Source: Actinomycetota bacterium (lineage in GTDB: Bacteria; Actinomycetota; Thermoleophilia; BMS3ABIN01). Taken from it: a stretch of DNA of 64,000 nt. This document shows positions 1 to 64,000 of this stretch, piece after piece. The notes under the pieces were generated by a model. It was not told where the DNA came from, ran no database searches, and was given only the letters and a program-made list of their open reading frames with translations. The stretch is from contig JACRMB010000004.1 in assembly GCA_016235065.1 (NCBI GenBank), forward strand, positions 3,629 through 67,628, read 5' to 3'. Positions within the stretch are counted from its first letter, which is position 1, and the number at the start of each line of letters is the position of its first letter. The position numbers were made by a program, and so were the translations under genes.

Positions 1-2
1 GG

Positions 3-3000
3 TACACGACTGGTGTCCCGCTTTCGGTGCGTACCGGAGTCACTGTCAAGAACCTGACTGTATCCCAGTTCAACTACGGGATCTATCTGCTTTCGTCGAA
101 CTCGACCACACTCACCGGCAATACCGTTTCCAACAACGCCTTTGGGGTTTACGAGGTATTCTCGAACAACAGCCAGGTATTCAATAACAACTTCATCAGC
201 AACGGCATCCAGGCTTATGTGACCGGCGGCAGCGGTAACGTCTTCGATACGCCAAGCGGCGGTAACCACTGGAGCAATTACAGCACGCCAGGCCAGGGCT
301 GCGACGACAACAATGGCAACTTCGTCTGCGACGTCCAGTACACATTCACTGGCGGAATCGACCATATGCCCTGGAGAGACGCCGATGGCTGGAAATACAC
401 CCCGCCACCGGACTCGACTCCACCGAACATCACCAGCGTATTGCCAGCCGGGATAATCGAAACGAACTCTACGACGATCAGCATCGACTATAACGATCCG
501 GGAAGCAATATAAATCTGGCATCGATCTCAGTCACGCTTGATGGAGTGGCGCTTTCGGGATGCACTTCAAACCAGTCCAATACCAGTTGCCTGGTGACCG
601 GCGTGGCGCTGGGAGCCCATTCGATCGGCGGCACTCTGGAGGATAACCGTGGCAATGTCAGCCTTATAAACGGCGCCTTCAATTTCGTCGATACAACCGC
701 TCCTGCAGTAGGCACGGTTCTACCGGCGGGAACTGTCAATTCGACTTCGACGATGATCACTGCTGGTTATTCAGACGGGAGCGGTTCCGGCATCAATCCT
801 GCAACGGTAAGTGTGACCCTCGACGGTTCGCCGCTAGCTGGTTGTGCGATTGATTCGGGAAGTCTCAGCTGTGCCGTGTCAGGCCTGTCACAGGGTAACC
901 ATACAGCCGTTATCAGCGTAAGCGACGTCGCCGGCAACACCGGTACAGGCACCAGCAACTTCGCAGTGGACAGCCTGCCACCGTCAGTGTCCGCAGTATC
1001 ACCTTCCGGGACGATGACGACAGGGTCAGCGACGATCAGCGCCAGCTATTCTGACAGCCAGAGCCCGATCAACACCGGATCAGTGGTTGTTACGCTTGAT
1101 GGCACCAACCTTTCAGGATGTACGGTATCTGCCACTGGTGTCAGCTGCCAGGTCAGTAATCTGACAGTGGGTGCACATACGATCGGCGGTTCAGTCTCAG
1201 ACACCGCTGGCAACACCGCTCCCATCAGTGGCAGTTTCGTATTCTCCGACACCGTCGCTCCGACAGTAGCCAGTATCCTTCCTAGCGGAAGGATCACAAG
1301 CAATACGGCTACCCTGAGTGCAAGCTACAGCGATGGCACTGGCTCCGGCATCGACACGGGCACCGTTGCCGTGCTGCTGGATGGCAGTCCTGCAAGCGGC
1401 TGTGTTGCGGGTGCGGCGACGGTCAACTGTAACGTCAGCGGCCTGGCCGATGGCAGCCATACGCTTGCGGTCAGTGTCAATGACAGAGCGGGGAACACTG
1501 GCAGCGGAACCGGCTCCTTCACCGTGGACACGACGGGACCGGTTGTTACTCCGACTAAATACATCAGCGCCAGCGCCACCGGCGGCGACTGTCCCAGCAT
1601 CGGTGTCTGGGATGACGCGACCAAGACCTGTTTTCTCACTGGTGACTATTACTTCGCCAACAAGAACGGCATCCAGATCACAGCGAATGGAGTGACGCTT
1701 GATGGCAATGGCCACACGATATCCGGAAGCACGGCCTTCAACAGTGGCGTCTCGTATACGGTCAAGACTGGGGTCACGGTCAAGAACCTGACGGTGAAGT
1801 CGTTCAACTACGGCATCTACCAGGTCGCTTCGAACGGCAATACCATCACCGGCAACACCATCCTGTCTAACAAGAACGGCATATACATGTCGTCTTCGAG
1901 CAATAACACCATCTACGGGAATAGCATCAGCAGCAGTGTGACCCAACAGATAGTGATAGCTGGAGGAGCCGGCAACGTCTTCGATATGGCCGCACCGATA
2001 GGTGGCAACTACTGGAGCAACTTCGACACACCAGCAGAAGGCTGCAACGATCTCAACTTTGACGGTTTCTGCGACCTGCCGCTCTTATTCACAGGCGGCC
2101 AGGACAATCTTCCCAGGGTGAGCCCGCCTAACCAGTGGCTCGATATCACGCCTCCCAACGTGACCAGCGTGACGCCCTCAGGGACGATCAATGTCGATTC
2201 AACCAATATCAATATCAGCTACTTCGACATCGGTTCCGGCGTCGATACCAATACGGTTGTAGTGAGGCTTGATGGGACGACGCTGGCAGGCTGCGCGATA
2301 AGCGCCAGCAGCGCCAGCTGCCCGGTATCCGGGCTCGCCCAGGGCGCCCACACCATCAGCGGCTCGCTCGCTGACACTTCAGGCAACAGCGGTCTTATAA
2401 GCGGCAGTTTCATGGTGGAGATACTCACCGACGTCACACCGCCGGCAATAAGCAGCGTCCAGCCTTCAGGCACTATAACGACTTCAACAACTAACGTCAG
2501 CGCCAACTATACTGATTCCGGTTCAGGAATAAACAGCGCAACAGTTGCTGTTTATCTGGATGGAAGCCTGCGCGGCGGCTGCTCGGTGACCGCCAGCAGC
2601 GTCAACTGTCCCGTATCGGGTCTGGCTGACGGCGCCCACGGCATCAGCGTCAGCGTTTCTGATAACGCCGGCAACACCGGCACGGCAACTGGCTCGTTCA
2701 CAGTCTCCACCGTAGCGCCTGATACGACTCCGCCATCGGTGACCAGCGTATTGCCTTCGGGAATACAGACATCGACGAGCGCGACCATCACAGCCTATCT
2801 GAGCGACGCGGGCTCGGGAGTCAATCCCAGTTCCGTCGTCGCCAGGCTCGACGGAGTCGCCATGACCGGCTGCACCGCGACAGCCAGCTCGGTGAGCTGT
2901 CCGAAGACCGGCATCGGCCAGGGTGCTCATGCCATAAGTGTGACCGCTTCGGATAACGCCGGCAACAGCGGCACCGGCACTGGTTCATTCACGGTCGACT

Positions 3001-6000
3001 CGCTAGCGCCTTCGGTCACCGCCCTGTCGCCGACAGGCGCGCTGGCTTCACCCACTACGACCATATCCGCAAGTCTCTCAGACTCGGGTACCGGTATTAA
3101 TTCAGCAACCGCCCAAGTCTATGTCGAAGGCGGCACCGTCGGAACCTGCAACCGGACGGCCACGTCCGTCAGCTGCCAGGTATCCGGGATGGTCGACGGT
3201 ATCCACAACTACACGGTCACGGTCTCGGATATGGCTGGAAATACTGGAAGCGCTTCAGCCAGTCTGAATATCGATACCGTGGCTCCCGCGGTCTCCAATA
3301 TCCAGCCCTCGGGCACCATAACGACCTCGAGCGCGACCATAAGCGCCTACTATAGCGATACCGGCTCCGGGCTCAACATCTCGACCGCGGTAGTAACGCT
3401 CGACGGCACAGCGCTGACTGGCTGTACCCGTACTTTCTCCGGAGTCAGTTGCCCAGCCACGGGGCTCACGGACGGTATCCATAATATAAGCGTCAGTGTC
3501 CAGGACAATATCACCAACATGGGCACGGGCACCGGTTCGTTCACGGTAACGCTGCCTCAGGCTGACACGACAGCGCCTACTGTTACCAACGTGCAGCCAG
3601 GCGGCACTATTGCGACAGGTACAGCCACAATCAGTGCTTACTACAGCGATTCCGGATCGGGCATCAATAGTGCCACTGCAGCAGTGACTCTCGACGGGAC
3701 CCCGATTACTGGTTGCGTCGCATCTGCCAGCGCGGTCAGCTGCGATGCCATCGGCCTCTCCGAGGGCGCGCACAATATCACAGTCTCCGTCGCCGACAAT
3801 GCCGGGAACACTGGCACTGGCAGCGGCAGCTTCGTGGTCGACAGCGTGATACCGGTGGTAAGCAATGTGATGCCCAACCAGGCCACTAACTCCACGAGCG
3901 CTACGGTCAGCGCCTACTTCAACGACGGTTCCGGCACCGGCATCGACCCCGCTTCGGTGAGAGTCTATCTGGACGACGTACTGATGGCTGGTTGCGCGGT
4001 AAGCACTTCCGACGTCAGCTGCGCTGTCAGCGGTCTCACTGATGGATATCACTCCATCAGGGTGGATGTTCTGGACAATGCCGGCAACAGCGGCCACGGA
4101 ACTGACTCATTCCTGGTAGATACGACTATCCCGGTCATAAGCGACATCCAGCCGAGCGGCACTATCAGTACATCCGCCGCCACAGTAAGCGCGTATCTGA
4201 GCGACTCATGGAGTGACGTAAACGATACGAGCGTAGTTGTAATGCTCGATTCTGTCGCGATAACAGGATGTACGGCCACGAATACTTCCGTCAGCTGCCC
4301 GGTCACCGGCCTGGTTGACGGTTACCATACAATCGACATCTCCGTAGCTGATAACACCGGCAATACCGGTACAGGCACCGGAAGCTTCACGGTGGACACC
4401 ACAGTGCCGGACACGACGCCACCAGTGATCAATAATGTGATGCCGTCTGGCACGATTACGACGACAGGCGCCAACGTCAGCGCTTACCTCAGCGACACTG
4501 GCAGCGGCATCAACACCGCCTCGGTGAGCGTCCAGGTAGACTCCGTAGCCCTCACCGGATGCACGGTATCGGCCTCCAGCGTAAGCTGCGCCGCCACAGG
4601 CCTGGCCGAAGGCGCGCACAACATCAGCGTCACCGCCGCCGACAACGCCGGCAACTCAAGCACCAGCACCGGCAGCTTCACGGTAGACTCCATGAGCCCG
4701 ACCGTAAGCGGCCTGGCTCCGACAGGTCTCGTCAACTTGGCCGACCAGACAATAACCGCCAGCTACTCCGACTCGGGCACCGGCATTGACAGCTCCACCG
4801 CCCAGGTCTATATGGACTCCGGCGTGCTCAGCGGCTGCACAGCAACCGCAACCTCGATCAGCTGCCCGGCTGCAGGACTAGCCGAGGGAGCCCACAGCTA
4901 CACAGTGAGCGTCAGGGACACGGCCGGCAATACCGGCTCGGCTTCGGCCAGCTTCACGGTGGACTCGATCCGCCCGACGGCAGGCAATTTCGCTCCCCAG
5001 GGCTATCTGACCACGACCAGCGCCACGATCACTGCATATATCAGCGATAGCGGCAGTGGAATCGACACAGCGGCTGTCTGGGCTGCGGTCGACGGGGTCC
5101 AGCTCAGCGGCTGTACCGTAACCACATCATCAATATCCTGTCCGGCCACCGGGCTTGCGGAAGGCCATCACATCGTCAGCGTCCGCGTGCAGGATATGGC
5201 CAACAACGGCGACATATACTTCTGGGGTATAGATGTTGACTCCCTGGCGCCGTCCGTGACCGGCCTTTCACCTTATGGGTCGCTCGCTTCACCGATAACA
5301 CGGATATCAGCCAGCTTAAGTGACTCCGGTTCGGGAATAGACAGCGCTACCGCCCAGGTCTATGTAGAAGGCGGTACGGTCTCGAACTGCAGCGCGAGTG
5401 CCACTTCCATCAGTTGTGATGTAGCCGGCATGGCTGACGGCGTCCATTACTACACGGTCAGCGTCAGCGACCTGGCCGGCAACACCGGCACAGCCTCAGC
5501 CAGCCTGCATGTTGACACTGTGGCGCCGACAGTCAGCAATATCCAGCCCAGCGGTACTATCACAACCGATAACGCGACTATCAGCGCCTACTACAGTGAC
5601 GCCGGCGTCGGGCTCAACATATCGACCGCCGTGGTCACCCTGGACGGAACCGCGCTGACCGGCTGCACCCGGACTTTCACCGGAGTCAGCTGCCCGGCCA
5701 CCGGACTTGCCGATGGCGTGCATAACATCACTGTCAGCGTCCTTGATAACATCACCAACGTGGGCACCGGCACCGGCTCGTTCACCGTCGCCATTCCTCA
5801 GGCAGACACGACGGCGCCTTCGGTGACCAATGTCCAGCCAACGGGCACGGTAACGACGGGCACGGCTACGATCAGCGCTGATTACAGCGACGCCGGCAGC
5901 GGCATCAACGCTGCCACAGCCAGGGTATACCTGGACGGAACAGCGCTGACAGGCTGCACGGCTACCGCGACATCGGTTAGCTGTCCAGCATCGGGCCTGA

Positions 6001-7088
6001 CTGAGGCCGTTCATAATATCAGCGTCTCAATCGCTGACAACGCCGGCAACACCGGCACCGGCACCGGCTCGTTCACGGTGAATCTGCCTGACACGACGCC
6101 GCCTTCGGTGACGAACATCCTGCCGAGCGGCACCATAACGACCAGTGCGGCAACTGTCTACGCTTACTACAGCGATACTGACAGCGGCATCAACTCCGCC
6201 ACCGCAAAGGTCTACCTGGACGGCACGGCGTTAACCGGCTGTACAGCGACAGCAACCGGCGTCAGCTGCCCGGCAACGGGTCTCGCCAACGGCGTCCATA
6301 ACATCAGCGTCAGAGTCGCCGACAACGCCGGCAACACCGGCACAGGCACCGGTTCCTTCACGGTCAGCCTGCCGTCATGTACGACCGATTACACCGACGC
6401 CAGCGGCGCGTCCATCTCGGTCTACAGCGATTCGTCATATACGACCAAGGTCTGCCAGCAGACCCAGCTGACTCCAAACACGAACTACTACGTGCAGCTG
6501 ACACATCCGACGATGAACCTGTCGTCGGAAGGCACGAACAGGAACCGAATGAGGATGTACAACCTTATGGGAACCCAGGTGAACTACGGTGACGGCACGA
6601 ACGAGAAGACGTTCACCCAGCAGTCAGGCGGAGCACCGTACCGGTACCGCACGACCTTCCGGACTCCGTCCACGGCCGACATCTACACGCTGGAGCCCAG
6701 CCTGCGGAACAACGCCCAGACCAAGCAGGTCACGATATATGGATGGATGACCAAGGTCGGCAATTCAGCCAGCTATGTGGCTACCTATTCTGACGCCGCC
6801 TATTCGGTCTACACTGATACGTTCGCTCCTGGAGCCACGGTCTACGTGCAGATGTACAGCGCCAGCTTCAGCGACGGCACTCCGACCACGTCGGCTACTT
6901 CGATCAACAGCTACGACTTTGCCGCGGCCTCTACCGTGCTGTCGGAGAGCTCTGTGAGCAGGATCGCCTCAAAGACGTACAGGACCGCGTTCACGATGCC
7001 GAGCGGCACCGGAGACCGCGGATTCCGGCTCAGCATATCCAGCGGAAGTACACTGGCAAGACCTGAATTCCTGCTGAACAGGCAGTAA
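3..7088 (+). CDS. giant secreted surface protein, 5' partial at window edge: two parallel beta-helix modules each followed by arrays of ~95-aa Ig-like domains (about 20 copies), plus a distinct ~230-aa C-terminal domain
   Basis: ORF 27..7088 is open to the window start and its first residues (TGVTVKNLTVSQFNYGIY) repeat an internal segment (KTGVTVKNLTVKSFNYGIY, ~aa 570), so the true start lies upstream. Beta-helix signature NNxFxxNGIxxY/GNxIxxN; Ig-like unit PSGTIxTxxATISAxYSDxGSGIxxATxxVxLDGxxLxGCxxxxxxVSCxxxGLxxGxHxIxVxVxDxAGNxGxGxGSFxVD with two conserved Cys. Confidence 0.8.
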   Translation, partial: YTTGVPLSVRTGVTVKNLTVSQFNYGIYLLSSNSTTLTGNTVSNNAFGVYEVFSNNSQVFNNNFISNGIQAYVTGGSGNVFDTPSGGNHWSNYSTPGQGCDDNNGNFVCDVQYTFTGGIDHMPWRDADGWKYTPPPDSTPPNITSVLPAGIIETNSTTISIDYNDPGSNINLASISVTLDGVALSGCTSNQSNTSCLVTGVALGAHSIGGTLEDNRGNVSLINGAFNFVDTTAPAVGTVLPAGTVNSTSTMITAGYSDGSGSGINPATVSVTLDGSPLAGCAIDSGSLSCAVSGLSQGNHTAVISVSDVAGNTGTGTSNFAVDSLPPSVSAVSPSGTMTTGSATISASYSDSQSPINTGSVVVTLDGTNLSGCTVSATGVSCQVSNLTVGAHTIGGSVSDTAGNTAPISGSFVFSDTVAPTVASILPSGRITSNTATLSASYSDGTGSGIDTGTVAVLLDGSPASGCVAGAATVNCNVSGLADGSHTLAVSVNDRAGNTGSGTGSFTVDTTGPVVTPTKYISASATGGDCPSIGVWDDATKTCFLTGDYYFANKNGIQITANGVTLDGNGHTISGSTAFNSGVSYTVKTGVTVKNLTVKSFNYGIYQVASNGNTITGNTILSNKNGIYMSSSSNNTIYGNSISSSVTQQIVIAGGAGNVFDMAAPIGGNYWSNFDTPAEGCNDLNFDGFCDLPLLFTGGQDNLPRVSPPNQWLDITPPNVTSVTPSGTINVDSTNINISYFDIGSGVDTNTVVVRLDGTTLAGCAISASSASCPVSGLAQGAHTISGSLADTSGNSGLISGSFMVEILTDVTPPAISSVQPSGTITTSTTNVSANYTDSGSGINSATVAVYLDGSLRGGCSVTASSVNCPVSGLADGAHGISVSVSDNAGNTGTATGSFTVSTVAPDTTPPSVTSVLPSGIQTSTSATITAYLSDAGSGVNPSSVVARLDGVAMTGCTATASSVSCPKTGIGQGAHAISVTASDNAGNSGTGTGSFTVDSLAPSVTALSPTGALASPTTTISASLSDSGTGINSATAQVYVEGGTVGTCNRTATSVSCQVSGMVDGIHNYTVTVSDMAGNTGSASASLNIDTVAPAVSNIQPSGTITTSSATISAYYSDTGSGLNISTAVVTLDGTALTGCTRTFSGVSCPATGLTDGIHNISVSVQDNITNMGTGTGSFTVTLPQADTTAPTVTNVQPGGTIATGTATISAYYSDSGSGINSATAAVTLDGTPITGCVASASAVSCDAIGLSEGAHNITVSVADNAGNTGTGSGSFVVDSVIPVVSNVMPNQATNSTSATVSAYFNDGSGTGIDPASVRVYLDDVLMAGCAVSTSDVSCAVSGLTDGYHSIRVDVLDNAGNSGHGTDSFLVDTTIPVISDIQPSGTISTSAATVSAYLSDSWSDVNDTSVVVMLDSVAITGCTATNTSVSCPVTGLVDGYHTIDISVADNTGNTGTGTGSFTVDTTVPDTTPPVINNVMPSGTITTTGANVSAYLSDTGSGINTASVSVQVDSVALTGCTVSASSVSCAATGLAEGAHNISVTAADNAGNSSTSTGSFTVDSMSPTVSGLAPTGLVNLADQTITASYSDSGTGIDSSTAQVYMDSGVLSGCTATATSISCPAAGLAEGAHSYTVSVRDTAGNTGSASASFTVDSIRPTAGNFAPQGYLTTTSATITAYISDSGSGIDTAAVWAAVDGVQLSGCTVTTSSISCPATGLAEGHHIVSVRVQDMANNGDIYFWGIDVDSLAPSVTGLSPYGSLASPITRISASLSDSGSGIDSATAQVYVEGGTVSNCSASATSISCDVAGMADGVHYYTVSVSDLAGNTGTASASLHVDTVAPTVSNIQPSGTITTDNATISAYYSDAGVGLNISTAVVTLDGTALTGCTRTFTGVSCPATGLADGVHNITVSVLDNITNVGTGTGSFTVAIPQADTTAPSVTNVQPTGTVTTGTATISADYSDAGSGINAATARVYLDGTALTGCTATATSVSCPASGLTEAVHNISVSIADNAGNTGTGTGSFTVNLPDTTPPSVTNILPSGTITTSAATVYAYYSDTDSGINSATAKVYLDGTALTGCTATATGVSCPATGLANGVHNISVRVADNAGNTGTGTGSFTVSLPSCTTDYTDASGASISVYSDSSYTTKVCQQTQLTPNTNYYVQLTHPTMNLSSEGTNRNRMRMYNLMGTQVNYGDGTNEKTFTQQSGGAPYRYRTTFRTPSTADIYTLEPSLRNNAQTKQVTIYGWMTKVGNSASYVATYSDAAYSVYTDTFAPGATVYVQMYSASFSDGTPTTSATSINSYDFAAASTVLSESSVSRIASKTYRTAFTMPSGTGDRGFRLSISSGSTLARPEFLLNRQ
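2995..3700. repeat. intragenic segmental duplication, copy A (~0.7 kb, two Ig-like domains)
   Basis: Encoded segment SLAPSVTALSPTGALASP...GSFTVTLPQADTTAPTVTNVQPGG is near-identical in protein and closely similar in DNA to copy B. Confidence 0.6.
5236..5945. repeat. intragenic segmental duplication, copy B
   Basis: Encoded segment SLAPSVTGLSPYGSLASP...GSFTVAIPQADTTAPSVTNVQPTG; long runs of identical nucleotides with copy A. Confidence 0.6.
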
Positions 7089-7152
7089 CAGGCAGGAAGT
7101 CGGGCATTTCCCGACCAGCGAGAATCTGGCCGGAGAACAGGATGAATCACGA

Positions 7153-7188
7153 GGCCCCGCCGTCAGGCGGGGCCTCTTTCTTGCTGTT
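7153..7188 (+). terminator. rho-independent terminator after the giant gene
   Basis: GGCCCCGCC-gtca-GGCGGGGCC perfect 9-bp stem followed by TCTTTCTTGCTGTT, 65 nt after the stop codon. Confidence 0.55.
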
Positions 7189-7257
7189 CTGAAACCATTT
7201 GTTCGTTTCCGCGTCTAACCGGGTAACACTAAACAGTCAAGCCATCGGAGGAAGACC

Positions 7258-7674
7258 TTGGAGACATCCGCAGCCATAAGTTTCGAAGTCCATACGGGCC
7301 AGCCGTTCGACCAGGCCATCGAAAGCCTGACGAAGGCACTCAAGGCAGAAAGCTTCGGCATCCTCACCCGCATCGACGTCCACACTACTCTCAAGGAAAA
7401 GCTGGACAAGGATTTTCGCAAGTACGCCATCATCGGAGCCTGTAACCCGCCGCTCGCGCACCGCGCCCTCGAGCACCAGGCGGAAGTAGGTTTGATGCTT
7501 CCCTGCAATATCACTGTCGAGGAAGACCCCAAAGGCGGTTCCATAGTCCGCATAGGCGATCCCGGAGCCATGTTGAAGGGTTTTGGAATGGATCAGGACC
7601 CGGTGCTCGCCGAGGTTGGAGCCGAAGCCCGCAAGCGGCTTGAGCGGGTGGCCAGAGCACTGGAAGCTACATAA
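7258..7674 (+). CDS. DUF302 domain protein
   Basis: TTG start preceded by GGAGGAAG; motifs ILTRIDVHTTLKEKL, YAIIGACNPPLAHRAL and LMLPCNITVEED typical of DUF302. Confidence 0.65.
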   Translation: METSAAISFEVHTGQPFDQAIESLTKALKAESFGILTRIDVHTTLKEKLDKDFRKYAIIGACNPPLAHRALEHQAEVGLMLPCNITVEEDPKGGSIVRIGDPGAMLKGFGMDQDPVLAEVGAEARKRLERVARALEAT

Positions 7675-8809
7675 GCTCCCGCACAAAGAAATCGACTATC
7701 ATCGCGTTGATCTCCTGGCGTGACGGGTCGATCTCTCCACCCTGGGGAACAAAAGCGTGTCCTGCGTTCTTCACCATCACCAGCGTGGCCGGCACTCCGG
7801 CAGCCTTCAGCAGGTCATAGAGCCCCTGGGACTGGTCCGGCGGCACGAGCATGTCTGAGTCGCCCTGCAGTATCAGGAACGGTGGATCGTCCGCGGTGAC
7901 GTAGGTGACCGGGCTAGCGATCTTCAGGATCTCAGAGCCGCTGTCGCTGGTGCCGAACACCCTTGCCCCCAGTGCCTTGCCGATGGCGCCACCCTCGAAT
8001 TCCCGGGTCAGATCCGAGGGGCCGAACATGTCCACGACCGCCTGTACCCGGCTTGATTCATCCTGGTTCCCGCACGATCCCTCGAGACCGTCGTCGTCAT
8101 CCATGACTCCCAGCAGCGATACCAGATGGCCGCCCGCACTGCCGCCCCAGGCGCCGATCCTATCGGGGTCAAGGGCATACTTGCCAGCATTAGCCCGAAG
8201 ATAGCGCAACGCGCATTTAACGTCCTCGATCTGTGCCGGGAACCGGTATTCGGGCGCGAGTCGATAATTGACCGACACCACCAGGAAGCCGGCCTCCTGC
8301 AGGCTGGGGATGGTAGTGGTGCCGGCTCCGTCCTGCTTGTCGCCTTTGGTCCAGCCGCCTCCGTGGACATACATCACCACCGGCACCGGCCCGGCTGCCT
8401 TTAACGGATAATAGATATCCATCTTCAGGTCGACGCCGTTAGCCCTGCCGTAGGTCACGTCACGTTCCACGGTGCCAAGCTTTGCGGGGTCCAGCGGTAC
8501 AAAAGTGCTCGCCGCATCGCCGTCAGATCCGGTGGTCGAAGCGGTCTCTTTGCCAGTCTCAGAATTGCTGCCCGGGCTATCAGTGCCGGCGTCCGCGGTA
8601 GCGCCGGATCCATCGCCGGACAGAACGCCTGCGGAGCTTCTATCTGCGTCAGGATCTCCGCAGCCTGTAACCAGCATTATCAGTACCAGCATCATGAGCA
8701 CCAGCAGCACGACTGCAAGGGAGGTAAGGGCCGTGAATAACCTTCCCGCACGGAGGCCACGCAAAAGTCTCCGCCGGATGATACCGCCCGATGTCAGACC
8801 GGCACTCAC
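7667..8809 (-). CDS. alpha/beta-hydrolase fold esterase/lipase, lipoprotein
   Basis: MYVHGGGWTKGDK (HGGG oxyanion motif) and GGSAGGHL (GxSxG nucleophile elbow); N-terminal hydrophobic segment ending in lipobox LVTGC. Confidence 0.7.
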   Translation of the reverse strand: MSAGLTSGGIIRRRLLRGLRAGRLFTALTSLAVVLLVLMMLVLIMLVTGCGDPDADRSSAGVLSGDGSGATADAGTDSPGSNSETGKETASTTGSDGDAASTFVPLDPAKLGTVERDVTYGRANGVDLKMDIYYPLKAAGPVPVVMYVHGGGWTKGDKQDGAGTTTIPSLQEAGFLVVSVNYRLAPEYRFPAQIEDVKCALRYLRANAGKYALDPDRIGAWGGSAGGHLVSLLGVMDDDDGLEGSCGNQDESSRVQAVVDMFGPSDLTREFEGGAIGKALGARVFGTSDSGSEILKIASPVTYVTADDPPFLILQGDSDMLVPPDQSQGLYDLLKAAGVPATLVMVKNAGHAFVPQGGEIDPSRQEINAMIVDFFVRELM

Positions 8810-10143
8810 TGGCCACCCGCCATCGTCACGATATCCTCGGAAGTGACTACCCGCAGGTTAGCGCTGGCCCAGGCGACCATCTCCTCGTATGCCGCCCAGA
8901 TGGCTTCCTGCTCTTCGGCGGAGCGCACGGTGGAGCTCTCCGGTCTGGTCAGATCGAAGGGAGGCGACAGCGGCCGCGACTTGTCGCCACCGGTGAAGTA
9001 GTAAGCAGTCCAGCCTTCCGGCCCGCTGCGGGCGAAGTTGTTCTCATGGATAAGCGAGGTGATGATCGGCGGGCGGCCGACCGCCGCCGTGTTCCAGCCT
9101 GCGAGACGCTCCTGCAGGTAAGCGGTGGGATCATATTCTCCGGCATTGGGAGTCGTCAGCATGTTCCACCAGAAAGGTTCTTCACCTTTTTTGGACTGAG
9201 CACTTCCCGTGGCATCCCAGCGGGTGATGCTGAAGTCGCTTGGCCGCACCAGCAGGCCGTTCACCCAGACGAACGGCTCTTCCAGGTCCGTCCCTTCCTC
9301 ATGGTAAAGGAGGGTCATGTGTGCGCCGAGGTTGGCATACAGCTGCTGGCCGGCAGCCTTGATCTCGGGGCTCTTGCTGGGAACCGGCGCACAGACAGGG
9401 TCACGCCCGAAAGTGTCAGCAACATATGAATAGCCACCGGGCTGATCGCGCAGGAGGCCGCCAGTCGTCATATCGAGGGCGAAAGTCTCATAGTCTTGGA
9501 GCGTCGCCGCCAGCGCCGTTCCATCCAGGCCTTGCAGGCTCTGGTCGAACCCGGCATAGAGGGGGTGGGGAGGACGCACGTGATAACTGATCGTCATCTC
9601 GCTGTTCTTCAGTCGCTCGATCACATCGGGGCGTTCCCGGCTGTAAGCCTGCACGATCGGCGCAGTCAGATAGAAGTCGCCGCGAACGCCGTATTTCTCA
9701 TAGATGCCGATCAGCCTCAGGATCGTGTCAGCGCTCTCATCCACATGCACGGTGTCATGGACGTTGATCACGAATGTGATATAGCCGGGAGCGGTCTTAT
9801 CGAAGGTCGTGTAGGTGACGCCGCCACCAGCTCCGCCGTCAGTAACGCCATCCATCCCGGCCGATTCGGTGGCGCTGCCGGTCTCATCGGAAACCGCATC
9901 GCTGGTTCCGTCCGGTCCCGCGGCAACATCCGTGCTCGGACCGCCATCCGCCTCTCTGTCGCAGGCGAGAGCTGACAGCAGCAGCATCGCGCTTACCAGA
10001 GACACGAGCAGGAAAAACGTGATGCGCAGCCCGGCGCAAGTACCGCCAACCGTGCTGATACCGCCGGCCGTCACGCTGCTATCGCCACACAGCCGGACTC
10101 TGCGTATTCTGCTCTTCCCGCTCTCTCTGCTCACTCTGATCAC
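8806..10143 (-). CDS. secreted lipoprotein, putative polysaccharide-deacetylase-like hydrolase (paralog 1)
   Basis: GTG start; lipobox LSALAC; TFVINVHDTVHVDES...ISYHVRPPHP His-rich motifs; paralogous to the downstream gene. Family assignment is tentative. Confidence 0.45.
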   Translation of the reverse strand: MIRVSRESGKSRIRRVRLCGDSSVTAGGISTVGGTCAGLRITFFLLVSLVSAMLLLSALACDREADGGPSTDVAAGPDGTSDAVSDETGSATESAGMDGVTDGGAGGGVTYTTFDKTAPGYITFVINVHDTVHVDESADTILRLIGIYEKYGVRGDFYLTAPIVQAYSRERPDVIERLKNSEMTISYHVRPPHPLYAGFDQSLQGLDGTALAATLQDYETFALDMTTGGLLRDQPGGYSYVADTFGRDPVCAPVPSKSPEIKAAGQQLYANLGAHMTLLYHEEGTDLEEPFVWVNGLLVRPSDFSITRWDATGSAQSKKGEEPFWWNMLTTPNAGEYDPTAYLQERLAGWNTAAVGRPPIITSLIHENNFARSGPEGWTAYYFTGGDKSRPLSPPFDLTRPESSTVRSAEEQEAIWAAYEEMVAWASANLRVVTSEDIVTMAGGQ

Positions 10144-11321
10144 GTTTTCGGGTTGACGCCGGGATTGGTCTGCTCCCAGGCTTCATAGGAGTCGGCCATC
10201 TCCGAGAAGGTGGCCCACTGCACTCTTCCGGACGCCACCAGCGGATCGACAACTTCTGCCAGGAACCGGTCGATGACCTCGAACGGATGCTCCGGCTCGC
10301 CGCGGAACTCACCCGGATGGACCGTGAAGTGGAAGACGCTGACGCGGGAAGGATCTGCCTCAGCCTCGGCCAGCGACTGCATCAGGCTCTCTTTGAGAAA
10401 ATCGAAGTATGCCTGGTCGCCGCCCATAGCCCTGGCGGATCCGCCATAGTCGTTCCGTGAGTATGAGCCCTGGGGCAGGTAGACCACGGGACCGTCAGGA
10501 TCATGCGCGGCGAACTGTGAGACGTCGTTGCCGTTCGAGCCTCCGGCAGGCCGCCAGGGATTGATGCCTATCAGGTCGCTGACGGTTGTCTGCTCGTTCG
10601 GATTCTTCCAGTCGCTGTTGACATCGAGGCCGGCGCAGCTGGCCGCGTCGATGAGGCCGGGGTAGAGGTTGCCGCCGCTCCAGTAACGGATGTCTACTTC
10701 ACTGCCGGCGGCCTGCCTGATGAAACCGACCTCCTCCTTCATCACCGCGCACCAGGTCTCTGCAGGCAGTTCGTTGCCGTTCTTGCCCAGATGCGCGTCT
10801 TCATGAAAGTGAAGCGCGATCTCGTGGCCGCTGGCCGCCAGGTCGGAGAGCACGGGATCACCGCTACTGGCCGCGACTGTTGTGAAAGGGGTCTGCGCCT
10901 GCACGGTCATGCTGCCCTGGTGCTTCTCGACGATGGCGGCGACGGATTTTATATCTTCCACGTGCCGCTGGAAGAACTCAGGGTTGTTATAGTCCCCCTT
11001 GTTCGTCCAGGTCGGGCCCGCGGCATTGCCGCCCACGATCGGACTGGGCGAAGCGCCCCGCGGCTCGATATGCATGCCGATACCGAACAGGAGAACGCCG
11101 GCGGACGATGAGGTCGTGGCGCCGGTCGACGTCGATCCCACGGCTGATCCTTCACTGTCTCCAGTTTGCGAGAGACTCTCGTCAGCCGAATCACCCACAG
11201 TCCCTGTGGTGACGATTCCCGCATTCCCATCATCCTGTCCGTTCATAGAACAGGCGACTGAAAGCGAGAGCATGGAAGCGAGCAGCAATATGCCTACTGA
11301 TATCAGAATAATGCGCCGCAT
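10140..11321 (-). CDS. secreted lipoprotein, putative deacetylase/hydrolase-like (paralog 2)
   Basis: AGGAG RBS 10 nt upstream of ATG; signal peptide with lipobox LSVAC; EIALHFHEDAH motif. Confidence 0.45.
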   Translation of the reverse strand: MRRIILISVGILLLASMLSLSVACSMNGQDDGNAGIVTTGTVGDSADESLSQTGDSEGSAVGSTSTGATTSSSAGVLLFGIGMHIEPRGASPSPIVGGNAAGPTWTNKGDYNNPEFFQRHVEDIKSVAAIVEKHQGSMTVQAQTPFTTVAASSGDPVLSDLAASGHEIALHFHEDAHLGKNGNELPAETWCAVMKEEVGFIRQAAGSEVDIRYWSGGNLYPGLIDAASCAGLDVNSDWKNPNEQTTVSDLIGINPWRPAGGSNGNDVSQFAAHDPDGPVVYLPQGSYSRNDYGGSARAMGGDQAYFDFLKESLMQSLAEAEADPSRVSVFHFTVHPGEFRGEPEHPFEVIDRFLAEVVDPLVASGRVQWATFSEMADSYEAWEQTNPGVNPKT

Positions 11322-11552
11322 CTTTCATCACTCCTGACAACTGCTTCGCTTTTTAGCTTCCGTCACTATCATTATTGGTATTTACGGTTATCCCCGTGTA
11401 ACGGGAATGTAAAATCTCTGTAAGTGATTGCGGGCCCGCGACACCTGGGAAACTTGACTAATCCTCCGCTGTGCCAATATGCTCAGGACGAATTCTGTAA
11501 TGGGATCCCGGATGGAATGGATCGGGAAAGACGGGCAGGAGCAGATTCACGT

Positions 11553-12038
11553 ATGGCTGATAGTAAAGGCACAAATCCAGCGAGGAAATGGCGGCCGTCG
11601 CCGCCTGAACTGATCGTCCTGTTCGAAAAGCTCATCGAGGCCGTGCCCGGCGCTCAACCACGCAAGATGTTCGGATACCCGTGCGCATTCGTGAACGGAA
11701 ACATGTTTACAGGGCTGCACCAGGAGAACCTGATGCTGAGGCTGTCTGAAGAGGACCGCGCTACACTGCTCAGCATCAAGGGAGCGGCGCCATTCGAGCC
11801 GATGCCCGGCCGGGCGATGAAGGAATATGTCACCGTGCCGGATTCGATGCTGAAGAAACAAGCTGAGCTGAAGAAGTGGCTGGCAAGGTCATTCGGGTAC
11901 GCGAACTCGCTGCCACCCAAAGTAAAAAAGCAGCCGGCTGTGACAAAGAATTCTGCAGGGAAGAATCCAGTGGCGAAGAAGCAGCCCGCTGCGAAGAAAC
12001 AGGCGAAGAAGCCGGCCGGACCGGCAAAAAAGAGATAA
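11553..12038 (+). CDS. TfoX N-terminal domain-like protein with lysine-rich C-terminal tail
   Basis: RKMFGYPCAFVNGNMFTGLHQENLMLRLSEEDRATLL matches the TfoX_N pattern as I recall it; ATG at 11553 preferred over the longer ORF-track start at 11424; KKQPAAKKQAKKPAGPAKKR tail. Confidence 0.5.
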   Translation: MADSKGTNPARKWRPSPPELIVLFEKLIEAVPGAQPRKMFGYPCAFVNGNMFTGLHQENLMLRLSEEDRATLLSIKGAAPFEPMPGRAMKEYVTVPDSMLKKQAELKKWLARSFGYANSLPPKVKKQPAVTKNSAGKNPVAKKQPAAKKQAKKPAGPAKKR

Positions 12039-12057
12039 ACGACAAGGAGCCAGGCAG

Positions 12058-12549
12058 ATGCCATCATTCGATATCGTAAACAAGGTTGACCTGCAGGAAG
12101 TCGACAACGCCCTCAACAACACCCGCAAGATGACTCAGACGCGTTATGATTTCCGTGGGTCGAAGACCGAGATCGAGCTGAACCGCAAGGACAGCAAGAT
12201 CAGCATCCTCACCGAAGACAGCATGAAGATGAAGGCCATCGAGAATGAGCTGATCTCAAATCTGGTCAAGCGCAAGGTCGATGCGAAATCAGTGAAGTTT
12301 GGCGAGCCGGAGCGGGCTGCCGGCGATATGGTCAAGCTCGACGCGGAGATCCTCGCCGGCATCGACAAGGAAACCGCCCGCAAGATCGTAAAGATGATCA
12401 AGGAAACGAAGATGAAGGTCCAGGCGGCGATCCAGGAAGACCAGGTGCGTGTGACCGGCAAGAAGATTGACGACCTGCAGTCAGTCATTGCCCTGCTAAA
12501 GGAAAAAGACCTGGGCATGCCGCTGCAGTACATCAACATGCGCGACTGA
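12058..12549 (+). CDS. yajQ: YajQ family nucleotide-binding protein (UPF0234; cyclic-di-GMP binding in some species)
   Basis: MPSFDIVNKVDLQEVDNA...RYDFRG...KIVKMIKETKMKVQAAIQEDQVRVTGKKIDDLQSVIALL is collinear with E. coli YajQ; AGGAG RBS. Confidence 0.9.
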   Translation: MPSFDIVNKVDLQEVDNALNNTRKMTQTRYDFRGSKTEIELNRKDSKISILTEDSMKMKAIENELISNLVKRKVDAKSVKFGEPERAAGDMVKLDAEILAGIDKETARKIVKMIKETKMKVQAAIQEDQVRVTGKKIDDLQSVIALLKEKDLGMPLQYINMRD

Positions 12550-12594
12550 AACTCAGGGACACCATAGCTTTATTAGCAGGGATAAAAGGACAGC

Positions 12595-13395
12595 CTAAAC
12601 CGGCCGCATCGTCCCGAAGAACATCTGCCACGCCAGCGCCGACTTGGCCACCAGGCTGAGGATGATATACACCCTCTCACCGTAAAGGTAGTCTTTCCAC
12701 GGCCCGATCTGCCGGTACTGCAGCCACTGGTTCACGGCGAAGATGTTGAAGAAGATGAACAGCGAAACCATGATGCCGTAGACGAAGTCAGGTACTGATG
12801 TATCCGGGTACTGGTTGGACCCGATCGTGTAGAGCGCTATCACCACCCAGGGGATGATCCCCGCGAAGCAGCCGAAATAGAACGCGGTCCAGCTTGTCTT
12901 TTCCGTAGTCTGGTTATGCAGCTCCATCATGTAGCCAAAGAAGATCATGCAGGCGTTGATGCAGAAGATGAGGATCAGGCTCGAAAGGTCGTAGACGCCC
13001 ACCAACATGGCGATCAGCACTATCATGATCGACGAGCTCAGCGAATACTCCCACCAGCGCGCCTTGTTGATGTGCTGCTTGAGGTTTGCCACATACCAGT
13101 TGAATCCGAACGAAGCCAGGATGAAGTGCGCCATCGCCGACAGCAGCAGGAAGATGGCAACCATGGGTGCGATGCGCAGGGTATAAGGGTCCTGAAGATT
13201 CTGGACCAGTCTGCCGGAGGAGACATCGAATTTCAGGTAGATAGTCGACACCGGCAGTGAGAAGCTGGTGCTCAGCCACAGCATCAGCACACCCTGGCCC
13301 AGGTGCAGGCAGCCCATGATGAAGTTGAAGCGGCGAAGGCCGCCGTAGGTTATTTTACTGGCGGGCGCGGCGTCTGTAGCTAAGGCGATATTCAT
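12595..13395 (-). CDS. heliorhodopsin (7-TM retinal protein)
   Basis: Strong match to heliorhodopsin 48C12 as recalled: WWEYSLSSSIMIVLIA (TM3 with Glu counterion), FGCFAGIIPWV, VPDFVYGIMVSLFIFFN, GERVYIILSLVAKSALAWQMF (TM7 with retinal-binding Lys); GGGAGG RBS 5 nt upstream of ATG. Confidence 0.85.
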   Translation of the reverse strand: MNIALATDAAPASKITYGGLRRFNFIMGCLHLGQGVLMLWLSTSFSLPVSTIYLKFDVSSGRLVQNLQDPYTLRIAPMVAIFLLLSAMAHFILASFGFNWYVANLKQHINKARWWEYSLSSSIMIVLIAMLVGVYDLSSLILIFCINACMIFFGYMMELHNQTTEKTSWTAFYFGCFAGIIPWVVIALYTIGSNQYPDTSVPDFVYGIMVSLFIFFNIFAVNQWLQYRQIGPWKDYLYGERVYIILSLVAKSALAWQMFFGTMRPV

Positions 13396-13428
13396 TTAGG
13401 CCTCCCGGTTCCGGGGACGGGTACGATC

Positions 13429-13458
13429 ATTACAACGTGACCTATGCAGCACGCTCAA
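13429..13458 (-). promoter_or_regulatory. candidate sigma70-type promoter for the heliorhodopsin gene
   Basis: On the minus strand TTGAGC, 18 nt, TGTAAT, about 35 nt upstream of the heliorhodopsin start; no intrinsic terminator seen between the polymerase gene and the heliorhodopsin gene. Confidence 0.25.
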
Positions 13459-13552
13459 TCGATTACTACTGCCTTGGATACCGTTTCCCTTTTATCGTCG
13501 GGCTAATCTCTTGCTTCGGCGCCGGGAGTCGGTCGTCACAGGTTACTTCTGC

Positions 13553-14869
13553 TCACTTCACCTCACCCATGAACATGGGGATATTGATCCGCTGCCGCTC
13601 CGTCTCGCCCTTGAACAGCTCCTCCCGCCGCGCCGGCACGTCGCCGCGGTCGCCCAGGTGCTGCGCGAATTTATTAGCAGTGAAGCTCGAGCCCAAAAAC
13701 AGCGTGTGTTTGCCGTATTTCACCCGCACGCCGTCCACCGCCTCATAGACTCGCGCCAGCCGTTCGATGCGCGCCGTCACGCCGAAGAGGTCCGGCTGAG
13801 TGATGACGTCCTCGGTGAGCTTCAACAGAACCACGCCGGTCGACCGGTACAGCTTCGTCGGCTTGAACAGCCGCTGGAACACCGGCTCCAGCGCCGCCAT
13901 GATCTCATGGGGGAAGGCGGTGGGCCGCGAGAACTTCACCTTGGCGCCGACGCCGTGGAAATCCTGGGTCTTGAGGAAGCAGACCGCCTCCCGCGCCGCC
14001 AGCTTGTAGCGCCGCGCCTTCATGGTGGCGTTCTCCACGTTCTTGGATAGTTGGGCGAAGACGAACTCCGGGTCGCTGGACGGCGGCGTGAAGGTCTTCA
14101 CTTTCTGGATGGTGTAATAGCTCTCTTTTTCCTCGGTGTCGAGCCCCATGACCATGCGCCCGTTCAGCTCCTGCCAGGTCTCGTAGAATGGCTTGCTGAA
14201 GTTCGCTTTCACCCAGTCCTCGTCGCGCCGGGCGAAGTCGAGCGCCGTGGTGATGCCGAACTTGGCGAGATAGGCGGTGGTCTGCGGCCCGATGCCCCAG
14301 ACCTTCTCCACCGGCATGCCGCGCAGGAACTCGTGGATGTCGCGCCCGGGGATCACCGTCAGCCCCGAAGGCTTCTGCCATTTGGAGGCGATCTTGGCGA
14401 TGGTCTTGTTGGGCGCGAGCCCGGTGGAGAAGGTGAAACCGAAGGCCTCGTCCAGCTCCTCCTTCATCGCCCTGGCGATGGCCCGGTAGCCCATGCGCAG
14501 CGGCCGCTGCATGCCGGTGATATCGGCGAAGCACTCGTCGATGCCGTATTCCTCCACATCGGGCGTGTAGCGCCGCACTATGGCGAAGAAGCGTTTCGAC
14601 AGCAGGCTGTAAGTCTCGTAATCGGAGGGAAGGAAGACCGCGTCGGGGCAGAGCTTACGCACCTCGGAGAGCCGCATGGCTCGCACGACGCCACGGGCCT
14701 TGGCCTCGTAGCTCATGGAGGCGACGATGTTGCGCTCCTTGCCGGTGATCACAGGGATACCCTGGAGCTTGGGGTTCCGTGATTGCTCACACGACGCAAA
14801 AAAAGCGTCGGCGTCGATGTGGATGACCGCCCGGGGGAAGGAGCGGATGGAGAGGGGGTTGTCACCCAT
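13553..14869 (-). CDS. Y-family (UmuC/DinB-like) translesion DNA polymerase
   Basis: VIHIDADAFFASCEQSRNP (catalytic Asp motif), IDECFADITG, NIVASMSYEAKARGV; start 1 nt after the lexA stop, so translationally coupled. Confidence 0.85.
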   Translation of the reverse strand: MGDNPLSIRSFPRAVIHIDADAFFASCEQSRNPKLQGIPVITGKERNIVASMSYEAKARGVVRAMRLSEVRKLCPDAVFLPSDYETYSLLSKRFFAIVRRYTPDVEEYGIDECFADITGMQRPLRMGYRAIARAMKEELDEAFGFTFSTGLAPNKTIAKIASKWQKPSGLTVIPGRDIHEFLRGMPVEKVWGIGPQTTAYLAKFGITTALDFARRDEDWVKANFSKPFYETWQELNGRMVMGLDTEEKESYYTIQKVKTFTPPSSDPEFVFAQLSKNVENATMKARRYKLAAREAVCFLKTQDFHGVGAKVKFSRPTAFPHEIMAALEPVFQRLFKPTKLYRSTGVVLLKLTEDVITQPDLFGVTARIERLARVYEAVDGVRVKYGKHTLFLGSSFTANKFAQHLGDRGDVPARREELFKGETERQRINIPMFMGEVK

Positions 14870-14870
14870 C

Positions 14871-15443
14871 TCAATACTTCCGAATGACCGCTCGCACGAT
14901 CGCCGCGACCCGCAGCTCGTTCTCCGGCGTGATCGGCCCGAACCTGCTATTGGCCGCTTCCAGCCAGACTTTGCCGCCGCGTTTGCGGTAATACTTCATG
15001 GTCCACTCGCCGTCGACCTCGGCGATGATGATGTCGCCGTCCTTCTCGGTGACGCCCCGTTCCACCAGCACCATGTCGCCGGGCATGATGCCGGCGTCGA
15101 CCATCGACTCGCCCTGCACCTTGAGCAGGTAGGTCTGCTCCGGGCGCTTGATGAGGAACTCCTCCAGGCTCATGGTGTCCAGCAGCTCCTCCTCGGCGGG
15201 AGAGGGCCAGCCGGCCTCGACCGTGCCGAGCTGGGGCACGGCGTTGAAGCGCCGCCCCGGCAGCAGTTTGCCGGTCTCGTCGCGCTCCACGAAGCCCTGT
15301 TCCACCAGCCGGTTCACCAGTTTGTAGGTGGTTCCCTTTGAGCGCAGGCCAGCCGCCCGGGCGATCTCGGCATGGCTGGGCATGCGCCGGTTGGCCCGGT
15401 AGAAGGCGATGATCTTATCCAGATGTTTTGGTGTCTTTTTCAT
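14871..15443 (-). CDS. lexA: LexA repressor (S24 peptidase)
   Basis: N-terminal wHTH (HAEIARAAGLRSKGTTYKLVNRLVEQGFVER), cleavage-site region VEAG, catalytic Ser in VQGESMVDAGI and Lys in WTMKYY. Confidence 0.9.
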   Translation of the reverse strand: MKKTPKHLDKIIAFYRANRRMPSHAEIARAAGLRSKGTTYKLVNRLVEQGFVERDETGKLLPGRRFNAVPQLGTVEAGWPSPAEEELLDTMSLEEFLIKRPEQTYLLKVQGESMVDAGIMPGDMVLVERGVTEKDGDIIIAEVDGEWTMKYYRKRGGKVWLEAANSRFGPITPENELRVAAIVRAVIRKY

Positions 15444-15467
15444 GATGAGAGTGGGGTGACACAGTAT

Positions 15468-15487
15468 AGGCGTACGAAAGTACGCCT
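15468..15487. promoter_or_regulatory. perfect palindrome AGGCGTAC-GAAA-GTACGCCT, candidate LexA operator
   Basis: 8-bp perfect inverted arms with a 4-bp spacer, 25 to 45 bp upstream of the lexA start in the divergent intergenic region; the GTAC-N4-GTAC core resembles non-E. coli LexA boxes. Confidence 0.4.
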
Positions 15488-15538
15488 GTCAACTTTCCGG
15501 AAGGAGGGCTCTAAACGCGGGATGGTGGGGAGGAAGTC

Positions 15539-15937
15539 GTGAAAAAAGAAAGAAATGCCGAGGGACGGAAGATCATGTGGAATTTATTGGTTATGAGAAG
15601 TTTTGCCCGTGCCGCCGCAGCAGATGACCGGCCTGTTCTCATTTCCGTTGTTTGCATATTAGGCTTTATGAGCGGCTTCACTTCGCTACTGGCTCCACTG
15701 TTGCTGGTAAACCCTGTTGCCTGGCTGACGGCCTATATGCTTGTCTCAGGCATTTTCAGCCTGGCTTGCATGATAGCGCTGTGGCGCATGAGGCTTTGGG
15801 CTGTTCCGGCTTTCATTCTGTTATTCATCATCAATCAGATCGTCTGGCTGTCAGCTGGTATCTGGTCCGGCCGTGATATTCCTTTTTCACTCATGGTTAT
15901 CGCAGTCGGAATTTATTATTTCCGGGAGCTGGAATAA
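15539..15937 (+). CDS. small integral membrane protein (3-4 TM), hypothetical
   Basis: GTG start after GGGAGGAAG; hydrophobic helices; divergent from lexA. Confidence 0.45.
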   Translation: MKKERNAEGRKIMWNLLVMRSFARAAAADDRPVLISVVCILGFMSGFTSLLAPLLLVNPVAWLTAYMLVSGIFSLACMIALWRMRLWAVPAFILLFIINQIVWLSAGIWSGRDIPFSLMVIAVGIYYFRELE

Positions 15938-16112
15938 ATGTCCATCGAATCAGGAGGGCAACGCAACATGAGTGCCATCGAACCTGTTTGGCAAACAGTA
16001 CGACTACAAGTTTGATTTCAGCGCGATCCGCGGCAGCATGCAGAAGATCGCCGTCGATAACGGCTACTCGTTAAGCTACAGCATCACGCCAGCCGGGATC
16101 TGACGCAACCGC

Positions 16113-16547
16113 TTACGCGTAAGGATACAGCTTCTTCTTGAAGTCATTCAGCTGGTGCAGAAGCATATAGTGCTTCCTCTCGTCCTCGAGCAGATATGAC
16201 ACAAGGTGGTTAACCACGAAATTGCGGCTCAGTTCCAGCTGCTCCGCCGCCAGCTCGACGGTATCCTTCTCCAGGTCACGGTGTTTCTCCAGCAGCCCTG
16301 ACAGCTCGCCGAGTTCATCCGGGGTCAGGGTGATGGTGCCGTTGAGTGCTTCCTGTACTACGCCGAGGACCATCTTGTGCTTCGTCGAGTCAGACTTGAT
16401 GATGCCTGCGATCGTCGTCACCAGTTTATTGTCGGTCGCCGCCAGGATCTCGTCGCAGGTCGCGATGGTAAGGTCTTCCATCTCCTGCCACTTGATGATG
16501 CCAGCCTCGAAAGTCTCCTGTTCCTCCACAAGGTTCCGTGTAGACAT
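16113..16547 (-). CDS. hypothetical protein, possibly ferritin-like (two ExxH motifs)
   Basis: AAGGAG RBS 8 nt upstream of ATG at 16547 (ORF-track start at 16556 lies inside the RBS); LEKHRDLE and EDERKHYML. Confidence 0.4.
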   Translation of the reverse strand: MSTRNLVEEQETFEAGIIKWQEMEDLTIATCDEILAATDNKLVTTIAGIIKSDSTKHKMVLGVVQEALNGTITLTPDELGELSGLLEKHRDLEKDTVELAAEQLELSRNFVVNHLVSYLLEDERKHYMLLHQLNDFKKKLYPYA

Positions 16548-16694
16548 TCTGATCACTCCTTAAGGTCTATTTTCATCAGTGCTTTCTGTATACCCGCATA
16601 GCGGAAAAAGGCATCAAGATTGAATTCCGCATTTTCCGGGCAATATTAATCCAGGGTATTCGGTCCGTATAAACGAGCCCAACCGGCGGCAACA

Positions 16695-17309
16695 ATGAAA
16701 TTACGCAGGAGACGCGAAGAATCACGCTGGGAGCAGGTGTACGAGAACCAGGCTGTGGAAACGCTGCCCTGGTACTATCCCGCCCTGGATCCGGACTTCG
16801 CGGCCGCGCTGGAACGCTACGGCATCTACGGCGGCGAGGTGCTCGACCTCTGCACTGGTCCCGGCACCCAGGCCATGGCTTTGGCCGAGCGGGGCTTCAA
16901 GGTCACCGCCATGGATATCGCGGGCTCCGCGGTCGAGAAAGCCTGTCTAAGGGCAAGGGATGATGGCATGGACATCGTCTTCCACCAGGATGATATCCTT
17001 GCGAGCAGCCTCGACCGTACATTCGACCTCGTCTTCGACCGTGGCTGCTACCACGTCTTCCCCCGCGACAAGCGCAGGGATTATGTACCCGCTGTCAGCC
17101 GCCTGATCAATCCCGGCGGCTATCTGATGCTCAAATGTTTCAGCCACCTTGAAACGCGCCCCGAAGGCCCTTATCGCATTCCCCCGAGTGAGATCGAGCA
17201 ACTTTTCAGCACCGATTTTGATATCCTGGCGCTCCAGCACACTACCTTCATCGGCCAGAACCAAAAAACACCACCAAAAGCACTATTCTGCGTTTTGCGC
17301 AAGCGCTGA
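16695..17309 (+). CDS. class I SAM-dependent methyltransferase
   Basis: EVLDLCTGPGTQAMALAERGFKVTAMDIA (SAM-binding motif I), FDLVFDRGCYHV. Confidence 0.7.
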   Translation: MKLRRRREESRWEQVYENQAVETLPWYYPALDPDFAAALERYGIYGGEVLDLCTGPGTQAMALAERGFKVTAMDIAGSAVEKACLRARDDGMDIVFHQDDILASSLDRTFDLVFDRGCYHVFPRDKRRDYVPAVSRLINPGGYLMLKCFSHLETRPEGPYRIPPSEIEQLFSTDFDILALQHTTFIGQNQKTPPKALFCVLRKR

Positions 17310-17324
17310 ATTAGCTGCTTTCGC

Positions 17325-18995
17325 CTAACTCCCGCCGGCATCCTCCAGCCGCTCCCGATGAAATCGCTCGAAACTCTTCCAGCCGCCGGCGAGGTTGTAG
17401 AGGTCGCTGAAGCCGTTCAGGTGGAGTATCCGGTAGGCGAGGTAACTCCTTATCCCCGTCAGGCAGTAGATGAAAATCGGTTCCGGCGCTCCGCGCAGCT
17501 CGTCGAGCCGCCCGCGGAGCCTGTCCACAGGAATCAGGACCGCGCCGTCCACATGCCCTTTCTCATATTCCTTCGGTGTGCGGACGTCGAGGACGGTACC
17601 GCTGAGAGTCATTTCAGGATGGTCTTCCGCGAACCAGAAGCGCACATCTCCCTTGAGCACATTGGCGCCGACGAAACCGGCCATATTGATGGCATCCTTA
17701 GCCGAGCCATAGGGCGGCGCATAAGCCAGCTCCTGCTCTTCCAGGTCGTAGACGGTCATGCCCGTGCGAACGGCGACCGCCAGCACGTCGATGCGCTTGT
17801 CGACGCCGTCGAAGCCGACTATCTGGGCGCCGAGGATCCGGCCGTCATCGGGATCGAACAGCACCTTTGTATGCATATGGCCGGTGCCGGGGTAATAGAT
17901 CGCGTGCCCGAATGGATAGATATAGATCTTTTCGAATCGCCTGCCCACACAGAGCAGGGTCTTCTCAGAAGCGCCAGTCATGGCGGCGGTCAGATCGAAG
18001 ACCTTGACGATGGCTGTGCCCTGCGTCGTGGTATAGACGCTCTCGCGGCCGCAGATGTTATCAGCGGCGATGCGCCCCTGGCGGTTGGCTGGACCGGCCA
18101 GCGGGATGTTCGTCTGTTCGCCGGTCACGGTATCGGTGACTTCGACCATGTCGCCGGCGGCGAAGATATCAGGGTCGGATGTGCGCATGTGCGCGTCGAC
18201 TTTCACCGCGCCACGGGCTCCAAGCTCCAGGCCGGCGTCTGCTGCCAGCGCCGATTCCGGAGTCACGCCGATAGCCATGACCACAAGGTCGGCGCAGACG
18301 CTGGAGCCATCAGAGAGCTCTACAGTGACACGTCCCTGCGCATCCGCAAACGACTCCACTCCGGCGCCGAGCCGCAGTCGCACTCCCTTCTCCTCCAGGT
18401 GATAGCGGAGGTCGTCCGCCATCTCCGGATCGAGGGTGGGGAGTACATGGTCCTGAAGCTCGACCAGGTCGACGCTGAGACCGCGATTCACCAGGGCCTC
18501 AACCGTCTCCAGACCGATATAGCCGGCGCCGACGACGACCGCTGAACCGGCGCCTCCATCAACAAGCTGCTTGACGGCGTCCATGTCAGGGATGTTCCTC
18601 AGGGCGAAAATCCGTGGGTGGCCGATGCCCGGCAGATCCGGCCGAACCGCCGAGGCCCCCTGGGCGAGGACCAGCCGATCGTAAGTCTCGTCATATTCGC
18701 GGCCGCCAGCGTGGTCGACCACCCGCACCGACTTGTTGTCGCGGTCGATCCTAACGACCTCATGACCGGTACGGACTTCGATCTCGAACTGCTCGCGGAA
18801 ATGTTCGGGAGTGGCGATCAGCAGATCCCGCCGCCGCTTGATATCTCCGCCTATGTGATAGGGAAGCCCGCAGTTGGCGAAGGATACATACTCACCGCGT
18901 TCCAGCATCACTATCTCAAGCTCTTCGGAAAGCCGTCTCATCCTGGCCGCCGCCGAAGCGCCACCGGCGACTCCGCCGACGATTACGACTTTCAT
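17325..18995 (-). CDS. CoA-disulfide reductase / NADH oxidase family flavoprotein with C-terminal rhodanese domain
   Basis: MKVVIVGGVAGGASAA (FAD-binding GxGxxG) with redox Cys in SFANCGLPY; C-terminal rhodanese with active-site Cys loop IFIYCLTGIRS. Confidence 0.85.
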   Translation of the reverse strand: MKVVIVGGVAGGASAAARMRRLSEELEIVMLERGEYVSFANCGLPYHIGGDIKRRRDLLIATPEHFREQFEIEVRTGHEVVRIDRDNKSVRVVDHAGGREYDETYDRLVLAQGASAVRPDLPGIGHPRIFALRNIPDMDAVKQLVDGGAGSAVVVGAGYIGLETVEALVNRGLSVDLVELQDHVLPTLDPEMADDLRYHLEEKGVRLRLGAGVESFADAQGRVTVELSDGSSVCADLVVMAIGVTPESALAADAGLELGARGAVKVDAHMRTSDPDIFAAGDMVEVTDTVTGEQTNIPLAGPANRQGRIAADNICGRESVYTTTQGTAIVKVFDLTAAMTGASEKTLLCVGRRFEKIYIYPFGHAIYYPGTGHMHTKVLFDPDDGRILGAQIVGFDGVDKRIDVLAVAVRTGMTVYDLEEQELAYAPPYGSAKDAINMAGFVGANVLKGDVRFWFAEDHPEMTLSGTVLDVRTPKEYEKGHVDGAVLIPVDRLRGRLDELRGAPEPIFIYCLTGIRSYLAYRILHLNGFSDLYNLAGGWKSFERFHRERLEDAGGS

Positions 18996-19058
18996 CGCGC
19001 TTTTCCTTTCAATGTCTGATCAAATCATATCTATACCAAAAGAGAAACAAATATCAAC

Positions 19059-19643
19059 TCAGGCCATCGCCATGGATCCAGGATTCCTTGCCGCCAGCGC
19101 CAGCATTATCATGGTCATTCCGGCGAACAGCAGGTCTATGCCTACCAGCAGGCCGATGACCCACTCGGATGAACTGGGCCAGCTGGCCAGGATAAGTATG
19201 CCAAGGATGATACCCAGAAGGCCGCTCACCAGCAGCATTCCCCAGCCCTGTGATTTTTGCGAAGCAAGCGCGATCACGGATTTGAAAGTACCGGAAACCA
19301 GGAAGCAGATCCCGAGTACCAGCGTCAGGGTGACGACGCCTGAAAGCGGATAGACCAGTAGCATGATCCCGACGCCAAGATAAAGAAGGCCCAGCAGCAG
19401 CTGCCAGACAAAACCTTGCTTGCGGGAAGCGATCGCATTGATCATATAGGCACAGCCACTGATCAATAGCAGGATGCCGACAAAAACTTCGATTCCATAG
19501 GCGGCACCCAGCGGAAAGACCATGGCAAAGCCTCCAGTCACTGCAAGCACGATCCCCAGGGCCAGATACCACTTCCAGGAGTCGCGGGTTACCTGCACCG
19601 ACATCATGCCCATCGATACCTGACCTTCAGAAACAGCGTTCAT
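19059..19643 (-). CDS. HdeD-family (DUF308) membrane protein
   Basis: Six hydrophobic helices with repeated GxxxG-rich segments in an HdeD-like arrangement. Confidence 0.55.
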   Translation of the reverse strand: MNAVSEGQVSMGMMSVQVTRDSWKWYLALGIVLAVTGGFAMVFPLGAAYGIEVFVGILLLISGCAYMINAIASRKQGFVWQLLLGLLYLGVGIMLLVYPLSGVVTLTLVLGICFLVSGTFKSVIALASQKSQGWGMLLVSGLLGIILGILILASWPSSSEWVIGLLVGIDLLFAGMTMIMLALAARNPGSMAMA

Positions 19644-19944
19644 CAGATCTCCTTTCCTGCCTGGGAAAAAACGACGATAAATATCGTGGATATATTCTGT
19701 ATCCAGCCGTTTTATCCCCCTTCAGCAGGAGGCTGAAACCGCTTAGCGGGGCCGGTTTGCATAGTAGCGGAGACGATGCTACTCTTTCAAAGGTACGTTA
19801 TTAAGCAGTAATAGTCGGAAACACACAATCCAGTCTCGCGGCGTTCTTTTAGCCCAAATCTCCGTTTCGAATCCCGATGAATTCTGCCGTTTTTTTCATC
19901 CGCGTGCCCTAAACAAAAAAAACCCCTCCCCCGGAGCGCATTTA

Positions 19945-20892
19945 ATGAAAAAACTAACCGCCCTTAGCGTATTCCTCCTGTCGATCGCATGCTTGCTGAC
20001 ATTCGCCGGCCAGGCCATGGCCGAGATGCAGGGCATCGATGTCTCCAGATGGCAGGGTACTATCGACTGGGATACCACCTACAATTACACTAACTTCGCC
20101 TTTATCAAGGCCGGCGGCAGCGACGAGGGCATGTATACCGACAGCCAGTTCGAACGCAATCGGGACGAAGCCCGCCGCGTGGGTATACCTCGGGGTTACT
20201 ATTATTATGCCGGCGGCGGTGACCCGATCCAGGAGGCTGAGCATTTCGCCAGCCTGGTCGCGGATCTGCAGCCTGGTGAGATCCTGGCTATCGATCTTGA
20301 GATCGACCATCCGGATCCAGTGGCCTATGCCTGGACATTCCTGGTGCGAACCGAACATCTGACCGGCAGCAAGCCGCTCCTGTATACGAACATGAACCGG
20401 GTCTGGGGTTACGACTGGCATGCCGTGGTCGAGAATGGCAATCATCTGTGGGGCGCCATCTACGACGGCAATCCCCAGGTCATGCCGGATCCCGGCCCCT
20501 GGCCGGCAGTGGCCGTCAAGCAATACACCAGCGAGGGGACTCTTCCCGGGATCAACAGCAACGTCGACCTGAATATCTTCCCCAGCGTGATCGATGATTT
20601 CAAGGCGATGGGCCAGATCAAACCGGCTCTCCCCATCGTCGAGAAGCTCGAGCCTGCAGCCCCTGCGGCCATCGAACCGCAGCCGCCAGTCATGGTCGAG
20701 CCCGAGGCTGGCAACTGGAAGACTGACATCCAGGTGGTGGAAGTGATCGAGCCCGAGCGTCTTGTCGGCATCGTCCCGGCGGAGCGGCCAGCGGCTGGCG
20801 AGACTGAGATCCTCACCATCCAGTGGCCAGCCAGGCGCCCGGTCATCGAGACCAGCTTCGAGATGGATTTCGCCGCCGCGCTCGATTCCTGA
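19945..20892 (+). CDS. secreted GH25 family lysozyme (muramidase)
   Basis: Signal peptide MKKLTALSVFLLSIACLLTFAGQAMA; GIDVSRWQGTIDW and FAFIKAGGSDEGMYTDSQF GH25 motifs. Confidence 0.8.
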   Translation: MKKLTALSVFLLSIACLLTFAGQAMAEMQGIDVSRWQGTIDWDTTYNYTNFAFIKAGGSDEGMYTDSQFERNRDEARRVGIPRGYYYYAGGGDPIQEAEHFASLVADLQPGEILAIDLEIDHPDPVAYAWTFLVRTEHLTGSKPLLYTNMNRVWGYDWHAVVENGNHLWGAIYDGNPQVMPDPGPWPAVAVKQYTSEGTLPGINSNVDLNIFPSVIDDFKAMGQIKPALPIVEKLEPAAPAAIEPQPPVMVEPEAGNWKTDIQVVEVIEPERLVGIVPAERPAAGETEILTIQWPARRPVIETSFEMDFAAALDS

Positions 20893-21039
20893 TCGCCCCC
20901 GATCCCGAACGCGGTCGGGTCCCACCTTCCGTGCGGGTGATTCCCGCTGTTCTCACGATTCCTGATAGAAGTGCCTGAAAAAGGGTATTAATTCAATATA
21001 CCTTGCACCTGACAGGCACCTCGAAAAGGGGATGATGAG

Positions 21040-21189
21040 ATGGAAAGCATGTATTGGGGAATAGACGTATCGCAGATCATCTTTGGCGTGGGCATGCTTA
21101 TTGTTCTGGTCTTCTTCGCGGTCTGGGGAATCCGGGTGGGCAGGGGCAGGACGGGCGGCACCAAGCCGGGTGGCACCAAGACCAGTTGA
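21040..21189 (+). CDS. 49-aa single-TM small protein (not in ORF track)
   Basis: ATG preceded by AAGGGGA; MESMYWGIDVSQIIFGVGMLIVLVFFAVWGIRVGRGR... has one clear TM helix followed by a basic tail. Confidence 0.25.
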   Translation: MESMYWGIDVSQIIFGVGMLIVLVFFAVWGIRVGRGRTGGTKPGGTKTS

Positions 21190-21198
21190 TCGAAAGCT

Positions 21199-22020
21199 TC
21201 AGAAACCGATAGCGACCGCCCGCATGGAAACGCTTCCGTGGGCGATGCCATTCACGGGAAAGCCGACCGTTTCTTCTTGCCCTTTCAGGGCAAGGATATA
21301 AAGGAGCGGCCAGTAGTGGTCCGGCGTAGGTATTGAAAGCATGGCCGCCGGACCAAGCCTCGTATATTCGATAAGCGCCTCGTGGTCCCCCTCCTCGATC
21401 AACTTCCGGGAAAGCTCGTCGAATTCGATCGACCAGTCGTAAGGATCGGCGTCCGGATCGTAATCGACCCGGCCGAGGTTGTGGACGATGTTGCCACTGC
21501 CGACGATCAGCACTCCCTTGTCGCGAAGCGGCGCCAGTTCCTTCCCGATCCGGTAATGGAATTCAGACGGCTTGCTCATGTCGATACTGAGCTGAAAAAC
21601 CGGTATGTCAGCATCGGGGAACAGCCGCAGCAGCGGCACCCAGGTCCCATGGTCAAGCCCCCAGTCCCGGTCACGTTCCACCCTGGTTTTCCTCACCAGG
21701 GAAATCAGATCTTCAGCCAGTTCCGGCGCACCCGGGCAGGCATATTCGATCCCGTACAACTCCTCCGGAAATCCCCAGAAATCATGGATGGTCCGCGGTC
21801 GCGGCGAAGTGTGCACTGATGTGCCGTGGGTAAGCCAGTGGGCGGAAACCGAGAGCACGGCGGCGGGCCTGGGCAGCCTGCCACCCAGTTCCTTCCAGGC
21901 ACGGGAGTAAGTATTATCCTCGATCCCGTTCAGGGGGCTGCCGTGCCCCACGAAAAGTGCGGGCATCTTCTCAGTCCCGGGGAACTTTTCAGCCTGATGT
22001 CTAAACTGTTCAGGATTCAT
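21199..22020 (-). CDS. class III extradiol dioxygenase, 4,5-DOPA dioxygenase (YgiD/LigB-like)
   Basis: MPALFVGHGSPLNGIEDNTYSRAWKELGGRLPRPAAVLSVSAHW is collinear with E. coli YgiD. Confidence 0.85.
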   Translation of the reverse strand: MNPEQFRHQAEKFPGTEKMPALFVGHGSPLNGIEDNTYSRAWKELGGRLPRPAAVLSVSAHWLTHGTSVHTSPRPRTIHDFWGFPEELYGIEYACPGAPELAEDLISLVRKTRVERDRDWGLDHGTWVPLLRLFPDADIPVFQLSIDMSKPSEFHYRIGKELAPLRDKGVLIVGSGNIVHNLGRVDYDPDADPYDWSIEFDELSRKLIEEGDHEALIEYTRLGPAAMLSIPTPDHYWPLLYILALKGQEETVGFPVNGIAHGSVSMRAVAIGF

Positions 22021-22138
22021 CTTTGAAACCTCGGCGGACGCTATACCTCAGGGTACCCCTCAGGGGATGCCTGGTAACTTCCGAAACTCCAGTGAAGGTT
22101 TGGGACCTGTCTACATGATAGCGATCAGGGAGTGACAG

Positions 22139-22897
22139 GTGCAGATGAACTCGATGACGGATGAAAAGCCATACGAGCCAGATGTGCTGCTGGGCGTGAG
22201 CGCAAAGGGCTGGGCGTCCCTGGGCGGCGGTTTCGCGGCAGCACTGATAGTCTCCCTGCTTCCGTTCCTGCAGTATGTCTTCAGCTTCTTCTCGATCCTG
22301 GTCCATGAGATGGGCCACGCCCTGTCGGGCTGGCTGTTCGGCTACCCGTCTATCCCTTCCTTCGATTTCTATTACGGCGGCGGGGTCACGCTGCACCAGA
22401 ACCGGCTCATATTCCTTGCGGGCGCCGTCCTGCTGCTCTTCGCGATCCTGGGATTCATGGTCAGGGAAAGCAACGCGAAGTTGCTGCTGGTTGCAGCCGG
22501 CGCCGCGGCTTATGCATTCCTGGCGTTCACGCTCTGGCATGAGGTCCTTATCATCGCGCTGGGGCATGGTACCGAACTGATCATCGCCGGCATATTCATC
22601 TACAGGGCTGCCAGCGGTAGCGCCATCCTGCAAAAAGCCGAGCGGCCTGTCTATGCATTCATTGGCTTTCTGATAATCGTCCAGAATCTGATGTTCAACT
22701 ATCGCCTGATCACCAGCACTACCTTCCGCTTCGAATATGAATACGCCAAAGGCGGTATGGAGATGGACTACAGCCGCCTGGCTTATGAATACCTTCATCT
22801 CAGTCTGGCCTCGGTTGCGACGCTGTTCCTGGTCATGACCATCGCGACCCCGTTCATCAGTCTCGGGGTCAACATGGCGCAGCGCCTGCGTGACTAG
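22139..22897 (+). CDS. polytopic membrane protein with HExxH motif (putative M50-like metalloprotease)
   Basis: LVHEMGHALSGWLFGYP embedded in a TM helix; multiple hydrophobic segments. Confidence 0.45.
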   Translation: MQMNSMTDEKPYEPDVLLGVSAKGWASLGGGFAAALIVSLLPFLQYVFSFFSILVHEMGHALSGWLFGYPSIPSFDFYYGGGVTLHQNRLIFLAGAVLLLFAILGFMVRESNAKLLLVAAGAAAYAFLAFTLWHEVLIIALGHGTELIIAGIFIYRAASGSAILQKAERPVYAFIGFLIIVQNLMFNYRLITSTTFRFEYEYAKGGMEMDYSRLAYEYLHLSLASVATLFLVMTIATPFISLGVNMAQRLRD

Positions 22898-22985
22898 CCA
22901 GCCGGCTGCAGGCTACCGGATTTCGCCCCATAAATGGACCGTAGTATAATCGTGGCTTCAGGAAACGATCAAGGGGAGACACGAT

Positions 22986-24026
22986 ATGGCCTCATCCGAA
23001 TTCATCAGCGGCAATCCCAGCCTTGAATGCAAATATGGCGAGAACGGCTACCAGACGCCCGCAGCGTTGTATAGCGGCGGCACCGCCGATCCGCTCGCCA
23101 TGGACAGGTTCGATGTGGTCCAGGGGACCGCTCCCAGCTACAACAATCTCTGCGACCTGGACCGTCTGCTCCAGACCTCTACCCATATAGCTGCTGGTTT
23201 CGATGTGAACAGCGGCGTGGTGCCGCGCATCGCCGTCGCCTGCAAGCACGGCAATCCCTGCGGCGGCGCGGCAGGCGACGATGCGGCGAAGGTCGTCATG
23301 GCCGCGCTTGAAGGCGATCTTCGCGCGGTCTTCGGCGGCCTGGTGCTACTCAACTTCCAGGTGGACGAGGAGATCGCCGAAGTGCTGATGACCCACAAGA
23401 TGGACGCCGGCGGCCGCCGGCTCCTGGACGGCATCGTCGCTCCTGGTTTCACCGCCGGAGCCATGGAGATGCTCGAGCGCAAGGGTGATAAATGCCGCCT
23501 GCTGGCCAACCCGGCCCTGGAGAACATGGACCGGGGATCTCTCGACGCGGCGCAGCGTTTCCGTTATGTGCGCGGCGGCTTCCTGGCTCAGCCGAACTAC
23601 ACTTTCGTGCCGGAGCTTATGTCCGGAGCGGTGGAGAGGACCGGCGAGGCCAGCGACCGCCAGGTCGGCGACATGATCCTCGCCTGGGCGATCGGTTCGA
23701 CATCCAACAGCAACACGGTGACCATCGTGCGTGAGGGAATGCTTCTCGGCAACGGCGTCGGCCAGCAGGACCGGGTCGGCGGCTGCAAGCTCGCGGTGAT
23801 GCGGGCGAAGGATGCCGGCCATGACACCAGCGGCTCGGTCGCTTACAGCGACAGCTTCTTCCCCTTCGTCGACGGGCCGACTGAGCTCGCGGACGCCGGT
23901 GTCGAAGCTATAGTGGCGACCAGCGGCTCTATCCGTGACGATGAGGTGAAGGAATTCTGCCAGGGCAGGGGGATCACCCTGTTCCTGTATCCCGATTCCG
24001 CGGGACGAGGTTTCTTCGGCCACTGA
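22986..24026 (+). CDS. AICAR transformylase-domain protein (PurH C-terminal domain homolog, standalone)
   Basis: KYGENGYQ, KHGNPCGGA and AYSDSFFPFVDG...ATSGSIRDDEV match the PurH formyltransferase domain; no IMP cyclohydrolase/MGS domain. Confidence 0.7.
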   Translation: MASSEFISGNPSLECKYGENGYQTPAALYSGGTADPLAMDRFDVVQGTAPSYNNLCDLDRLLQTSTHIAAGFDVNSGVVPRIAVACKHGNPCGGAAGDDAAKVVMAALEGDLRAVFGGLVLLNFQVDEEIAEVLMTHKMDAGGRRLLDGIVAPGFTAGAMEMLERKGDKCRLLANPALENMDRGSLDAAQRFRYVRGGFLAQPNYTFVPELMSGAVERTGEASDRQVGDMILAWAIGSTSNSNTVTIVREGMLLGNGVGQQDRVGGCKLAVMRAKDAGHDTSGSVAYSDSFFPFVDGPTELADAGVEAIVATSGSIRDDEVKEFCQGRGITLFLYPDSAGRGFFGH

Positions 24027-24067
24027 GCACATCTGTAGGAAAAAACTGAACACCAAAACATCACAGG

Positions 24068-24100
24068 ACCGCTCCCATATGGGGGCGGTTTCTTTTACTC
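24068..24100 (+). terminator. candidate rho-independent terminator after the PurH-like gene
   Basis: ACCGCTCCC-atat-GGGGGCGGT hairpin (one mismatch) followed by TTCTTTTACT. Confidence 0.4.
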
Positions 24101-24141
24101 AAACCAAATCACCTCTTGACACCGAATGCCCCTTGATTTAT

Positions 24142-24194
24142 TCTACGCCGTAGATTAGTATTTCTACATTGTAGTAAAGTTCCTACACCGTAGG
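24142..24194. promoter_or_regulatory. array of three related palindromes (CTAC-N1-3-GTAG), candidate TetR operator
   Basis: TCTACGcCGTAGA (24142..24154), TCTACAtTGTAG (24163..24174), CCTACaccGTAGG (24182..24194), each followed by ATTAGT-like sequence; 50 to 100 bp upstream of the tetR start. Confidence 0.45.
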
Positions 24195-24241
24195 ATTAGT
24201 CCCTGCTAGAACAGTCAGTTGTATCAGGAAGTGAGGCGAAG

Positions 24242-24955
24242 ATGGCACCACCAAGAAAAAGAGCTTCATCAGATGAAGGAAAGTCCCGCCCGGGGCTTAC
24301 CCGTGAAGCGATTATTGCCGCCGCCCTGGAGATAGTCGACAAAGAGGGCCTGGATGCCCTTTCCATGAGGCACCTGGGGTCCGTTCTCAAGGTCGACCCC
24401 ATGGCGATCTACTACCATGTGCCCAACAAATCGGCATTGCTCGACGGCCTCATGGAAGCGGTCATGTCCGAGATCGACCTGTCGCTGGACGATCCTTCAC
24501 AGCCGGGCCCTGAGCGCATCCGTGTGGCGGCCCACATGTATCGTAACGTGATGATGGCCCATCCCAACGCGGTCCAGGTGGTTGCCGTCCGTAACCTCAA
24601 TACTACGGAGTCATTCCGCCCGGTCGAATTCCTCCTTGGCGTTTTTGTCGAAGCTGGCCTTTCCCCGGCCATGGCCATGGCCGCAGTGGACATCTTCGCC
24701 CTGTTCGTCCGCGGCTTTGTCCTTTTTGAAACCGGTAAGACCCTGGCTGAAGAAGCCGCCTGTAAGGGATGTGAGGCTGCTGATCTCCTGAAACAGATAC
24801 TTCCAATGGACGAATTCCCGGTCATGTATGAAGTGATGGCAAAGACCCGCTTCAACACTGCTGATGAGGAATTCGATCTTGGCATCAGGGCTCTGATAAG
24901 GGGCATGTTCGAGACTTTCAATGAAAACGCTGAGCAAATCGAGGAGTGTGATTAG
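24242..24955 (+). CDS. TetR/AcrR family transcriptional regulator
   Basis: N-terminal HTH LTREAIIAAALEIVDKEGLDALSMRHLGSVLKVDPMAIYYHVPNKSALL. Confidence 0.85.
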   Translation: MAPPRKRASSDEGKSRPGLTREAIIAAALEIVDKEGLDALSMRHLGSVLKVDPMAIYYHVPNKSALLDGLMEAVMSEIDLSLDDPSQPGPERIRVAAHMYRNVMMAHPNAVQVVAVRNLNTTESFRPVEFLLGVFVEAGLSPAMAMAAVDIFALFVRGFVLFETGKTLAEEAACKGCEAADLLKQILPMDEFPVMYEVMAKTRFNTADEEFDLGIRALIRGMFETFNENAEQIEECD

Positions 24956-24957
24956 TA

Positions 24958-27218
24958 TGAGCCTGTCCACTGGAAAAGTAGCGGCAAAATGCGCCCGCCA
25001 TCCCTGGATGACGATCGGTGTCTGGCTTGTCATCCTCGTTGCCGCGATAGCCGCCTCTTCGATGCTTCTCAGCAGCGCACTGACTACCGAGATGAAGTTC
25101 ACCAGCCCCACTGAATCGGACCAGGGGTTCAACCTGTTGTCTGACAGGTTGCGGGGCCCTGAAAGGGTCAAGGAGATCGCAGTCGTGACATCGAAGGACG
25201 CCACGGTCGACGATCCCGCGTTCAAGGCGCAGGTCGACCTTCTGGCTCTTGACCTGATCGCACTGGGTAGCGATGTGGTCGAGGGCGGCACCTACTACTA
25301 TCAGTTCCGGGATGAGACCCTCGTCTCGAAAGATCGCCACACGACGATATTGCCGATCGTGATGGCCGGCACGATCGCCGACGCGATTGACAACGTCGAC
25401 CAGATCCACGAGGTGGCGGCGGACGCCGCCGAGCGCAGCGGTTACGAAATCGTCGTCACCGGCACCGCCAGCAGCAATGCCGAATCCAACCAGCTGTCCG
25501 AAAGCGATCTGCAGAAAGCCGAGCTGTTCGGCATTCCGGTGGCCATGATCATCCTGGTCGTCGTTTTCGGCACTCTGGTTGCCGCCGGACTGCCGCTGAT
25601 ACTCGCCGGTTTCTCGATCATCATTGCCATAGGTATCACCGCGCTGGTCGGGCAGCAGTTCGAGATGAGCTTCTTTGTGGTCAACATGATCACGATGATG
25701 GGCATGGCGGTCGGTATCGATTATTCGCTTTTCGTGGTATCCCGTTACCGTGAGGAGCTGCTAGCTGGGCGGGACAGATACGAGGCCATTGAGATCGCAG
25801 GTTCGACTGCCAGCCGGGCGGTACTGTTCAGCGGCATGACCGTGATCCTGGCACTGGCGGGGCTGCTGATCGTACCCATGAGCATCTTTTACAGCCTGGG
25901 CGCAGGTGCGATCTTCGTGGTGGCCGTATCCGTACTTGCTGCCCTGACACTGCTGCCTGCGGTCCTGGGACTGATGGGGGAGAAGATCAACAGCCTGAGG
26001 GTTCCCTTCATCCATAGCTATGAGGCCGGTCGTGAAGGCGGGGAGGGTGGCCGTTTCTGGGACTGGATCACCCGCAAGGTCATGGGCCGGCCGGTGATAA
26101 GCGCGGTGCTGGCGGTCAGCCTGCTGCTCCTGCCGGCGCTTTACTACTTTCAGATCGAGACCGGCGCCAACGGCATCAATGCCCTTCCGGCGGAATTCGA
26201 ATCCCGCAGAGGCTTTGAGATCCTTGACCGGGAATTCTCCTTCGGACTGGTATCACCTGTGGAGATCGTGATCGACGGCGACGTGAATTCGCCGGCCGTC
26301 AAGGACGCGATCGCCAGGTTGCAGGAAGAGCTCAAGGGTGATGAAGTCTTCTACGGGAATGGCCAAGTGCAGACCAACGACAGCGGCGACCTGGCATTGC
26401 TTTCAGTTCCGGTATCGGGTTCACCCGAGAGCGACCAGGCGACTGGAGCTGTCAAGAAGTTGCGCCAGGAATATATACCCCGGATATTCGCCGATTCGGG
26501 AGCGGATGTGAAAATCACGGGCGCCTCGGCCATGAACCTGGATTATTTCAACATGACCGACGACTACCGTCCCATCGTCTTCATCTTTGTGCTGGGACTG
26601 AGTTTCGTGTTGCTGACAGTCGTCTTCCACTCGCTGGTGGTGCCGCTGAAGGCAATCCTCATGAACCTGCTCTCGGTGGGAGCAGCCTATGGTCTGATCG
26701 TTCTGGTCTTCCAGGAGGGCATCGGCGCCAGCCTGTTCGGCTTCCAGCAGGTGCCGGTCATCGAAGCCTGGGTACCGATATTCCTGTTCTCGGTGCTTTT
26801 CGGCCTCTCGATGGATTATCACGTCTTCCTGCTGGGACGCATCCGCGAGAATTACGTGCTGACCGGCGACAACAGCGAGTCGGTGGCCTCCGGCCTCAGA
26901 TCGACCGGGCGGATCATCACTGGCGCAGCCCTTATCATGGTAGCTGTATTCAGCGGTTTCGCCAGCGGGCAGCTGGTCATGTTCCAGCAGATGGGTTTCG
27001 GCCTGGCGGTTTCGGTGCTGCTGGATGCCACCATCGTGCGGAGCGTGCTCGTGCCTGCGACTATGAAACTGCTCGGTGACTGGAACTGGTATCTGCCCCG
27101 CTGGCTGCAGTGGCTGCCGGATGTCCATGTGGAAGGGGGCGGCGGAGAGCCACGGGACGCTACTGTAGACAGCTCTTCAGTTTCCGGGCACACAGAGGCA
27201 GGGCTGCGCAGGCATTAA
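24958..27218 (+). CDS. MMPL family (RND superfamily) transporter
   Basis: Two 6-TM bundles with large extracytoplasmic loops; ATG at 24958 immediately after the tetR stop preferred over the ORF-track start at 24921. Confidence 0.8.
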
Positions 27219-27301
27219 ATCACTGGCCTGGCTGTTTATCTGGTCTTAATTGCCATGTATAATGAGGTTACTCAACCAATGGAACCTTTCTTGGGGGAAC
27301 C

Positions 27302-29953
27302 ATGCGGAGTAAATCCAGGCTGGTCCTGATTGCAGCGGTACTTCAGACAGCGCTTTTGATAGCCGTTTTCCTTCTGTCAGTAGATACCGCCACTGCTGGA
27401 TATCCAGGCATGATCCGGGTGTCAACAAACAGCAGTGGCGCCGAAGCGCACGGTGACCTGAGCTTCGCCTCGGCGGACTACAGAAGTTCTGCTATCAGCG
27501 GATCGGGTCGGTACGTAGCCTTCGAATCGCGAGCCACCGATCTGGTTTCTGGTGATACCGACGAACTCAGCGATATCTTTGTCAAGGACGCTGAGACTGG
27601 TGCGACTACGATGGTATCGACTGATTCTGCGGGCGCCGCGGTCTATTCTGAAAGCATAAGGCCATCGATTTCCACGGATGGACGTTTTGTCACGTTCACA
27701 TCAGATTCTCCAGATCTTGTAGCGGGCGATACCAATGGCGTCTCGGATGTTTTCCTGAAAGACACCCAGACGGGAGTGACCACCCGGATCTCAACCGATT
27801 CGTCCGGTGTTCAGGCGAATTCTTATGGGTTTTATTCTGCTATCTCAGGTGATGGGCGTTATGTGGCTTTCGAATCAGATGCAGACAATCTGGTTGCAGA
27901 CGACACCAATCAAGCAACAGATATTTTCGTCAAGGACACCCTAACCAGTGTGACTGCCAGGGTTTCCACTGATTCATCCGGCAACCAGGCCACGCGCACG
28001 GATACTCCCTGGTTCGGAAACAGCATCAACATGGCGCCGACGATCTCACATGATGGCCGCTATGTTGCTTTCCAGTCATTCGCCGAGAACCTTGCAGCTG
28101 GGGATGCAAACGGCTGCTGGGACATATTCATCAAGGATACTGTGACCGGAGGCACAACTATAGTATCTACCGACACAGCTGGCTTTCAGAGTAACTTCCA
28201 CAGCTATTATCCGTCTATCTCCGCCGACGGGCGCTATCTTGCGTTTGAATCCTGGTCCAACAACCTTGTCGCTGGTGATACAAACTATAGCTCTGATATA
28301 TTCCAAAAGGACATTCTGACAGGCGTTACCATGAGGGTCTCAACCAGTTCGTCAGGAGACCAGGGAGCCTACAATACTCCCTTTCTGGGTGGCGGTTCCT
28401 TCACACCGACGATCTCCGCCGACGGGCGATATGTCACTTTCATTTCCGAGGCTGCAAACCTGGCGCCTGGAGATGTAAACCGGGAGCGCGACATCTTCGT
28501 CAAGGACACAGTTACCGGCGCAACCGCGCTGGTCTCGTCCGACGCGGTGGGAAGAAACGGCATCGGCTACAGCTACGGCCCGGCCATTTCCGCGGACGGC
28601 CGCTACATTTCATTCCTTTCCGAAGATTACCTGCTGGTCCCTGATGACACCAATGCCGCCCGCGACTACTATAGAGCCCGTAACTCCCTCGCGACCAACC
28701 TCTATTTTCCCTGGTACGACAATCTCTACGGGCGCACCTGGCTGATGATGGCCAATCCAGCCGGCAGCAGGACCAGTTCTTACTATAACTTCCTGGAAGG
28801 CGACGCCCTGGATGCGAACATCTCTGTAGCTTCTGGCAGCACCGCATTTCGCCGCTATGATGGCCAGATGGGCGGGCCGGCGCAGTCCTTCGCTACCAAA
28901 TTCCAGCCTCTAGTCAGCGAGCGTTCGCTCTATGGCAGCTCATTCGAAGAGGTCTGGGCGACGCCTTACAAAGAACTGGATTCCCACTACTACTGGCCTA
29001 ATTATCTGGGTTCGTCCATGGACATGTGGGTGCTGGCTGCCAATCCTGAGGAGAATGGCGAGGCGATCCAGGTGGATCTGACCATTTTGACTGAAGGATC
29101 GCCCGGCACGCCGGTCACACAACAGCAGGTGATCCAGCCTGGGGATAGCTGGACCCCGATCGTTCCCGGACTTGCGGGCTATAGCGTTGAGGTCGAGGCT
29201 TACAGGGTGGGTGGTGCCCCGGACAATCCTGCCGACGCGCGCAAGGTGATCGCCTCCGAGCGCTCGCTGATGGCAGGCGCCTTCAACGAGATGCCGGGTA
29301 TCCCGGCGTCGCGGCTCAGCGATCACTGGCTCTGGCCCTGGTATGACAGTCTCAACAGCCTGGACTTCATCTGTGTCGGTAATCCCGGCAGCCAGCCGGT
29401 CTGGGTCTCTGTTTATGTGGGTGGCGTGCTCAGGGGTACGCCCCATCAACTTGCCGCAGGGCAGGTGCAAAACTGGGGCAGCTATCTGGAGAGGTACGCC
29501 GACGGTCCGGTGGAGGTATACGGCTGCGCCAACGGCTCAGTACCCTGTGATACTCCCGCTGACATCTATGCTTCGCAGGCTGTGGTATTCGGTCCTTCAT
29601 ATCAGGAGACGTCCGGAATCAGATATGAAGACCTGCTGCCGACAGCCCACTGGACCTGGTACGACATGAGCACGCCAGGCTCAGCTGATTGGGTTCTGGT
29701 TTCGAATCCAAACGATTACGAGATCTATTATGAGATCAGCATGCCCGGCCTGGATACAGCCGGGGACATTCGCGCCCATGGGATCCTTGGGCCGGGAGAC
29801 ACAGTTACTCCCACATTCCCTGGTTTTATCGGTGGCCCGGTCCAGGTAAGCGCCTGGCGTGATTCCCAGAAGAACGTGACTGCGAGCATATACAGTTCGC
29901 AGCGGGTTCTCTGGAACGGCTATTTCAACGAGCTGACTGGTTTGGGCTTTTGA
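27302..29953 (+). CDS. secreted protein: N-terminal TolB-like (PD40-type) beta-propeller repeats plus four copies of the shared ~105-aa C-terminal repeat module
   Basis: Signal peptide; repeated GRYVAFES.A.NLV.GDTN...DIFVKD blades; C-terminal repeats (about 28683..29950) with WPWYD, WVLVANP, GGPVQV and ASQRVLW motifs. Confidence 0.8.
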   Translation: MRSKSRLVLIAAVLQTALLIAVFLLSVDTATAGYPGMIRVSTNSSGAEAHGDLSFASADYRSSAISGSGRYVAFESRATDLVSGDTDELSDIFVKDAETGATTMVSTDSAGAAVYSESIRPSISTDGRFVTFTSDSPDLVAGDTNGVSDVFLKDTQTGVTTRISTDSSGVQANSYGFYSAISGDGRYVAFESDADNLVADDTNQATDIFVKDTLTSVTARVSTDSSGNQATRTDTPWFGNSINMAPTISHDGRYVAFQSFAENLAAGDANGCWDIFIKDTVTGGTTIVSTDTAGFQSNFHSYYPSISADGRYLAFESWSNNLVAGDTNYSSDIFQKDILTGVTMRVSTSSSGDQGAYNTPFLGGGSFTPTISADGRYVTFISEAANLAPGDVNRERDIFVKDTVTGATALVSSDAVGRNGIGYSYGPAISADGRYISFLSEDYLLVPDDTNAARDYYRARNSLATNLYFPWYDNLYGRTWLMMANPAGSRTSSYYNFLEGDALDANISVASGSTAFRRYDGQMGGPAQSFATKFQPLVSERSLYGSSFEEVWATPYKELDSHYYWPNYLGSSMDMWVLAANPEENGEAIQVDLTILTEGSPGTPVTQQQVIQPGDSWTPIVPGLAGYSVEVEAYRVGGAPDNPADARKVIASERSLMAGAFNEMPGIPASRLSDHWLWPWYDSLNSLDFICVGNPGSQPVWVSVYVGGVLRGTPHQLAAGQVQNWGSYLERYADGPVEVYGCANGSVPCDTPADIYASQAVVFGPSYQETSGIRYEDLLPTAHWTWYDMSTPGSADWVLVSNPNDYEIYYEISMPGLDTAGDIRAHGILGPGDTVTPTFPGFIGGPVQVSAWRDSQKNVTASIYSSQRVLWNGYFNELTGLGF

Positions 29954-29988
29954 TCAGCAGGCGGGTGCCAGGCTGAAATTGCTTGATA

Positions 29989-31239
29989 TCAACCTGAAGG
30001 CGCCACCGCCGGCGTCGCCGGCTGTACCGGCAATATCTGGCCGCAGGTGGGACTGGTCGGCTTGCCGTTGAAACGATCGTCCAGCCACATGGTCACTGTC
30101 GGTCCCGAGACTTTGGCCGCTACCTGGTGGCCGATGCCGCCGAACCACATCGTGGTCAGGTTTGAGCCGGCATCGCATGAGCGTTGAACATAAAGCATCG
30201 TGGTGTTCGGCAGCACTACCTGGTCGTCCAGGCCCTGGGCGATCAGCAGCGGCTGGTCCGGCGGTAGCACCGCAGGGGTCTCACTAGTGGAAGCGCTGTA
30301 CCATGCCGGAAACGTGACCGGATTGTTCTGGAAGAAGTCCTGCCCGAGCTCTTTCCTTATCAGGGCTTCGTCTCCACCCTTCGCCAGGCAATCATTGGCC
30401 ATGGACTCATACCTTTTCTGCCCCGACGAAGATATGACGTCGTCGACGGGGATATCCGGATAGACGCCGGGCCAGGCGACCAGGACCTCGGGTCCGATGA
30501 CCCAGCCTACAACCGACTGGTATTGCTCGGAAAACAGCGTCGCCAGTTCGGCGGCAGGTGCGGCGGCAGCCGTCGCGACAAGGTCCAGCTCGGGAGCGTA
30601 AGACTCTGATTCCATGGCAGTGAAGAGGGCCGCGTGGCCTCCCTGGGAGTGCCCCCAGACGGCATATTCCTTTCCCGCATACGCGGCTTCGACCCGCTGA
30701 GCAGCCCGGACGGAATTGATGACATCCCTGGCTTCGTCACGGCCGACCAGATAGCGCTCGGTGCCCGGCGTACCGAGGCCGGCGTAATCGGTGGCGGCTA
30801 CCACCCAGCCGCGCGCCAGCATCTCCGAAAGCCAGCTCATGTCCCCGATCGGATCCTCGGTACGCGACGGGGCGCAGGCGTCGCCCATCCCCACGGTCGG
30901 ATGAGCCCAGGCGACTACTTTGCGTTTTTCCGCCGGTGCCGGCCCCTCCGGGTAGAAGACCATGCCGGACGAGGCGGTCATCGTGCCGTCAGACTGCTGG
31001 CTGAGATAAAGGACACGCACTCCCTGTCCGCCGCCGGGAATCGAAACATCCAGCGGTTCCTGGCTGATGATCGTGCCGGGAGCTCCGGCAGGCAGGGGTG
31101 ATGGCGGGGCATAGAAGGATTCGAGAGTTTTTTGCCTCTCGTCCTCCTTGATATCTTCACGGCCGACCTTTATCGCTAACGCGAACAGGGCAATGAGTAT
31201 CACTACTCCAACAGCGGTCAATAAACGGTGTCTTGCCAC
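29989..31239 (-). CDS. secreted/membrane-anchored alpha/beta-hydrolase (lipase-like)
   Basis: GHSQGG nucleophile motif; N-terminal signal-anchor; GTG at 31239 (GAAGG RBS) preferred because the ORF-track start at 31335 overlaps the kinase gene. Confidence 0.6.
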   Translation of the reverse strand: MARHRLLTAVGVVILIALFALAIKVGREDIKEDERQKTLESFYAPPSPLPAGAPGTIISQEPLDVSIPGGGQGVRVLYLSQQSDGTMTASSGMVFYPEGPAPAEKRKVVAWAHPTVGMGDACAPSRTEDPIGDMSWLSEMLARGWVVAATDYAGLGTPGTERYLVGRDEARDVINSVRAAQRVEAAYAGKEYAVWGHSQGGHAALFTAMESESYAPELDLVATAAAAPAAELATLFSEQYQSVVGWVIGPEVLVAWPGVYPDIPVDDVISSSGQKRYESMANDCLAKGGDEALIRKELGQDFFQNNPVTFPAWYSASTSETPAVLPPDQPLLIAQGLDDQVVLPNTTMLYVQRSCDAGSNLTTMWFGGIGHQVAAKVSGPTVTMWLDDRFNGKPTSPTCGQILPVQPATPAVAPSG

Positions 31240-31310
31240 GAAGCCAGCCTTCGGTTTTGCGTTCAAGTCATTCCTCCTGAATCGATTCTGATGACAAAGC
31301 AGGCAGACAG

Positions 31311-34094
31311 CTAACTTTCGTTCAGCAGCTCCCATATTTTTTTCAGGATGATCTCCCTCGAATAAGGCTTCTGCAGGAAAGGATATTCGCGCTCATGGAT
31401 GTTTTCCTGCCATTCGATCTCGCTGTAGCCGCTGGCGAGGAGTACGCGCAGGCCGGCTTTTTTCTTCAGCAGCCGGTCGACGAGCATGATCCCGTTTTCC
31501 TGAGGCAGCACCACATCGCTGAAGACAAGATCAAAATCTCCCCGGGCTTCGTCAAATAGCGACAACGCTTCCTCGGCGCTGGCAGCGGTCGTGACGGCAT
31601 ACCCTGCCTTTACCAGGATCCTTTCAGCCAGCTTCCTGACAGTATCTTCATCCTCGACCAGCAGGATCTTTTCTCCCCGTCCCGTCAACTGCGCGGGAGG
31701 GGTCACTTCCTTCACAGTGTCTTCTTCCGTCAAGGGGATGACCGGGAGAAAGAAATAAAGGGTGGAGCCGCGACCAGGATCGCTCTCAACATCTACCCAG
31801 CCTTCATGGTGGGAGATTATGCCGTAGACCACGGAAAGGCCCAGGCCGGTGCCCTGGGCTGCGCCCTTGGTGGTGAAGAATGGCTCATACATATGTGCGA
31901 TCGTCTCGGCGTCCATGCCGCTACCCTCGTCCCTGACGGAGATGCGGACGAATTCTCCTTCCCGGGAATCGGCGTGGGCTTCGGCGTACTTTCTGTCCAC
32001 CGGGAAGTTCTCTGATCTGATCTCGATCTTCCCGCCGTCAGGCATGGCATCCCTGGCATTGACTGCCAGGTTCATGATCACCTGCTGGATATGTGATTTG
32101 TCTGCGCTGACTGTCTTGAGATCCGGTGCGAGGTCGGTAGTCAACATGTAGCGTTCGCCAATGAGCCTCCTGAGCATCTTCATGGCGTCGGTTATCAGTG
32201 CGTTCAGGTTTGTCGGCGCCGGATGCATGGCTTCCTGACGGCTGAAGATCAGCAGCTGCCGGGCCAGGTTGGCGGCGCTCTCGGAAGCCTTGCGTGACTC
32301 CAGCAGTTGCCCATATTCAGCGCTCTCCTCGGGAAGCTCAGTCAACACCAGGTCCGTATAGCCCTCTATGACTGTGAGGAAGTTATTGATGTCATGGGCG
32401 ATCCCTCCCGCCAGCCTGCCGACGGCCTCCATCTTCTGGGCCTGGAGCAGCTGCGCGCGCAGGCTTCTCCGTTCTACCTCAGACTTTTTGCGGTCAGTAA
32501 CCTCCCTGACCGCCTCTATCCCGCCGATTATCTCTCCCTCGGAGTTCCTCAGCGGCGATGCGGTTATTTCGAAATAATGATTACCGTCAGGGAAGACTAC
32601 GGTCCTTTCAGTAAAGTGGATCTTTCCGTCGGCCATCGCCATTGCGACCGGACACCCTTCACAGGCCCCATCCCGCTTTTCATATCCGTTATAGCAATAT
32701 TCCCCTACGTGATCACCGATAAAATCCCGGTGGACCTGGTTCTGGAACAGGACTTTCAGGTCGGTATCCTGGATGCTTATCCCGTCACCGATCCCCTCGA
32801 TGATCGCCCGGTTCTTCTCCTTTTCGTCCTCAGCGAGCTTAAGTGCTTCCTTAAGGGATGCTTCAGCAGTTATGCGTTCAGTGATGTTCTGGGCCGTGCC
32901 GCGCAGCCCTGTGATCGCGCCGGTGGTGTCATGTTTGACTTCACCGCGGGCTACTATCCATCGGCGAGTTGCGTCGGGCTGGGAAAGTTCCAGATCGAGC
33001 TCATAAGGCTCGCCGGTCTTCATGGTCTCTTCGACCGAAGCATTGAGCCGGGCGGCGCTTTCCGGCGTATAGATCCTGAGATGTTCCTTGTAGTTGGGCG
33101 AAGGCTTCGCCGGATCGAAGTTCAGTATGTGATACAGCTCCTCTGACCAGAAAGTGGCGTCGGTAACGGCATCCCAGTCCCAGTTGCCGATCTGCGCGAT
33201 CTGCTGCGCCTCCTTGAATTGCTGCTCGCTTTCAGAGAGCGTTTCTTCCGCATGCCTGCGCTCGGTCAGCTCGACCTGCAGCTGCCTGTTTGCATCCTGC
33301 AGTTCTCCTGTCCTCTCTTTGACACGGACCTCGAGGTCATCCCTTGACCGGCGAAGTTCCAGCTCACCGCGTCTTTGCCTGACAGCCCCCAGGGAGATTC
33401 CAGCGCAACCGGTGAGCCAGATAAGCGAATATATGATGCCGGCCTGCTTCTTCTGAGAATCCGCATGGGCCGCAACCTGAGAGAAGGGTATCGAGATGCT
33501 GACGCCGCCGCGGATGTCACCCTCCTGATAGCCCTGTCCGGCATGGCATTTCAGACAGGGTTTTTCGGTGACCATGGGCCGCATCAGGCGCAGATAGGGC
33601 TGGCCGTCGATCTGCTCGATCGAAGTGACTTCAGTCTGCCCCTCATCGAATGCCCTGAGGGCGGTCGTTTCCCACTGGTCTGCTGCATTCCCGGGACGGA
33701 TCGGATTCAGGCTGGTGATATGGCCAAAAACATCGCCTTCGGCAGCGGCAAGTTCGTTTACCTGCCGGGTCATGTAAGCGGGATTCATGAGTGTCAGCTG
33801 CTTGCCGGATGGTGTGACGATATCCCGCTCAGGTATTTGAGTAAGATATGGATTAGAAGGAGTCTGCGCTGAAACCGGAACATAGACTCCGCCGTGCGAA
33901 GCGTTCCAGCGGCGATAGAGCACGTCCTTTTCCCAGACCACGCTGGCCCGGGTGACGGCTTCGTCTTCGGCCTGCTGATCGATCTCGCTGGCGCTCAAAA
34001 AATAGATGACCACCATTATCGCCGTCCAGCAGACGGCAAGCAGCGTCGCATACCGTGCGGCGCGGGTATATCTATTCCTTATTGTTTTCAGCAT
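31311..34094 (-). CDS. hybrid sensor histidine kinase with periplasmic CxxCH (heme-c) sensor domain, PAS domains, HisKA, HATPase_c and C-terminal receiver
   Basis: TM1, ~150-aa periplasmic domain containing KPCLKCHAGQ (CxxCH at 33543..33557), TM2, PAS repeats, AHDINNFLTVIEGYTDL (H-box), GTGLGLSVVYGII (G2 box), receiver ILLVEDEDTVRKL...DLVFSDVVLP. Confidence 0.85.
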   Translation of the reverse strand: MLKTIRNRYTRAARYATLLAVCWTAIMVVIYFLSASEIDQQAEDEAVTRASVVWEKDVLYRRWNASHGGVYVPVSAQTPSNPYLTQIPERDIVTPSGKQLTLMNPAYMTRQVNELAAAEGDVFGHITSLNPIRPGNAADQWETTALRAFDEGQTEVTSIEQIDGQPYLRLMRPMVTEKPCLKCHAGQGYQEGDIRGGVSISIPFSQVAAHADSQKKQAGIIYSLIWLTGCAGISLGAVRQRRGELELRRSRDDLEVRVKERTGELQDANRQLQVELTERRHAEETLSESEQQFKEAQQIAQIGNWDWDAVTDATFWSEELYHILNFDPAKPSPNYKEHLRIYTPESAARLNASVEETMKTGEPYELDLELSQPDATRRWIVARGEVKHDTTGAITGLRGTAQNITERITAEASLKEALKLAEDEKEKNRAIIEGIGDGISIQDTDLKVLFQNQVHRDFIGDHVGEYCYNGYEKRDGACEGCPVAMAMADGKIHFTERTVVFPDGNHYFEITASPLRNSEGEIIGGIEAVREVTDRKKSEVERRSLRAQLLQAQKMEAVGRLAGGIAHDINNFLTVIEGYTDLVLTELPEESAEYGQLLESRKASESAANLARQLLIFSRQEAMHPAPTNLNALITDAMKMLRRLIGERYMLTTDLAPDLKTVSADKSHIQQVIMNLAVNARDAMPDGGKIEIRSENFPVDRKYAEAHADSREGEFVRISVRDEGSGMDAETIAHMYEPFFTTKGAAQGTGLGLSVVYGIISHHEGWVDVESDPGRGSTLYFFLPVIPLTEEDTVKEVTPPAQLTGRGEKILLVEDEDTVRKLAERILVKAGYAVTTAASAEEALSLFDEARGDFDLVFSDVVLPQENGIMLVDRLLKKKAGLRVLLASGYSEIEWQENIHEREYPFLQKPYSREIILKKIWELLNES

Positions 34095-34307
34095 TCTGAG
34101 AGTACCTTCCCAATTCACTCTTTAGCTAAAACAGGAGTTATTCCTGTTGAACGTAACTTCATGCGGCTACCAGTTCGCCTTTGAGTATCACCGGCGTTGA
34201 AGGGCGTCAAACTTTTGTGTTGAACTGTGATGAGATGATATAGAGTGACGGAATGCGTCATGCTCGCCTGGTCATTTGTCCAGGTCGTGATTCCAGGATG
34301 GGAAAAA

Positions 34308-35183
34308 ATGGGAATAATCGAGACCAAAAGCCTGACCAAGTATTACGGCAGTGCCAAAGGCATAGAAGATGTCACCCTCAGCGTCGAGAAGGGCGAGATA
34401 CTGGGCTTCATCGGCCCCAACGGCGCCGGCAAGTCAACGACTATCCGCCTGCTGCTCTCCCTGATATATCCGACCAGCGGCAGCGCCACCATCTTCGGCA
34501 AAGACATCATCAAGTACGGTCCCGAGATCAAGCGTGAGATCGGCTACATGCCGTCCGAAGTGTTCTATTACGAGAACATGCGGGTCAGGGAGCTGCTCGA
34601 CTACTCCGCCAGTTTTTACGGCAAGGACTGCTCGAAGCGCATCAACGAACTGTCCGGCCTCCTGAAACTGGATCTGAACAAGAAGATAGACGACCTTTCC
34701 TACGGCAACAAGAAGAAAGTCGGCATAGTCCAGGGCCTGCTGCACGACCCGCAGCTTATCATCCTCGACGAGCCGACTGGCGGCCTGGATCCCCTGATGC
34801 AGAAGAACTTCTTCGCTCTGCTCAGGGAGGAGAACAGAGCGGGCAAGACTATCTTCTTCTCGTCGCATATCCTCAGCGAGGTCCAGAAGATCTGCAACCG
34901 TGTAGCTATCATCAGGGACGGTGCGGTGATCAACATCGAATCCATGGAGCACCTGATCCAGAACAACTACAAGCGGGTCCACCTGACAACGAGGCAGAAG
35001 CCTGACAGAAAGCTGTTCGATTTTCCAGGCGTGAGCGACCTGCTGGTTGAGAAGAACGTGGTCAGCTTCCTCTACAAGGGCGATGTGAATACGATCTCCA
35101 GAACCATCGCGCAGATCGACCTGGTCGATTTCATGGTCGGCGAACCGGACCTGGAAGAGATATTCATGCACTACTACCAGTGA
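34308..35183 (+). CDS. ABC transporter ATP-binding protein (ABC-2 type)
   Basis: Walker A GPNGAGKST, signature LSYGNKKKVG, Walker B LIILDEPTGGLD; ATG at 34308 preferred over the longer ORF-track start. Confidence 0.85.
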   Translation: MGIIETKSLTKYYGSAKGIEDVTLSVEKGEILGFIGPNGAGKSTTIRLLLSLIYPTSGSATIFGKDIIKYGPEIKREIGYMPSEVFYYENMRVRELLDYSASFYGKDCSKRINELSGLLKLDLNKKIDDLSYGNKKKVGIVQGLLHDPQLIILDEPTGGLDPLMQKNFFALLREENRAGKTIFFSSHILSEVQKICNRVAIIRDGAVINIESMEHLIQNNYKRVHLTTRQKPDRKLFDFPGVSDLLVEKNVVSFLYKGDVNTISRTIAQIDLVDFMVGEPDLEEIFMHYYQ

Positions 35184-35980
35184 TGCCCATGAACGTCTTT
35201 AGACTGGAGCTGAGGCAGAACCGCAACTCGACGATAGCCTGGACCATCGCCCTGATCGCCGTGGCTGCATTGTACATCTCCATATATCCTTCGATTTCAG
35301 GAAACACGGCCGTGACTGACGTCTACAAGAACTTCCCCGAGGCGTTCAAGAAGACTTTTGGCATCAATGAAGATTTTCTGTCTACTTTTTCCGGCCTGTA
35401 TGCACTGATACTCAACCTGGTGCTGCTTACCGGGGCGGTGCAGGCGATGAACCTCGGCACCGGCATCACTTCAAAGGAGGTGCGGGAGAGGACGGCGGAT
35501 TTCCTGTTGACCAGGCCTGTCAGCCGGATTTCGGTCCTGCGGCAGAAGCTGCTCACGGTATTCCTGCTTATCCTGATCACGGACCTGGTCTTCATGGCGG
35601 CGGACTGGGCCTTGATCCGGGCGGTGATCGACGATCCATTCCGGTTCAGCACCTTCATCACTAGCACCAGCAGCCTGGTCCTGATCCAGCTGTTCTTCGT
35701 CTCGTTCGGTTTTCTCCTGGGTACGTCGCTGCGGCGGATCAAGTCAGTGATCGCCGTATCGCTGCCTGCGGTGTTCGGATTCTATGTGGTCGGGCTGCTG
35801 GACACGGTAGTTGGGGAAAAAATCAAATATCTGACGCCGTTCAAATCCTTCAATCTGAACCTGCTGACGGCCGGAGGCAGCTATGAGACTGGGATTCTTA
35901 TATATCTGGCTGGCCTGTCGATGGCAGCCATCGCCGTGAGTTTTGTGGTTTACAAGAAGAAGGACATCCCCACGATATGA
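35183..35980 (+). CDS. ABC-2 family transporter permease
   Basis: Six predicted TM helices; start overlaps the ATPase stop (TGATG). Confidence 0.7.
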   Translation: MPMNVFRLELRQNRNSTIAWTIALIAVAALYISIYPSISGNTAVTDVYKNFPEAFKKTFGINEDFLSTFSGLYALILNLVLLTGAVQAMNLGTGITSKEVRERTADFLLTRPVSRISVLRQKLLTVFLLILITDLVFMAADWALIRAVIDDPFRFSTFITSTSSLVLIQLFFVSFGFLLGTSLRRIKSVIAVSLPAVFGFYVVGLLDTVVGEKIKYLTPFKSFNLNLLTAGGSYETGILIYLAGLSMAAIAVSFVVYKKKDIPTI

Positions 35981-36010
35981 GGGGCATCTCCACTATATGA
36001 GCCCGGAACG

Positions 36011-36808
36011 ATGAACATATACCTGAAAGAGCTGAAGGATTACCGGAAAGCGATGTTCTTCTGGACGATCGCCATCATCGCCTTCATGCTCTCGGCAATG
36101 AGCAAATATCAGGGATATGCCAAGTCGGGCACCTCGATAAACGAGGTCATCGAGAGCATGCCGGCGGGGCTGGGTGCGGTCCTGGGTTTCAAGGGGCTGG
36201 ACATGCAGACGGCCGGCGGATTCTTCGCCATGTGCGCCCTCTATCTCTCCATAATGCTCGGGGTGCACGCCGTGCTGCTTGGTTCCGGCATCATATCCAA
36301 GGAAGAATCCGACAAGACCATCGAGTTCCTCTACACGAAACCGGTGTCGAGGAACACCATCCTGTTCTCCAAGATGCTTGCGGCTCTCACCACGATAGTG
36401 ATCCTGAATATCGTCACCGCCATTACCTCTGTCATCAGTGTGGCAGCGTTTGCTGAAGGGCCACCCATGAGCAGCGACATAATATTCCTGATGCCGTCAA
36501 TATTCTTCCTGCAACTCTGGTTCCTGATGATCGGGGCCACCTTCGCGGCGGTCATGCGCCAACCGAGGCGCGCAGGGACGTATTCCGCCTCGGTGCTCCT
36601 GGCGACCTTCGTCATCTCCGCGTTCGTCGACATCACCGACAGGTTCGGATTCCTGAGATATATGACGCCGTTCAAGTACTTCGATCCGAAAACCATATTC
36701 GCCGAGCACAGTTACAGCGTCACTTATATTCTGATCACGCTGATGGCGACGGCCATCATGCTCGCGTGGTCCGGTGTGGCGTACAGGAACAGGGACTTCA
36801 TTATTTGA
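36011..36808 (+). CDS. ABC-2 family transporter permease (paralog)
   Basis: Same topology and recognisable similarity to the preceding permease. Confidence 0.7.
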   Translation: MNIYLKELKDYRKAMFFWTIAIIAFMLSAMSKYQGYAKSGTSINEVIESMPAGLGAVLGFKGLDMQTAGGFFAMCALYLSIMLGVHAVLLGSGIISKEESDKTIEFLYTKPVSRNTILFSKMLAALTTIVILNIVTAITSVISVAAFAEGPPMSSDIIFLMPSIFFLQLWFLMIGATFAAVMRQPRRAGTYSASVLLATFVISAFVDITDRFGFLRYMTPFKYFDPKTIFAEHSYSVTYILITLMATAIMLAWSGVAYRNRDFII

Positions 36809-37038
36809 CAGTAGTCGCATATATGACAGATATAAAACATGTGTAGGGCTGGGATCCTGGTGATATCCTTGGTGTTGTGAAATGATTGGTCTGAGTTCAC
36901 CGAAGGTATCTTGGGAGTCATGTATTGCCATCAATAGGATTTCCGGAATTAATAGCGATGTTCATCATTGGTACGGTAATCACGGTCATAGCGATACTTG
37001 TGCAGAATGGCAAGTAAGAAGAACCGGGTAATGACCTG

Positions 37039-38283
37039 ATGAACCGCCTCGCGGTCGCGACGATCGTCGCAAAAAATCACATCTCCTACGCGCGCGTGCT
37101 CGCGGAGTCTTTCAGGGAACACCATTCGGATGTTCCGTTCCATGTCCTGCTGGCAGACGAGATCGACGGGCTGTTCGATCCGGCGAACGAACCGTTCGAA
37201 CTTCTCACCCTGAAGGACCTGTCCATCCCGCATCAGGAGCGCTTCCGCTTCAACTACGCGCAGCAGGAACTAAGCTATGCCTGTACGCCGTATCTTCTGG
37301 AGATGCTTCTCGACCGCGGTTTCACTGCCGCGGCCTTCCTCAAGCAGGAAAGCCTGGTGCTGGATGATCTTTCTCCCGTCATGTCGGAGATGCTGCGGCA
37401 CCCGATCACGCTGACTCCGCACCTGCTGGAGCCCCTGATCGGCGAGGACGCCGCCGCCCGGGAACTCAATATCCTCCAGTCCGGCATCTATAACGTGGGT
37501 TTTCTCGGGGTCAGCGACTCCACTGCTGCGCGCCGGTTCCTCTCCTGGTGGCAGGACCGGGTCTACCGGCATTGCCGTCACGACGTTCCGGGAGGCATGC
37601 ACTTCGAGCAGCGCTGGCTCGACCTGGCGCCCGTCTATTTCGAAGGAACTCACATGGTGCGCGATCCCGGCTTCAACCTGGGCCACTGGAATCTCTCCGA
37701 GCGGGAGGTGCGAGTCTCCGCCAGCGGCCTGACCGCCGGCGGCAGCACCTTGCGGTTCATGCGTTTCAGCGGCTTCGAGCCGGAACAGCCCGAGGCAGTT
37801 ACCAGGTACAACGGGCGTCTGGAGATGGGGGATATAGGCCCGGCTGCGGACCTGTTCCGCAGGTATGCCCGCCTGCTTGACGAGGCGGGATATCAGGAGA
37901 CGAGCCTCTGGAAATATTCCTATGACAGTTTCGATAACGGGGTCGGTATCCCGTTTGTGGCCAGGCAGATTTACCGGGATCTAGGGGTGGAGGCTGAAGC
38001 ATTCGGCGATCCCTTCGAGTCATCTGGATCCGCCGGCTATTTCAACTGGTTACGTGAGCCGGCTGGGCGGGAATCCATCAATCCCTCCTCAAGCGAAGGA
38101 GCAGACGACGGCGGGATTGTGTCAAACCTCTGGCAGGGAGTCTACGAGAGGCGGCCCGACGTCAGGGCGGCGTTTCCCGATCTTGCAGGTTCGGACCACA
38201 GCGCCTTTCTGGATTGGGCTGAACGTTACGGTATTAATGAACACAGCATCCCCGAAGTCTTCCATCCGAAAGGCCGGCCGTAG
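37039..38283 (+). CDS. GT-A fold glycosyltransferase, GT8-like (paralog 1)
   Basis: Shares FARVLA.SFREHH, TPHLLEP, ILQSG and EQRWLDLAPVYFE motifs with the next two genes; DxD-like LVLDDL at the position where paralogs have YLDADI. Confidence 0.55.
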   Translation: MNRLAVATIVAKNHISYARVLAESFREHHSDVPFHVLLADEIDGLFDPANEPFELLTLKDLSIPHQERFRFNYAQQELSYACTPYLLEMLLDRGFTAAAFLKQESLVLDDLSPVMSEMLRHPITLTPHLLEPLIGEDAAARELNILQSGIYNVGFLGVSDSTAARRFLSWWQDRVYRHCRHDVPGGMHFEQRWLDLAPVYFEGTHMVRDPGFNLGHWNLSEREVRVSASGLTAGGSTLRFMRFSGFEPEQPEAVTRYNGRLEMGDIGPAADLFRRYARLLDEAGYQETSLWKYSYDSFDNGVGIPFVARQIYRDLGVEAEAFGDPFESSGSAGYFNWLREPAGRESINPSSSEGADDGGIVSNLWQGVYERRPDVRAAFPDLAGSDHSAFLDWAERYGINEHSIPEVFHPKGRP

Positions 38284-39226
38284 CGTGTTCCGGAAAAGAA
38301 GAAAAACCGGAGCCAGGCAGAAGTACGCCGCAGCCGCAGCCGGCACCATCATATCGAAGAATTATCTGCCCTTCGCTCGCGTTCTGGCATCCTCCTTCCG
38401 GGAGCATCACCCCGAGATTCCGTTCCACGTCCTGCTGATGGACGAGGTCGACGGTTGCTTCGACCCGCTCCGGGAGTCCTTCCCCATACTGAACCCTGGC
38501 GATGCAGGGATCACGGGTATCCCCGGTTTCGGGCGGGGCTACAGCCGCGAGCAGCTGCTCTCGGCGGCAAAGCCATACCTGCTTAGCCACCTGCTCGATG
38601 CCGGCCATGAGACTGCCGTCTACCTGGATGCCGATATCATGGTACTGGCAGATCTGATGGCGCCGCTCGGGGAAGCGGCGGCGCGGGGTGTGGTGCTGAC
38701 GCCCCATCTCCTGGAGCCCCTGGTCTCTGAGGACAGGGCGGCCCGGGAGCTCAACATCCTCCAGTCAGGATGCTTCAACGCCGGCTTTCTATCTGTTTCG
38801 GATCAGCCATCCTCGCGGCAGTTCCTCTCCTGGTGGCAGAAAAGAGTGAGGGAGCACTGCCAGCCGGCGGTAGCCGAAGGCATGCATCTTGACCAGCGCT
38901 GGCTCGACCTGGCTCCGGTCTACTTCGAGGATATGCAGGTCATGCGGCATCCAGGCTTCAACGTGGGACACTGGAACCTGCCCGAGCGGGCGCTGCTTCA
39001 GGATGAACGAGGCCTTACGGCAGACGGTGATCCCTGCTGTTTCTTCCACTTCAGCGGTTTCGATCCCGAGTGGCCGCAGGTCGTCACCAGATATAACGGG
39101 CGGCTGACGATGGATGATATCGGCCCGGCGGCGGCGGGGCTATTCATTCAGTACGCTTCCCTGCTCAAAGCCGCCGGCTATGAAGAGGCCCGGGATTGGC
39201 CATTCAGGAATCCTCTCGGGAAGTAG
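38237..39226 (+). CDS. GT-A fold glycosyltransferase, GT8-like (paralog 2)
   Basis: AVYLDADIMV (GT8-type DxD), TPHLLEPLVSED, DQRWLDLAPVYFE; start ambiguous (ATG 38237 overlapping upstream gene, or GTG 38285). Confidence 0.55.
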   Translation: MNTASPKSSIRKAGRSVFRKRRKTGARQKYAAAAAGTIISKNYLPFARVLASSFREHHPEIPFHVLLMDEVDGCFDPLRESFPILNPGDAGITGIPGFGRGYSREQLLSAAKPYLLSHLLDAGHETAVYLDADIMVLADLMAPLGEAAARGVVLTPHLLEPLVSEDRAARELNILQSGCFNAGFLSVSDQPSSRQFLSWWQKRVREHCQPAVAEGMHLDQRWLDLAPVYFEDMQVMRHPGFNVGHWNLPERALLQDERGLTADGDPCCFFHFSGFDPEWPQVVTRYNGRLTMDDIGPAAAGLFIQYASLLKAAGYEEARDWPFRNPLGK

Positions 39227-39265
39227 CCGGCTCCCATACATGAAAAGTAGCCGATCCTCTGAATC

Positions 39266-41692
39266 CTAAGGGGTAGTAGCCGGCCCCCGGAATCGTTTCA
39301 GGATGAACCCTCCGGGCTGGCGGCCGGGACCTTTTGTTACTTTACGGCCCCTGATACCGCCTAGTCGTCTGTTGATGAGATCCAGCCTGGCTTCCGGGCT
39401 GTGCATTTCGGCCATGTCACTGCGTGCTTTTTCCGCTTTAAGCCTCGCCTCATCCGGATTGTCATACACCAGTCGTATGTACGAGGCCGCTGCTTCCGTG
39501 TCTGGATCGGCCCAGGCATAACCCCTGGGATAAGGCGCGCATCCCCCGGGGACCTCTGTCATCGTGAACGGGACCAGGTAGCTGTTATCGTCGTCCATGA
39601 ATTCCAGGTTTCCCGAATACCCCGTGGCGATCACCGGTTTTCCATGCGCCATCGCTTCGGCCATGGTCAGTCCGAAACCCTCGGCCCGGTGCAGCGAGAC
39701 GTAGGCGTCGCACGAAGAGATCAGCGCCTGCTGATCCTCCCGACTCAGGTAACCGTCGATGACTCTGATATCAGGCCGGCCGGCGGCAGCCGCAGCCAGG
39801 CGCTCCATCTCCAGTATCCTTCTGTCACCGTTGATGGTCTTGATGATCAAAGCCGGCCCTTCACCGGGGTCGAAGGCCAGTTTGAAAGCTTCGATGACCG
39901 CCAGCGGATTCTTCCTCTCCATAACGCTGAGAAAATCGAAACAGAAGAGGAAGGAGAATCCGTCTGGAGGGCTTGAGTCTGTCAGTTGGCGGTCCGTGGA
40001 CAGGAGCGCCGGCGTGGAGACTGGCAGCGGGAACTTGTACACCGGTTTGCCGGTCGCCTCTGCGAGTGCTTTTACCGCATGATCGCTGTAAGTCCAGATC
40101 TCATCGACTGACCCCAGGGTCACGGGATCTATGCCGCCGGGATGCTCCTCCAGTTCCCAGGCCCACACCGCTATGGTGTAGCGTCCGTCGAAGAGTTCGA
40201 GGCCTGCATTGCTGGCGAAGACCGGGAACTGGTCGGCATTGACGCAGATGATCGAGATGTCGAAGCAGGCCGCGGCAGTCTGCAGATCGGAATCCAGTTG
40301 CCGCGACTGTGTAGCTTCGAGCGGCGCCATCGTGACATGAGGTATGCCGCCTGCCTTCAGTGTCTCGAGTATCAGACGGACGGATTCTCCCAGGCCACTT
40401 TGGCTATTGATGTAGCCGGCGACGTTGACGCCGGTGTCCATGCCAGGTTCAATGCTGGTCCTGCGGCGCCGGCCGCCCGTTTTTTTCGGCAGGCATTCGG
40501 ATGGTATGCCATGTTCCTTCCCGCCGTGCTCCAGCACCCAGTCGAGAAAGCGGTCAGCATCCGCGCCATGGATGTCGGGGAAGTTGAGCTTGAGGTCGAG
40601 GCGGCTGTCATGGATGAATGAGAGAAGGCGTGATATCCCGGCCTGAGGCGAAGAGGGAAGCGGCGAGTTGAGCCAGCTGGTGAACTCATCCGAACTGGCG
40701 ATGTCGAACGGGTCCGGGAACGGTTCCTCACCGGTTGTGTCCTCCAGTAATAATCGCCGGCAAGCCCGGCGCAGGTCCTTGCTGAAGCTGAGGCCGCCGG
40801 CAGCCGAGTCGAAGCCGAAGCCGCGGGGTGAGTCAGGGCTGCCGTGACCATGCTTTCGCAGTTGCCTGGCGTAGCGGTCACAGATCCGGGCGGTTGCGGG
40901 GTTCTGGCTGAGCAGGATGCGCGGCCGGGTCCCCTGATGCCGGCTCAAAAGGTGTGGCGCGTCCGGATCGAAGCCGCTGAGATGAAAGCAGCGTAGCGGC
41001 ATGCCATCTACCAGGAAGTCATCGTTCTCAAAAGTCAGGTTCCGGCTGGCAAGATTCCAGTAAGCCACGTTGAAAGCGGGGTCCCGCAAAACATGACGGG
41101 GGATGAAATCGGGCAGGATGTCCAGCCACCGCTGGTCGGCGAAATAGCCATCCGCCGGAGATATTATACAGTCACGCCGCAGCCGTTCCTTCCACCAGCT
41201 GAGAAAGTCACCGTTGCCGGCAGCCACTGCGATGAAACCGAGATTGAAAGTCCCCGCCATCAGCAGATCGGTTTCCCGCGGGGATAGATCATCCCGCGGC
41301 AGCGGCTCGAGAAGGTGTGGCGTCAGCACGATGCCATGTTGCCGGGCCAGGGCATCCACTTCATCCAGTGGTGCGTAGACATCCATATCGGCGTCGAGGT
41401 AGAGCACGACATCGCTACCCTGTCCGTGGAGATGGTCGATCAGCCATGGTTTCAGGGCGGAAGCAAGCTCCCTGGGCTCATAAATGGCAGCCATGGTATG
41501 GAAATCTCGCCGGTCGAGCGGGAGATCTTCCGGCCGGACAAGATCGAAGCCCTCGCCCTCGCCACTGAAGCCGCCCCCGACGTCATCGAATACAAGGACG
41601 CTGATCCGGTCGCCATGACAGGCCGAATATGAATCGGCCAGCACCCTGGCGAAAGGAAGGTGACTGCGGGAGATGATCGTGCAGGCTTTCAT
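39266..41692 (-). CDS. bifunctional glycosyltransferase: N-terminal GT8-like domain fused to C-terminal GT4 (GT-B) domain
   Basis: N-terminal VLYLDADMDV, TPHLLEP, DQRWLDILP; C-terminal GT4 signature RAEGFGLTMAEAMAHGKPVIATGYSGNLEF. Confidence 0.75.
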   Translation of the reverse strand: MKACTIISRSHLPFARVLADSYSACHGDRISVLVFDDVGGGFSGEGEGFDLVRPEDLPLDRRDFHTMAAIYEPRELASALKPWLIDHLHGQGSDVVLYLDADMDVYAPLDEVDALARQHGIVLTPHLLEPLPRDDLSPRETDLLMAGTFNLGFIAVAAGNGDFLSWWKERLRRDCIISPADGYFADQRWLDILPDFIPRHVLRDPAFNVAYWNLASRNLTFENDDFLVDGMPLRCFHLSGFDPDAPHLLSRHQGTRPRILLSQNPATARICDRYARQLRKHGHGSPDSPRGFGFDSAAGGLSFSKDLRRACRRLLLEDTTGEEPFPDPFDIASSDEFTSWLNSPLPSSPQAGISRLLSFIHDSRLDLKLNFPDIHGADADRFLDWVLEHGGKEHGIPSECLPKKTGGRRRRTSIEPGMDTGVNVAGYINSQSGLGESVRLILETLKAGGIPHVTMAPLEATQSRQLDSDLQTAAACFDISIICVNADQFPVFASNAGLELFDGRYTIAVWAWELEEHPGGIDPVTLGSVDEIWTYSDHAVKALAEATGKPVYKFPLPVSTPALLSTDRQLTDSSPPDGFSFLFCFDFLSVMERKNPLAVIEAFKLAFDPGEGPALIIKTINGDRRILEMERLAAAAAGRPDIRVIDGYLSREDQQALISSCDAYVSLHRAEGFGLTMAEAMAHGKPVIATGYSGNLEFMDDDNSYLVPFTMTEVPGGCAPYPRGYAWADPDTEAAASYIRLVYDNPDEARLKAEKARSDMAEMHSPEARLDLINRRLGGIRGRKVTKGPGRQPGGFILKRFRGPATTP

Positions 41693-41729
41693 GGCGTTCT
41701 AATTCTAATGGTATTTGCATCGCACATGT

Positions 41730-41759
41730 AGTCTGAAGGAGTCTGAAAGAGTCTGAAGG
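41730..41759. repeat. three tandem copies of 10-mer AGTCTGAARG in a divergent intergenic region
   Basis: aGTCTGAAGG aGTCTGAAAG aGTCTGAAGG between the glycosyltransferase fusion gene (-) and the LVIVD surface protein gene (+). Confidence 0.5.
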
Positions 41760-41832
41760 TGAAAATTCAAACCGATAATGTAAGTGGTATATATGAAGAT
41801 TAAAAACCACTGCTGATGGGAATCTTCGCGCC

Positions 41833-44800
41833 ATGATAGCAAAGACATCTATTCGCTGTGTTACTGCGGCAGTGCTGTTCATGTTTCTTGTTCTGCTGTA
41901 CGTATCCAGCGTAATGGCAGCGCCCGGGCCGGATATCAGCGGGCTTGTTTCTCCCACACACGCTGATGAGAACACCTGGTACTCGAACAACGATCCTTCG
42001 TTTTCCTGGAGCTCCGCGTTTGAAACCGGCCTGGCAGGTTCGTATTCGACGCCGGGCCATTCATATGATGTCGCTGTTTCGGGCATATATGCATATATTG
42101 CGGATGGGGGTTACGGACTTCGTATAATCAACATCTCCAATCCGGCAAGCCCGACGCTCGCAGGCTTTTACGACACGCCCGCCGCCGCCAGCGGTCTGGA
42201 CATCTCCGGCAGCTATGCTTATGTGGCCGACGATACTAGCCTGCAGATAATCAACATCTCCAACCCGGCCAGCCCGACTCTGGCTGGATCACTTGCGATG
42301 TCCAGCGCCGTCGACGTTGCCGTTTCAGGCGACTTCGCTTACGTCGCCAGCTATGGCTACGGATTGAGAGTCATAGATATTTCGAACCCGGCCAGCCCGG
42401 CGCTCAGGGGAACATTCAATACGCCGGGCATCGCCGTAGGAGTCGCTCTTTCGGGAAATCATGCGTATGTGGCCGACAACAACTCCGGCCTACAGATAAT
42501 CGATGTCACCGATCCGGACAATCCGGCGTTCGCGGGTGCATACAACCCAGGCTATTCATTCTTAGCGGCCAGAGTTTCCGGGACGCTGGCTTATATGGCC
42601 GCAGGCAGTTCGGGCCTTGTCATCGTCGACATCTCTGATCCGGCTAATACGTCACTGGCTGGAGCATACGATACACCGGGCAGTGCTCTCGATGTTGCTG
42701 TTTCAGGAATCTATGCATATATGGCGGATTATTCCTCCGGCCTGCAGATCCTGGATATCTCAAACCCGGCAAATCCGACGCTGGCTGGCTCCTACGCCAC
42801 GTTGCCGGCCAGTTATGCAGAAGACGTCGATGTCTCAGGCAGTTTTGCATACCTGAGCGACTATACCGTCGGCCTGACGATCGTTGAAGCGTCTACGGCC
42901 ACCGGTTATTCCTATATATTCGACCAGAATCCGGCAACGGTACCGGATACTGTTTCCGAGGGGGCCGATACCAGCAAGGCCTACACTGATACCGGCGATG
43001 GCATCTGGTATTTTCATGTAAGGGCAGTGGATCCCCTGGGTAACTGGGGCGCGGCCAGCCATCGTAAAGCGCAGATCGACACCGGAGCACCGGTTATCAC
43101 CAACATCCTGCCTTCGGGCACCATAACCACCGGCGATCCCGCTACCGTACAGGCAGACCTGAGCGACAGCATCTCCGGCATCGACGTCGCCACGGGTTCC
43201 GTCTCAGTTGACGGTACTGAACTGACAGGCTGCGTCGTCAACAGCTCGCTGGTGAGCTGCGATACCAGCTCGGCCGGTTTCGCTGAGGGGGCACACAGCA
43301 TATCGGTGACCGCCTATGACAACGCGGGTAACCCCAATACGGCCACCGGATCCTTCTCAGTCGACTCCATCGCTCCCTCTGTGACCGGCATTCAGCCTGG
43401 TGGCACGATCAACACCACTTCGACGACCATAAGCGCTGATTATAGTGATTCCGGTTCCGGCATCGACTCCGCGACTGCGACAGTCTACCTGGATTCAGTG
43501 CTTGTTACAGGATGCACGGCTGATGCAGTTAGCGTCAGCTGCCCGGTCACGGGGCTGTCTGTAGGAGCCCATTCGATCACAGTGTACGTCAGTGACAATG
43601 CGGGCAACACCGGATCGGGGTCAGGCAGCTTCACCATGACCCTGAGCCGGGACTACTACTGGGGACGTTATGACGGCACCAACAGTCTGGACTGGATCCT
43701 GCTGGGGAATCCGCCTGGTTCATCAGGGAACCTGACATTCGATCTTTATATCAGCACGGATGAGCAGTCACTGGCGCCATTCGTCATACCCGGCTATGGC
43801 GTGGGTGAGGTGCCGCCGGGCCAGTCGATAACTCCGATGTTCAACATGCCACCGGCGGGCCCGGTCAAAGCCTTGTCCACTACGGGCGGTCAGGCTATCG
43901 CTTCCCAGCGCATCCTCTGGAAAAGCAGGTATTTCGAAGAGGTGCCGGGGATCGAGGCAGGAAGCTTGTCCAGCCATTATTACTGGACCTGGTATGACCA
44001 GTTCTCACCAGGATTCTCCCAGGATGAGATCATCGTCGTCAATACCAACACGGAGCCGGTCATGGTGGAGATCTCCTTTACTGATGTGGCTCATCCACCG
44101 GCGGCCGATCCTGTGGACGACACTTTCCCGTTGCAGCCAGCTGGGACTCCCGGAGGCACGGATACCCTGAGACAGAGTTACCCGGGCAAGATGGGCGGCC
44201 CTGTGGAAGTCAAGGCATGGCTGGCTGGCGGTACATACGAGAGCGATCCCAGGAATGTGGTAGCAACCCAGCGGGTGATCAAGGACCAGGGTGCCGCTAC
44301 GGAGCATCTAAACGAGGTCCCCGGCATCCCGGCAGATGATCTCACCAGCGATTACTGGTGGACCTGGTACGACTGGAACAGCTCGGGAGCTTCCAACTGG
44401 GTACTGGTCTCAAATCCCGGCGCTGAAGCAGTCCATGTGGATATCTCATTCAGGAACGACCAGACAGGGACGATTGAGACCCTGGATGCCGACCTGCCCC
44501 CGGCAGCTCCCGGTGTCGCCCCATGGACGCCCAGCTTCGCCGGCAAAAAAGGTGGGCCTGTTGAAGTCAGGGCGTCGCTCGCCAGCGACCATAACCAGCC
44601 GCGTGACGTCATCGCCTCCCAACGATCGGTCTGGACCACATTCTTCGAAGAGGTGCCGGGCTTCGCGGCCTCGCAGCTATCGCCCCGCTATCTATGGACC
44701 TGGTATGACTGGAACAGCGCCGGCTCACAGAACTGGGTGATGGTAGCCAATCCGACCGCGGATACGGTTCACTCCGAGATCTCCTTCAAGGACTCGACTA

Positions 44801-45021
44801 CCGGAGAGACCAGGGGGGACGCCAATGTGATCCTCCAGCCGGCCGGCTCCAACGGGTCCATCAGGTACCTGCGCTTCGACGGATACATGGGAGGGCCCGT
44901 GGAAGTAAAGGCCTACCTGGAAGGCAGCGATTACGTAACCAGTCCGCGTGATGTCATAGCCTCCCAGCGGGTGCTATGGAACGGACAGTTCAATGAGGTG
45001 CTGGGAACTCTGCTGGAGTAG
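41833..45021 (+). CDS. secreted surface protein: LVIVD-repeat beta-propeller, Ig-like domains, and five copies of the shared C-terminal repeat module
   Basis: Signal anchor; repeats GLRIINISNPASP/GLVIVDISDPANT (LVIVD family); two two-Cys Ig-like domains; C-terminal repeats (about 43645..45018) with WTWYD, WVLVSNP, GGPVEV and ASQRVLW. Confidence 0.8.
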   Translation: MIAKTSIRCVTAAVLFMFLVLLYVSSVMAAPGPDISGLVSPTHADENTWYSNNDPSFSWSSAFETGLAGSYSTPGHSYDVAVSGIYAYIADGGYGLRIINISNPASPTLAGFYDTPAAASGLDISGSYAYVADDTSLQIINISNPASPTLAGSLAMSSAVDVAVSGDFAYVASYGYGLRVIDISNPASPALRGTFNTPGIAVGVALSGNHAYVADNNSGLQIIDVTDPDNPAFAGAYNPGYSFLAARVSGTLAYMAAGSSGLVIVDISDPANTSLAGAYDTPGSALDVAVSGIYAYMADYSSGLQILDISNPANPTLAGSYATLPASYAEDVDVSGSFAYLSDYTVGLTIVEASTATGYSYIFDQNPATVPDTVSEGADTSKAYTDTGDGIWYFHVRAVDPLGNWGAASHRKAQIDTGAPVITNILPSGTITTGDPATVQADLSDSISGIDVATGSVSVDGTELTGCVVNSSLVSCDTSSAGFAEGAHSISVTAYDNAGNPNTATGSFSVDSIAPSVTGIQPGGTINTTSTTISADYSDSGSGIDSATATVYLDSVLVTGCTADAVSVSCPVTGLSVGAHSITVYVSDNAGNTGSGSGSFTMTLSRDYYWGRYDGTNSLDWILLGNPPGSSGNLTFDLYISTDEQSLAPFVIPGYGVGEVPPGQSITPMFNMPPAGPVKALSTTGGQAIASQRILWKSRYFEEVPGIEAGSLSSHYYWTWYDQFSPGFSQDEIIVVNTNTEPVMVEISFTDVAHPPAADPVDDTFPLQPAGTPGGTDTLRQSYPGKMGGPVEVKAWLAGGTYESDPRNVVATQRVIKDQGAATEHLNEVPGIPADDLTSDYWWTWYDWNSSGASNWVLVSNPGAEAVHVDISFRNDQTGTIETLDADLPPAAPGVAPWTPSFAGKKGGPVEVRASLASDHNQPRDVIASQRSVWTTFFEEVPGFAASQLSPRYLWTWYDWNSAGSQNWVMVANPTADTVHSEISFKDSTTGETRGDANVILQPAGSNGSIRYLRFDGYMGGPVEVKAYLEGSDYVTSPRDVIASQRVLWNGQFNEVLGTLLE

Positions 45022-45068
45022 ATATCATACTTGTGCGTGTAGTTCTTTCTGCTGCCGAAGGTAGGGAT

Positions 45069-45275
45069 ATGAAGAGAACGGCAGCAATCATGGTGCTTCT
45101 TACGGTACTTGTCTCAACGAGCTTGCTTGTTCCGGCGGCAGCGCTGGCTATCGACAGCTCCCTTTCCTGGCCTGTCCGGGGCTTCGATTATCCATCCTGG
45201 TGGCACGACGAATACCTGGATCAAAGTTCCAGCGTCTCCCTGACCCGCATCGCTTCAACCGGATCGAATGCCTAG
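45069..45275 (+). pseudogene. possible truncated remnant of a secreted enzyme (signal peptide plus ~40 aa only)
   Basis: MKRTAAIMVLLTVLVSTSLLVPAAALA followed by SWPVRGFDYPSWWHDEY, then stop. Confidence 0.2.
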
Positions 45276-45397
45276 ATGGCGCAGGAGACAGGCACAGATT
45301 CCCGGATGGGCAGCAGGTATAAAAAACGAGTTAAAGGGTAGGATACCGGTGTCTTTACCCCTGCCATTAATGGCCCTGGTGAGCCGGAGGACAGGAA

Positions 45398-45613
45398 ATG
45401 ATCAGCAGGCTTCTGGATATCTGCATTGGTGCTATGTTGGTCGCTCTGGTGGCACTGACTGCGCAGCTCGCGTATCTCTACATCCAGCCCGCGGAACTCC
45501 AGGCCGAGCAACTCGCACAGAGGACTTCATCGCATCCAGTGGTTAACGGTCAGGTGATCAGCGAGATGCCTACGGCTGAGTGCATGGTCTGTCACGCCGG
45601 CAGTCTGCCCTAG
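45398..45613 (+). CDS. small TM protein ending in a CxxCH motif (possible N-terminal fragment of a NapC/NrfH-like cytochrome)
   Basis: One TM helix then ...TAECMVCHAGSLP-stop; resembles the membrane anchor plus first heme site of NapC/NirT-type cytochromes but terminates immediately. Confidence 0.2.
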   Translation: MISRLLDICIGAMLVALVALTAQLAYLYIQPAELQAEQLAQRTSSHPVVNGQVISEMPTAECMVCHAGSLP

Positions 45614-45637
45614 CGCTTCCATTCTCGCTATCAACCA

Positions 45638-46186
45638 GTGAGGTGCGTCATTAAGTCGAGCTGCATCAATGCTATTTCCGGATTATTCCTGCTTGTGGCC
45701 CTGCTCTTTGTGCTTGCACTAGCCGGTGAGGCCCAGGCGCAGACGGCGCCTGTGTGCGGCTCCGCCGGCACGCCCACTCCCGGGAGCCTGCATGCCTCGT
45801 TACTGCGGGAACCCCTGTATAACAGCGAAGGCAATTTTCTCAGCATTTCTTGGGAAGGCGCCATTCCACCTATGGAAATATGGATAGATGACGCGCTTTC
45901 CGAAATCACATACGTAAGCAATGGCGGCTCTGGACAGGCCCGAAACGAGCCCGAAACTGCGACGCACGTGGTGGCATTCATCACGCAGGGATACGCGCCA
46001 GTGTGCATAGAGGTGGCTGTCAGTCCTTCAGTGACCCAGGACGCCTATCCCGCAGCGCAGCAGGGCGAGTCTGTGCTACCGTCGACAGGTTTTGACACCA
46101 TCATGTTGCTCGCAGGCCTGTTGACATCCTTGGCTGGTGTCTTTCTGCTGCACCAACGAGCGCAATCACGAGAAAACCCTTTCTAG
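45638..46186 (+). CDS. small secreted protein with C-terminal LPSTG cell-wall sorting signal
   Basis: Signal peptide; C-terminus LPSTGFDTIMLLAGLLTSLAGVFLLHQRAQSR (LPxTG, hydrophobic span, basic tail). Confidence 0.6.
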   Translation: MRCVIKSSCINAISGLFLLVALLFVLALAGEAQAQTAPVCGSAGTPTPGSLHASLLREPLYNSEGNFLSISWEGAIPPMEIWIDDALSEITYVSNGGSGQARNEPETATHVVAFITQGYAPVCIEVAVSPSVTQDAYPAAQQGESVLPSTGFDTIMLLAGLLTSLAGVFLLHQRAQSRENPF

Positions 46187-46197
46187 GAAGGAAATCC

Positions 46198-46254
46198 TGG
46201 TGCCGAAGGTGGGAATCGAATCCACACCGGGGGTGACCCCGACCGGATTTTGAG
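46198..46254 (-). repeat. 57-bp copy of the 3' half of tRNA-Leu(CAA) (anticodon loop to 3' end), candidate distal att site
   Basis: Identical to 50970..51026 except one mismatch; the 5' half of a tRNA is absent here. Confidence 0.75.
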
Positions 46255-46416
46255 TTACGCGTCCGACTTCCCGGTTGTCAACTTAAAGTCCCAGAATAGC
46301 GCTGTAAATTTTGGTTTCAATGCTACGCGCTTCACGGCTTATGCTATCCCTTACTGCTTGGTCCCACGAATTTGGTTGGCAAAATTTGGTGGAAATGAGG
46401 TGAACAAGCAGGAATA

Positions 46417-49400
46417 TCACAAACCTGCACCGACCAACTCGTTGAAGTAGCCTTTCCACAGTACCCTCTGCGAAGCTAGCACATTTGCGGGATTCTCTTT
46501 TGATGACCCGTTCCATTGCCAGGCTCTGACCTGAACGGGTCCGCCGATGATGCCGGGGAAGCGCGGCGTTACTCGCTGGCCGGGCGCCAATACGCCGTGG
46601 TTGGTCGAGTAATAAGGATCTGCGGGATTGGCTGGATCGAGTTTGCCAGGCACTGAGATCTCGTAATAAATAGCGCTAGCGTTCGGGTTTGCGACTAGCA
46701 CCCAGTTGAGCGAGCCGGCCGATTTTTCGTCATACCAAGTCCAGTTCGCGGTTGGTTTAAGGCTATTTAGCGGCACGCCGGCAGTCTCCTCGTAAGAAGG
46801 CCCATAGATCACGATTTGGGAAGTATATATGTTAGCCGGACTGTAACAAGCCTCAGTGGTGTCAAAACAGGCCTTGACCTCAATCGGGCCGTCCATCAAT
46901 TTTTGCGGTGAGCTATCCCACCAAATGGTCGTGCCCGATGGAACGCCGTCGCTACTGGCCATCAGTTGACCGTGCAGGTAAAGAAAAAGATAAACAGGCT
47001 CGGAGTTGGGATTGCCGACAATGACTAGGTCGTTTGCGTTTTGGCTGTCATACCATGGCCACTCGTATTCGTTGCTCAATTTCGAGGCCGCGATGCCGGC
47101 CATTTCGTTAAACGAGTCACCCATCAGGATACGTTCCGAGGCGACGACCTTGCGAGCATCCGCAGAATTATTGGGCGAGCCACCGACCCGGTAGGCTTTG
47201 ACCTCAACTGGTCCACCGCTGTAGGGCCAGGTTGGCGTCCAGGTATCACCCGGCTGGATCACATGCCTATTAACGTAGATATCCGGCACAGGTATTTTGT
47301 TGATGTCTTCAACATTTCGTATAGAAATGTCAACCTCGACAGCTTCCCCATTTTCGGCCGGATTTGCAACCAGAACCCATTCAGAAGTCATGCTGCCGAG
47401 GTAGACCGGCCAATAATAGTGCGTGTCGAGATCATCGTATGAAGTGGACCAGACTTCCTCGAAAGAGTTTCCGAACAGCGAACGCTCGCTCGAGATGCCG
47501 TTACCATACTGGGACATGATCTTGATCGGGCCGCCGAGTCTTTTGTCGTACGAGCGGAACTGCGTTTCCCCATCATTGACACCGATGCCTTGTTCAAGAG
47601 AGTTGGTCTTCATCCAGAAGTCGACGATATTCGTTCCACTGCCAGGCATTTGCGCTGCTAGCAGCCACGTATGACCATAGATATTGTCATACCAGGGGAA
47701 GTAATAATGCATCGGGGTCGAGTATGACCAGTCAGCGGTCTGGGTATTGCCTACAACGTCGCTCACTTCAAGGTGCACGTTTTGAATGCCACAATTAGGA
47801 TTGAAATAAGAGACTTGGTCAACAGAAATCGTTGCCCGAGAAGTAACGACGATTCCATTCACAGTCAGCTTGACTGAATTCGGATTGACTCCCGACTTCG
47901 AGTCAGTATAAGAAGCATTGATTATTGCCGTGCTGGCCCAAACGTTTCCACTCGGGCTCGTTCCTCCTATTTCAGGTTTTGTCGTTTCGACTTCGAAGCT
48001 GCCATTAAGGGTCGCGCTGTTGCCAGCTTTGTCTCGCCCGACTATCAAGAAATCATGGTGTCCGTCTGAAAGGCCCGACGCCTGGCACCTCAACAGAGAT
48101 GAATCAGAGATATCGCAATTGGTAAGCGGCTGGCTGCTACCATCCAGATAAACCGCGCTTGCGGAGCTGTCTGGCCCCGATTGCTGATCGCTCAAAGTTG
48201 CACCGATTACGGTCGCGCTGCCGCTCCAGACTGGAGGAATGGCTTCGGAAATCGCAGGGGGCGCGAGGTCGACGCCGAATGGTGAGTCAGACAGCCCCGG
48301 CGTTCCGTCATTAGTCTCATACGAGATCGTTAGAGAGTGCCAGCCTGCAGAAAAGTCTGAAGTTGAGCAGCTGAGATGAGCGCCGACGAGCGAGCAGCCA
48401 GGCGCTGAGGTATCGTCGATATAAACGGCTACACTGCTCGAATCGATACCCGAACCGTTATCCGTTAGGTCCGCTTCAATCGCTTGGCTGGTCGTACGGA
48501 GCCAGCCTGAAGGGGAGATGTTTTGCGCTTGGAGAACCAGTGGTCCCCATGATGGGGTGATTCGTTCATAAAAAGGATGGCCCAAATCCGCAATGTTGTA
48601 ACAGCCTCCACCCGTTGCTCTTGCTGTGCAAAGAGTGCAGTTGTTGGAGTTATCTTTTTGGATAAATGCAATACTGGTACCATCCGGTGACCACGCGGGT
48701 TGACTATAAAATGGGGACCATGTCCATGTTCGTGTAATCACGGGTTGTGGTTGTGTGCCATCGGGCTTCATCGTATAGATTCCCGAGTCATTTGCATTGA
48801 AATAAACGTAACAGGCAATTTTGGAAGAATCAGGCGCCCAGCTTGGCATCGAATTGAAACTGGCTGGCCATCCATAGACGTTAAGAGCGGTCTGGTTTCC
48901 ACCATCGGGATTAATAAAAAAGATTCCATAAGTACCACTGTTGGCGTTGAAGGCGATCCTGGAACCGTCTGGTGACCAAGCAGGATTCTCGTAGGTACCC
49001 GAATTATTAGTCAGTTGATTCAGCTCACTTCCGTCGGAATTCATTACGTATAGCTTCTGAACACCGAAGCCAACGATTCCAAACGTCCTCGTAAAAGCTA
49101 TGCGGGAACCGTCGGGCGACCAGGTGGGGCTGTCATCGTAATTCGAGCCGAAGGTCAGCTGACTTATGCTCATATCCGATAGTCTGAGAACGTAAATCTT
49201 ATTAGTACCATTTCTGTTGCTGGAAAAAGCTATCTTGCTGCCGTCAGGCGAGAAGGCGGGTGACTGTTCGACCGCGGGGCTATTGGTGATACGAGTTAGG
49301 CCGCTGCGGTCAGGATTTACAGTGTATATCTCAGCATTGCCATCCCTATAAGAAACAAAAGCAATCTTGCCGTTTGGTTTTACAGTGGCATCCGCTGAGG

Positions 49401-49542
49401 ACGACATGGCCAGGATGGCGATTACTGAGAAGAGGAAGATAAACGCAAATGAGGATTTTTGGCGTGCGCTTTCAACGAACCCACCCATTGCGCCTCCAGA
49501 ATCTGGCATATCTGAGAGAAGCTTAATTGAAACGATTGCCAA
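46417..49542 (-). CDS. secreted surface protein: TolB-like beta-propeller, two-Cys Ig-like domains, and four copies of the shared C-terminal repeat module
   Basis: N-terminal signal; GKIAFVSYRDGNAEIYTVNPDRSG-type PD40 blades; Ig-like domains with GC...C pattern; C-terminal repeats (about 46420..47715) with FPWYD, WVLVANP and ASQRVLW. Confidence 0.8.
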   Translation of the reverse strand: MAIVSIKLLSDMPDSGGAMGGFVESARQKSSFAFIFLFSVIAILAMSSSADATVKPNGKIAFVSYRDGNAEIYTVNPDRSGLTRITNSPAVEQSPAFSPDGSKIAFSSNRNGTNKIYVLRLSDMSISQLTFGSNYDDSPTWSPDGSRIAFTRTFGIVGFGVQKLYVMNSDGSELNQLTNNSGTYENPAWSPDGSRIAFNANSGTYGIFFINPDGGNQTALNVYGWPASFNSMPSWAPDSSKIACYVYFNANDSGIYTMKPDGTQPQPVITRTWTWSPFYSQPAWSPDGTSIAFIQKDNSNNCTLCTARATGGGCYNIADLGHPFYERITPSWGPLVLQAQNISPSGWLRTTSQAIEADLTDNGSGIDSSSVAVYIDDTSAPGCSLVGAHLSCSTSDFSAGWHSLTISYETNDGTPGLSDSPFGVDLAPPAISEAIPPVWSGSATVIGATLSDQQSGPDSSASAVYLDGSSQPLTNCDISDSSLLRCQASGLSDGHHDFLIVGRDKAGNSATLNGSFEVETTKPEIGGTSPSGNVWASTAIINASYTDSKSGVNPNSVKLTVNGIVVTSRATISVDQVSYFNPNCGIQNVHLEVSDVVGNTQTADWSYSTPMHYYFPWYDNIYGHTWLLAAQMPGSGTNIVDFWMKTNSLEQGIGVNDGETQFRSYDKRLGGPIKIMSQYGNGISSERSLFGNSFEEVWSTSYDDLDTHYYWPVYLGSMTSEWVLVANPAENGEAVEVDISIRNVEDINKIPVPDIYVNRHVIQPGDTWTPTWPYSGGPVEVKAYRVGGSPNNSADARKVVASERILMGDSFNEMAGIAASKLSNEYEWPWYDSQNANDLVIVGNPNSEPVYLFLYLHGQLMASSDGVPSGTTIWWDSSPQKLMDGPIEVKACFDTTEACYSPANIYTSQIVIYGPSYEETAGVPLNSLKPTANWTWYDEKSAGSLNWVLVANPNASAIYYEISVPGKLDPANPADPYYSTNHGVLAPGQRVTPRFPGIIGGPVQVRAWQWNGSSKENPANVLASQRVLWKGYFNELVGAGL

Positions 49543-49715
49543 TGATAACTGTAATAAGTGGCTTAGTCAAAATTCTGAGATCTGGCAATAAGCTAAGAAT
49601 GACCCATTATTGAAGCCCAATCATTGTAACGTCGTGCTACGCGGCTCATTAATCACCAGGGTCCGGGCGACCGCTGTCGACGACTATCTCTAGTTCTCCC
49701 ACACTATGATTGTTC

Positions 49716-49944
49716 TCAGGCGGCAGACAGCTTTCTTACCTTGAGATTCTTGCGATTCTGTTCGGCCAGCCACAGATCGTACTGCGTCTGCTGATTGAGC
49801 CAGCTCTCCGCCGAAGCTCCGAAGGCTATCGAAAGCCGTATAGCCATTTCCGGACTGATCCCAGCCCGGCCGTTGAGAATTGCCGAAAGCGTCTTGCGGC
49901 TGACACCGAGAGCATCCTACGCCCTTCAAGAACTTCTCGGGCAT
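49716..49944 (-). pseudogene. higA-like (HTH_XRE) antitoxin gene disrupted by frameshift / internal deletion
   Basis: One frame gives the start MPEKFLKGV...; a second frame, entered after in-frame stops, gives [53 protein letters not shown], a typical HigA HTH core; no toxin ORF in the adjacent 235 bp. Confidence 0.55.
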
Positions 49945-50181
49945 TCAGACCCTAAACAACGATGGTCTATGTGACAAGCCCAGGTTTTTGATGCCAGTCC
50001 ATAGTTTAGGCCGGGCGTCTGTATGTGAGAGGAACCTGGGATGATATACCGTTGGCAGGCCGATTTCGGCTTAAACGGAACCCCTGACTCTTCCCTTAAA
50101 GCGAAGTATGCCGGTAATCACCACAAAAATATCGAGGACGCACCGGGTGCGCCCTCGGGCTAATCAGTTTATCTGATGCTG

Positions 50182-50688
50182 CTAGGCCTTACGGCGATTC
50201 TTCCTGAAGGTCGCTGCCCCCAAACCACCCAGAACCAGCCCTGCCGCCGGCAATAGCAGCATGAAGCCCGTGCTAGGCAGAGTGGCGGGCAATGAAGCTG
50301 GTGCGTATGCGTTCTGTTGCACGCTCTCTGTCACAGTGAAAGTCTCCGGGCACGCAATATCAATATCTTCGCTATCTGTTCCTTCAACGATGATGTTGTG
50401 GCTGCCCACAACAGCATCGGCTGGTATTGTCAGGACATCATTGAAATTTCCGGAGCCGTCACTAGTCGTTATGCCCAGTAGTGTAGTGCCGCTGACAGTG
50501 TCAAAGAACAATCCTAATAAATCACTGCTCCTTGCCCCGGAACCGCTATAGCTAACAGAGCTCCCGGCTGGCCCCTGGTTGGGGGTCAGGGTGAAACTTA
50601 CAGTGCCGCACGCGCTTTGAGCATAGGCCATGGGAGCTAAGGCAAGCGTAAAAAATATAGCTACAACTAATGCGACAACTTTCTTCAT
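50182..50688 (-). CDS. small secreted protein with C-terminal LPSTG cell-wall sorting signal
   Basis: Signal peptide MKKVVALVVAIFFTLALAPMAYA; C-terminus LPSTGFMLLLPAAGLVLGGLGAATFRKNRRKA. Confidence 0.6.
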   Translation of the reverse strand: MKKVVALVVAIFFTLALAPMAYAQSACGTVSFTLTPNQGPAGSSVSYSGSGARSSDLLGLFFDTVSGTTLLGITTSDGSGNFNDVLTIPADAVVGSHNIIVEGTDSEDIDIACPETFTVTESVQQNAYAPASLPATLPSTGFMLLLPAAGLVLGGLGAATFRKNRRKA

Positions 50689-50969
50689 GATGATTCCCCT
50701 TCTCCGTTTGTCCAGAATGATTTCGGTCCTGTTTTTTTAATTTTTTTGCCGGCAGCTAATCAAGGTCGGCAAACCAAAAAAATTATTTGACCATTGTATA
50801 CTTATTTCCCCTGGATGATATAAAACTGGCGATAGCCAGAGAGGTGGCTGGGTTTGTTTGGACAGCAAAATGCTTTTTTATAAGTGGCAAGAAGTCCCCT
50901 GTTCATGCCGTCATCTCATTGGCGAGCGTAGGGCAATAGACCTCATCTGGTGTTCTCCTGCTCAGATTC

Positions 50970-51058
50970 TGGTGCCGAAGGTGGGAATCGAACCCACACC
51001 GGGGGTGACCCCGACCGGATTTTGAGTCCGGCGCGTCTGCCAGTTCCGCCACTTCGGC
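50970..51058 (-). tRNA. tRNA-Leu (anticodon CAA), CCA encoded
   Basis: Minus-strand sequence GCCGAAG-TG-GCGGAACTGGCAGACGCG-CCGGA-CTCAAAA-TCCGG-long variable arm-TGGGTTCGATTCCCACCTTCGGCACCA; 7-bp acceptor stem pairs GCCGAAG/CTTCGGC; anticodon loop CUCAAAA; long variable arm (class II). Confidence 0.85.
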
Positions 51059-51124
51059 ACAGTCAAGCGGGGTGGAGCGATGAATGCTCCAGACGGATTC
51101 TACAATATCGGCGAGTTAAAGGCT

Positions 51125-52204
51125 CTAACCTTTTACCGCCCAGACGTGGAACTTCGCGTATCCCTTGTGCCCGACACCGACTGCACCCTTGTTCATATAT
51201 AGAGCCCAGGCCCAGTCCGGCTCGAACATGCTCGTGGTCGAGGACCAGTAAACTTCCTGGCATTTCCTGAACGGATGGCCGCCCGGCAGCGCCGGATCAT
51301 GCCGGCTCATGTCCACCAGCGATTCCAGTTCATTGATATTGGGGAGCCGCCAGATGTCATAGTCGCGCCGGGAATTCCGCAGACGGTTGCGCCCTGCACG
51401 AAACGCTGAATCGTCTTCAGCAGCATCAAACTTTCTGATAGCATCGAGTGCTTCTTCCCATAAAACCGGCTCTCCGGTCAGATCTGCCACACGCTGCCAG
51501 GTCAGGCCCGTCAGGTTGTCGCGGACTGCATCGCCGCCGCCGTATTTATTACCAGCGCCACCCCTGCGGATCGTGCTGTCGCCGTTCTCAACAGGCCCAA
51601 CCTCAAAACGCGGCTCAGGCCAGCTCGCGCCGAAGGGTGAATCACCCTGTTGCCCTGTCGCCGGCAGCACTCCATTGCCCTCGCCACGCACTGGCCAGAC
51701 AAGGTAGTACTGGTTCCTGGCTCCATAGAACGTGCGCCCACCTTCCATATGCACATACCAGGCAAATGCGTCGTCGATGGCTGCCTTGGTCGACGACCAG
51801 TACCATCCCATGAAGACGTTAATAAATGGATGGCCTTCAGGCAGAGCCGGATTCCTCGTCTGGTGGCTTATGAGACTCCTTAGCTCGCGCCGGTCGGGCA
51901 GACGCCAGTCGTCGAAACCATGCTGCCGCTCCCGGTTCATCCGCCTGATGAACTCATGGGCTTCCGCCCAGTCCATGGGAAACTCGCTGGGATCGGCGTC
52001 ACGGGTCCAGACGAGGCCGGTGAGAAGATCGGTCACGGTCCCGCCGCCTTCGGACTCAGCCGCCCTTACCTCGAATCGCGGTTCCGGCCAGGCGACGCCC
52101 CGCGGGAACTCGGCATCCTGACCGCTGCCATCGCAATCGATCCGCCGGCCGCCGGCATCGTGGCAGGATGTCTGTCCCGTCTGCAGAAATCCTTTAATAT
52201 CCAT
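51125..52204 (-). CDS. DUF1566 (Lcl C-terminal-like) domain protein, two tandem copies
   Basis: Twice-repeated TGLxWxR...W.EA...DWRLP...EL.SL...P...F...YWSST...AW...M. Confidence 0.65.
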   Translation of the reverse strand: MDIKGFLQTGQTSCHDAGGRRIDCDGSGQDAEFPRGVAWPEPRFEVRAAESEGGGTVTDLLTGLVWTRDADPSEFPMDWAEAHEFIRRMNRERQHGFDDWRLPDRRELRSLISHQTRNPALPEGHPFINVFMGWYWSSTKAAIDDAFAWYVHMEGGRTFYGARNQYYLVWPVRGEGNGVLPATGQQGDSPFGASWPEPRFEVGPVENGDSTIRRGGAGNKYGGGDAVRDNLTGLTWQRVADLTGEPVLWEEALDAIRKFDAAEDDSAFRAGRNRLRNSRRDYDIWRLPNINELESLVDMSRHDPALPGGHPFRKCQEVYWSSTTSMFEPDWAWALYMNKGAVGVGHKGYAKFHVWAVKG

Positions 52205-52293
52205 GAATTGAGGATAGTAAATTTTTTGCCATCATGGTACACTTAGTAATCTTCAGGATCTGCTGAGAACCTGGGGGAGGCGGAAAGACAGGT

Positions 52294-52566
52294 ATGGAAG
52301 AGCTAGTTTGTCCACATTGTCATAAGGTCAGCTATAGTGCTTCAGCTAGGGCGTTCTCGCCCTGTCCCCACTGCAAGTTCCGGTTTGCGATCTCCGAGGA
52401 TAACGGCCACAAGTATCTCGTTATCGACCGCCAGCTGGCCCATCTCCTCCAGAACTATTCAGAGTCTGTGGAGAACCATGAAGATATCGAAGTGATCGTC
52501 GACCGGAGGATATCCAACCGGCCCTTCGATGGTGTAGACAGCCGCAAGGTCACGACGCCGAACTAG
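52294..52566 (+). CDS. small zinc-ribbon protein
   Basis: CPHC...(16 aa)...CPHC pairs at the N-terminus. Confidence 0.4.
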   Translation: MEELVCPHCHKVSYSASARAFSPCPHCKFRFAISEDNGHKYLVIDRQLAHLLQNYSESVENHEDIEVIVDRRISNRPFDGVDSRKVTTPN

Positions 52567-52721
52567 AATCACAGTGATCTGAAGCCTGGTATCTCATTGC
52601 GAGGCCTGATTCAGATCTGATGCTGACAGCCTGATTCATAATTTCCCCAGCCTGTGCCTGTGTGCAATCGCAGGCTTTTTTTATTTTAACGGGCAACAAA
52701 CGGTGGGGCAGGGAGTCTGAC

Positions 52722-54260
52722 ATGAAAACGATCAGAGCGTTTTGCTTTCTGGGGATAGCAGCGGGCGTGTTTTTTGCCATTGTGGCTTCCGCCATGGCAT
52801 TGCAGGCCACGAATGTAGCGGTGAGCCGCGTTGCTTCAACATCCGCAGTCATTGTAGTCAAGGCGGATACAGTCGCTGATGTAAGGATCGATTATGGCTC
52901 GGCGCCTGGCGTTCTCACCTCGTCAAAAACCAGCTCTGCACTGGTCAGACATGAGATTCTGCTCGACAGCCTTTCGCCCTCATCCACGGTCTATTATCAG
53001 GTCACTATCACTGATAGCGCCAATCCGGCAATAACGAGCACCCTGGCGGAAAAGAGCTTCCATACAGCTCGCTCAAGCGGCCAGCCGTTCAGTTTTGCGG
53101 TAGCTGCGGACAATCGTCCTGCGAGCAACACCACAGTGCAGCCGGCTGCCTGGGGCACGATCAACAGCCAGATGGCCGCTGAGGGCCTGGACCTGGTTTT
53201 AAACGCCGGGGACCTCATATACGGGCTTCCCTCTGATACGCTTGACCAGAATGTCGCCAAATATGATGGTTTCTTTGCGGTCACGGCGCCGCTCACGGCT
53301 TCTGTCCCCATGTACACCGCCATCGGCAATCACGAGTACGCAGGTAGCGCCGGCAGCCGTGCCGGTTATGAGCAGGAATTCACCCTGCCCGTGAATAACG
53401 GTATTGACGCCGCTACCAGCGGCGAGCACTACTACAGCTTTGATAATGGCGACACCCACTTCGTCGCCCTGTCTACCGAAATCCCCGGGCAGGAAGGGAT
53501 GATCACAGGCAATCAGCGGTTATGGCTTACGCAGGACCTGGTTGCGAACAACAAGCCCTGGACCGTCATCTTCATGCACCGGCCGCTCTATTCCGGCATC
53601 CATATGACTGAACCCTGGATGAATACCAGTAACCTCGCGGGGCAGCAGAACAAGGCTGAGATCCATGCATTGTTCCTGCAATACGGCGTTGATGTCGTCT
53701 TTGAGGGGCACGATCATTTTTACCTGCGGCACGTGGAGGATGGTATCCAGTATGTCATCACTGGCGGTGGCGGTTCACCACTATACTGGGCACCGGCTCT
53801 CAAGCCTGGTGATGTCTTTGCCTGGAGCGGTTATGAACACGTCAAAGTCGACGAAACGGCAAGCTCGCTTAAACTGAGCGCCATCGATACGACCGGTTTC
53901 GTCCAGGAGAGTTTTACACTGGGAACCCCGGCCCTCAGTCTTTCACAGACAAGGACTTACTGGGCCTCATACGCCGATTATCTTATCCGTGACCTGTCCG
54001 TGGACTACTCGCTGTCCAATACGGGAACCGGGGATGCGGCCGGGTTGCAGGTCGTTTACCTGAATTCGACGAATGGCGTACTGCCTTTGACCAGCGTACC
54101 GGCATCCCTGGGAAACGTGGCTGTGGGAGCCGGCGCCTCGATGACAGTACACTACCAGGTTCCCAATGATGTCTTATTGTTCCGTTCTACTATCTATGTG
54201 ACCTGCACCGATCTTGCGGGGGGATCATACGCCTTCCCTGGTCCAGCCCCTGTGTTTTAA
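52722..54260 (+). CDS. secreted metallophosphoesterase, purple acid phosphatase-like (paralog 1)
   Basis: Signal peptide; GDLIYG (GDxxY), IGNHEY (GNHE), MHRPLYS, FEGHDHFY (GHxH) phosphoesterase motifs; N-terminal FN3-like domain. Confidence 0.75.
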   Translation: MKTIRAFCFLGIAAGVFFAIVASAMALQATNVAVSRVASTSAVIVVKADTVADVRIDYGSAPGVLTSSKTSSALVRHEILLDSLSPSSTVYYQVTITDSANPAITSTLAEKSFHTARSSGQPFSFAVAADNRPASNTTVQPAAWGTINSQMAAEGLDLVLNAGDLIYGLPSDTLDQNVAKYDGFFAVTAPLTASVPMYTAIGNHEYAGSAGSRAGYEQEFTLPVNNGIDAATSGEHYYSFDNGDTHFVALSTEIPGQEGMITGNQRLWLTQDLVANNKPWTVIFMHRPLYSGIHMTEPWMNTSNLAGQQNKAEIHALFLQYGVDVVFEGHDHFYLRHVEDGIQYVITGGGGSPLYWAPALKPGDVFAWSGYEHVKVDETASSLKLSAIDTTGFVQESFTLGTPALSLSQTRTYWASYADYLIRDLSVDYSLSNTGTGDAAGLQVVYLNSTNGVLPLTSVPASLGNVAVGAGASMTVHYQVPNDVLLFRSTIYVTCTDLAGGSYAFPGPAPVF

Positions 54261-54373
54261 GAGAATCGGCACTTTCCCCTATCAACCGCCGCCAGCCTTC
54301 CGGTAACAGCTTCTCCTGTCGACTCTATTATTGAGTGAACGAACCCCAGGTTCGCTGAATACAGGAAGTTGTC

Positions 54374-55924
54374 ATGATTGCTGGCAGGTCGAATATCATG
54401 CTTTTCCCGGTTGCAGCGCTGATCCTTACCGTGCTGTTCCTGCTGACTGCGGCAGCCCCGGCATCCGCTGTCACCGCGATGAATGTCGCCATAAGCGATG
54501 TCGCCTCCACTGAAGCCGTACTGGTCGTGAAAGCAGATGTAACCGCGGATGTTACCGTGGATTACGGCCAGTCGACCGGAGTCTACACAGCCACAGCAAC
54601 GAGCAATGGCGCCACCAGGCATGAACTTACGCTTTCCGGCCTAAATCCGTCATCTGTGGTCTATTACCGGGTCACCATCTACGACAGCTCGGATCATGGT
54701 GTCAGCATCACGATCACGGAAAAGAGCTTCCACACCAGCCGGGCCGCAGGCGAGCCTTTCAGTTTCTCCGCTGCCGGTGATAACCGGCCTACTTCCGATA
54801 CCGCCGTTCAGCCGGCAATGTGGAACACGATCCTCGGGCAGATGGCGGGGGAGAGCCTGGACCTCTCGCTTCACGTCGGCGATATCATCTTCGGGACCAG
54901 CAGCGACAGCCTGGCTCAGAACGTGGCCAAGTATGATGGACTGTTCGCGGTGACCGCCCAGCTGACTTACTCGACGCCGATGTATGTAGCGGCAGGTAAC
55001 CACGAGCGGCTCTACGCCGCCAGCAGCCGCGCCGGTTATGAGCAGGAGTTCACCTTCCCGGTCAATAACGGCGCGGATTCCGGTACTTACGGCGAGCACT
55101 ATTACAGTTTCGACAACGGCGACACCCACTTCATCGCCCTGTCCACTGAGCTTCCCGGGCAGGAAGGGCTGATCACCGGCAACCAGAAGGCCTGGCTCGA
55201 ACAGGATCTTGCCGCAAGCAGCAAACCCTGGACCGTCGTCTTCATGCACAGGCCCCTGTTCTCCGGCCAGCATGGCGGCGACCCCTGGGTGAATACCGGT
55301 AATGCCACCGGCCAGCAGAACAAGGCGGATATCCACGCGCTGTTCCTGCAGAGCGGGGTCGACGTAGTCCTCGAAGGGCATGATCATTATTATCTGCGGC
55401 ATGTTGAGGATGGCATCCAGTACATCATCACTGGCGGCGGCGGCTGTTCACTGTCTGGAGTCCCGGCGCTCGGCCCTGGGGATGTATTCGCATCCAGCAG
55501 CTACGAGCATGTGAAAGTCGACGAGACTTCCACTTCGCTGGGGTTCGATGTGATCAATAGTGCCGGCGCCACCCTGGAGAGTTTTTCCGTGGCCATCCCC
55601 GACCTGTCACTCACGCTCGGTAACGCCTACTGGGAAAGCTACGCTGACTATCTCAGCCGCTCGCTCAGCGTCGACTATACCCTCACAAACAGCGGCGCCG
55701 GCGATGCTTCCTCGCTGCAGGTGCTGTCGCTTTCCGCCTCACAGGGTGTCACGCCGCTGACGGCCACGCCTTTCTCGCTGCCCGACGTCGCCGCTGGGGC
55801 AACGGGCACGATGACGGTGAGCTACCAGCTGCCCCAGGGTGTGGAAGCCTTTGCGGCCACGGCCACGGCTTCATGCACTGATGACCGCGGGTTCACCTAT
55901 CAGTATCCCGGATCGGACCTGTAG
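54374..55924 (+). CDS. secreted metallophosphoesterase, purple acid phosphatase-like (paralog 2)
   Basis: Same motif set (GDIIFG, AGNHE, MHRPLFS, LEGHDHYY); collinear with paralog 1. Confidence 0.75.
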   Translation: MIAGRSNIMLFPVAALILTVLFLLTAAAPASAVTAMNVAISDVASTEAVLVVKADVTADVTVDYGQSTGVYTATATSNGATRHELTLSGLNPSSVVYYRVTIYDSSDHGVSITITEKSFHTSRAAGEPFSFSAAGDNRPTSDTAVQPAMWNTILGQMAGESLDLSLHVGDIIFGTSSDSLAQNVAKYDGLFAVTAQLTYSTPMYVAAGNHERLYAASSRAGYEQEFTFPVNNGADSGTYGEHYYSFDNGDTHFIALSTELPGQEGLITGNQKAWLEQDLAASSKPWTVVFMHRPLFSGQHGGDPWVNTGNATGQQNKADIHALFLQSGVDVVLEGHDHYYLRHVEDGIQYIITGGGGCSLSGVPALGPGDVFASSSYEHVKVDETSTSLGFDVINSAGATLESFSVAIPDLSLTLGNAYWESYADYLSRSLSVDYTLTNSGAGDASSLQVLSLSASQGVTPLTATPFSLPDVAAGATGTMTVSYQLPQGVEAFAATATASCTDDRGFTYQYPGSDL

Positions 55925-56099
55925 CCGCCGCCCTGTGTGGTGATCGTGTTTCGCCTCGACCGTCAGCTGTCCTACTTTCCTGACCACCTGCCTGTCAGGC
56001 TCTTCCGTTAAGGAACTTCGACTCCGGGGAATACTCTCGTCGGAGCCATTTACTCCCGCATCCGCCTGCCCTGTGGGCGCTGCGGGGTATTTCTCGAGC

Positions 56100-58367
56100 A
56101 TGCCTGCCACACCGGACAACAGCGAACGGAACTCCCGTCTTCAGGCCGACGGCGGATTCTGGCTGGACCTGCGCCTGCCGGAAGTGCTCGCGGATGTGAC
56201 CGCGGCCCGCGCCGGCGGCAAGGCCGCCAACCTGGCGCGGCTGGCAGAACTGGGTCTGCCGACTCCGAGGGCCGTTGTCCTTACGACCGATGCCTGGCAT
56301 TTTTTTCTGGATAGTGCCGGCCTAAGGCCGCGGCTTGAGGCGGCACTGACCCTGCTTGAATCGGCGCCGGATGAAGCTGAGGCGCCGGCACGGATGATCA
56401 ACCTGCTCATCACGAAGGCGCCGATGCCGGCGGTGCTCGAGGAACAGATCCGTGAAGTATACGATGACCTTTCCGGGTGCGGCGCCGATCCCATCGCCGT
56501 CCGCAGTTCCGGTTCCTATGAAGACAGCGCTGATGCCTCCTTCTCCGGGATGCTCTCGACCGTGCTCGGCATCAGCGGCATCGAAGGGGTGTTCGCGGCG
56601 ATCCGGAAATGCTGGAGTTCAGGTTTCAATGCGCGCGGGCTTCGTTATCTGGTGAGGATGGGCCTGGATCCTTCGGGGATGGCGGTGGCGCTCCTCTTCC
56701 AGCAGATGGTGAAAGCAAAAAGTTCGGGAGTCCTTTTCACTGTCGATCCCGCAACCGGCGACCAGGACACCGCGGTGCTGGAGGCCGCATATGGTTATGG
56801 GCCGGGAGTGGTGTCCGGCAACGTGACTCCCGACTTGTACCGGATCAGGAAAAGCGATTTTGAGATCGTCCACAGGGACTCGCGCCCCCAGGAATATTAT
56901 TACGACGCCAACGGCCAGCGGCAGGATGTGAAGCCCGACAATCGTGAAGCGACCAAACTGACCGATGATCAGGTCCGCGAGCTGGTGGGATATGGACTCA
57001 AGGCGGAACTGGAACTCGGTGCCCCCCAGGATATCGAATGGTGCCTCGGGCCTGACGGACTGGTCCTGTTGCAGACGCGGCCGGTAACGGGGCTCGAACG
57101 CCTGTCGCTACGGCAGAAGAAATACACCCGGCCTGAGATAGTCATGGTCCGCGGTATCGGCGTCAGCCCGCGGATCGGCTGGGGAGAGGTCGTGAACGCG
57201 GATCCGGAGAAGGGGATGCCGGATACCGTCAAGGGGAAAGTCGTGGTCCTCAGGCGGCTCACCCAGGATCTCGCTCCCGGCCTCAAGGACGCCGCCGCGG
57301 TCATTGCCGACCAGGGCGGCGCTACCAGCCACGGCGCCAACATCCTGCGTGAGTTCCAGGTACCGTGCGTGGTCGGCACCCGCTACGGCCAGGATGTCCT
57401 CCACGACGGCGATATCGTCACTGTTGACGGCTGGCGTGGTCTGGTCCTCGACGGCATCGGCCCCAGGGTCAAGGAGAGGGATTTCGGCCCCGAGCACATG
57501 CTGAAAACGCGGACGCGGCTGATGACCACCATCAACGTCCCCGAGTCTGCGGAGAAAGCTGCCGCCATCGCCGACGGCGTCATCTCCTTCCGCAACGATT
57601 ACCTGCTGCTGCAGGGCGGGGTGCATCCCCGGCGGCTGCTGCAGAGCGGCAAGGGAGAGATCCTGACCGGCTCGGTGCTGGAGGCGTTGCAGGTCGTGGC
57701 CACCGCCTTCAAGGGAAAGCCTGTCTGGTACAAGACTCTCGACGCCCCCACCGATGATTTCCGGCGCCTGCGTGGCGGGGAGGACGAACCACTGGAGCGT
57801 AATCCTCTGCTTGGCTGGCGGGGGATCCGCCGGGAGCTGGAGGATTCGACCCTGCTGCGCGCCGAGTACGAAGCGGTGCGCCAGGCGGTCGAATCAGGCT
57901 GTGGCAATCTGGGCATCAAAGTCCCCTTCATCCGCAGCGTCGAGGAGTATGAATGGGCCCGTCAGGTAGCGATCGATGTCGGGCTTAAACCTCATGAAGA
58001 CGTGGCTTTCGGAGCTTCCATCGAGACACCGGCGGCAGCTATGACCCTCGACCGGATCCTCGATGCCCAGACCGACTTCATCAGCGTCGGCATCAACGAC
58101 ATGACCATGTGCTGTCTGGGGGTCGACCGCGAGAGTGAGAGAGTCGCTGAGCTTTTCGACCCCGCCCATCCGGCGGTCATACAGCTGCTGGCGGAGATCG
58201 CCAGGCGCGGCAAGGGGCGTACGATTCTGGCTGCAGCAGGCGATATCGCCCAGAGTCCCCGGCTGATGGAGGAGCTGATCCGCCTGGGGTTCGATGCTAT
58301 CGGTATCTCCCTGCCCTATCTGGGAACGGTGAGGGCGCAGGTGGCTAAGTGGGAGGAAGAAGGGTAG
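56100..58367 (+). CDS. PEP-utilising enzyme, phosphoenolpyruvate synthase (pyruvate, water dikinase) family
   Basis: N-terminal ATP-grasp (IAVRSSGSYEDSADASFSGM), central phospho-His domain (GGATSHGANILREFQVPCVVG), C-terminal PEP-binding barrel (GINDMTMCCLGVDRES); ATG at 56100 preferred. Confidence 0.8.
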   Translation: MPATPDNSERNSRLQADGGFWLDLRLPEVLADVTAARAGGKAANLARLAELGLPTPRAVVLTTDAWHFFLDSAGLRPRLEAALTLLESAPDEAEAPARMINLLITKAPMPAVLEEQIREVYDDLSGCGADPIAVRSSGSYEDSADASFSGMLSTVLGISGIEGVFAAIRKCWSSGFNARGLRYLVRMGLDPSGMAVALLFQQMVKAKSSGVLFTVDPATGDQDTAVLEAAYGYGPGVVSGNVTPDLYRIRKSDFEIVHRDSRPQEYYYDANGQRQDVKPDNREATKLTDDQVRELVGYGLKAELELGAPQDIEWCLGPDGLVLLQTRPVTGLERLSLRQKKYTRPEIVMVRGIGVSPRIGWGEVVNADPEKGMPDTVKGKVVVLRRLTQDLAPGLKDAAAVIADQGGATSHGANILREFQVPCVVGTRYGQDVLHDGDIVTVDGWRGLVLDGIGPRVKERDFGPEHMLKTRTRLMTTINVPESAEKAAAIADGVISFRNDYLLLQGGVHPRRLLQSGKGEILTGSVLEALQVVATAFKGKPVWYKTLDAPTDDFRRLRGGEDEPLERNPLLGWRGIRRELEDSTLLRAEYEAVRQAVESGCGNLGIKVPFIRSVEEYEWARQVAIDVGLKPHEDVAFGASIETPAAAMTLDRILDAQTDFISVGINDMTMCCLGVDRESERVAELFDPAHPAVIQLLAEIARRGKGRTILAAAGDIAQSPRLMEELIRLGFDAIGISLPYLGTVRAQVAKWEEEG

Positions 58368-58994
58368 CTAAAGCTCGCCTTCGTAAGTAAGCAACTCGTC
58401 GGCCGCGTCTTCGATGCTGTCAGCTATGCGGCCTGTCGTCAGGATCAGACGCCAGAATATGATAGTGCTCCAGGTGTCGAACTGCAGCCCGCTCGCCTTG
58501 CGCTGCATCTCGAACTCGATGTCGTCGACGCTCTCCTCCAGGTCGCTTATCCGCGCGGCATATTCCATGCGGCGCTCCGGGGGTTCGCTGAGGCAGTGGA
58601 TCGCTTCGGCCAGGTCGGCCATCGCCGCCTGTGAGAGCGAGACCATCTTCACCAGGTCACCCTTGAGTTCCGGCGGCAGCAGCAGGTCCTGGATGATGAG
58701 CAGGAAGCGTCCGGCGCGGCGGGCGGTATCGGCTACGTCATCGGTGAAATGGACAAGCCTGCGGAACAGATCTCCCTTGGCGTGAGCCAGCTCGGCATGG
58801 GATAGCTCGCGGGTGACGCTGCGGCGCAGGGAGTCGGCTTCCTTTTCGAAGTTGGAAAGCTCGGCGGTGAATTTGCCGAGCGCTTCGCGGTCGCCCCGCT
58901 GCCACGCTTCAGCAGCACTTTTCAGGGCGTGCACCGCCATAACAACCTTCTGGCTGTGCGCTATGAGCAGGCTATGTATTTTATCGCTCATCAA
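58368..58994 (-). CDS. PhoU-like / DUF47-family helical protein
   Basis: All-helical ~200-aa protein with repeated acidic E/D-rich motifs; family assignment tentative. Confidence 0.4.
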   Translation of the reverse strand: MMSDKIHSLLIAHSQKVVMAVHALKSAAEAWQRGDREALGKFTAELSNFEKEADSLRRSVTRELSHAELAHAKGDLFRRLVHFTDDVADTARRAGRFLLIIQDLLLPPELKGDLVKMVSLSQAAMADLAEAIHCLSEPPERRMEYAARISDLEESVDDIEFEMQRKASGLQFDTWSTIIFWRLILTTGRIADSIEDAADELLTYEGEL

Positions 58995-59155
58995 GGATCC
59001 TCCATGATCCGCGGGTACGCTGCCTGATACAATTCGCTCAACTCTCCCTGGGTTTTACCCGAACCTGCCAGGGGTATAATCCTATTGGGAAAGATCAAGT
59101 ACAAACAATGGAGGGATGACCTGTTGAGTGGGTCAACAGGTTATCATCTCTCAAA

Positions 59156-59183
59156 GGCCCGGATCGTCCGGGCCTTTTCTTTT
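59156..59183. terminator. GC hairpin with T-tract (intrinsic terminator, possibly bidirectional)
   Basis: GGCCCGGA-tcgt-CCGGGCC followed by TTTTCTTTT on the plus strand; lies downstream of the minus-strand MTH1187-like gene; a second hairpin CCTGTTGA-gtgg-TCAACAGG at 59120..59140. Confidence 0.4.
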
Positions 59184-59200
59184 GCCGTCAAACGGAACCC

Positions 59201-59254
59201 GTCAACGAAATCCCTCCAGTTTGCCTTCCAGGCCGGTCAACGAAATCCCTCCAG
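59201..59254 (+). repeat. 19-bp direct repeat GTCAACGAAATCCCTCCAG (2 copies, 35 bp apart)
   Basis: Copy 2 (59236..59254) is the last codons plus stop of the MTH1187-like gene; copy 1 (59201..59219) duplicates it just downstream. Confidence 0.6.
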
Positions 59255-59533
59255 CTTTCCCTCGATCGTGAGCCCGCTGTCGCGGTCGTCGATCTTGATG
59301 CTGGTTATCACGCGCCCGGCACCGGCGGCAAGCACCGCGCGGTGAGCGCTTTTGACCACTTCGAGGACCTCGTCGAGTGTTCCTTCCACCGTGGTGCCCA
59401 TGGCCCCGACCTCGAACTTGAGTCCGGCCTTTTCCACCTCGGCCACTGCCGCCTTCACGAAAGGTCTGAGCGACCCCTCGACGATGGGTATTACTGTGAA
59501 TTCCGCGACTACCATCCTGCCTCCCGAATGCAC
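59237..59533 (-). CDS. MTH1187/YkoF-family (DUF77) small protein
   Basis: VAEFTVIPIVEGSLRPFV...GLKFEVGAMGTTVEG; true start may be the second ATG at 59515 (GGGAGG just upstream). Confidence 0.7.
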   Translation of the reverse strand: MHSGGRMVVAEFTVIPIVEGSLRPFVKAAVAEVEKAGLKFEVGAMGTTVEGTLDEVLEVVKSAHRAVLAAGAGRVITSIKIDDRDSGLTIEGKLEGFR

Positions 59534-59896
59534 ATCGGACCGTACATTGCGTGCCTTCTTTCATGGACAGATACTGGTAGTCAGATATTGCCCCGGGAAC
59601 TGTTTAATAAAACACAAATGGGACCCGGAAAAGGCGAGGCCCCGGGTCGGGGCCCGGGGCCATGTCTCGGCGGATGAGTCAATCCACCAGTAAATCTGTA
59701 AGAATCAGGCGGTGGCGCCCCCTACTTACACCGATTCCGTATCTCAGCTGCGCTGCTATCTGCCGTATCCACATTTCCGCTGACAACGCCGCCGCCTGAT
59801 ATATTTATCGGGTCGTCCCCGGGGAAGCATGACCCGGGACTAATAAACCAGGGCTTTCCTTTACACTCCAACAGCGCACCTATACACTCTGATGCC

Positions 59897-61171
59897 ATGA
59901 AAATAACGCCGATACCAACAGCCATGAGGGATGTCCTGCCAGCGGAGGCAGGCGAGATCCGCCATCTCGAAGCCGCGATCTGCGGAGTCTTCGACAGCTT
60001 TGGCTATGGCGAGGTCATGACGCCCACGCTGGAGCTCGAAGAGGCAATCGAGACGGCTGGCGAGCAGCGCTTCGGCAGGTCGTTCCGTCTCTTCGACGAG
60101 CGTGGCGAGGTGCTTATGCTGCGGCCCGAGATGACCACTCCGATAGCGCGCCTGGTGGCTACCAGGATGGCAGACCGGGAGCCGCCCTTCCGCCTGTGCT
60201 ATTTCGCCAATTCTTTCCGGCCGACGAAGGCACAGCGTGGCCGCCAGTCCGAGTTCTTCCAGGCAGGACTGGAGCTGGTCGGCAGCGATTCGCCGGCGGT
60301 GGATGCCGAAGTCCTGGCGGTAGCCTGCGGCTCACTCGAAGTCTGCGGACTCACTGATTTTTCGATCGCCCTGGGTGAGGCTTCCTTTTTCAGGGCCCTG
60401 CTTGACAGCATCGGTGTCGCCGGCACGGATCGCATCTCCCTGTTCGAAGCCCTTGCCGGCCGCGACCTGGTAAAGTTCGGGTCGGTGGTCGAGGGGCTTG
60501 ATATCAGCGGGAAGGACCGGCAGGCGATCCTGGATGTGATCGCGCTGCGTGGCGGGTCAGAAGTGCTTGTCGCCGCTAAAGACCTCGTGCGTGGCGAAGC
60601 GATGGAAGCGGCTCTGACGCGGCTGGCGCGTACATATTATCTGGTCAGCCGTCATGGTTATGCCGGACGCATACTCTTCGACCTGGGCATCCTCAGGAAT
60701 TTTGATTATTACACCGGCATCGTCTTCGAGGTGCTGAGCGGAGACCTTGGTTTCCCCCTCGGGGGAGGTGGGCGCTATGACAGCCTGCTCGCCCGGTTCG
60801 GGCGGCCGCTTCCAGCTGTGGGATTCGCAGTGGGACTGGACCGCCTGCACATAGCTGTCACCAGGCAGGGTGGCGTTGCCATGCCGGGGAGTCGTGGCCT
60901 GGCGCTGGCAGGCGGCCTGGATCCCGCCCTGGATCTGGCGAGAGAGTTGAGGGAAGCCGGCGTGCCGGTCTCGGCTTTCGCCAGGGATACTGGTGCGGAC
61001 GAGCTATTGCGCCATGCGGCTGCTGCTGACCTGCCCTGGGCTGCCATCCCCGAAGGCGACGGCTATCTGCTGTTCGATTCGGCTTCCCCAGAAGGGATTG
61101 CTGCTGAAGGGATTAATGTGTCGCCGGAGGAACTCATAAGCAGGCTGACCGGCTCAGGCGGGCGGTCCTGA
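59897..61171 (+). CDS. hisZ: ATP phosphoribosyltransferase regulatory subunit HisZ (HisRS-like)
   Basis: Class II aaRS catalytic-core motifs (FRLFDERGEVLMLRPEMTTPIARL) without an anticodon-binding domain; directly upstream of short-form hisG with overlapping stop/start. Confidence 0.75.
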   Translation: MKITPIPTAMRDVLPAEAGEIRHLEAAICGVFDSFGYGEVMTPTLELEEAIETAGEQRFGRSFRLFDERGEVLMLRPEMTTPIARLVATRMADREPPFRLCYFANSFRPTKAQRGRQSEFFQAGLELVGSDSPAVDAEVLAVACGSLEVCGLTDFSIALGEASFFRALLDSIGVAGTDRISLFEALAGRDLVKFGSVVEGLDISGKDRQAILDVIALRGGSEVLVAAKDLVRGEAMEAALTRLARTYYLVSRHGYAGRILFDLGILRNFDYYTGIVFEVLSGDLGFPLGGGGRYDSLLARFGRPLPAVGFAVGLDRLHIAVTRQGGVAMPGSRGLALAGGLDPALDLARELREAGVPVSAFARDTGADELLRHAAAADLPWAAIPEGDGYLLFDSASPEGIAAEGINVSPEELISRLTGSGGRS

Positions 61172-61833
61172 TGAACCGCTCACCCCTCGATCCCGGGATC
61201 CTGCGGCTGGCAGTGCCTCGCGGCAGCCTCTTTAACGAAACCATTGATATCCTCGAGGAGGTCGGTTTCAATATCGCCGAGCTGAGGCACAATGACCGCA
61301 AGCTCCAGTTCGAAGTCGGTCCGGGCCGGACCATAATCACCACGAGGCCCTCTGATGTCCCGACTTATGTGGAGTACGGCGCCTCGGACGTCGGGATTGT
61401 CGGCAAGGACGTGCTGCTGGAGCACCGGCGTGACGTCTACGAGTTGCTCGATATGGGTTACGGCCGCTGCCGGGTCGTCTATGCGACGCCTTCAGACCGG
61501 GATCCGGAGGATGAGGAACTCAAACATCTTGGCATCATGAGAGTCGCAACCAAATTTCCCAATATCACAAGAGCTTATTTCGAAGGCCTTGGCAAACAGG
61601 TAGAGACGATCGAGCTGCGCGGCTCTATCGAACTGGCGCCTCAGGTCGATCTGGCTGAAGGCATAGTCGACCTGACCGCCACGGGCGTCACCCTGAAGGA
61701 GAACAAACTGGTCGAGCGGGCGGAGATAGCCGTCTGTACCGCCAGGCTCATCGCAAACCGTGTTTCTCATAAACTCAAAGCCGGGATGATCAACGAACTC
61801 ACCCGGCGCCTTAAGGGGGTAACCGGGAGTTAG
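61171..61833 (+). CDS. hisG: ATP phosphoribosyltransferase, short form
   Basis: LRLAVPRGSLFNETIDILEEVGF...YVEYGASDVGIVGKDVLLEH. Confidence 0.9.
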   Translation: MNRSPLDPGILRLAVPRGSLFNETIDILEEVGFNIAELRHNDRKLQFEVGPGRTIITTRPSDVPTYVEYGASDVGIVGKDVLLEHRRDVYELLDMGYGRCRVVYATPSDRDPEDEELKHLGIMRVATKFPNITRAYFEGLGKQVETIELRGSIELAPQVDLAEGIVDLTATGVTLKENKLVERAEIAVCTARLIANRVSHKLKAGMINELTRRLKGVTGS

Positions 61834-63156
61834 ATGCAGATCAATCGCTACAACCTGAACAGGGATAATATCCCGGAGCTGGTAAAAAAATTGAGAGTGG
61901 AACCAGGAGAGGACGATAGCGTCCGTGAGCTGGTGGAGGAGATAATCGGGCGGGTCCGCCGGGAAGGCGACGCGGCGCTGGCCGCGCTCACGCGTGAATT
62001 CGACTGCCCGGACTTCAGTGTGGACCAGCTGCGCGTACCCCCGGAAGAGCTTGCCGAGGCCGCCGCGGCCGCTCCCGCGTCGTTGATGGACGCCCTCAAG
62101 ACCGCCTCCGAGAACATCCGGCTCTTCCATCAACACGAGATGCGCGGCAGCTGGACGGCGACCATGCGTCACAGCCAGATGCTGGGCCAACGGATGATCC
62201 CGGTGGACCGCGCGGGGCTGTACGTCCCCGGTGGCGGAGCAGCCTATCCTTCCACAGTGCTCATGACTGCTATCCCGGCGCAGGTTGCCGGAGTCAAGGA
62301 GATCTTTATCTGCACACCGCCAGGCGTGGACGGACAGGTCAACCAGGCGGTGATGGCGGCGGCACAGATGCTGGGCGTCAATGAGGTCTACCGCGTCGGC
62401 GGGGCCCAGGCTGTGGCCGCCATGGCTTTCGGCACCGACATGATCCGGCCAGCGGACGTGATAGTCGGGCCCGGTAACATCTTCGTCACCGAGGCCAAGC
62501 GCCAGGTCTACGGCCGCGTTGGGCTCGACAGCCTCGCCGGTCCCAGTGAAGTGATCATAATCGCCAGCGATTCCGCCCAGCCCGACCTGATCGCTGCCGA
62601 CCTGCTGGCTCAGGTCGAGCACGGCAGCGGCGCCATCGCCATCCTGGCATGCTGGTCCACGGATCTTGCCGGCGCTGTCGAGAAACAGGTGTTCGCGCTG
62701 GCGGAAGAGCTGGGTATGGACACGGCACTGCTCGACCAGATCTCGATAATCCTGGCCGAAGGGCCGGATCCCATCGATCTGGCGGTTACTTTCAGCAACG
62801 CCTTCGCGCCGGAGCATCTGCAGATACATACCGAACATCCCGAACAGGAAGTCCATGAAGTCACTGCTGCCGGTGCTGTCTTCCTCGGCGAGGATGTGTG
62901 TACTGCCTATGGCGACTATGTCGCCGGCTCGAATCACGTCCTGCCCACCGCGGGTACGGCTCGATTCGGCTCGGCGCTGTCGGTGGAAAATTTCCTGTGC
63001 AAGGTGGCTGTGATATCCTTGATTCCGACGGCGATCACCGAGCTGACGCCACCATTAGTGGAGATCGCGAGGGCCGAGGGGCTGGTAGCCCACGCCCGCG
63101 CGGCGGAACTCAGGCAGGAGAAGTTCGGCATGCCTGAGAATGAGGAAGATGACTGA
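61834..63156 (+). CDS. hisD: histidinol dehydrogenase
   Basis: Length and motifs (GLYVPGGGAAYPSTVLMTAIPAQVAGV, VGPGNIFVTEAKRQV, HVLPTAGTARF) match HisD. Confidence 0.9.
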   Translation: MQINRYNLNRDNIPELVKKLRVEPGEDDSVRELVEEIIGRVRREGDAALAALTREFDCPDFSVDQLRVPPEELAEAAAAAPASLMDALKTASENIRLFHQHEMRGSWTATMRHSQMLGQRMIPVDRAGLYVPGGGAAYPSTVLMTAIPAQVAGVKEIFICTPPGVDGQVNQAVMAAAQMLGVNEVYRVGGAQAVAAMAFGTDMIRPADVIVGPGNIFVTEAKRQVYGRVGLDSLAGPSEVIIIASDSAQPDLIAADLLAQVEHGSGAIAILACWSTDLAGAVEKQVFALAEELGMDTALLDQISIILAEGPDPIDLAVTFSNAFAPEHLQIHTEHPEQEVHEVTAAGAVFLGEDVCTAYGDYVAGSNHVLPTAGTARFGSALSVENFLCKVAVISLIPTAITELTPPLVEIARAEGLVAHARAAELRQEKFGMPENEEDD

Positions 63157-63245
63157 GCGCAGCGTTTGACTCAGGCGCCGGCGCTGTCCGGCACCTGCAT
63201 GCACTCAGGCTGGCAAACACAATCTTTTAGAAAGGAACGGGCCCG

Positions 63246-63833
63246 ATGTCACGAACCGCGACCATCGAACGGACCACTTCCGAGACTGACATAACCGTAA
63301 AGCTGAACGTGGACGGTACCGGCGAGTCGAAGATCGATACCGGCGTCGGCTTTTTCGACCACATGCTGACCCTGTTCGCCAAGCATGGCCACTTCGACCT
63401 GGACGTCGACGCCAAGGGCGACCTGCAGGTCGACGGGCATCACACGGTCGAGGATGTGGGCATATGCCTGGGCCAGGCATTCAGGGAAGCCCTCGGCACC
63501 AAGGAAGGCATCGCCCGCTACGGCTTTTTCATCCTGCCCATGGACGAAGCCCTGGCTACCGTCGCACTCGATATCAGCGGCCGGCCCTACCTTGCCTACA
63601 ATCTGGACATGACCGCTTCGAAGGTCGGCGGCTTCGATACCGACCTCACCCACGAGTTCTTCCAGGCGTTCATCACTAACGGTGGCGTTTCCATGCATGT
63701 GCGCCTGCAGGCGGGCACCAATCCGCATCATGTGATCGAGGCCGTCTTCAAGGCGTTCGCCCGGGCGATGGATGTGGCCACGACTATCGATCCACGAATC
63801 ACCGGAGTGCAGTCCACCAAGGGCATGCTCTAA
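63246..63833 (+). CDS. hisB: imidazoleglycerol-phosphate dehydratase
   Basis: TSETDITVKLNVDGTG...GFFDHMLTLFAKHGHFDLDV...DGHHTVEDVGICLG. Confidence 0.9.
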   Translation: MSRTATIERTTSETDITVKLNVDGTGESKIDTGVGFFDHMLTLFAKHGHFDLDVDAKGDLQVDGHHTVEDVGICLGQAFREALGTKEGIARYGFFILPMDEALATVALDISGRPYLAYNLDMTASKVGGFDTDLTHEFFQAFITNGGVSMHVRLQAGTNPHHVIEAVFKAFARAMDVATTIDPRITGVQSTKGML

Positions 63834-63902
63834 GCAGCCCCTGCCAGTATTCATGAACCCCAGCGCCTTTTCTCGACCAGCCTTCAGCCTCGGATGTCAT
63901 CG

Positions 63903-64000
63903 ATGATAACCATCGTCGACTACGGAATGGGCAACCTCCGCAGCGTGGAGAAAGCTCTGCAGAAAGTGGGCGCCGAGGTCACAGTCAGCCGTGATCCTGA
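63903..64000 (+). CDS. hisH: imidazole glycerol phosphate synthase, glutamine amidotransferase subunit (3' partial at window end)
   Basis: [32 protein letters not shown] is the canonical HisH N-terminus; gene runs off the window. Confidence 0.8.

Follow-up and report, generated by a model that had tools for sequence, protein, structure and literature searches.

A giant surface-protein gene lies at the beginning of the window (the whole 64,000-nucleotide stretch of DNA analysed), and the internal duplication of three of its Ig-like units is shown directly, by comparison of the two copies with each other and with an ortholog, to be ancient, fixed and under purifying selection. The gene has been correctly assembled and belongs, as an ordinary member, to an already known type of giant surface protein, and its host is an uncultured actinobacterium related to Thermoleophilia.

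Gene and encoded protein

On the forward strand, on which all features described below lie, an open frame runs from window base 3 up to a stop codon at 7086-7088, 2361 codons with no internal stop. This CDS fragment (3-7088) corresponds to codons 100-2460 plus the stop of GenBank MBI5870349.1 (P0001; 2460 aa), a record from an Actinobacteria MAG that is 100% identical across all 2361 window residues. A reading made earlier from the letters of the window (the sequence-only reading) had the gene running off the window start, and this is seen in the full-length protein: residues 100-2460 are encoded in the window, the first 99 are outside it, and the start codon is 297 nt upstream, with the signal peptide. 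The record supplies both a start and a signal-peptide-like N-terminus, residues 1-99 having been read from it only; to extend the sequence upstream, metagenome contigs were searched for exact matches to the opening 40-mer of the window, and none was found. Judged by eye, the first 36 residues of P0001 resemble a Sec signal peptide (MGSQ...LLLLGLVAAQSAQA/ASAK, as read from the sequence, the slash marking the putative cleavage site), and the missing 99 residues look like they include one of this type. Downstream, an intrinsic-terminator-like hairpin with a T-rich tail (7151-7186; 11-bp stem, 10 G-C pairs) begins 63 nt past the stop codon. In the window the gene model holds up, short only of 99 N-terminal codons.

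The protein is acidic and Ser/Thr-rich in composition. Its order is beta-helix module, four Ig-like units, second beta-helix module, 15 Ig-like units and a 237-residue C-terminal domain (ending ...ARPEFLLNRQ), and Pfam domain matches support the earlier description of a giant modular beta-helix/Ig-like protein. All 48 cysteines are paired: 19 C-x8-C pairs, two pairs in each beta-helix module and one in the C-terminal domain.

Both beta-helix modules are right-handed and of the NosD/CASH type, and the earlier count of two holds: Pfam NosD (89 bits) and Beta_helix (42 bits) are over their cut-offs, as is NCBIfam para_beta_helix (47.5 bits, cut-off 19.45). Module 1 (3-410), complete as P0001 residues 37-235, is cut by the window edge to its C-terminal two-thirds. 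Here the NosD match at residues 4-94 covers profile positions 107-211 of 212, so that the profile is entered midway, and positions 11-125 are 70% identical to 1745-1859; the first codons do repeat an internal beta-helix motif, as had been noticed. Module 2 (1536-2141) has two conserved Cys pairs, one in its N-terminal cap and one in an EGCxDxNxDGxCD loop. Across 20 aligned family modules, Gly, Asn, aromatic residues and Cys account for most invariant columns, and the invariant Asp is located in the C-terminal loop motif.

The Ig-like units number 19, by a count obtained with a self-built HMM, and are arranged 4 + 15, each with exactly two Cys as C-x8-C; the sequence-only reading was correct as to two Cys per unit, and its "about 20" becomes 19. 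Ig1-Ig4 (411-1535) are recognized by Pfam Big_13 and the self-built HMM, Ig5-Ig19 (2142-6371) by these and by NCBIfam Ca_tandemer; Big_13 (PF19077) scores 239 bits (cut-off 27), in 11 stretches, and Ca_tandemer (NF033510) scores 100.9 bits (cut-off 50). Pairwise nucleotide identity among the 19 units is only 43-76%. The acidic motifs YSDxGSGI[DN] and DxAGN are conserved in their alignment, and the C-x8-C pair of each is presumed to form a disulfide. Searched against PDB sequences, a two-Ig unit returned matches at chance level only.

The C-terminal domain (6372-7085) is unannotated and rare, with only 43 matches among 1.84 billion representative proteins in an exhaustive profile search. A confident structure model shows it as a pair of beta-sandwich subdomains, and it has one Cys pair. 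Few parts of the protein are as well conserved (92.5% identity with the ortholog, dS 0.34), and it closes almost every family member, including P0002, P0004, P0009 (twice) and P0010; it is present in the upstream paralog as well. Two cytochromes have it too: P0132 (multihaem, MtrC-like, 2779 aa), where it is likewise the last domain, and the cytochrome c protein P0122. Genome contigs gave nothing with a single-sequence query and five distant loci with an alignment query, the source genome being absent from them; the alignment had no match in metagenome contigs. A small, undescribed domain family whose fold is predicted with confidence is isolated here, and because giant extracellular cytochromes share it, it would be the one part worth experimental follow-up.

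Age of the internal duplication and reliability of the copy number

Similarity between copy A (Ig8-Ig10, 2997-3839) and copy B (Ig16-Ig18, 5238-6089) covers three whole Ig units. That it goes beyond the general domain periodicity, as the sequence-only reading held, is borne out by self-comparison: no off-diagonal in the gene is stronger than the one at an offset of 2241 nt, where identity reaches 77.7% in the best ungapped window of 300 nt (median per-offset maximum, 36%), and the Ig8-10 versus Ig16-18 run has a mean nucleotide identity of 70.8% against 54.7 +/- 3.8% for all three-pair runs (z = 4.3).

The same reading had called the copies near-identical at the DNA level and the duplication recent, and neither description survives. 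Between segments 2995-3700 and 5236-5945, 525 of 722 columns are identical (73%, with 28 gap columns), falling to 71% over three whole units, and the longest exact repeat across the whole gene is 23 bp. Unit by unit, the copies are 75, 87 and 74% identical in amino acids and 68, 76 and 68% in nucleotides, with dS of 1.62, 1.30 and 1.58, near saturation, and omega of 0.08-0.15; third-codon-position identity is 42-48%, against a background of 38%. Both copies are already present in a syntenic Thermoleophilia ortholog (L003), orthologous units are closer (85-92% amino-acid identity) than paralogous ones (75-87%), and ortholog dS is 0.3-1.2 versus 1.30-1.62 between copies. The duplication is therefore older than the divergence of the two lineages, and the higher identity of orthologs than paralogs indicates that gene conversion has not occurred recently. 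The youngest duplication within the gene is the tandem pair Ig18/Ig19 (5763-6365; TRF period 285, 2.1 copies, 76% matches), with 76% nucleotide identity and dS 0.96.

Could the approximately 0.7-kb repeat nonetheless be a recent event, with near-identical copies recombining now and possibly collapsed or mis-counted by the assembler? That offset 2241 tops all others would suit this, as would the 100% identical three-domain repeat in a relative, P0003, and the behavior of short-read contigs: two Logan contigs stop inside the gene, L002 at 4506 and L001 at 6036, exactly where the longest exact repeat starts, and both MAG contigs start within the upstream paralog. Such breaks are what short-read assemblies produce inside these arrays, where they fragment as opposed to collapse. 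L002, an independent assembly of another run, matches the window at 100% across 4506-10683 and contains the entire copy B with its junctions. Together, exact repeats of at most 23 bp, 71-73% identity, high dS and the presence of both copies in the ortholog make collapse by the assembler, a concern of the sequence-only reading, unlikely. As far as sequence can show, a recent duplication is refuted, and we give it hardly any credence; since the duplication is ancient and selectively maintained, the displayed copy number is, within the same bounds, trustworthy.

Evolution of the array

The sequence-only reading was on firmer ground in stating that such arrays vary in length by recombination, which is true in this family. 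L003 has 18 Ig units, against 19 here, because a central block of roughly 1 kb has been replaced: blastn of the window against L003 is colinear only across 3-3667 and 4676-7184, leaving a variable block from mid-Ig10 to Ig13 (3668-4675) that measures 1008 nt in the window and 714 nt in L003, with domain identities of 42-59%. In P0003, the amino-acid identity between repeats of a three-domain block is 100%. Two tandem paralogs are present, this gene being the second, and copying of the central block from the upstream one is ruled out by an identity of at most 71%; best matches to Ig10-13 in other family proteins are only 53-73%. These comparisons show directly that array length in the family shifts via gain and loss of whole Ig units and via replacement of the central block, and the case documents array evolution (unit gain and loss, central replacement, tandem paralogs) in an uncultured actinobacterial lineage.

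Proposed role and alternatives

With function inferred from domain families only, the protein is probably a secreted adhesin-like fibre, in which a disulfide-stapled Ca-tandemer-like stalk would display glycan-binding beta-helix heads, and which carries an old duplication. It would be exported by the Sec pathway, and the mature form would be a long modular fibre: head, four Ig, second head, fifteen Ig and double beta-sandwich. Big_13 or "Ca_tandemer" repeats are of the kind forming the extender of giant adhesins, and here the Ig units may act as a stalk, each stapled by its presumed disulfide. The beta-helix modules would be the working parts and the C-terminal domain an attachment or assembly module. 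The protein has no recognisable anchor, whether LPXTG, SLH, lipobox or transmembrane tail, and for this reason attachment to the cell is assumed: the protein could instead be released.

The beta-helix modules have the right-handed parallel fold of pectin-lyase-like enzymes, and among their structural neighbours are many enzymes acting on polysaccharides as lyases, hydrolases or epimerases, so they might be catalytic: the protein would then be a surface-displayed polysaccharide-degrading enzyme of one of these types, with the Ig array as a spacer from the cell. This seems unlikely, however, as the modules are short (~200 aa versus 300-700 aa in the neighbouring enzymes), their closest neighbour by both structure and sequence is the non-enzymatic NosD, and the Pfam scan of the protein matched no catalytic or CAZy-type family. 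In addition, the invariant residues of the 20 aligned modules are structural, and acidic or basic residues form no conserved cluster in the helix body. Confidence in the beta-helix model is low in its C-terminal part. Glycan binding is most probably what the modules do, rather than cleavage. A somewhat more doubtful suggestion is that the protein is a structural envelope component, an S-layer or sheath subunit, and not an adhesin. Its acidic, Ser/Thr-rich composition and the existence of tandem paralogs would fit, but neither Pfam nor NCBIfam finds SLH or another known S-layer anchoring domain, and length and domain count vary between close relatives, which is unusual for lattice-forming subunits.

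The relatives point in one further direction. NosD, Big_13 and CXXCH cytochrome domains are combined in P0012-14 and P0017, and the C-terminal domain is found in the cytochromes P0132 and P0122, so the protein might be a haem-free scaffold or attachment partner in an apparatus for extracellular electron transfer or mineral contact. This is very improbable: the protein is without a CXXCH motif, cytochrome genes are absent among the neighbours scanned, and common modular domains need not mean a common pathway. A broader extension of the adhesin-like fibre is also speculative, and we think it unlikely to hold as a whole: the C-terminal domain may be a lineage-specific display or anchoring module of uncultured Thermoleophilia/Gaiellales-like Actinomycetota, whose proteins would form an extracellular fibre system that holds glycan-binding heads, and also redox modules in the case of relatives, at a long distance from the cell, with the central Ig block as a recombination hot-spot varying the exposed surface.

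Comparison with known systems

Long arrays of Ig-like units of ~92-104 residues, making up most of the protein and flanking the ligand-binding modules, are common to this protein and the MpAFP/MpIBP-type giant adhesins of Marinomonas primoryensis, whose Ig-like extenders are stabilised by Ca2+; MpAFP also has a beta-helical ligand-binding region (PMC3492233). The likeness extends to Ca_tandemer adhesins generally, the Ig units here being above the NF033510 cut-off, with Ca2+ binding, which would stiffen the linkers between domains, putative. In contrast to the MpAFP/MpIBP type, the units are only 43-76% identical in nucleotides and each has a Cys pair, N-terminal Sec export is apparent, and no RTX (HemolysinCabind) domain was found in the Pfam scan. 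Assignment to the RTX/type I-secreted adhesins (LapA, MpIBP, SiiE type) was rejected on this last point, together with the signal-peptide-like N-terminus and the beta-sandwich C-terminus.

The Gram-positive adhesins Lactobacillus reuteri SRRP-BR and Streptococcus pneumoniae PfbA are LPXTG-anchored, with one beta-solenoid binding region each, whereas the present protein has a pair of short NosD-type modules, lacks LPXTG and ends in another C-terminal domain. A sortase-anchored adhesin was likewise rejected (no LPxTG by regular expression, and no NCBIfam sorting-signal model at E <= 0.01), as was an SLH-anchored S-layer protein (no SLH family in Pfam or NCBIfam scans).

NosD itself is the periplasmic beta-helix component of NosDFY, which functions in N2O-reductase maturation. 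The modules here are about half its length, and canonical NosD was rejected: the TIGR04247 NosD_copper_fam score of 66.2 bits is below the cut-off of 300, a pass being obtained only with Pfam's model at domain level, and no nos genes (nosZ, nosF or nosY) were found among the 26 window ORFs scanned. The His-Met-Met transient copper site motif described for NosD (PMC13452462) is not conserved in the 20 family modules, which have no His or Met in invariant or near-invariant columns. NosD-like/CASH secreted proteins have been proposed to act in adhesion, with archaeal and viral examples (PMC13452462), and these resemble the present protein in having a beta-helix without the Cu-site motif or NosY contacts, signal peptides and adhesion-type domains. 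Those examples are much smaller, viral or archaeal, and have dockerin or S-layer neighbours, whereas the protein described here is actinobacterial and giant, contains 19 Big_13 units and has its own, distinct domain at the C-terminus.

The giant gene and its product

The plus-strand frame of the giant gene (3-7088) is open from base 3, with 2361 codons and a stop at 7086-7088; the GTG at position 27 given by the ORF lister is a mechanical start only. A homolog search recovered a 2460-aa protein (P0001; MBI5870349.1, on an 83,828-bp contig) with 100% identity to all 2361 window residues. Its 99 further N-terminal residues bear out the sequence-only reading, in which the gene begins upstream of the window; the distance is 297 nt, and at the window edge itself no start codon with a signal peptide was found. 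These residues start MGSQHGNSAALKALKSFSILIVLLLLGLVAAQSAQA followed by ASAK, and have a basic n-region, a hydrophobic core and an AxA site, with neither Cys nor twin arginine, suggesting a Sec signal peptide. The giant protein is already in GenBank, under the generic automatic name [quoted passage not shown]. A strong terminator-like hairpin (7151-7176) lies 3' of its stop codon.

In the window protein, Pfam recognizes two right-handed beta-helix modules (NosD, 89 bits; Beta_helix, 42 bits) and many Ig-like domains (Big_13, 239 bits, 11 stretches); searching the protein with one of its units, and then with an HMM made from the units, gave 19 of the latter (Ig1-Ig19, N- to C-terminal). In window-protein residues, the first beta-helix module, truncated by the window edge (1-136), is followed by four Ig units (137-511), the second module (512-713), fifteen Ig units (714-2123) and a C-terminal tail of 237 residues without a Pfam match (2124-2361). 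Every Ig unit has exactly two Cys at an invariant spacing of 8 residues, and all 48 Cys of the full protein fall in such pairs.

Across 20 aligned family beta-helix modules, Gly, Asn and aromatic residues and two Cys pairs are invariant, and the motif GGNYW...EGCxDxNxDGxCD is present as well; no His or Met is conserved. The AF2 model of the module (pLDDT 75) is good over its first ~130 residues. A PDB sequence search matched the module weakly to NosD (E 0.013), yet the GNYWSxY/DxNxDG motif is common to both, and the NCBIfam NosD family model scores 66 bits against the giant protein, below its cut-off of 300.

Extent and age of the internal duplication

The sequence-only reading described segments 2995-3700 and 5236-5945 as a recent duplication, near-identical at the DNA level and liable to assembly collapse. 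That they exceed the general domain periodicity is real: the best 300-nt ungapped window at any in-frame offset is that at 2241 (77.7%; runner-up 285, 74.3%; median of per-offset maxima, 36%). At the domain level, copy A (Ig8-Ig10, 2997-3839) corresponds to copy B (Ig16-Ig18, 5238-6089), with 75/87/74% amino-acid and 68/76/68% nucleotide identity, against 54.8 +/- 5.9% nucleotide identity across all 171 domain pairs; as a colinear three-pair run this has z = 4.3.

The two segments are not near-identical, however: 525 of 722 aligned columns agree (73%; 28 columns hold gaps), identity at third codon positions is 42-48% where the background is 38%, and the longest exact repeat within the whole gene is 23 bp. 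Nor is the duplication recent, with a Nei-Gojobori dS between copies of 1.62, 1.30 and 1.58 (background pS 0.70) and omega of 0.08-0.15. It is the tandem pair Ig18/Ig19 (dS 0.96; TRF match at 5763-6365) that represents the gene's most recent duplication.

Both copies are also present in an ortholog (P0002, 2362 aa, 18 Ig units) from Thermoleophilia MAG GCA_054640535.1, at a syntenic locus (L003) that shares with the window the downstream genes for DUF302, BD-FAE esterase, two unknown proteins, YajQ, heliorhodopsin, DinB and LexA. Ig1-9 and Ig14-19 match P0002 units one-to-one at 77-93% amino-acid identity, and orthologous units are closer to each other than copy A is to copy B (Ig9 shares 92% with its ortholog unit, 87% with Ig17); dS between orthologs is about 0.3-1.2. 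With both copies in the ortholog, and orthologs closer than paralogs, the duplication is older than the divergence of the two lineages, and copies A and B have not been homogenized since.

Length variation and assembly

By blastn, the window and L003 are colinear across 3-3667 (81.9%) and 4676-7184 (85.7%). Between these, window 3668-4675 (mid-Ig10 to Ig13) lacks a colinear match and measures 1008 nt against 714 nt in L003; the 294-nt difference is exactly one Ig unit. None of Ig10-13 pairs one-to-one with a unit of L003 (42-59% identity), and no source for them was found among ten family proteins, whose best matches reach only 53-73%. The block's left boundary (3668) falls at the right-hand limit of the first proposed segment (3700). 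Across the family the number of Ig units varies between 7 and 29, and that of beta-helix modules between 2 and 4. One member, P0003 (a partial record of 3291 aa from a Thermoleophilia MAG), contains two copies of a three-domain block with 100% amino-acid identity (Ig19-21 = Ig25-27), which reflect either a genuinely recent expansion or a fault of assembly in this one record. Recombination-driven length change, as the sequence-only reading proposed, thus applies to the family over evolutionary time, on the strength of the Ig counts, the P0003 repeat and the ortholog block.

Collapse is not expected in the window gene, because no exact repeat exceeds 23 bp and the copies are about 71-73% identical. 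Two Logan contigs from separate runs match the window at 100%: L001 (SRR12113397, window 6036-13076) and L002 (SRR12113407, window 4506-10683), the latter independently reproducing part of Ig13 through Ig19, copy B and its junctions included. On the sequence evidence, the idea of a recent duplication prone to collapse is as good as refuted. Fragmentation, unlike collapse, does occur at the Ig array. Both Logan contigs terminate within it (L001 at 6036, L002 at 4506), and the L001 end is exactly the first base of the 23-bp repeat (copies at 6036 and 6321). Both MAG contigs, the window's own and that of L003, begin within an upstream paralog.

Tandem paralogs and the C-terminal domain

The best match to the C-terminal profile is the upstream paralog of the window's own contig (P0121; MBI5870348.1, HZB44_05230, partial); it shares that 83,828-bp contig with the giant gene, precedes window base 1 and has an adjacent accession number. 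Its architecture is ...iiiiiCiC (i, Ig unit; C, C-terminal domain); its final Ig unit shares 83% identity with Ig19, and its C domains share 68-72% with that of the window. This arrangement, in which a gene with a terminal C domain precedes the giant gene with its beta-helix, Ig and C-terminal domains, recurs in L003 (upstream paralog at L003:2-2269, Thermoleophilia MAG) and in a Gaiellales MAG (L004:1-1458).

A confident model of the C-terminal domain from a six-sequence alignment (pLDDT 90.9, pTM 0.87) has two beta-sandwiches. When 1.84 billion representative proteins were searched exhaustively with its profile, 43 contained it at E <= 1e-3 (15 at E <= 1e-30), nearly all with Big_13 or other Ig domains; genomic loci that encode it came from a Gaiellales MAG (two loci), two "Actinomycetes bacterium" MAGs and "Bacterium BMS3Abin01". 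Two matches are cytochromes: P0122, and P0132, a 2779-aa multihaem MtrC-like protein ending in the domain. In the relatives P0012-P0014, P0017, P0122 and P0132, multihaem or c-type cytochrome domains are fused with these same building blocks: NosD modules, Big_13 units and the C-terminal domain. The rare C-terminal domain, and its sharing with extracellular cytochromes, is the only little-described piece.

Other genes in the window

A heliorhodopsin gene (12595-13395, minus strand; Pfam E 9e-103) lies 5.5 kb downstream of the giant gene, and a LexA-like repressor gene (Peptidase_S24 + HTH) adjoins a DinB/IMS-family polymerase gene as an SOS-type pair (13553-15443, minus strand); all three are kept in L003. 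So are two conserved genes without Pfam match (445 and 393 aa; 8806-11321, minus strand), which appear to form an operon with the BD-FAE esterase gene. A TfoX_N-domain gene (11424-12038, plus strand) is missing from the otherwise colinear L003 (gap of 144 nt there vs 606 nt in the window). Two further large proteins, one with LVIVD repeats (41833-45021, plus strand) and one with a PD40 beta-propeller (46417-49542, minus strand), each carry 2-3 Ig units of the giant protein's type; the PD40 gene is within a stretch of lower G+C (46-50 kb, 0.51-0.52 vs about 0.58 elsewhere).

Possible function and known systems

The giant protein is probably, though by no means securely, an adhesin-like surface fibre. 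It would be exported via Sec; the Ig array would form a disulfide-stapled stalk, possibly stiffened by Ca2+; the beta-helix heads would bind glycans instead of cleaving them; and the C-terminal domain would attach or assemble the fibre. The Ig units pass the NCBIfam "Ca_tandemer" model (Ca2+-stabilized repeat-containing adhesin) at 100.9 bits, against a cut-off of 50. An enzyme carried on the stalk has less support than such a fibre, as do an S-layer-like subunit and an electron-transfer scaffold; the last reading draws on the C-terminal domain shared with cytochromes, and a search of the giant protein for CXXCH found none.

The giant protein is neither a canonical NosD nor an RTX adhesin, an SLH protein or an LPXTG adhesin, as it lacks defining features of each (no LPXTG motif was found in it). 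Canonical NosD has a His-Met-Met copper site and docks on NosY, and for NosD-like proteins without these, adhesion or sugar binding has been proposed (PMC13452462). In function, its nearest counterparts are the giant repeat adhesins. The ~120 repeats of MpAFP share one identical DNA sequence and truly defy counting from sequence data (PMC3492233); the repeats of the giant protein are the opposite case. It also resembles the beta-solenoid binding regions of Gram-positive adhesins (PMC5866549).

Follow-up and report, generated by a model that had tools for sequence, protein, structure and literature searches.

A heliorhodopsin gene (HeR), encoding a light-sensing membrane protein, lies directly behind, and in the same orientation as, the genes for a LexA repressor and a Y-family DNA polymerase (polY) in a 64,000-nt stretch of actinobacterial DNA, the window. 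Is HeR part of a LexA-repressed unit, does its product act together with the polymerase, or are the genes incidental neighbours? The initial annotation took the physical coupling to suggest a connection between light and DNA damage.

Genes of the locus

The features are listed by position in the window.

12058..12549, plus strand: yajQ (DUF520, cyclic-di-GMP-binding family; Pfam and NCBIfam), convergent, the downstream boundary of the unit
12590..12607, minus strand: weak terminator-like hairpin overlapping the HeR stop codon (consensus scan)
12595..13395, minus strand: heliorhodopsin, 266 aa (Pfam PF18761, NCBIfam NF038020)
13396..13552, minus strand: polY-HeR intergenic spacer, 157 bp, with a GGGAGG ribosome-binding site at its 3' end
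13553..14869, minus strand: Y-family DNA polymerase, 438 aa (Pfam IMS, IMS_HHH and IMS_C)
14871..15443, minus strand: lexA, 190 aa, winged HTH and S24 autoprotease (Pfam, NCBIfam TIGR00498)
15463..15492, minus strand: cassette promoter TTGACA-18 nt-TATACT, 11/12 consensus matches (consensus scan)
15468..15487, no strand: candidate LexA operator between the −35 and −10 hexamers, perfectly palindromic: AGGCGTAC-N4-GTACGCCT (inverted repeat)

The minus-strand order lexA, polY, HeR had been claimed previously and the ORF coordinates match exactly. The start of polY one nucleotide past the lexA stop was likewise confirmed (the sequence reads TAT TGA G ATG), as was the convergent yajQ on the other side of HeR. 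An assembly artefact is excluded, since two sequencing runs, assembled separately (L001 and L002), gave the identical locus sequence. Base composition gave no clear signal of foreign origin, the GC3 of HeR (83%) being near that of the cassette (87–89%) and of yajQ (80%). A move of HeR out of an msrA/purE locus was considered; no msrA, msrB, purE or purD gene was found within the 64-kb window.

The HeR product matches the Pfam Heliorhodopsin profile at all positions (1–242 of 242; E = 9e-103, 343.2 bits, cut-off 26.7), scores 353.6 bits with NF038020 (cut-off 100), and aligns end to end with the TaHeR structure 6is6 (E = 1e-76). Residues E116 (in RWWEYS) and K251 (in SLVAKSA) align with the equivalent residues of TaHeR and are invariant across 44 homologues; from what is known of TaHeR and 48C12, we take E116 to be the helix 3 counter-ion and K251 the helix 7 retinal Schiff-base lysine. 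By family profile and retinal-site residues, the protein is thus a heliorhodopsin. Members of the family are further marked by retinal binding, a slow photocycle and an inverted topology in the membrane.

LexA scores 124.9 bits with the TIGR00498 equivalog (cut-off 110.95) and has Pfam HTH and Peptidase_S24 matches. Alignment with UmuD and LexA structures places an Ala-Gly cleavage site at A77-G78 (in EAGWPSPA) and a Ser/Lys dyad at Ser113 (in GESM) and Lys150 (in TMKYY). The best solved relative of the C-terminal domain is E. coli UmuD.

PolY has the motifs DADAFF (residues 19–24) and IDEC (110–113), and with them the catalytic acids (DxD...DE) and the aromatic residue of the steric gate. Motifs of this type mark an active Y-family polymerase, as known from DinB and Dpo4. 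The protein falls below every NCBIfam DinB cut-off (best 214.9 against 371, or 214.7 against 256) and below that for UmuC (149.7 against 431), and belongs to a separate Y-family subfamily, being neither a DinB nor a UmuC equivalog. Proteins of this subfamily, assigned by their sources to several phyla, are 65–69% identical. The best solved relative of PolY is DNA polymerase IV (7yll). A clamp-binding-like QPDLF lies internally at 358–362, followed by a 76-aa tail; E. coli UmuC has QLNLF at about the same place. A plasmid or phage origin of the cassette or of HeR was considered and dropped: the plasmid search returned generic DinB and UmuC matches only, at ∼30% identity, and the phage search gave no HeR match.

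The arrangement of lexA and polY resembles that of umuDC (Pol V) and of HTH-bearing UmuD relatives such as Acinetobacter UmuDAb, in that a promoter with an SOS operator (here a candidate) is followed by the gene for a self-cleaving S24 protein and, directly after it and in translational coupling, by that for a Y-family polymerase. The sequence at the cleavage site, AG/WPSPA, is like the CG/FPSPA of UmuD, and PolY aligns with a plasmid UmuC over 96% of its length, tail included. However, the upstream protein differs from UmuD in having a winged HTH and in passing the LexA equivalog cut-off but not that of the NCBIfam UmuD model (104.8 against 110), and PolY, unlike UmuC, scores higher with DinB models (215 against 150 bits), neither cut-off being passed. 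We know of no umuDC operon with a heliorhodopsin gene downstream. A further parallel is the Geobacter lexA-imuB-C-polY unit, in which, according to PMC6511836 (citing Jara et al. 2003), lexA regulates itself and shares a damage-inducible transcript with a Y-family polymerase gene. The likeness lies in the pairing of lexA, here predicted to be autoregulated, with a Y-family polymerase gene; the present locus differs in having no ImuB-C or DnaE2 gene, a different operator and a rhodopsin as third gene.

Promoter, operator and the polY-HeR junction

The same promoter was predicted at the equivalent place in L003, L007, L092, L093 and L094. The palindrome within it has arms of 8+8 nt that are 100% complementary, and is unique in the window. 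The combined pattern TTGACA-GGCGTAC-N4-GTACGCC-TATAMT was present in 17/17 cassette loci, and in 105 loci the candidate operator was found only at cassettes, one copy at each. Across six cassette lineages the arms are invariant and the 4-nt centre is variable, and in a metagenome scan with the promoter-operator pattern all matches (11/11) lay directly before lexA. We infer that LexA binds this palindrome. It resembles the cyanobacterial RGTAC-N3-DGTWCB box. The motif strings and the names of the relevant phyla were absent, in a word search, from the text of PMC8565304.

With an HTH and S24 domain above the equivalog cut-off, a cleavage site and dyad, and a predicted operator in the promoter of its own gene, the upstream protein is well described as a putative LexA. 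As to control of a genome-wide SOS regulon (recA, uvrA and others), further copies of the operator were found neither in the window nor in ∼1 Mb of related loci, no stretch of which is known to carry recA or uvr genes; LexA may, as a repressor of the UmuDAb type, serve its own cassette only. Thus, lexA-polY is predicted to be a self-contained cassette, with its own conserved promoter and candidate operator.

The absence of a LexA box upstream of HeR, as reported in the initial annotation, held for the window, for the relatives' polY-HeR spacers and for 105 loci. Allowing up to 2 mismatches, no box was found near HeR, and the window contained 11 matches where 17.8 are expected by chance.

That the 157-bp gap between polY and HeR has no recognisable intrinsic terminator was borne out, no terminator-like site being predicted in it. 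Searches of the spacer for structured RNA, riboswitches, repeats and small ORFs were also empty: its fold is no better than that of shuffled sequence (z = 0.15), and it has no Rfam match, repeat or ORF. No alignment could be made between it and the spacers of the related loci L003 (57 bp) and L007 (42 bp). From the lexA promoter down to yajQ, the minus strand has a single terminator-like site, the hairpin at 12590..12607, which is likely to be the end of the transcription unit. The separate HeR promoter proposed earlier at 13429..13458 (TTGAGC-18-TGTAAT), on the other hand, did not stand up. It is weak, its −10 hexamer having no A at the conserved position 2, went unreported by the consensus scan, and has no counterpart in the 42- and 57-bp gaps of the relatives.

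In all three lineages that keep the layout, the lexA promoter is the only strong promoter predicted upstream of HeR, and the stretch from polY to HeR has no predicted terminator. Closely spaced co-oriented genes are usually on one transcript. Since the spacers of the relatives are short and no other promoter or terminator is predicted, HeR is probably read from the lexA promoter in this clade, as the third gene of a LexA-repressed operon, a reading drawn from spacing and consensus scans. The single strong promoter and the tighter spacing make co-transcription, and hence LexA control of HeR, likelier than was first assumed.

Alternatively, HeR could have a promoter of its own, either within the 157-bp spacer or inside polY near its 3' end, with the cassette transcript ending at a non-canonical terminator, in which case the adjacency would be meaningless. 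We consider this a possible but rather unlikely account. The weak TTGAGC-18-TGTAAT element would fit it, and so would the strong ribosome-binding site of HeR, noted previously and confirmed here as a GGGAGG ending 6 nt before the ATG (5 nt between). The lack of any terminator-like structure after polY in three lineages argues against it, as does the weak element not being conserved; spacers of 42–57 bp are too short for an intergenic promoter, and genes so close and co-oriented would be expected to share a transcript. Against the operon reading, the 157 bp of the window could hold a promoter that departs from the consensus, and in Actinobacteria promoters and terminators are often missed by sigma-70 and U-tract scans.

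Conservation and distribution of the arrangement

The order lexA-polY-HeR-yajQ is retained in two diverged lineages, L003 and L007/L008, with HeR 72–86% identical and dS > 1. The polY-HeR gap is 157 bp in the window, 57 bp in L003 and 42 bp in L007, and yajQ keeps its position in both L003 and L007. Local differences are seen: TfoX is missing in L007, and genes of 393 and 445 aa are missing in L003. Within the clade, however, synteny extends to the wider neighbourhood, so the shared block cannot be counted there as separate evidence that the linkage is selected for.

Purifying selection acts on all four genes (dN/dS 0.06–0.19; HeR 0.07–0.13, PolY 0.08–0.09). For the same genome pairs, the dS of lexA and polY was 2–3 times lower than that of HeR and yajQ; at this locus the cassette may thus not share the history of HeR, which would suit the view of them as incidental neighbours. 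In a neighbour-joining tree the cassette-linked HeRs were not monophyletic; this topology was not relied on, since HeR evolves faster than its flanks.

Beyond the clade the arrangement was not found. A HeR profile scan of species-level GTDB HeR loci gave no case (0/80) of lexA or polY adjoining HeR; 79 of the 80 had neither LexA nor PolY within 8 kb, the one exception having both 6 kb away. What lies around HeR varies widely: a scan of 72 upstream neighbours matched 68 Pfam families, with no IMS or S24 domain among them. Neither domain thus recurs beside HeR in unrelated taxa, as judged from these 80 loci and 72 neighbours. Because the neighbourhoods are so variable, one clade-specific adjacency falls within chance expectation. 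Approached from the cassette, the result was the same: the five nearest relatives with readable downstream sequence (78–84% PolY identity) have other flanks and no HeR, and neither the metagenome promoter-operator scan nor contig look-ups of HeR and PolY homologues revealed wider synteny. The lexA-polY-HeR arrangement is therefore lineage-specific, being present in the window lineage, L003 and L007/L008 only.

The closest other HeRs lie behind msrA or elsewhere; those 75–80% identical to the HeR of the window are found behind msrA, beside msrB or in another context. Sister HeRs in Thermoleophilia metagenome-assembled genomes directly follow msrA, with an 8-nt overlap, and an MsrA-MsrB-HeR order recurs in a Saccharibacteria genome. 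Such free change of context, three among HeRs at least 72% identical, also favours incidental adjacency, as does the cassette, which is a mobile-looking unit of two genes found in many contexts.

The initial claim of a light/DNA-damage connection thus stands in part. The physical coupling is real and is kept in two more lineages, whereas the synteny largely fails outside the clade. The gene order is a testable lead and not evidence of a link between light and DNA repair.

Regulatory and functional readings

The explanation that we favour, with moderate confidence, is that lexA-polY is an autoregulated SOS cassette, that HeR most probably stands third in the LexA-repressed unit, and that the link is specific to this lineage. 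LexA, with its UmuD-like C-terminal domain, would bind the GTAC-N4-GTAC-type palindrome between the −35 and −10 elements of its own promoter and would repress itself and the translationally coupled PolY until damage triggers its self-cleavage. In the common ancestor of a small Thermoleophilia-like Actinomycetota clade, the cassette would have come to adjoin HeR, immediately upstream of it. HeR would then be transcribed wholly or partly within the LexA-repressed unit. As HeR is most likely the third gene of this unit, it would be induced by DNA damage in the clade. The arrangement could reflect regulatory hitch-hiking of HeR or else a local adaptation.

The same genes could form a functional module: as a light sensor that joined the SOS cassette, HeR would influence translesion synthesis or the SOS switch through direct protein contact, for example by keeping PolY or the UmuD-like LexA at the membrane, or letting it go, depending on the light. 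We regard this as improbable. It has a precedent in other HeRs, which act in this way on a photolyase, on glutamine synthetase or on an ABC transporter; all HeR partners assigned by experiment were found as operon neighbours (PMC9769723, PMC11109279). The report linking a HeR to photolyase-mediated repair, mentioned in the initial annotation, does exist: the coupling was documented experimentally in Trichococcus, where the photolyase repairs UV damage (PMC9769723). Survival of lexA-polY-HeR through local rearrangements, in lineages with dS > 1 and with spacers down to 42–57 bp, would also agree with a module, as would the sister HeRs translationally coupled to msrA and the MsrA-MsrB-HeR order of Saccharibacteria, which fit the idea of a role in photo-oxidative stress (PMC8612252). 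However, the adjacency has no independent recurrence in the 80 HeR loci or among the nearest cassette relatives, and with neighbourhoods so variable a repair gene beside HeR in one clade is expected by chance. The ten recurrent groups of HeR neighbours that have been published (PMC11109279) include neither LexA nor Y-family polymerase. In the literature searched we found no paper linking HeR to LexA (both words occur in one paper, on deep-sea Actinobacteriota) and no description of a HeR under an SOS operator.

As in the HeR-photolyase operon of Trichococcus (PMC9769723) and the HeR-glutamine synthetase and HeR-ABC transporter operons (PMC11109279), HeR is co-oriented with, and close to, the gene for a soluble enzyme. 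Those operons recur in several genera (12 for photolyase), whereas the lexA-polY link is found in one narrow clade only. The msrA-HeR loci belong to the same HeR clade (73–80% identity) and also have HeR distal to, and tightly coupled behind, a damage-repair gene; their partner, however, repairs oxidised protein and not DNA, the genes overlap by 8 nt, and there is no LexA operator. A real role of HeR in photodamage is possible, given the sister HeRs behind msrA and the documented coupling to photolyase (PMC9769723).

The strongest version, that HeR is an SOS-induced light sensor acting directly on the mutagenesis machinery, for instance as a light-released membrane tether of PolY or LexA that tunes error-prone synthesis to sunlight, is in our estimate very improbable. 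If true, it would, together with the msrA-coupled sisters, make HeR a general light gate for photodamage repair.

The cassette is of interest in itself, being compact, with its own conserved promoter and candidate operator, and pairing a UmuD-like LexA with a distinct subfamily of Y-family polymerases. The HeR functions assigned so far have all come from testing operon neighbours, and the locus would add a translesion polymerase with a UmuD-like LexA to the candidate partners. With a LexA operator in front of it, a heliorhodopsin would be the first rhodopsin for which induction by DNA damage is predicted.

The heliorhodopsin gene and an adjacent LexA-polymerase cassette

The coordinates assigned by the initial annotation to lexA, the Y-family polymerase gene (polY) and the heliorhodopsin gene (HeR) matched the ORF list exactly, and the polY ATG does lie 1 nt past the lexA TGA (TAT TGA G ATG).

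Genes of the four-gene block in the window
14871..15443, minus strand: lexA, 190 aa, N-terminal winged HTH and Peptidase_S24 (Pfam), NCBIfam LexA equivalog
13553..14869, minus strand: polY, 438 aa, IMS, IMS_HHH and IMS_C domains (Pfam)
12595..13395, minus strand: HeR, 266 aa, full-length heliorhodopsin (Pfam E 9e-103; NCBIfam 353.6 bits)
12058..12549, plus strand: yajQ (DUF520), convergent with HeR

Independent assemblies of the locus from two sequencing runs were identical. The window HeR matches the solved TaHeR (E 1e-76), and its counter-ion Glu116 and Schiff-base Lys251 are unchanged across 44 homologues. The 157-bp polY-HeR spacer (13396..13552), previously described as lacking a recognisable terminator, indeed gave no predicted terminator-like site; it folded no better than shuffled sequence (z 0.15), had no Rfam match and yielded no repeats or ORFs.

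The cassette LexA is unusual in character. With 124.9 bits it clears the NCBIfam LexA equivalog cut-off of 110.95. Among solved structures, its S24 domain is closest to E. coli UmuD; the AG/WPSPA motif past its Ala-Gly site is UmuD-like, and its UmuD score of 104.8 bits falls just under the NCBIfam cut-off of 110. In PolY both catalytic motifs, DADAFF and IDEC, are retained; a QPDLF motif lies inside the protein at residues 358-362, with a tail of 76 aa beyond it. Since PolY scores under all DinB and UmuC NCBIfam cut-offs, we place it in a separate Y-family subgroup. The lexA-polY cassette looks analogous to umuDC, but its S24 protein has its own HTH. Operons of lexA and a Y-family polymerase are already known, for example in Geobacter (PMC6511836). 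The three genes fall into known families, and SOS units of the cassette's kind have been described before. PolY homologues at 65-69% identity are labelled by their sources as Patescibacteria and Acidobacteria, closer ones being from Actinomycetota, and this spread across source-named phyla suggests a widely exchanged module. No close PolY relatives were found on known plasmids.

A 132-aa ORF with hydrophobic stretches (15539-15937, plus strand) diverges from lexA. Its GC (48.6%) and GC3 (54%) are far below those of neighbouring genes, and a Pfam scan gave no match. As gene callers place a shorter 89-aa ORF or none at this position in relatives, the 132-aa ORF may be spurious.

Cassette promoter and candidate operator

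The sole strong predicted promoter (TTGACA-18-TATACT, 15492..15463) contains within its spacer a perfect palindrome, AGGCGTAC-N4-GTACGCCT (15468..15487). All relatives examined have this promoter and palindrome 5' of lexA, with invariant arms and a variable 4-nt centre (TTTC, GAAC, GATC, GTTC). The 16-nt palindrome core was present once per cassette locus, at 17 loci, and was found nowhere else in ~1 Mb of fetched loci, while all 11 exact promoter and operator matches in a metagenome collection were directly 5' of a lexA of the same type. From these sequence features, the cassette would be autoregulated through this candidate LexA operator. Just 5' of the lexA promoter, the L007/L008 lineage, and only this lineage, carries ~4 tandem copies of an 18-19-bp unit, TAACCCTTGGGGGATTGC (L007, about 310-400; L008, about 70-160).

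Presence and absence of the linkage

Conservation of the lexA-polymerase neighbourhood of HeR, suggested earlier as a check, held in two related lineages and largely failed in wider comparison. The order lexA-polY-HeR-yajQ is retained in L003 (HeR 87% identical, spacer 57 bp) and L007/L008 (74%, 42 bp). A 75% HeR relative adjoins msrB only, one further 80% relative has a third type of context and a 66% relative a fourth. A GTDB profile scan, with one genome per species, gave 80 HeR loci (52-79% identity), of which 79 had no LexA or PolY within 8 kb of HeR by tblastn; the other, from Dojkabacteria, had them 6 kb off and only 25% identical. The 72 upstream HeR neighbours scanned matched 68 different Pfam families, each at most three times, with no IMS or S24. 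Conversely, cassette relatives with PolY 78-84% identical (L092/L100, L093, L094, L095, L098) retain lexA-polY and the operator, with no HeR downstream and unrelated flanks. One contig, L011, carries two HeR paralogues 5 kb apart (446-1253 and 6001-6807), one broken into 199 and 66 aa; the adjoining AhpC-TSA gene is likewise split, and these are probably long-read assembly frameshift errors rather than pseudogenes.

The three lineages sharing the block are well diverged, with dS of 1.1-1.7 for HeR and 0.9-1.7 for yajQ (window versus L003 and L007), and dN/dS of 0.06-0.19 indicates purifying selection in all four genes. For the same genome pairs, dS was 2-3 times lower for lexA (0.33-0.49) and polY (0.51-0.88), which may reflect exchange or homogenisation between lineages after their split, or stronger synonymous-site constraint. 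Survival of the block amid local gains and losses (TfoX is absent in L007, two genes in L003) mildly supports a stable unit. However, genes beyond it are also largely syntenic, so its conservation cannot be counted as a separate sign that the linkage was selected. That HeR and the cassette are real functional partners we regard as improbable.

Upstream of HeR, scans in the three lineages predicted the lexA promoter alone; the polY-HeR interval gave no predicted terminator in any of them. Because the spacers are just 42-57 bp, co-transcription with the cassette is the simplest reading in L003 and L007/L008; in the window, with 157 bp, it is plausible though less secure. The longer spacer leaves some room for neighbours transcribed independently, which the promoter and terminator predictions make rather unlikely. 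We favour, with some confidence, co-transcription of HeR from the LexA-controlled promoter, as a lineage-specific link.

Methionine sulfoxide reductase neighbours and the meaning of the link

Sister HeR loci have a different partner. Three HeRs at 80% identity (L004-L006, L010) and one from a close GTDB genome (L012, 79%) lie directly behind msrA, with msrB close by in divergent orientation; in L004, L005 and L010 the msrA and HeR genes share 8 nt, and in L006 a 10-nt gap separates them.

Msr-HeR arrangements
L004, 5535-6789: msrA-HeR
L005, 2312-3566: msrA-HeR
L006, 5517-6771: msrA-HeR
L010, 5076-6330: msrA-HeR
L012, about 7538-8789: msrA-HeR
L018, 6856-8765: MsrA-MsrB-HeR in a co-oriented row, Saccharibacteria

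MsrA or MsrB lay within 8 kb of HeR in 3 of the 80 GTDB loci, against roughly 1 expected, a weak but independent recurrence that agrees with a photo-oxidative-stress hypothesis. Bulzu et al. proposed that HeR mitigates light-induced oxidative stress (PMC8612252). The msrA-linked sisters and the L018 row suit this idea at least as well as an SOS link. The msrA-HeR neighbourhoods also include a 2-thiouracil-desulfurase/DUF1722 fusion (L004, 3084-4136; L006, 3151-4179; L010, 3783-4853). E. coli ybgA, itself in the DUF1722 family, is transcribed together with the photolyase gene phr, making the fusion a possible further association with light damage.

A heliorhodopsin has indeed been tied to photolyase: TfHeR binds the class 2 CPD photolyase of its own operon and raises its activity ~three-fold (PMC9769723). 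The ten published HeR neighbour groups do not include LexA or polymerases (PMC11109279). Among the papers searched, a single one, on deep-sea Actinobacteriota, mentions heliorhodopsin as well as LexA, and it is unrelated as far as its title and abstract indicate. Given how variable HeR neighbourhoods are, chance could account for a repair gene adjoining HeR in a single clade, assuming roughly 1-2% repair-related genes, two genes flanking each HeR and many independent contexts. The new element is a heliorhodopsin that probably forms the last gene in a transcript under LexA control. With comparative support that is thin, the link between HeR and the cassette offers a cheap, testable lead to a field short of functions.

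Follow-up and report, generated by a model that had tools for sequence, protein, structure and literature searches.

In Gram-positive bacteria the LexA (DinR) box is the Cheo box, CGAAC-N4-GTTCG, and the LexA motif of Geobacter, GGTT-N2-C-N4-G-N3-ACC, is unrelated to the operator described here. For cyanobacteria the consensus of the LexA box has been given as RGTACNNNDGTWCB or AGTACWNWTGTACT (Mazon et al. 2004; PMC3091678), and this box has been noted to be both an inverted and a direct repeat (PMC3091678). A full-text literature search for a GTAC-type LexA motif found only this cyanobacterial study (PMC3091678). With regard to gene order, PMC6511836, citing Jara et al. 2003, describes autoregulated lexA–(imuB-C)–polY operons in Geobacter sulfurreducens, which are damage-inducible and form one transcription unit. 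In Acinetobacter, UmuDAb is a repressor by virtue of an N-terminal extension (PMC4807011). Here we examined a stretch of 64 kb (the window) in which a lexA gene is headed by a GTAC-containing inverted repeat and followed by a gene for a Y-family polymerase.

The lexA locus and its promoter

The features of the locus were located on the window as follows.

12595..13395, minus strand: heliorhodopsin (PF18761, 343 bits)
13553..14869, minus strand: Y-family (DinB-like) translesion DNA polymerase, 438 aa (IMS, IMS_HHH and IMS_C domains)
14871..15443, minus strand: lexA, 190 aa (TIGR00498 match, Peptidase_S24, alignment to E. coli LexA)
15463..15468, minus strand: −10 hexamer TATACT (promoter scan), its first base being the last base of the palindrome
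15468..15487, minus strand: candidate LexA operator, AGGCGTAC-TTTC-GTACGCCT on the lexA strand (sequence, arms, clade conservation and helix co-variation)
15487..15492, minus strand: −35 hexamer TTGACA (promoter scan; kept in all clade loci), its last base being the first base of the palindrome

The 190-aa protein was found to pass the NCBIfam lexA equivalog TIGR00498 (124.9 bits against a cut-off of 110.95) and to carry a Peptidase_S24 domain (91 bits). Its N-terminus is a winged helix-turn-helix, which scored below the cut-off with the Pfam LexA_DNA_bind model (PF01726, 19.7 against 23.7 bits) and above the cut-off with HTH_IclR (29.9 bits), and the helix region of which aligned without gaps to residues 26-55 of the E. 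coli protein. When aligned to E. coli LexA by BLASTP, (i) the cleavage bond A77-G78 corresponded to A84-G85; (ii) the catalytic residues S113 and K150 corresponded to S119 and K156, the Ser/Lys dyad being kept; and (iii) the recognition helix S35-K36-G37-T38-T39 corresponded to S39-P40-N41-A42-A43. Among relatives of solved structure, UmuD/UmuD' (75.7 bits) ranked marginally above LexA (72 bits). An identity as UmuD, the autoproteolytic subunit of Pol V, was nonetheless rejected, as the UmuD model PRK10276 stayed below its cut-off (104.8 against 110) and an N-terminal helix-turn-helix is present.

The polymerase start codon lies 1 nt past the lexA stop codon, and the polymerase is thus taken as the second gene of the operon. 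With ~215 bits for Pol IV models and 150 bits for UmuC, all below the curated cut-offs, the 438-aa polymerase is nearer to Pol IV than to UmuC. The heliorhodopsin gene follows on the same strand after a gap of 157 nt (13396..13552), within which no promoter-like or terminator-like site was found; a terminator-like hairpin (12590..12607, minus strand) first appears past the heliorhodopsin gene. The heliorhodopsin gene is a possible third member of the lexA transcription unit, such that a light-sensing rhodopsin may be read through from a DNA-damage-controlled promoter. The same order of lexA, polymerase and heliorhodopsin was also seen at three other loci (L001, L002, and L307). The ImuB-C gene is absent between lexA and the polymerase, and no other genes of the SOS type (recA, uvrA, and dnaE2 included) were found among the large ORFs of the window.

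The inverted repeat at 15468..15487 reads AGGCGTACGAAAGTACGCCT, that is AGGCGTAC-GAAA-GTACGCCT, and the repeat search returned arms of 8 nt each (15468-15475 and 15480-15487) that are 100% complementary and 4 nt apart. The sequence-only reading had called the site a perfect 20-bp palindrome just upstream of lexA. The perfect 8-bp arms were confirmed, as was the position, with the repeat lying 25-44 nt 5′ of the lexA ATG (ORF 14871..15443, minus strand); strict palindromy over 20 bp was not, because the GAAA centre is not self-complementary, and the site is better described as an inverted repeat of two 8-nt arms around a spacer of 4 nt. Since GTAC is its own reverse complement, as is CGTACG here, the arms can be read as a direct as well as an inverted repeat. 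Across the 64-kb window, exact GTAC-N4-GTAC occurred once, and with up to one mismatch there were 10 matches where 9.4 were expected, GTAC as a tetranucleotide being under-represented (131 occurrences, 237 expected). Nor are inverted repeats with perfect 8-nt arms and a spacer of up to 6 nt rare: the window has 16, whereas first-order Markov simulations gave a mean of ~8, an abundance that would suit a chance origin. The palindrome by itself is not statistically improbable, and its significance comes from its promoter position and its conservation, not from rarity.

A promoter scan of the lexA strand identified TTGACA-N18-TATACT, with 11 of 12 consensus matches, as the sole promoter-like site in the intergenic region upstream of lexA. 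The palindrome coincides with the −35/−10 spacer and has one base in common with each hexamer; thus, a dyad-symmetric site overlaps the lexA promoter, as expected of an autoregulatory operator.

Conservation in close relatives and searches for further sites

Relatives were gathered by a scan of one genome per species, which provided 80 loci encoding relatives of the LexA protein; lexA and the polymerase gene have stayed together in 67 of these. A close set of 14 loci, with 77-94% LexA identity, was drawn from uncultured MAGs labelled Thermoleophilia, Actinomycetes, or Actinomycetota, together with bacterium BMS3Abin01. The operator was present upstream of lexA in all 14, with the consensus TTGACA-GGCGTACG-NN-CGTACGCC-TATAMT and few deviations, among them one arm changed to GTCC (L007) and an altered outer flank (L009). 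When the loci were aligned on the repeat, the sole conserved block was TTGACAGGCGTACG..CGTACGCCTATAMTGT, while the two central bases and all sequence 5′ of the −35 hexamer varied freely. In most relatives the symmetry extends to CGTACG-NN-CGTACG, with a "loop" of 2 nt, and the operator of the window has CGTACT where the clade consensus has CGTACG, a difference at a single inner position. The conservation follows lexA, because the 132-aa ORF that diverges from it in the window had no counterpart in the 14 clade loci. The −10 hexamer was TATAMT in 12 of the 13 aligned clade loci; TAGACT was seen in L002 and TAAACT in L003.

Two further observations concern the leader of lexA. Directly 5′ of the ATG, the window (15444..15462, minus strand) has a C/T-rich block, CCACTCTCAYC, and no Shine-Dalgarno sequence; this block is kept in most clade loci (L001, L003-L005, L007-L009, L011, and L013). 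At L010, L012, and L042, the lexA ATG is found just 9-10 nt past the −10 hexamer, and this short distance suggests short-leader or leaderless lexA mRNAs at these three loci.

A symmetrised 16-nt matrix was built from the 14 clade sites (maximum 28.0 bits), and the window operator scored 24.0 bits with it. In the 64-kb window no position except 15470 exceeded 8 bits, and in the window plus the 14 clade loci, a total of 146 kb of which ~82 kb lie outside the window and which holds no recA, uvr, or dnaE2, no second site above 8 bits was found besides the lexA promoters. The degenerate half-match GTACGATCATTAC before the heliorhodopsin gene, which the earlier reading had seen but had not counted as a site, does exist, at 13421..13433 and thus 2 nt from where it had been placed; leaving it uncounted was right, as it does not score as a site with the clade matrix. 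In 20 kb of sequence surrounding the lexA of another clade member (L308), again without recA, uvr, or dnaE2, only the lexA operator was detected. It was seen twice there because the assembly is mirrored: positions 324..9805 are symmetric around ~5065, with the genes of 324..5005 repeated in inverted order at 5124..9805, lexA operator included, a pattern that suggests an assembly artefact.

Viral and metagenome contigs were also scanned. The viral scan with GCGTACGNNCGTACGC gave 106 matches, mostly low-complexity GCGTACGCGCGTACGC. One viral contig (L111, IMGVR_UViG_3300049268_000002) displayed the same promoter-plus-palindrome layout at 3612..3641, TTGACAtGCGTACGCGCGTACGCTATTAT, upstream of a 61-aa ORF and just past a 1029-aa ORF; the layout may mark a phage promoter linked to a LexA of the GTAC type, or may be coincidental. 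The metagenome scan with GCGTACGWWCGTACGC gave at least 120 matches; nearly all of the matches listed were chance or GTAC-repeat occurrences in unrelated DNA, and L215 and L299 were the only lexA–polymerase loci among the matches listed.

Recognition helices and half-sites in distant relatives

Beyond the clade, 42 members of this lexA–polymerase family, at 51-64% identity, were found to have GTGAAC-N4-GTTCAC between the same promoter hexamers. These GAAC-type loci came from Nitrospirota, Patescibacteria, Acidobacteriota, Syntrophorhabdus, Riflebacteria, and others, with the site placed between TTGACA and TATAAT. At this identical promoter position, GTGAAC-N4-GTTCAC reads as a LexA box of the classical Gram-positive type. 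No second boxes were found within ±3 kb in the GAAC-type loci. For every locus with an identifiable promoter palindrome, the recognition helix was set against the half-site, as listed below.

S(K/R)N(A/S)x with GTGAAC: 42 loci, three with one deviant half-site and two with C/G in the outer flank
SKS(A/V/P)x with (T/G)AGAAC: 5 loci, one with a TAGTAC half
SKGAV with GAGAAC: 2 loci (L037 and L314)
SKG(T/S)T with GCGTAC: 15 loci, the clade of the window with the window included
SRTAA with GTGTCC: 1 locus
SKGGV (Omnitrophota, ~50% identity) with GCGTAC or GCGGAC: 4 loci

Thus, six helix classes pair with six half-site classes. LexA residue 37 was found to track the base that precedes the half-site G, and residue 38 the base that follows it, with Ala accompanying A and Thr, Ser, or Gly accompanying T or G. 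These two varying residues align with N41 and A42 of E. coli LexA, which are among the DNA-contacting residues of LexA helix III (PMC3091678).

The Omnitrophota group was reached through the metagenome locus L215, which encodes a LexA of ~50% identity and has 41% G+C. It is a large group, and SKGG(V/I) was present in ~110 of 120 homologues among the matches listed. Four of its operators were readable: (i) GCGTAC/GCGTAC; (ii) GCGGAC/GCGTAC; (iii) ACGGAC/ACGTAC; and (iv) a GGAC/GTCC palindrome. The half-sites of L310-L312 (SKGGV) contain GGAC and occupy the same promoter position. A Parcubacteria locus (L018), whose LexA has the helix SRTAARKLA, likewise has GTGTCC-N4-GGACAC at that position.

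The GTAC half-site appears to be a derived specificity, reached by a change of the helix from SKNAV to SKG(T/S)T and of the half-site from TGAAC to CGTAC. All 15 SKG(T/S)T loci belong to one clade and therefore represent one evolutionary event, to which the Omnitrophota add one more only. On this comparison the switch from TGAAC to CG(T/G)AC happened at least twice, in the window's clade and in the Omnitrophota, each time with a change of the helix. No other observation speaks as strongly for direct reading of the palindrome by the LexA homologue as this repeated pairing. The subfamily as a whole seems to re-tune its specificity repeatedly. The simple rule that Gly37 alone determines GTAC was rejected, since the SKGAV proteins of L037 and L314 use GAGAAC; because Gly37 alone does not predict GTAC, the recognition code is only partly resolved.

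Other members of the family were different in appearance. In members of the Saccharibacteria and Paceibacteria type with SKNA or STNA helices (L024-L028, L031, L032, L034-L036, L038, L040, L044, L051, L054, L061, L069, and L074), neither a recognisable palindrome nor a consensus promoter was found within 220 nt upstream of lexA, and their operator, if any, would lie elsewhere or look different. On the contig of a further relative (P0074; JGI 3300047160), whose helix is SRHAAYKLA, the lexA–polymerase pair is followed by a SRAP (YedK-type) gene and a PhdYeFM/PIN toxin-antitoxin pair.

Proposed operator function, alternatives and known systems

We consider it very probable that LexA uses the inverted repeat as an operator to repress the operon that encodes it, namely lexA, the Y-family polymerase and possibly the heliorhodopsin. 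An autoregulatory LexA operator specific to this lineage is what the sequence-only reading had proposed, and the proposal gains support from the placement of the site in the promoter spacer, its standing as the sole conserved block in 14 promoters, its replacement of the GAAC box of relatives, and its co-variation with the recognition helix. These features, and the cleavage residues, were directly observed. The idea that the LexA box varies by phylum held only in part: the box is indeed lineage-specific, but what the motif goes with is the subfamily of LexA and the helix used for recognition, not the phylum, because the lexA–Y-polymerase pair spans many phyla. The repeat may also be the SOS box of the whole genome, as the earlier reading had proposed with a view to regulon prediction.

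As to mechanism, a LexA dimer would place one winged-helix domain on each CGTAC half-site, with half-site centres 8 bp apart as in the geometry of the Gram-positive GAAC-N4-GTTC box. Because the site fills the −35/−10 spacer, bound LexA would be expected to exclude RNA polymerase (promoter occlusion). Upon DNA damage, RecA-stimulated self-cleavage at A77-G78, with S113 and K150 as catalytic residues, would remove the repressor and allow the polymerase to be made. LexA binding, repression, inducibility, and RecA dependence are inferred, as is any role at other SOS genes.

A possible, though on balance unlikely, alternative is that the repeat is a private operator of a lexA–polymerase cassette rather than the SOS box of the whole genome, the protein being a dedicated LexA/UmuD-like regulator of its own polymerase operon in the manner of UmuDAb of Acinetobacter; a separate canonical actinobacterial LexA, acting at GAAC-N4-GTTC, would then control recA, uvrA, and the rest, and the change to GTAC would insulate the cassette. 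This would agree with the occurrence of the lexA–Y-polymerase pair as a unit, at 50-65% identity, across MAGs of the Actinomycetota, Nitrospirota, Patescibacteria, Acidobacteriota, Omnitrophota, and Desulfobacterota type, and with the motif being seen at lexA promoters only in the 146 kb scanned. The affinity to UmuD points the same way, both in the solved relatives and in the near miss of the UmuD model, as does the annotation of an Omnitrophota homologue (P0203) as the Pol V autoproteolytic subunit, and the autoregulated lexA-dinB operons of Geobacter offer a precedent (Jara et al. 2003, as cited in PMC6511836). Against this, the protein passes the LexA equivalog threshold, lexA in this clade sits among housekeeping genes (Sua5, RpiB, SHMT, PrmC, RF-1, ThyX, and L31) with no evident mobile element, and the nearest relatives on plasmids and phages share less than 40% identity with the protein. 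A mobile-element origin was itself rejected, no close plasmid or phage relative having been found.

To a more far-reaching proposal we give little credence: that lexA and the polymerase form an autoregulated unit for mutagenesis, complete in itself, where the intact protein would be the repressor and its RecA-cleaved, UmuD'-like C-terminal fragment an accessory subunit of the polymerase. The re-tuning of helix and operator (TGAAC, AGAAC, CGTAC, CGGAC, and TGTCC) would then serve insulation from, or coupling to, the host SOS repressor, and the heliorhodopsin would perhaps come under DNA-damage control.

That the repeat is instead a chance palindrome, a DNA or RNA hairpin, or the site of a regulator other than LexA, such as a 5′ element belonging to the divergently oriented ORF for a membrane protein of 132 aa (15539..15937), is hardly credible: the region does fold well as single-stranded DNA (−10.7 kcal/mol, z = −4.2) and the plus-strand loop GAAA is a GNRA sequence, but the repeat is kept with lexA in 14 loci and the divergent ORF in none, the 2-nt "loop" of most relatives leaves centres that are not GNRA, the palindrome lies upstream of the predicted lexA transcription start, and the recognition helix of LexA is the one feature with which the half-site co-varies. 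An RNA element was also rejected, with no Rfam match and no terminator-like T-run at the palindrome.

With the repeat read as the operator of the lexA operon, a well-supported consensus, GGCGTACG-NN-CGTACGCC, becomes available for a clade of uncultured, deep-branching Actinomycetota. Prediction of the SOS regulon of an uncultured lineage begins from its LexA motif, and divergent motifs have had to be discovered one at a time. The relatives also provide a natural series in which two helix positions, the equivalents of N41 and A42 of E. coli LexA, change together with two half-site positions while the promoter architecture stays fixed, and this series amounts to a testable LexA specificity code. 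Nothing here alters the current understanding of the SOS response mechanism.

Compared with the Cheo box, the window's operator has the same design, an inverted repeat of two tetranucleotide cores that are 4 nt apart and lie over the lexA promoter for autoregulation, and distant members of its LexA subfamily keep GTGAAC-N4-GTTCAC at the identical promoter position. It differs in that both arms read GTAC instead of GAAC and GTTC, with the 4-nt spacing retained; in its G+C-rich flanks (GGC...GCC); and in the helix of its LexA, SKGTT against SKNAV in the GAAC-binding relatives.

The GTAC-N4-GTAC core is common to the operator and the cyanobacterial box. On the plus strand, GTAC GAAA GTAC G fits the GTAC-NNND-GTWC-B part of RGTACNNNDGTWCB, but GTAC is preceded by C on both strands where the consensus has R (A or G), and the inner flanks are G/C as opposed to A/T-rich. 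The LexA of the window has its nearest relatives in the GAAC-binding LexAs of Nitrospirota, Patescibacteria, and Acidobacteriota and not in cyanobacterial LexA, and for this reason the common GTAC core is most simply read as convergence. The locus thus offers an example of a Cheo-type box that would have drifted to a GTAC core previously tied to cyanobacteria.

With the operons of Geobacter (Jara et al. 2003, as cited in PMC6511836), the locus has in common that lexA is the first gene and that a Y-family polymerase belongs to the operon; it differs in having no ImuB-C gene between the two. With UmuDAb and the umuDC operon of E. coli it has in common a self-cleaving S24 protein encoded directly upstream of a Y-family polymerase, as well as a C-terminal domain as similar to UmuD as to LexA. 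In contrast to these systems, the protein scores above the cut-off of the LexA equivalog but below that of the UmuD model, and its polymerase scores higher with the Pol IV than with the UmuC model; moreover, the operator is a simple palindrome of 16-20 bp, compared with the large, atypical site of UmuDAb. The new part is therefore a sequence variant, GTAC for GAAC, of a well-known DNA-damage switch, the GTAC-N4-GTAC core itself being already known.

Follow-up and report, generated by a model that had tools for sequence, protein, structure and literature searches.

The tetR gene of this locus and the gene of an MMPL-family exporter behind it are preceded by three related palindromes, and the question is what reads these palindromes and with which consequence for the two genes. 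The window designates here the whole stretch of DNA that was analysed (64,000 bp). Several readings were weighed: a functionless repeat, a target of another DNA-binding protein, a structure acting in the RNA and a site of activation. We consider it highly probable that the three palindromes (O1 to O3) are operators for dimers of the downstream TetR-family repressor, which would shut off the tetR-MMPL promoter until it is released by a ligand.

The palindromic array and its gene context

The palindromes read TCTACGCCGTAGA (24142-24154), TCTACATTGTAG (24163-24174) and CCTACACCGTAGG (24182-24194). They share the core CTAC-N3-GTAG, of which the window contains three exact matches (24143-53, 24164-74 and 24183-93). 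The cores are all included within 51 bp, and their centres (24148, 24169 and 24188) are located 94, 73 and 54 nt 5' of the tetR ATG (24242). The window sequence and the core count thus bear out the preliminary description, which had reported three related palindromes at these positions, 50 to 100 bp upstream of tetR. A repeat search returned the three cores as one direct-repeat family with start-to-start distances of 21 and 19 bp. When extended to the 17 bp of the family consensus TTCTACNNNGTAGAA (derived below), the sites are the following, separated by gaps of 4 and 2 bp:

24140..24156 (core 24143-24153, centre 24148): operator O1, ATTCTAC-GCC-GTAGATT, 1 mismatch to the consensus
24161..24177 (core 24164-24174, centre 24169): operator O2, TTTCTAC-ATT-GTAGTAA, 1 mismatch to the consensus
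24180..24196 (core 24183-24193, centre 24188): operator O3, TTCCTAC-ACC-GTAGGAT, 2 mismatches to the consensus

O1 is the closest of the array to the family consensus. In dinucleotide-preserving shuffles of the window, CTAC-N3-GTAG was found 0.44 times on average, and at least three matches were obtained in 1 of 100 shuffles. From this rate, a chance origin of three cores within 51 bp is negligible. Further regulon members were searched in the window with relaxed patterns: at 1 mismatch, CTACNNNGTAG gave 18 matches for 11.7 expected, three of them being the known sites, and TTCTACNNNGTAGAA at up to 3 mismatches gave 18 matches for 11.9 expected, which is the chance level. Because of the shuffle counts and of these chance-level relaxed matches, the cluster is regarded as unique in the window and as non-random.

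These counts bear directly on the possibility that the palindromes are functionless, either a product of chance or the debris of a repeat such as a mobile-element remnant. The small size of the motif, and nothing else, speaks for such debris, but 0.44 matches are expected per 64 kb against three observed within 51 bp, the window holds no more copies, the matches with 1 to 3 mismatches stay at the chance level, and the sites are kept in orthologues and across phyla (see below). We regard this explanation as vanishingly improbable.

Each palindrome had also been described as followed by an ATTAGT-like sequence. Such tails are present (TTAGTAT 3' of site 1, TAAAGT 3' of site 2 and ATTAGT 3' of site 3), but they do not constitute a separate element or an independent repeat. 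They are made up of the flanking bases of the half-sites (GTAGAtt, GTAGGAtt) and, at site 1, of the conserved -10 hexamer TAGTAT; past the half-site, the tail of site 3 is not kept in the orthologues.

The array is included in the following gene context:

22986-24026: AICARFT/IMPCHase-like gene (346 aa), upstream of the array
24066..24091, + strand: intrinsic terminator of the AICARFT/IMPCHase-like gene, detected by terminator scan (11 pairs and a T-run)
24233..24236, + strand: Shine-Dalgarno-like GAGG, 5 nt 5' of the tetR ATG, read from the sequence
24242..24955, + strand: tetR, a SimR/ActR-like TetR-family repressor of 237 aa with a basic N-terminal arm (PRKR...K.R)
24957..27218, + strand: gene of an MMPL-family (RND-type) membrane exporter (753 aa, Pfam MMPL 1.6e-93)
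27302..29953, + strand: PD40/beta-propeller (Tricorn-like) gene (883 aa)

The hairpin at 24066..24091 is kept in both syntenic orthologues (L001 and L022, presented below) and is the upstream limit of the regulatory region. The upstream protein, which is 91-92% identical in these two loci where the gene is also followed by the conserved terminator, matches the AICARFT/IMPCHase profile only at positions 76-310. A PurH-like enzyme, either stand-alone or truncated, seems to be encoded here.

In a public contig of identical sequence (L060), an independent gene call places the start of the MMPL gene at window position 24957, 1 nt past the tetR stop codon; for this reason tetR and the MMPL gene are taken to form an operon, with the exporter gene as the probable co-transcribed target of the repressor. 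The exporter matches the NCBIfam "actII" MMPL subfamily model with a score under the cut-off. In the classification of Ahn et al., TetR-family genes co-transcribed with their neighbour are a minority compared to the divergent ones (PMC3511530), and the window repressor gene falls in this minority. The PD40 gene may be a third, uncertain member of the operon since no terminator-like site was found on the + strand between the MMPL and PD40 genes, the first one being located at 27627, inside the PD40 gene.

Two observations concern the downstream region. The 83-nt gap between the MMPL and PD40 genes (27219-27301) contains TATAAT at 27258-63. A secretory-lipase/alpha-beta-hydrolase gene on the - strand (29989-31335) converges on the PD40 gene, and in a distant locus (L013:923-2182) an alpha/beta-hydrolase gene is co-transcribed with the tetR homologue. 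The presence of a hydrolase near the repressor gene in both cases may be a coincidence or a recurring functional link.

The predicted repressor and the conservation of the motif

The 237-aa protein displays a Pfam TetR_N domain (29.2 bits for a cut-off of 24, residues 24-68) and a TetR_C_1 domain (55.5 bits for a cut-off of 21), the all-helical C-terminal domain for ligand binding and dimerisation. Its sequence matches in the PDB are ActR (9e-19), SimR (1.6e-14) and then the tetracycline repressors. These Pfam and PDB sequence matches settle the predicted assignment to the TetR family.

The operator OX of SimR is TTCGTACGGTGTATGAA (PMC3241653). In the SimR complex, the bases are contacted by Arg51 (G11), Met62 (T12 and A13) and Tyr66 (methyl groups of T1 and T2), while the arginine-rich N-terminal arm contacts the minor groove; the contacts span 21 bp (PMC3241653). 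Full-length alignments of the window repressor to ActR, SimR and TetR(G) were realized. The HMMER alignment places the window residues S41-M42-R43, M54, Y57-Y58 and K63 in register with S49-M50-R51, M62, Y65-Y66 and K71 of SimR. The 18 residues ahead of the core domain include R5, K6, R7, K14 and R16. Basic N-terminal arms are common among the homologues, and the site positions +-8 and +-9 are A/T-rich. The protein is thus predicted to be a repressor with SimR-like recognition, alike in the mode of recognition and not in the operator sequence. As to the proposal of an operator for a TetR dimer, the family stands, but repressor and operator are SimR-like rather than Tn10-TetR-like.

The relatives of the repressor were collected by peptide patterns, one of which is DPMAIYYH, and comprise 21 loci from a one-genome-per-species scan and 34 loci from a metagenome scan. 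The DNA motif was no part of the selection. The invariance of the recognition helix in the distant loci is partly built in, because the search patterns include DPMAIYYH.

Two syntenic orthologues with the gene order AICARFT-tetR-MMPL were found. In a Thermoleophilia MAG (L001), TetR and MMPL are 69% and 86% identical to the window proteins and three CTAC-N3-GTAG sites are present with spacings of 21/18; in a metagenome contig (L022), the identities are 62% and 84% and the three sites are spaced by 21/19. Conservation of the palindromes upstream of orthologous tetR-MMPL pairs, which the preliminary description had proposed as a check, is therefore observed in 2 of 2 cases. The three-way alignment of the intergenic regions reveals that the sites, a TTGAyw -35 box and the -10 box form the only long conserved block, CCCTTGAyww-ATTCTACnnnGTAGATTAnTnTTTCTACAnnGTAGgAAnaTTCCTACAnnGTAGGAyT, and that the sequences are diverged elsewhere.

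The distant relatives share 25-50% identity and originate from Actinomycetes, Coriobacteriia, Eubacteriales, Terracidiphilus, Spirochaetes and Pseudomonadota. TetR homologues with the same helix carry the motif in front of their own operon in at least 5 phyla, with one to three copies per locus. Across 54 loci of TetR relatives, 49 sites are concentrated in the 15 kb just 5' of tetR, compared to 25 in the other 224 kb, and most of these 25 are pairs located before an upstream operon whose last gene is tetR. The neighbours are diverse: a divergent FMN-reductase/flavodoxin-like pair, an ABC and ABC-2 operon ending in tetR, a divergent flavin amine oxidase or an alpha/beta-hydrolase. Since the neighbouring genes differ between loci, the repressor is the common factor of the loci containing the motif.

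From 65 non-identical sites, we have defined the symmetric 17-bp consensus wTTCTAC-RNY-GTAGAAw. Positions +-6 are T/A in 90% of them and positions +-1 are purine/pyrimidine in 96%, and TAC-N3-GTA is present in all three window sites and in 65 of the 65 family sites. Only the three tetR-MMPL loci have the array in its tight triple form; pairs (19 clusters) and singles (11) dominate elsewhere. In each of the three orthologues, both halves of O3 are off consensus at +-6 (C/G instead of T/A), as is O2 in its right half (G in L001 and L022, T in the window). These deviations may reflect a graded affinity or a need for cooperativity, and because of them an equal occupancy of the three sites is not assured.

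An exact site is missing in 16 of the 54 loci, most of which are short contigs. A relaxed motif search in these 16 loci gave no convincing degenerate site, with one 3-mismatch match near the tetR start of L034. In several of the short contigs, tetR is probably the last gene of an ABC-ATPase and ABC-2 permease operon whose promoter would lie beyond the contig end. One locus is an unexplained exception to the association of motif and repressor: L032 (5352 bp, tetR at ~2947) encodes the same recognition helix and shows no exact or near motif in the 2.9 kb upstream. In another locus, a single consensus site TTTCTACGTTGTAGACC (L011:2333-2343) precedes a gene of 613 aa located ~2.4 kb from a truncated tetR homologue; this gene could be an extra regulon member.

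A cross-check set was built from plasmid homologues of cultured actinobacteria, detected by tblastn without use of the helix peptide. Mycobacterium branderi, Kocuria rosea and Streptomyces longhuiensis display the helix DPM(A/G/S)LYR(H/Y) and have CTAC-N3-GTAG upstream (3/3). The plasmid homologue of Tsukamurella tyrosinosolvens (L059:2430-2480), with the helix EAMSLYNH, is accompanied by two ACTTAC-N3-GTAAGT sites (TTAC-N3-GTAA), which looks like a co-variation of protein and DNA at position +-5. Because the tblastn homologues keep CTAC-N3-GTAG and the one with EAMSLYNH has TTAC-N3-GTAA, the motif appears to follow the repressor and to shift with its helix.

These observations bear on a different assignment, according to which the sites serve an unlinked DNA-binding protein, for instance of GntR or MarR type, and the adjacent TetR binds elsewhere. 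In favour of such a protein, cores resembling GT-N-AC are found in the operators of other families. But the TetR homologue is the sole gene common to the motif loci across phyla, the core is what the conserved SimR-type contact residues read, and the homologue with the altered helix has the altered motif TTAC-N3-GTAA. We consider an unlinked regulator very unlikely. The reading as a multi-site TetR operator, put forward from the first inspection, gains support from the conservation in orthologues, the co-occurrence of motif and repressor and the overlap with the promoter.

A full-text literature search with the exact motif variants and CTACNNNGTAG gave only primers and unrelated uses. In NCBIfam there is no dedicated model for the repressor, all matches being far under their cut-offs. 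As far as the literature covered goes, the repressor clade and its consensus operator appear to be undescribed.

Candidate promoters and geometry of the putative operators

Two promoter-like sequences overlap the array:

24116..24144, + strand: P1, a strong sigma-70-like match, TTGACA, 17 nt, TATTCT (10/12 in the consensus scan)
24133..24161, + strand: P2, -35 TTGATT (24133-38), 17-nt spacer, -10 TAGTAT (24156-61)

The -10 box of P1 is the left flank of O1. P1 is present in the window, its -35 box is missing from both orthologues in the three-way alignment, and the same layout is found in L023. P1 was rejected as sole promoter, not being conserved in L001 and L022. P2 is a weak match to the consensus (8/12) and is for this reason absent from the list of the promoter scan. 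It is kept in position, the same alignment columns being occupied by TTGACT / TAATCT in L001 and by TTGACA / TATTCT in L022. The 17-nt spacer of P2 is made up almost wholly of O1. The predicted start point of P2 is near 24168, a point covered by O2, and O3 lies just downstream; a transcript from P1 would begin near 24151, in O1. There may be two tandem promoters 17 bp apart, both overlapped by O1.

The centres of O1, O2 and O3 are located near -20, +1 and +20 under P2, and near -3, +18 and +37 under P1, so the access of the polymerase is predicted to be blocked under either promoter. The suggestion that the array controls both tetR and the MMPL exporter is consistent with this geometry, the sites overlapping both candidate promoters, and with the MMPL gene beginning 1 nt past the tetR stop.

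Two layouts are found in the family. In the first one, the operator fills the -35/-10 spacer (centre near -20) and a second operator is placed over +1, as in L008 (TTGATA-tTTCTACgttGTAGATA-TATAAT). An operator in the spacer is also found in L007, L008, L009, L013, L022, L040, L048-51 and L053-54. In the second one, the half-site GTAGAAT gives the -10 box TAGAAT (centre near -15), and one operator serves in this way on both of its strands where the genes diverge, as in L002.

Two groups of loci illustrate these layouts. In divergent tetR/FMN-reductase regions (L002:3870-3935, also L003, L006, L012 and L024), the single operator ATTCTACaccGTAGAAT appears to give a TAGAAT -10 box to two overlapping opposite promoters, TTGACA-16-TAGAAT and, on the complementary strand, GTGACA-17-TAGAAT; at a distance of 31 bp, the start of the reductase transcript is covered by a second operator. 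In loci of the Spirochaete type (L007:2200-2260, L008:2240-2290, L038, L039 and L051), tetR is the last gene of an ABC-ATPase and ABC-2 permease operon, and two operators lie ~1.75 kb 5' of tetR at the operon promoter, in the order TTGATA-operator-TATAAT-operator.

A few TetR-family proteins, such as AtrA, are activators (PMC3511530), and the window TetR might act at these sites as an activator or dual regulator instead of a simple repressor of the operon. The positions of the sites argue otherwise: for each candidate promoter of the window and of the relatives, the spacer between -35 and -10, the -10 box and the start point are overlapped by sites. This is the geometry of repression, whereas activators normally bind upstream of the -35 box. 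Activation seems to us a highly improbable role.

The location of the array in the 5' leader of tetR-MMPL also allows a reading at the level of the RNA, in which three small hairpins would act on the stability of the transcript, on attenuation or on translation. Folding of the region 24140-24245 is better than that of its shuffles (z-score -2.9), and the transcript would include O2, O3 and part of O1 if it starts from P1. This z-score is, however, what any set of palindromes gives, and hairpins of 4-6 bp with 3-nt loops are weak. Under the conserved promoter P2, O1 is upstream of the start point, and in divergent loci the same sites are located within two promoters and between them. The stems never change (CTAC/GTAG in 65/65 sites) and show no covariation; the variation is confined to the 3-nt centre and follows the symmetric R-N-Y that would be expected of a protein binding DNA as a dimer. 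Rfam, scanned over 23900-24400, returned nothing on the array, the one weak match (E = 0.36) being on the upstream terminator. An action through the RNA is in our view extremely unlikely.

The repressor reading gives the following model. One dimer would bind each site, the Arg of helix 2 and the Met and two Tyr of helix 3 recognising the TAC-N3-GTA core as in SimR, with the basic N-terminal arm probably placed in the A/T-rich minor groove of the flanks. The abutting operators would cover ~57 bp of the tetR-MMPL promoter, from the -35/-10 spacer to roughly +29. Because the SimR contacts span 21 bp, three dimers would be packed edge to edge over this length. Since the operators cover the promoter, bound repressor would keep RNA polymerase off and silence its own gene and that of the MMPL exporter. 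A small molecule, probably the substrate of the exporter or a compound close to it, would detach the repressor from DNA by binding to its C-terminal domain, a step that we infer solely from the behaviour of the family. The likely mechanism, as read from the DNA and the protein, is a ligand-relieved autorepression by promoter occlusion.

Significance and comparison with known systems

A broader reading can be proposed, tentatively and as an idea that we hold, as a whole, to be somewhat unlikely. It sees in these loci a portable promoter-operator cassette carried by a TetR subfamily across phyla and wired to unrelated genes. In this joint proposal, a near-invariant helix VDPMAIYYH would recognise the 17-bp ATTCTAC-RNY-GTAGAAT, which would fit a 17-nt spacer exactly or give the -10 box TAGAAT from its half-site, and in divergent regions would supply TAGAAT on both strands at once. 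The cassette would be wired to MMPL, ABC-2 pump, FMN reductase and amine oxidase genes, and the triple array of the MMPL lineage would give a cooperative, switch-like control.

The analysis provides a regulatory model for the uncharacterised MMPL exporter of an uncultured Thermoleophilia-like actinobacterium. What is new is, on one hand, the 17-bp operator consensus for a widespread and unnamed clade of SimR-like TetR regulators and, on the other hand, the lineage-specific triple array on the tetR-MMPL promoter; the switch itself is an ordinary one of a well-known type, and the understanding of TetR-family regulation is unchanged. With the consensus, target prediction for the regulators of this clade becomes possible in many genomes. 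Repressor and operator are also a candidate orthogonal pair for engineering, since a standard 17-nt promoter spacer accommodates the operator.

Among the characterized systems, SimR of Streptomyces antibioticus, the repressor of simocyclinone efflux (operators OX/OR, PDB 3ZQL), resembles the window system in its TetR_N and TetR_C_1 domains, in its basic N-terminal arm and in its 17-bp palindromic operator with a TAC-N3-GTA core, a 3-bp centre and G-T-A at positions 11-13. The contact residues (Arg of helix 2, Met and Tyr-Tyr of helix 3, and the Lys to the backbone) are kept in register, and more than one operator is present at the exporter promoter. The outer half-site differs, being TTCGTAC in SimR OX and ATTCTAC in the window (G and C, respectively, at -5). 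SimR has two operators in a divergent simR-simX region with an MFS pump, whereas the window has three abutting operators and a co-directional tetR-MMPL pair. On the whole, the two proteins have a low similarity (E = 1.6e-14).

SAV576 of Streptomyces avermitilis belongs to the TetR family and represses its own gene, whose promoter region contains three related 15-bp palindromes CCRTAC-RVY-GTATGS (PMC3742746). Compared by operators alone, it shares with the window the TAC-RNY-GTA core and the number of three sites; the flanking bases are different, and the sites belong to a bidirectional promoter region controlling a P450 gene, not an exporter.

ActR of Streptomyces coelicolor (actO/actAB, PDB 2OPT) is the closest solved structure to the window repressor by sequence (9e-19). 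ActR keeps an export operon repressed until the compound that is exported, or precursors of this compound, cause its release (PMC3482498). Compared by protein and not by operator motif, ActR differs in that its recognition helix has neither the Met nor the second Tyr; its gene is divergent to the target and there is one operator region.

The Tn10-type TetR has the same family and type of C-terminal domain and shares the principle of multiple palindromic operators that overlap the promoter and of ligand-induced release. The tetO half-sites are TCTATCA-N-TGATAGA, which are longer and have another sequence and half-site spacing than those of the window, and the genes are divergent with two operators ~30 bp apart. 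With the NCBIfam TetR equivalog NF010319, the window repressor obtains 83 bits for a cut-off of 265, a score that does not indicate orthology to Tn10 TetR.

The operon of MSMEG_3765 resembles the ABC-ABC2-tetR arrangement of L007 and L008; it was considered as a characterized relative and dropped, its 36-bp operator being unrelated (PMC10663510).

The control of an MMPL pump by a TetR-family protein already has a precedent in MAB_4384 of Mycobacterium abscessus, which represses the MMPL-family exporter MmpS5/MmpL5 through a palindromic operator, as proposed for the window; MAB_4384 differs in that its genes are divergent and its only operator, of 27 bp, consists of two 13-nt repeats separated by 1 nt (PMC5895659). 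By its predicted repressor and operators, the window system belongs among the autoregulated exporter switches of the TetR family, and there to the SimR/ActR type.
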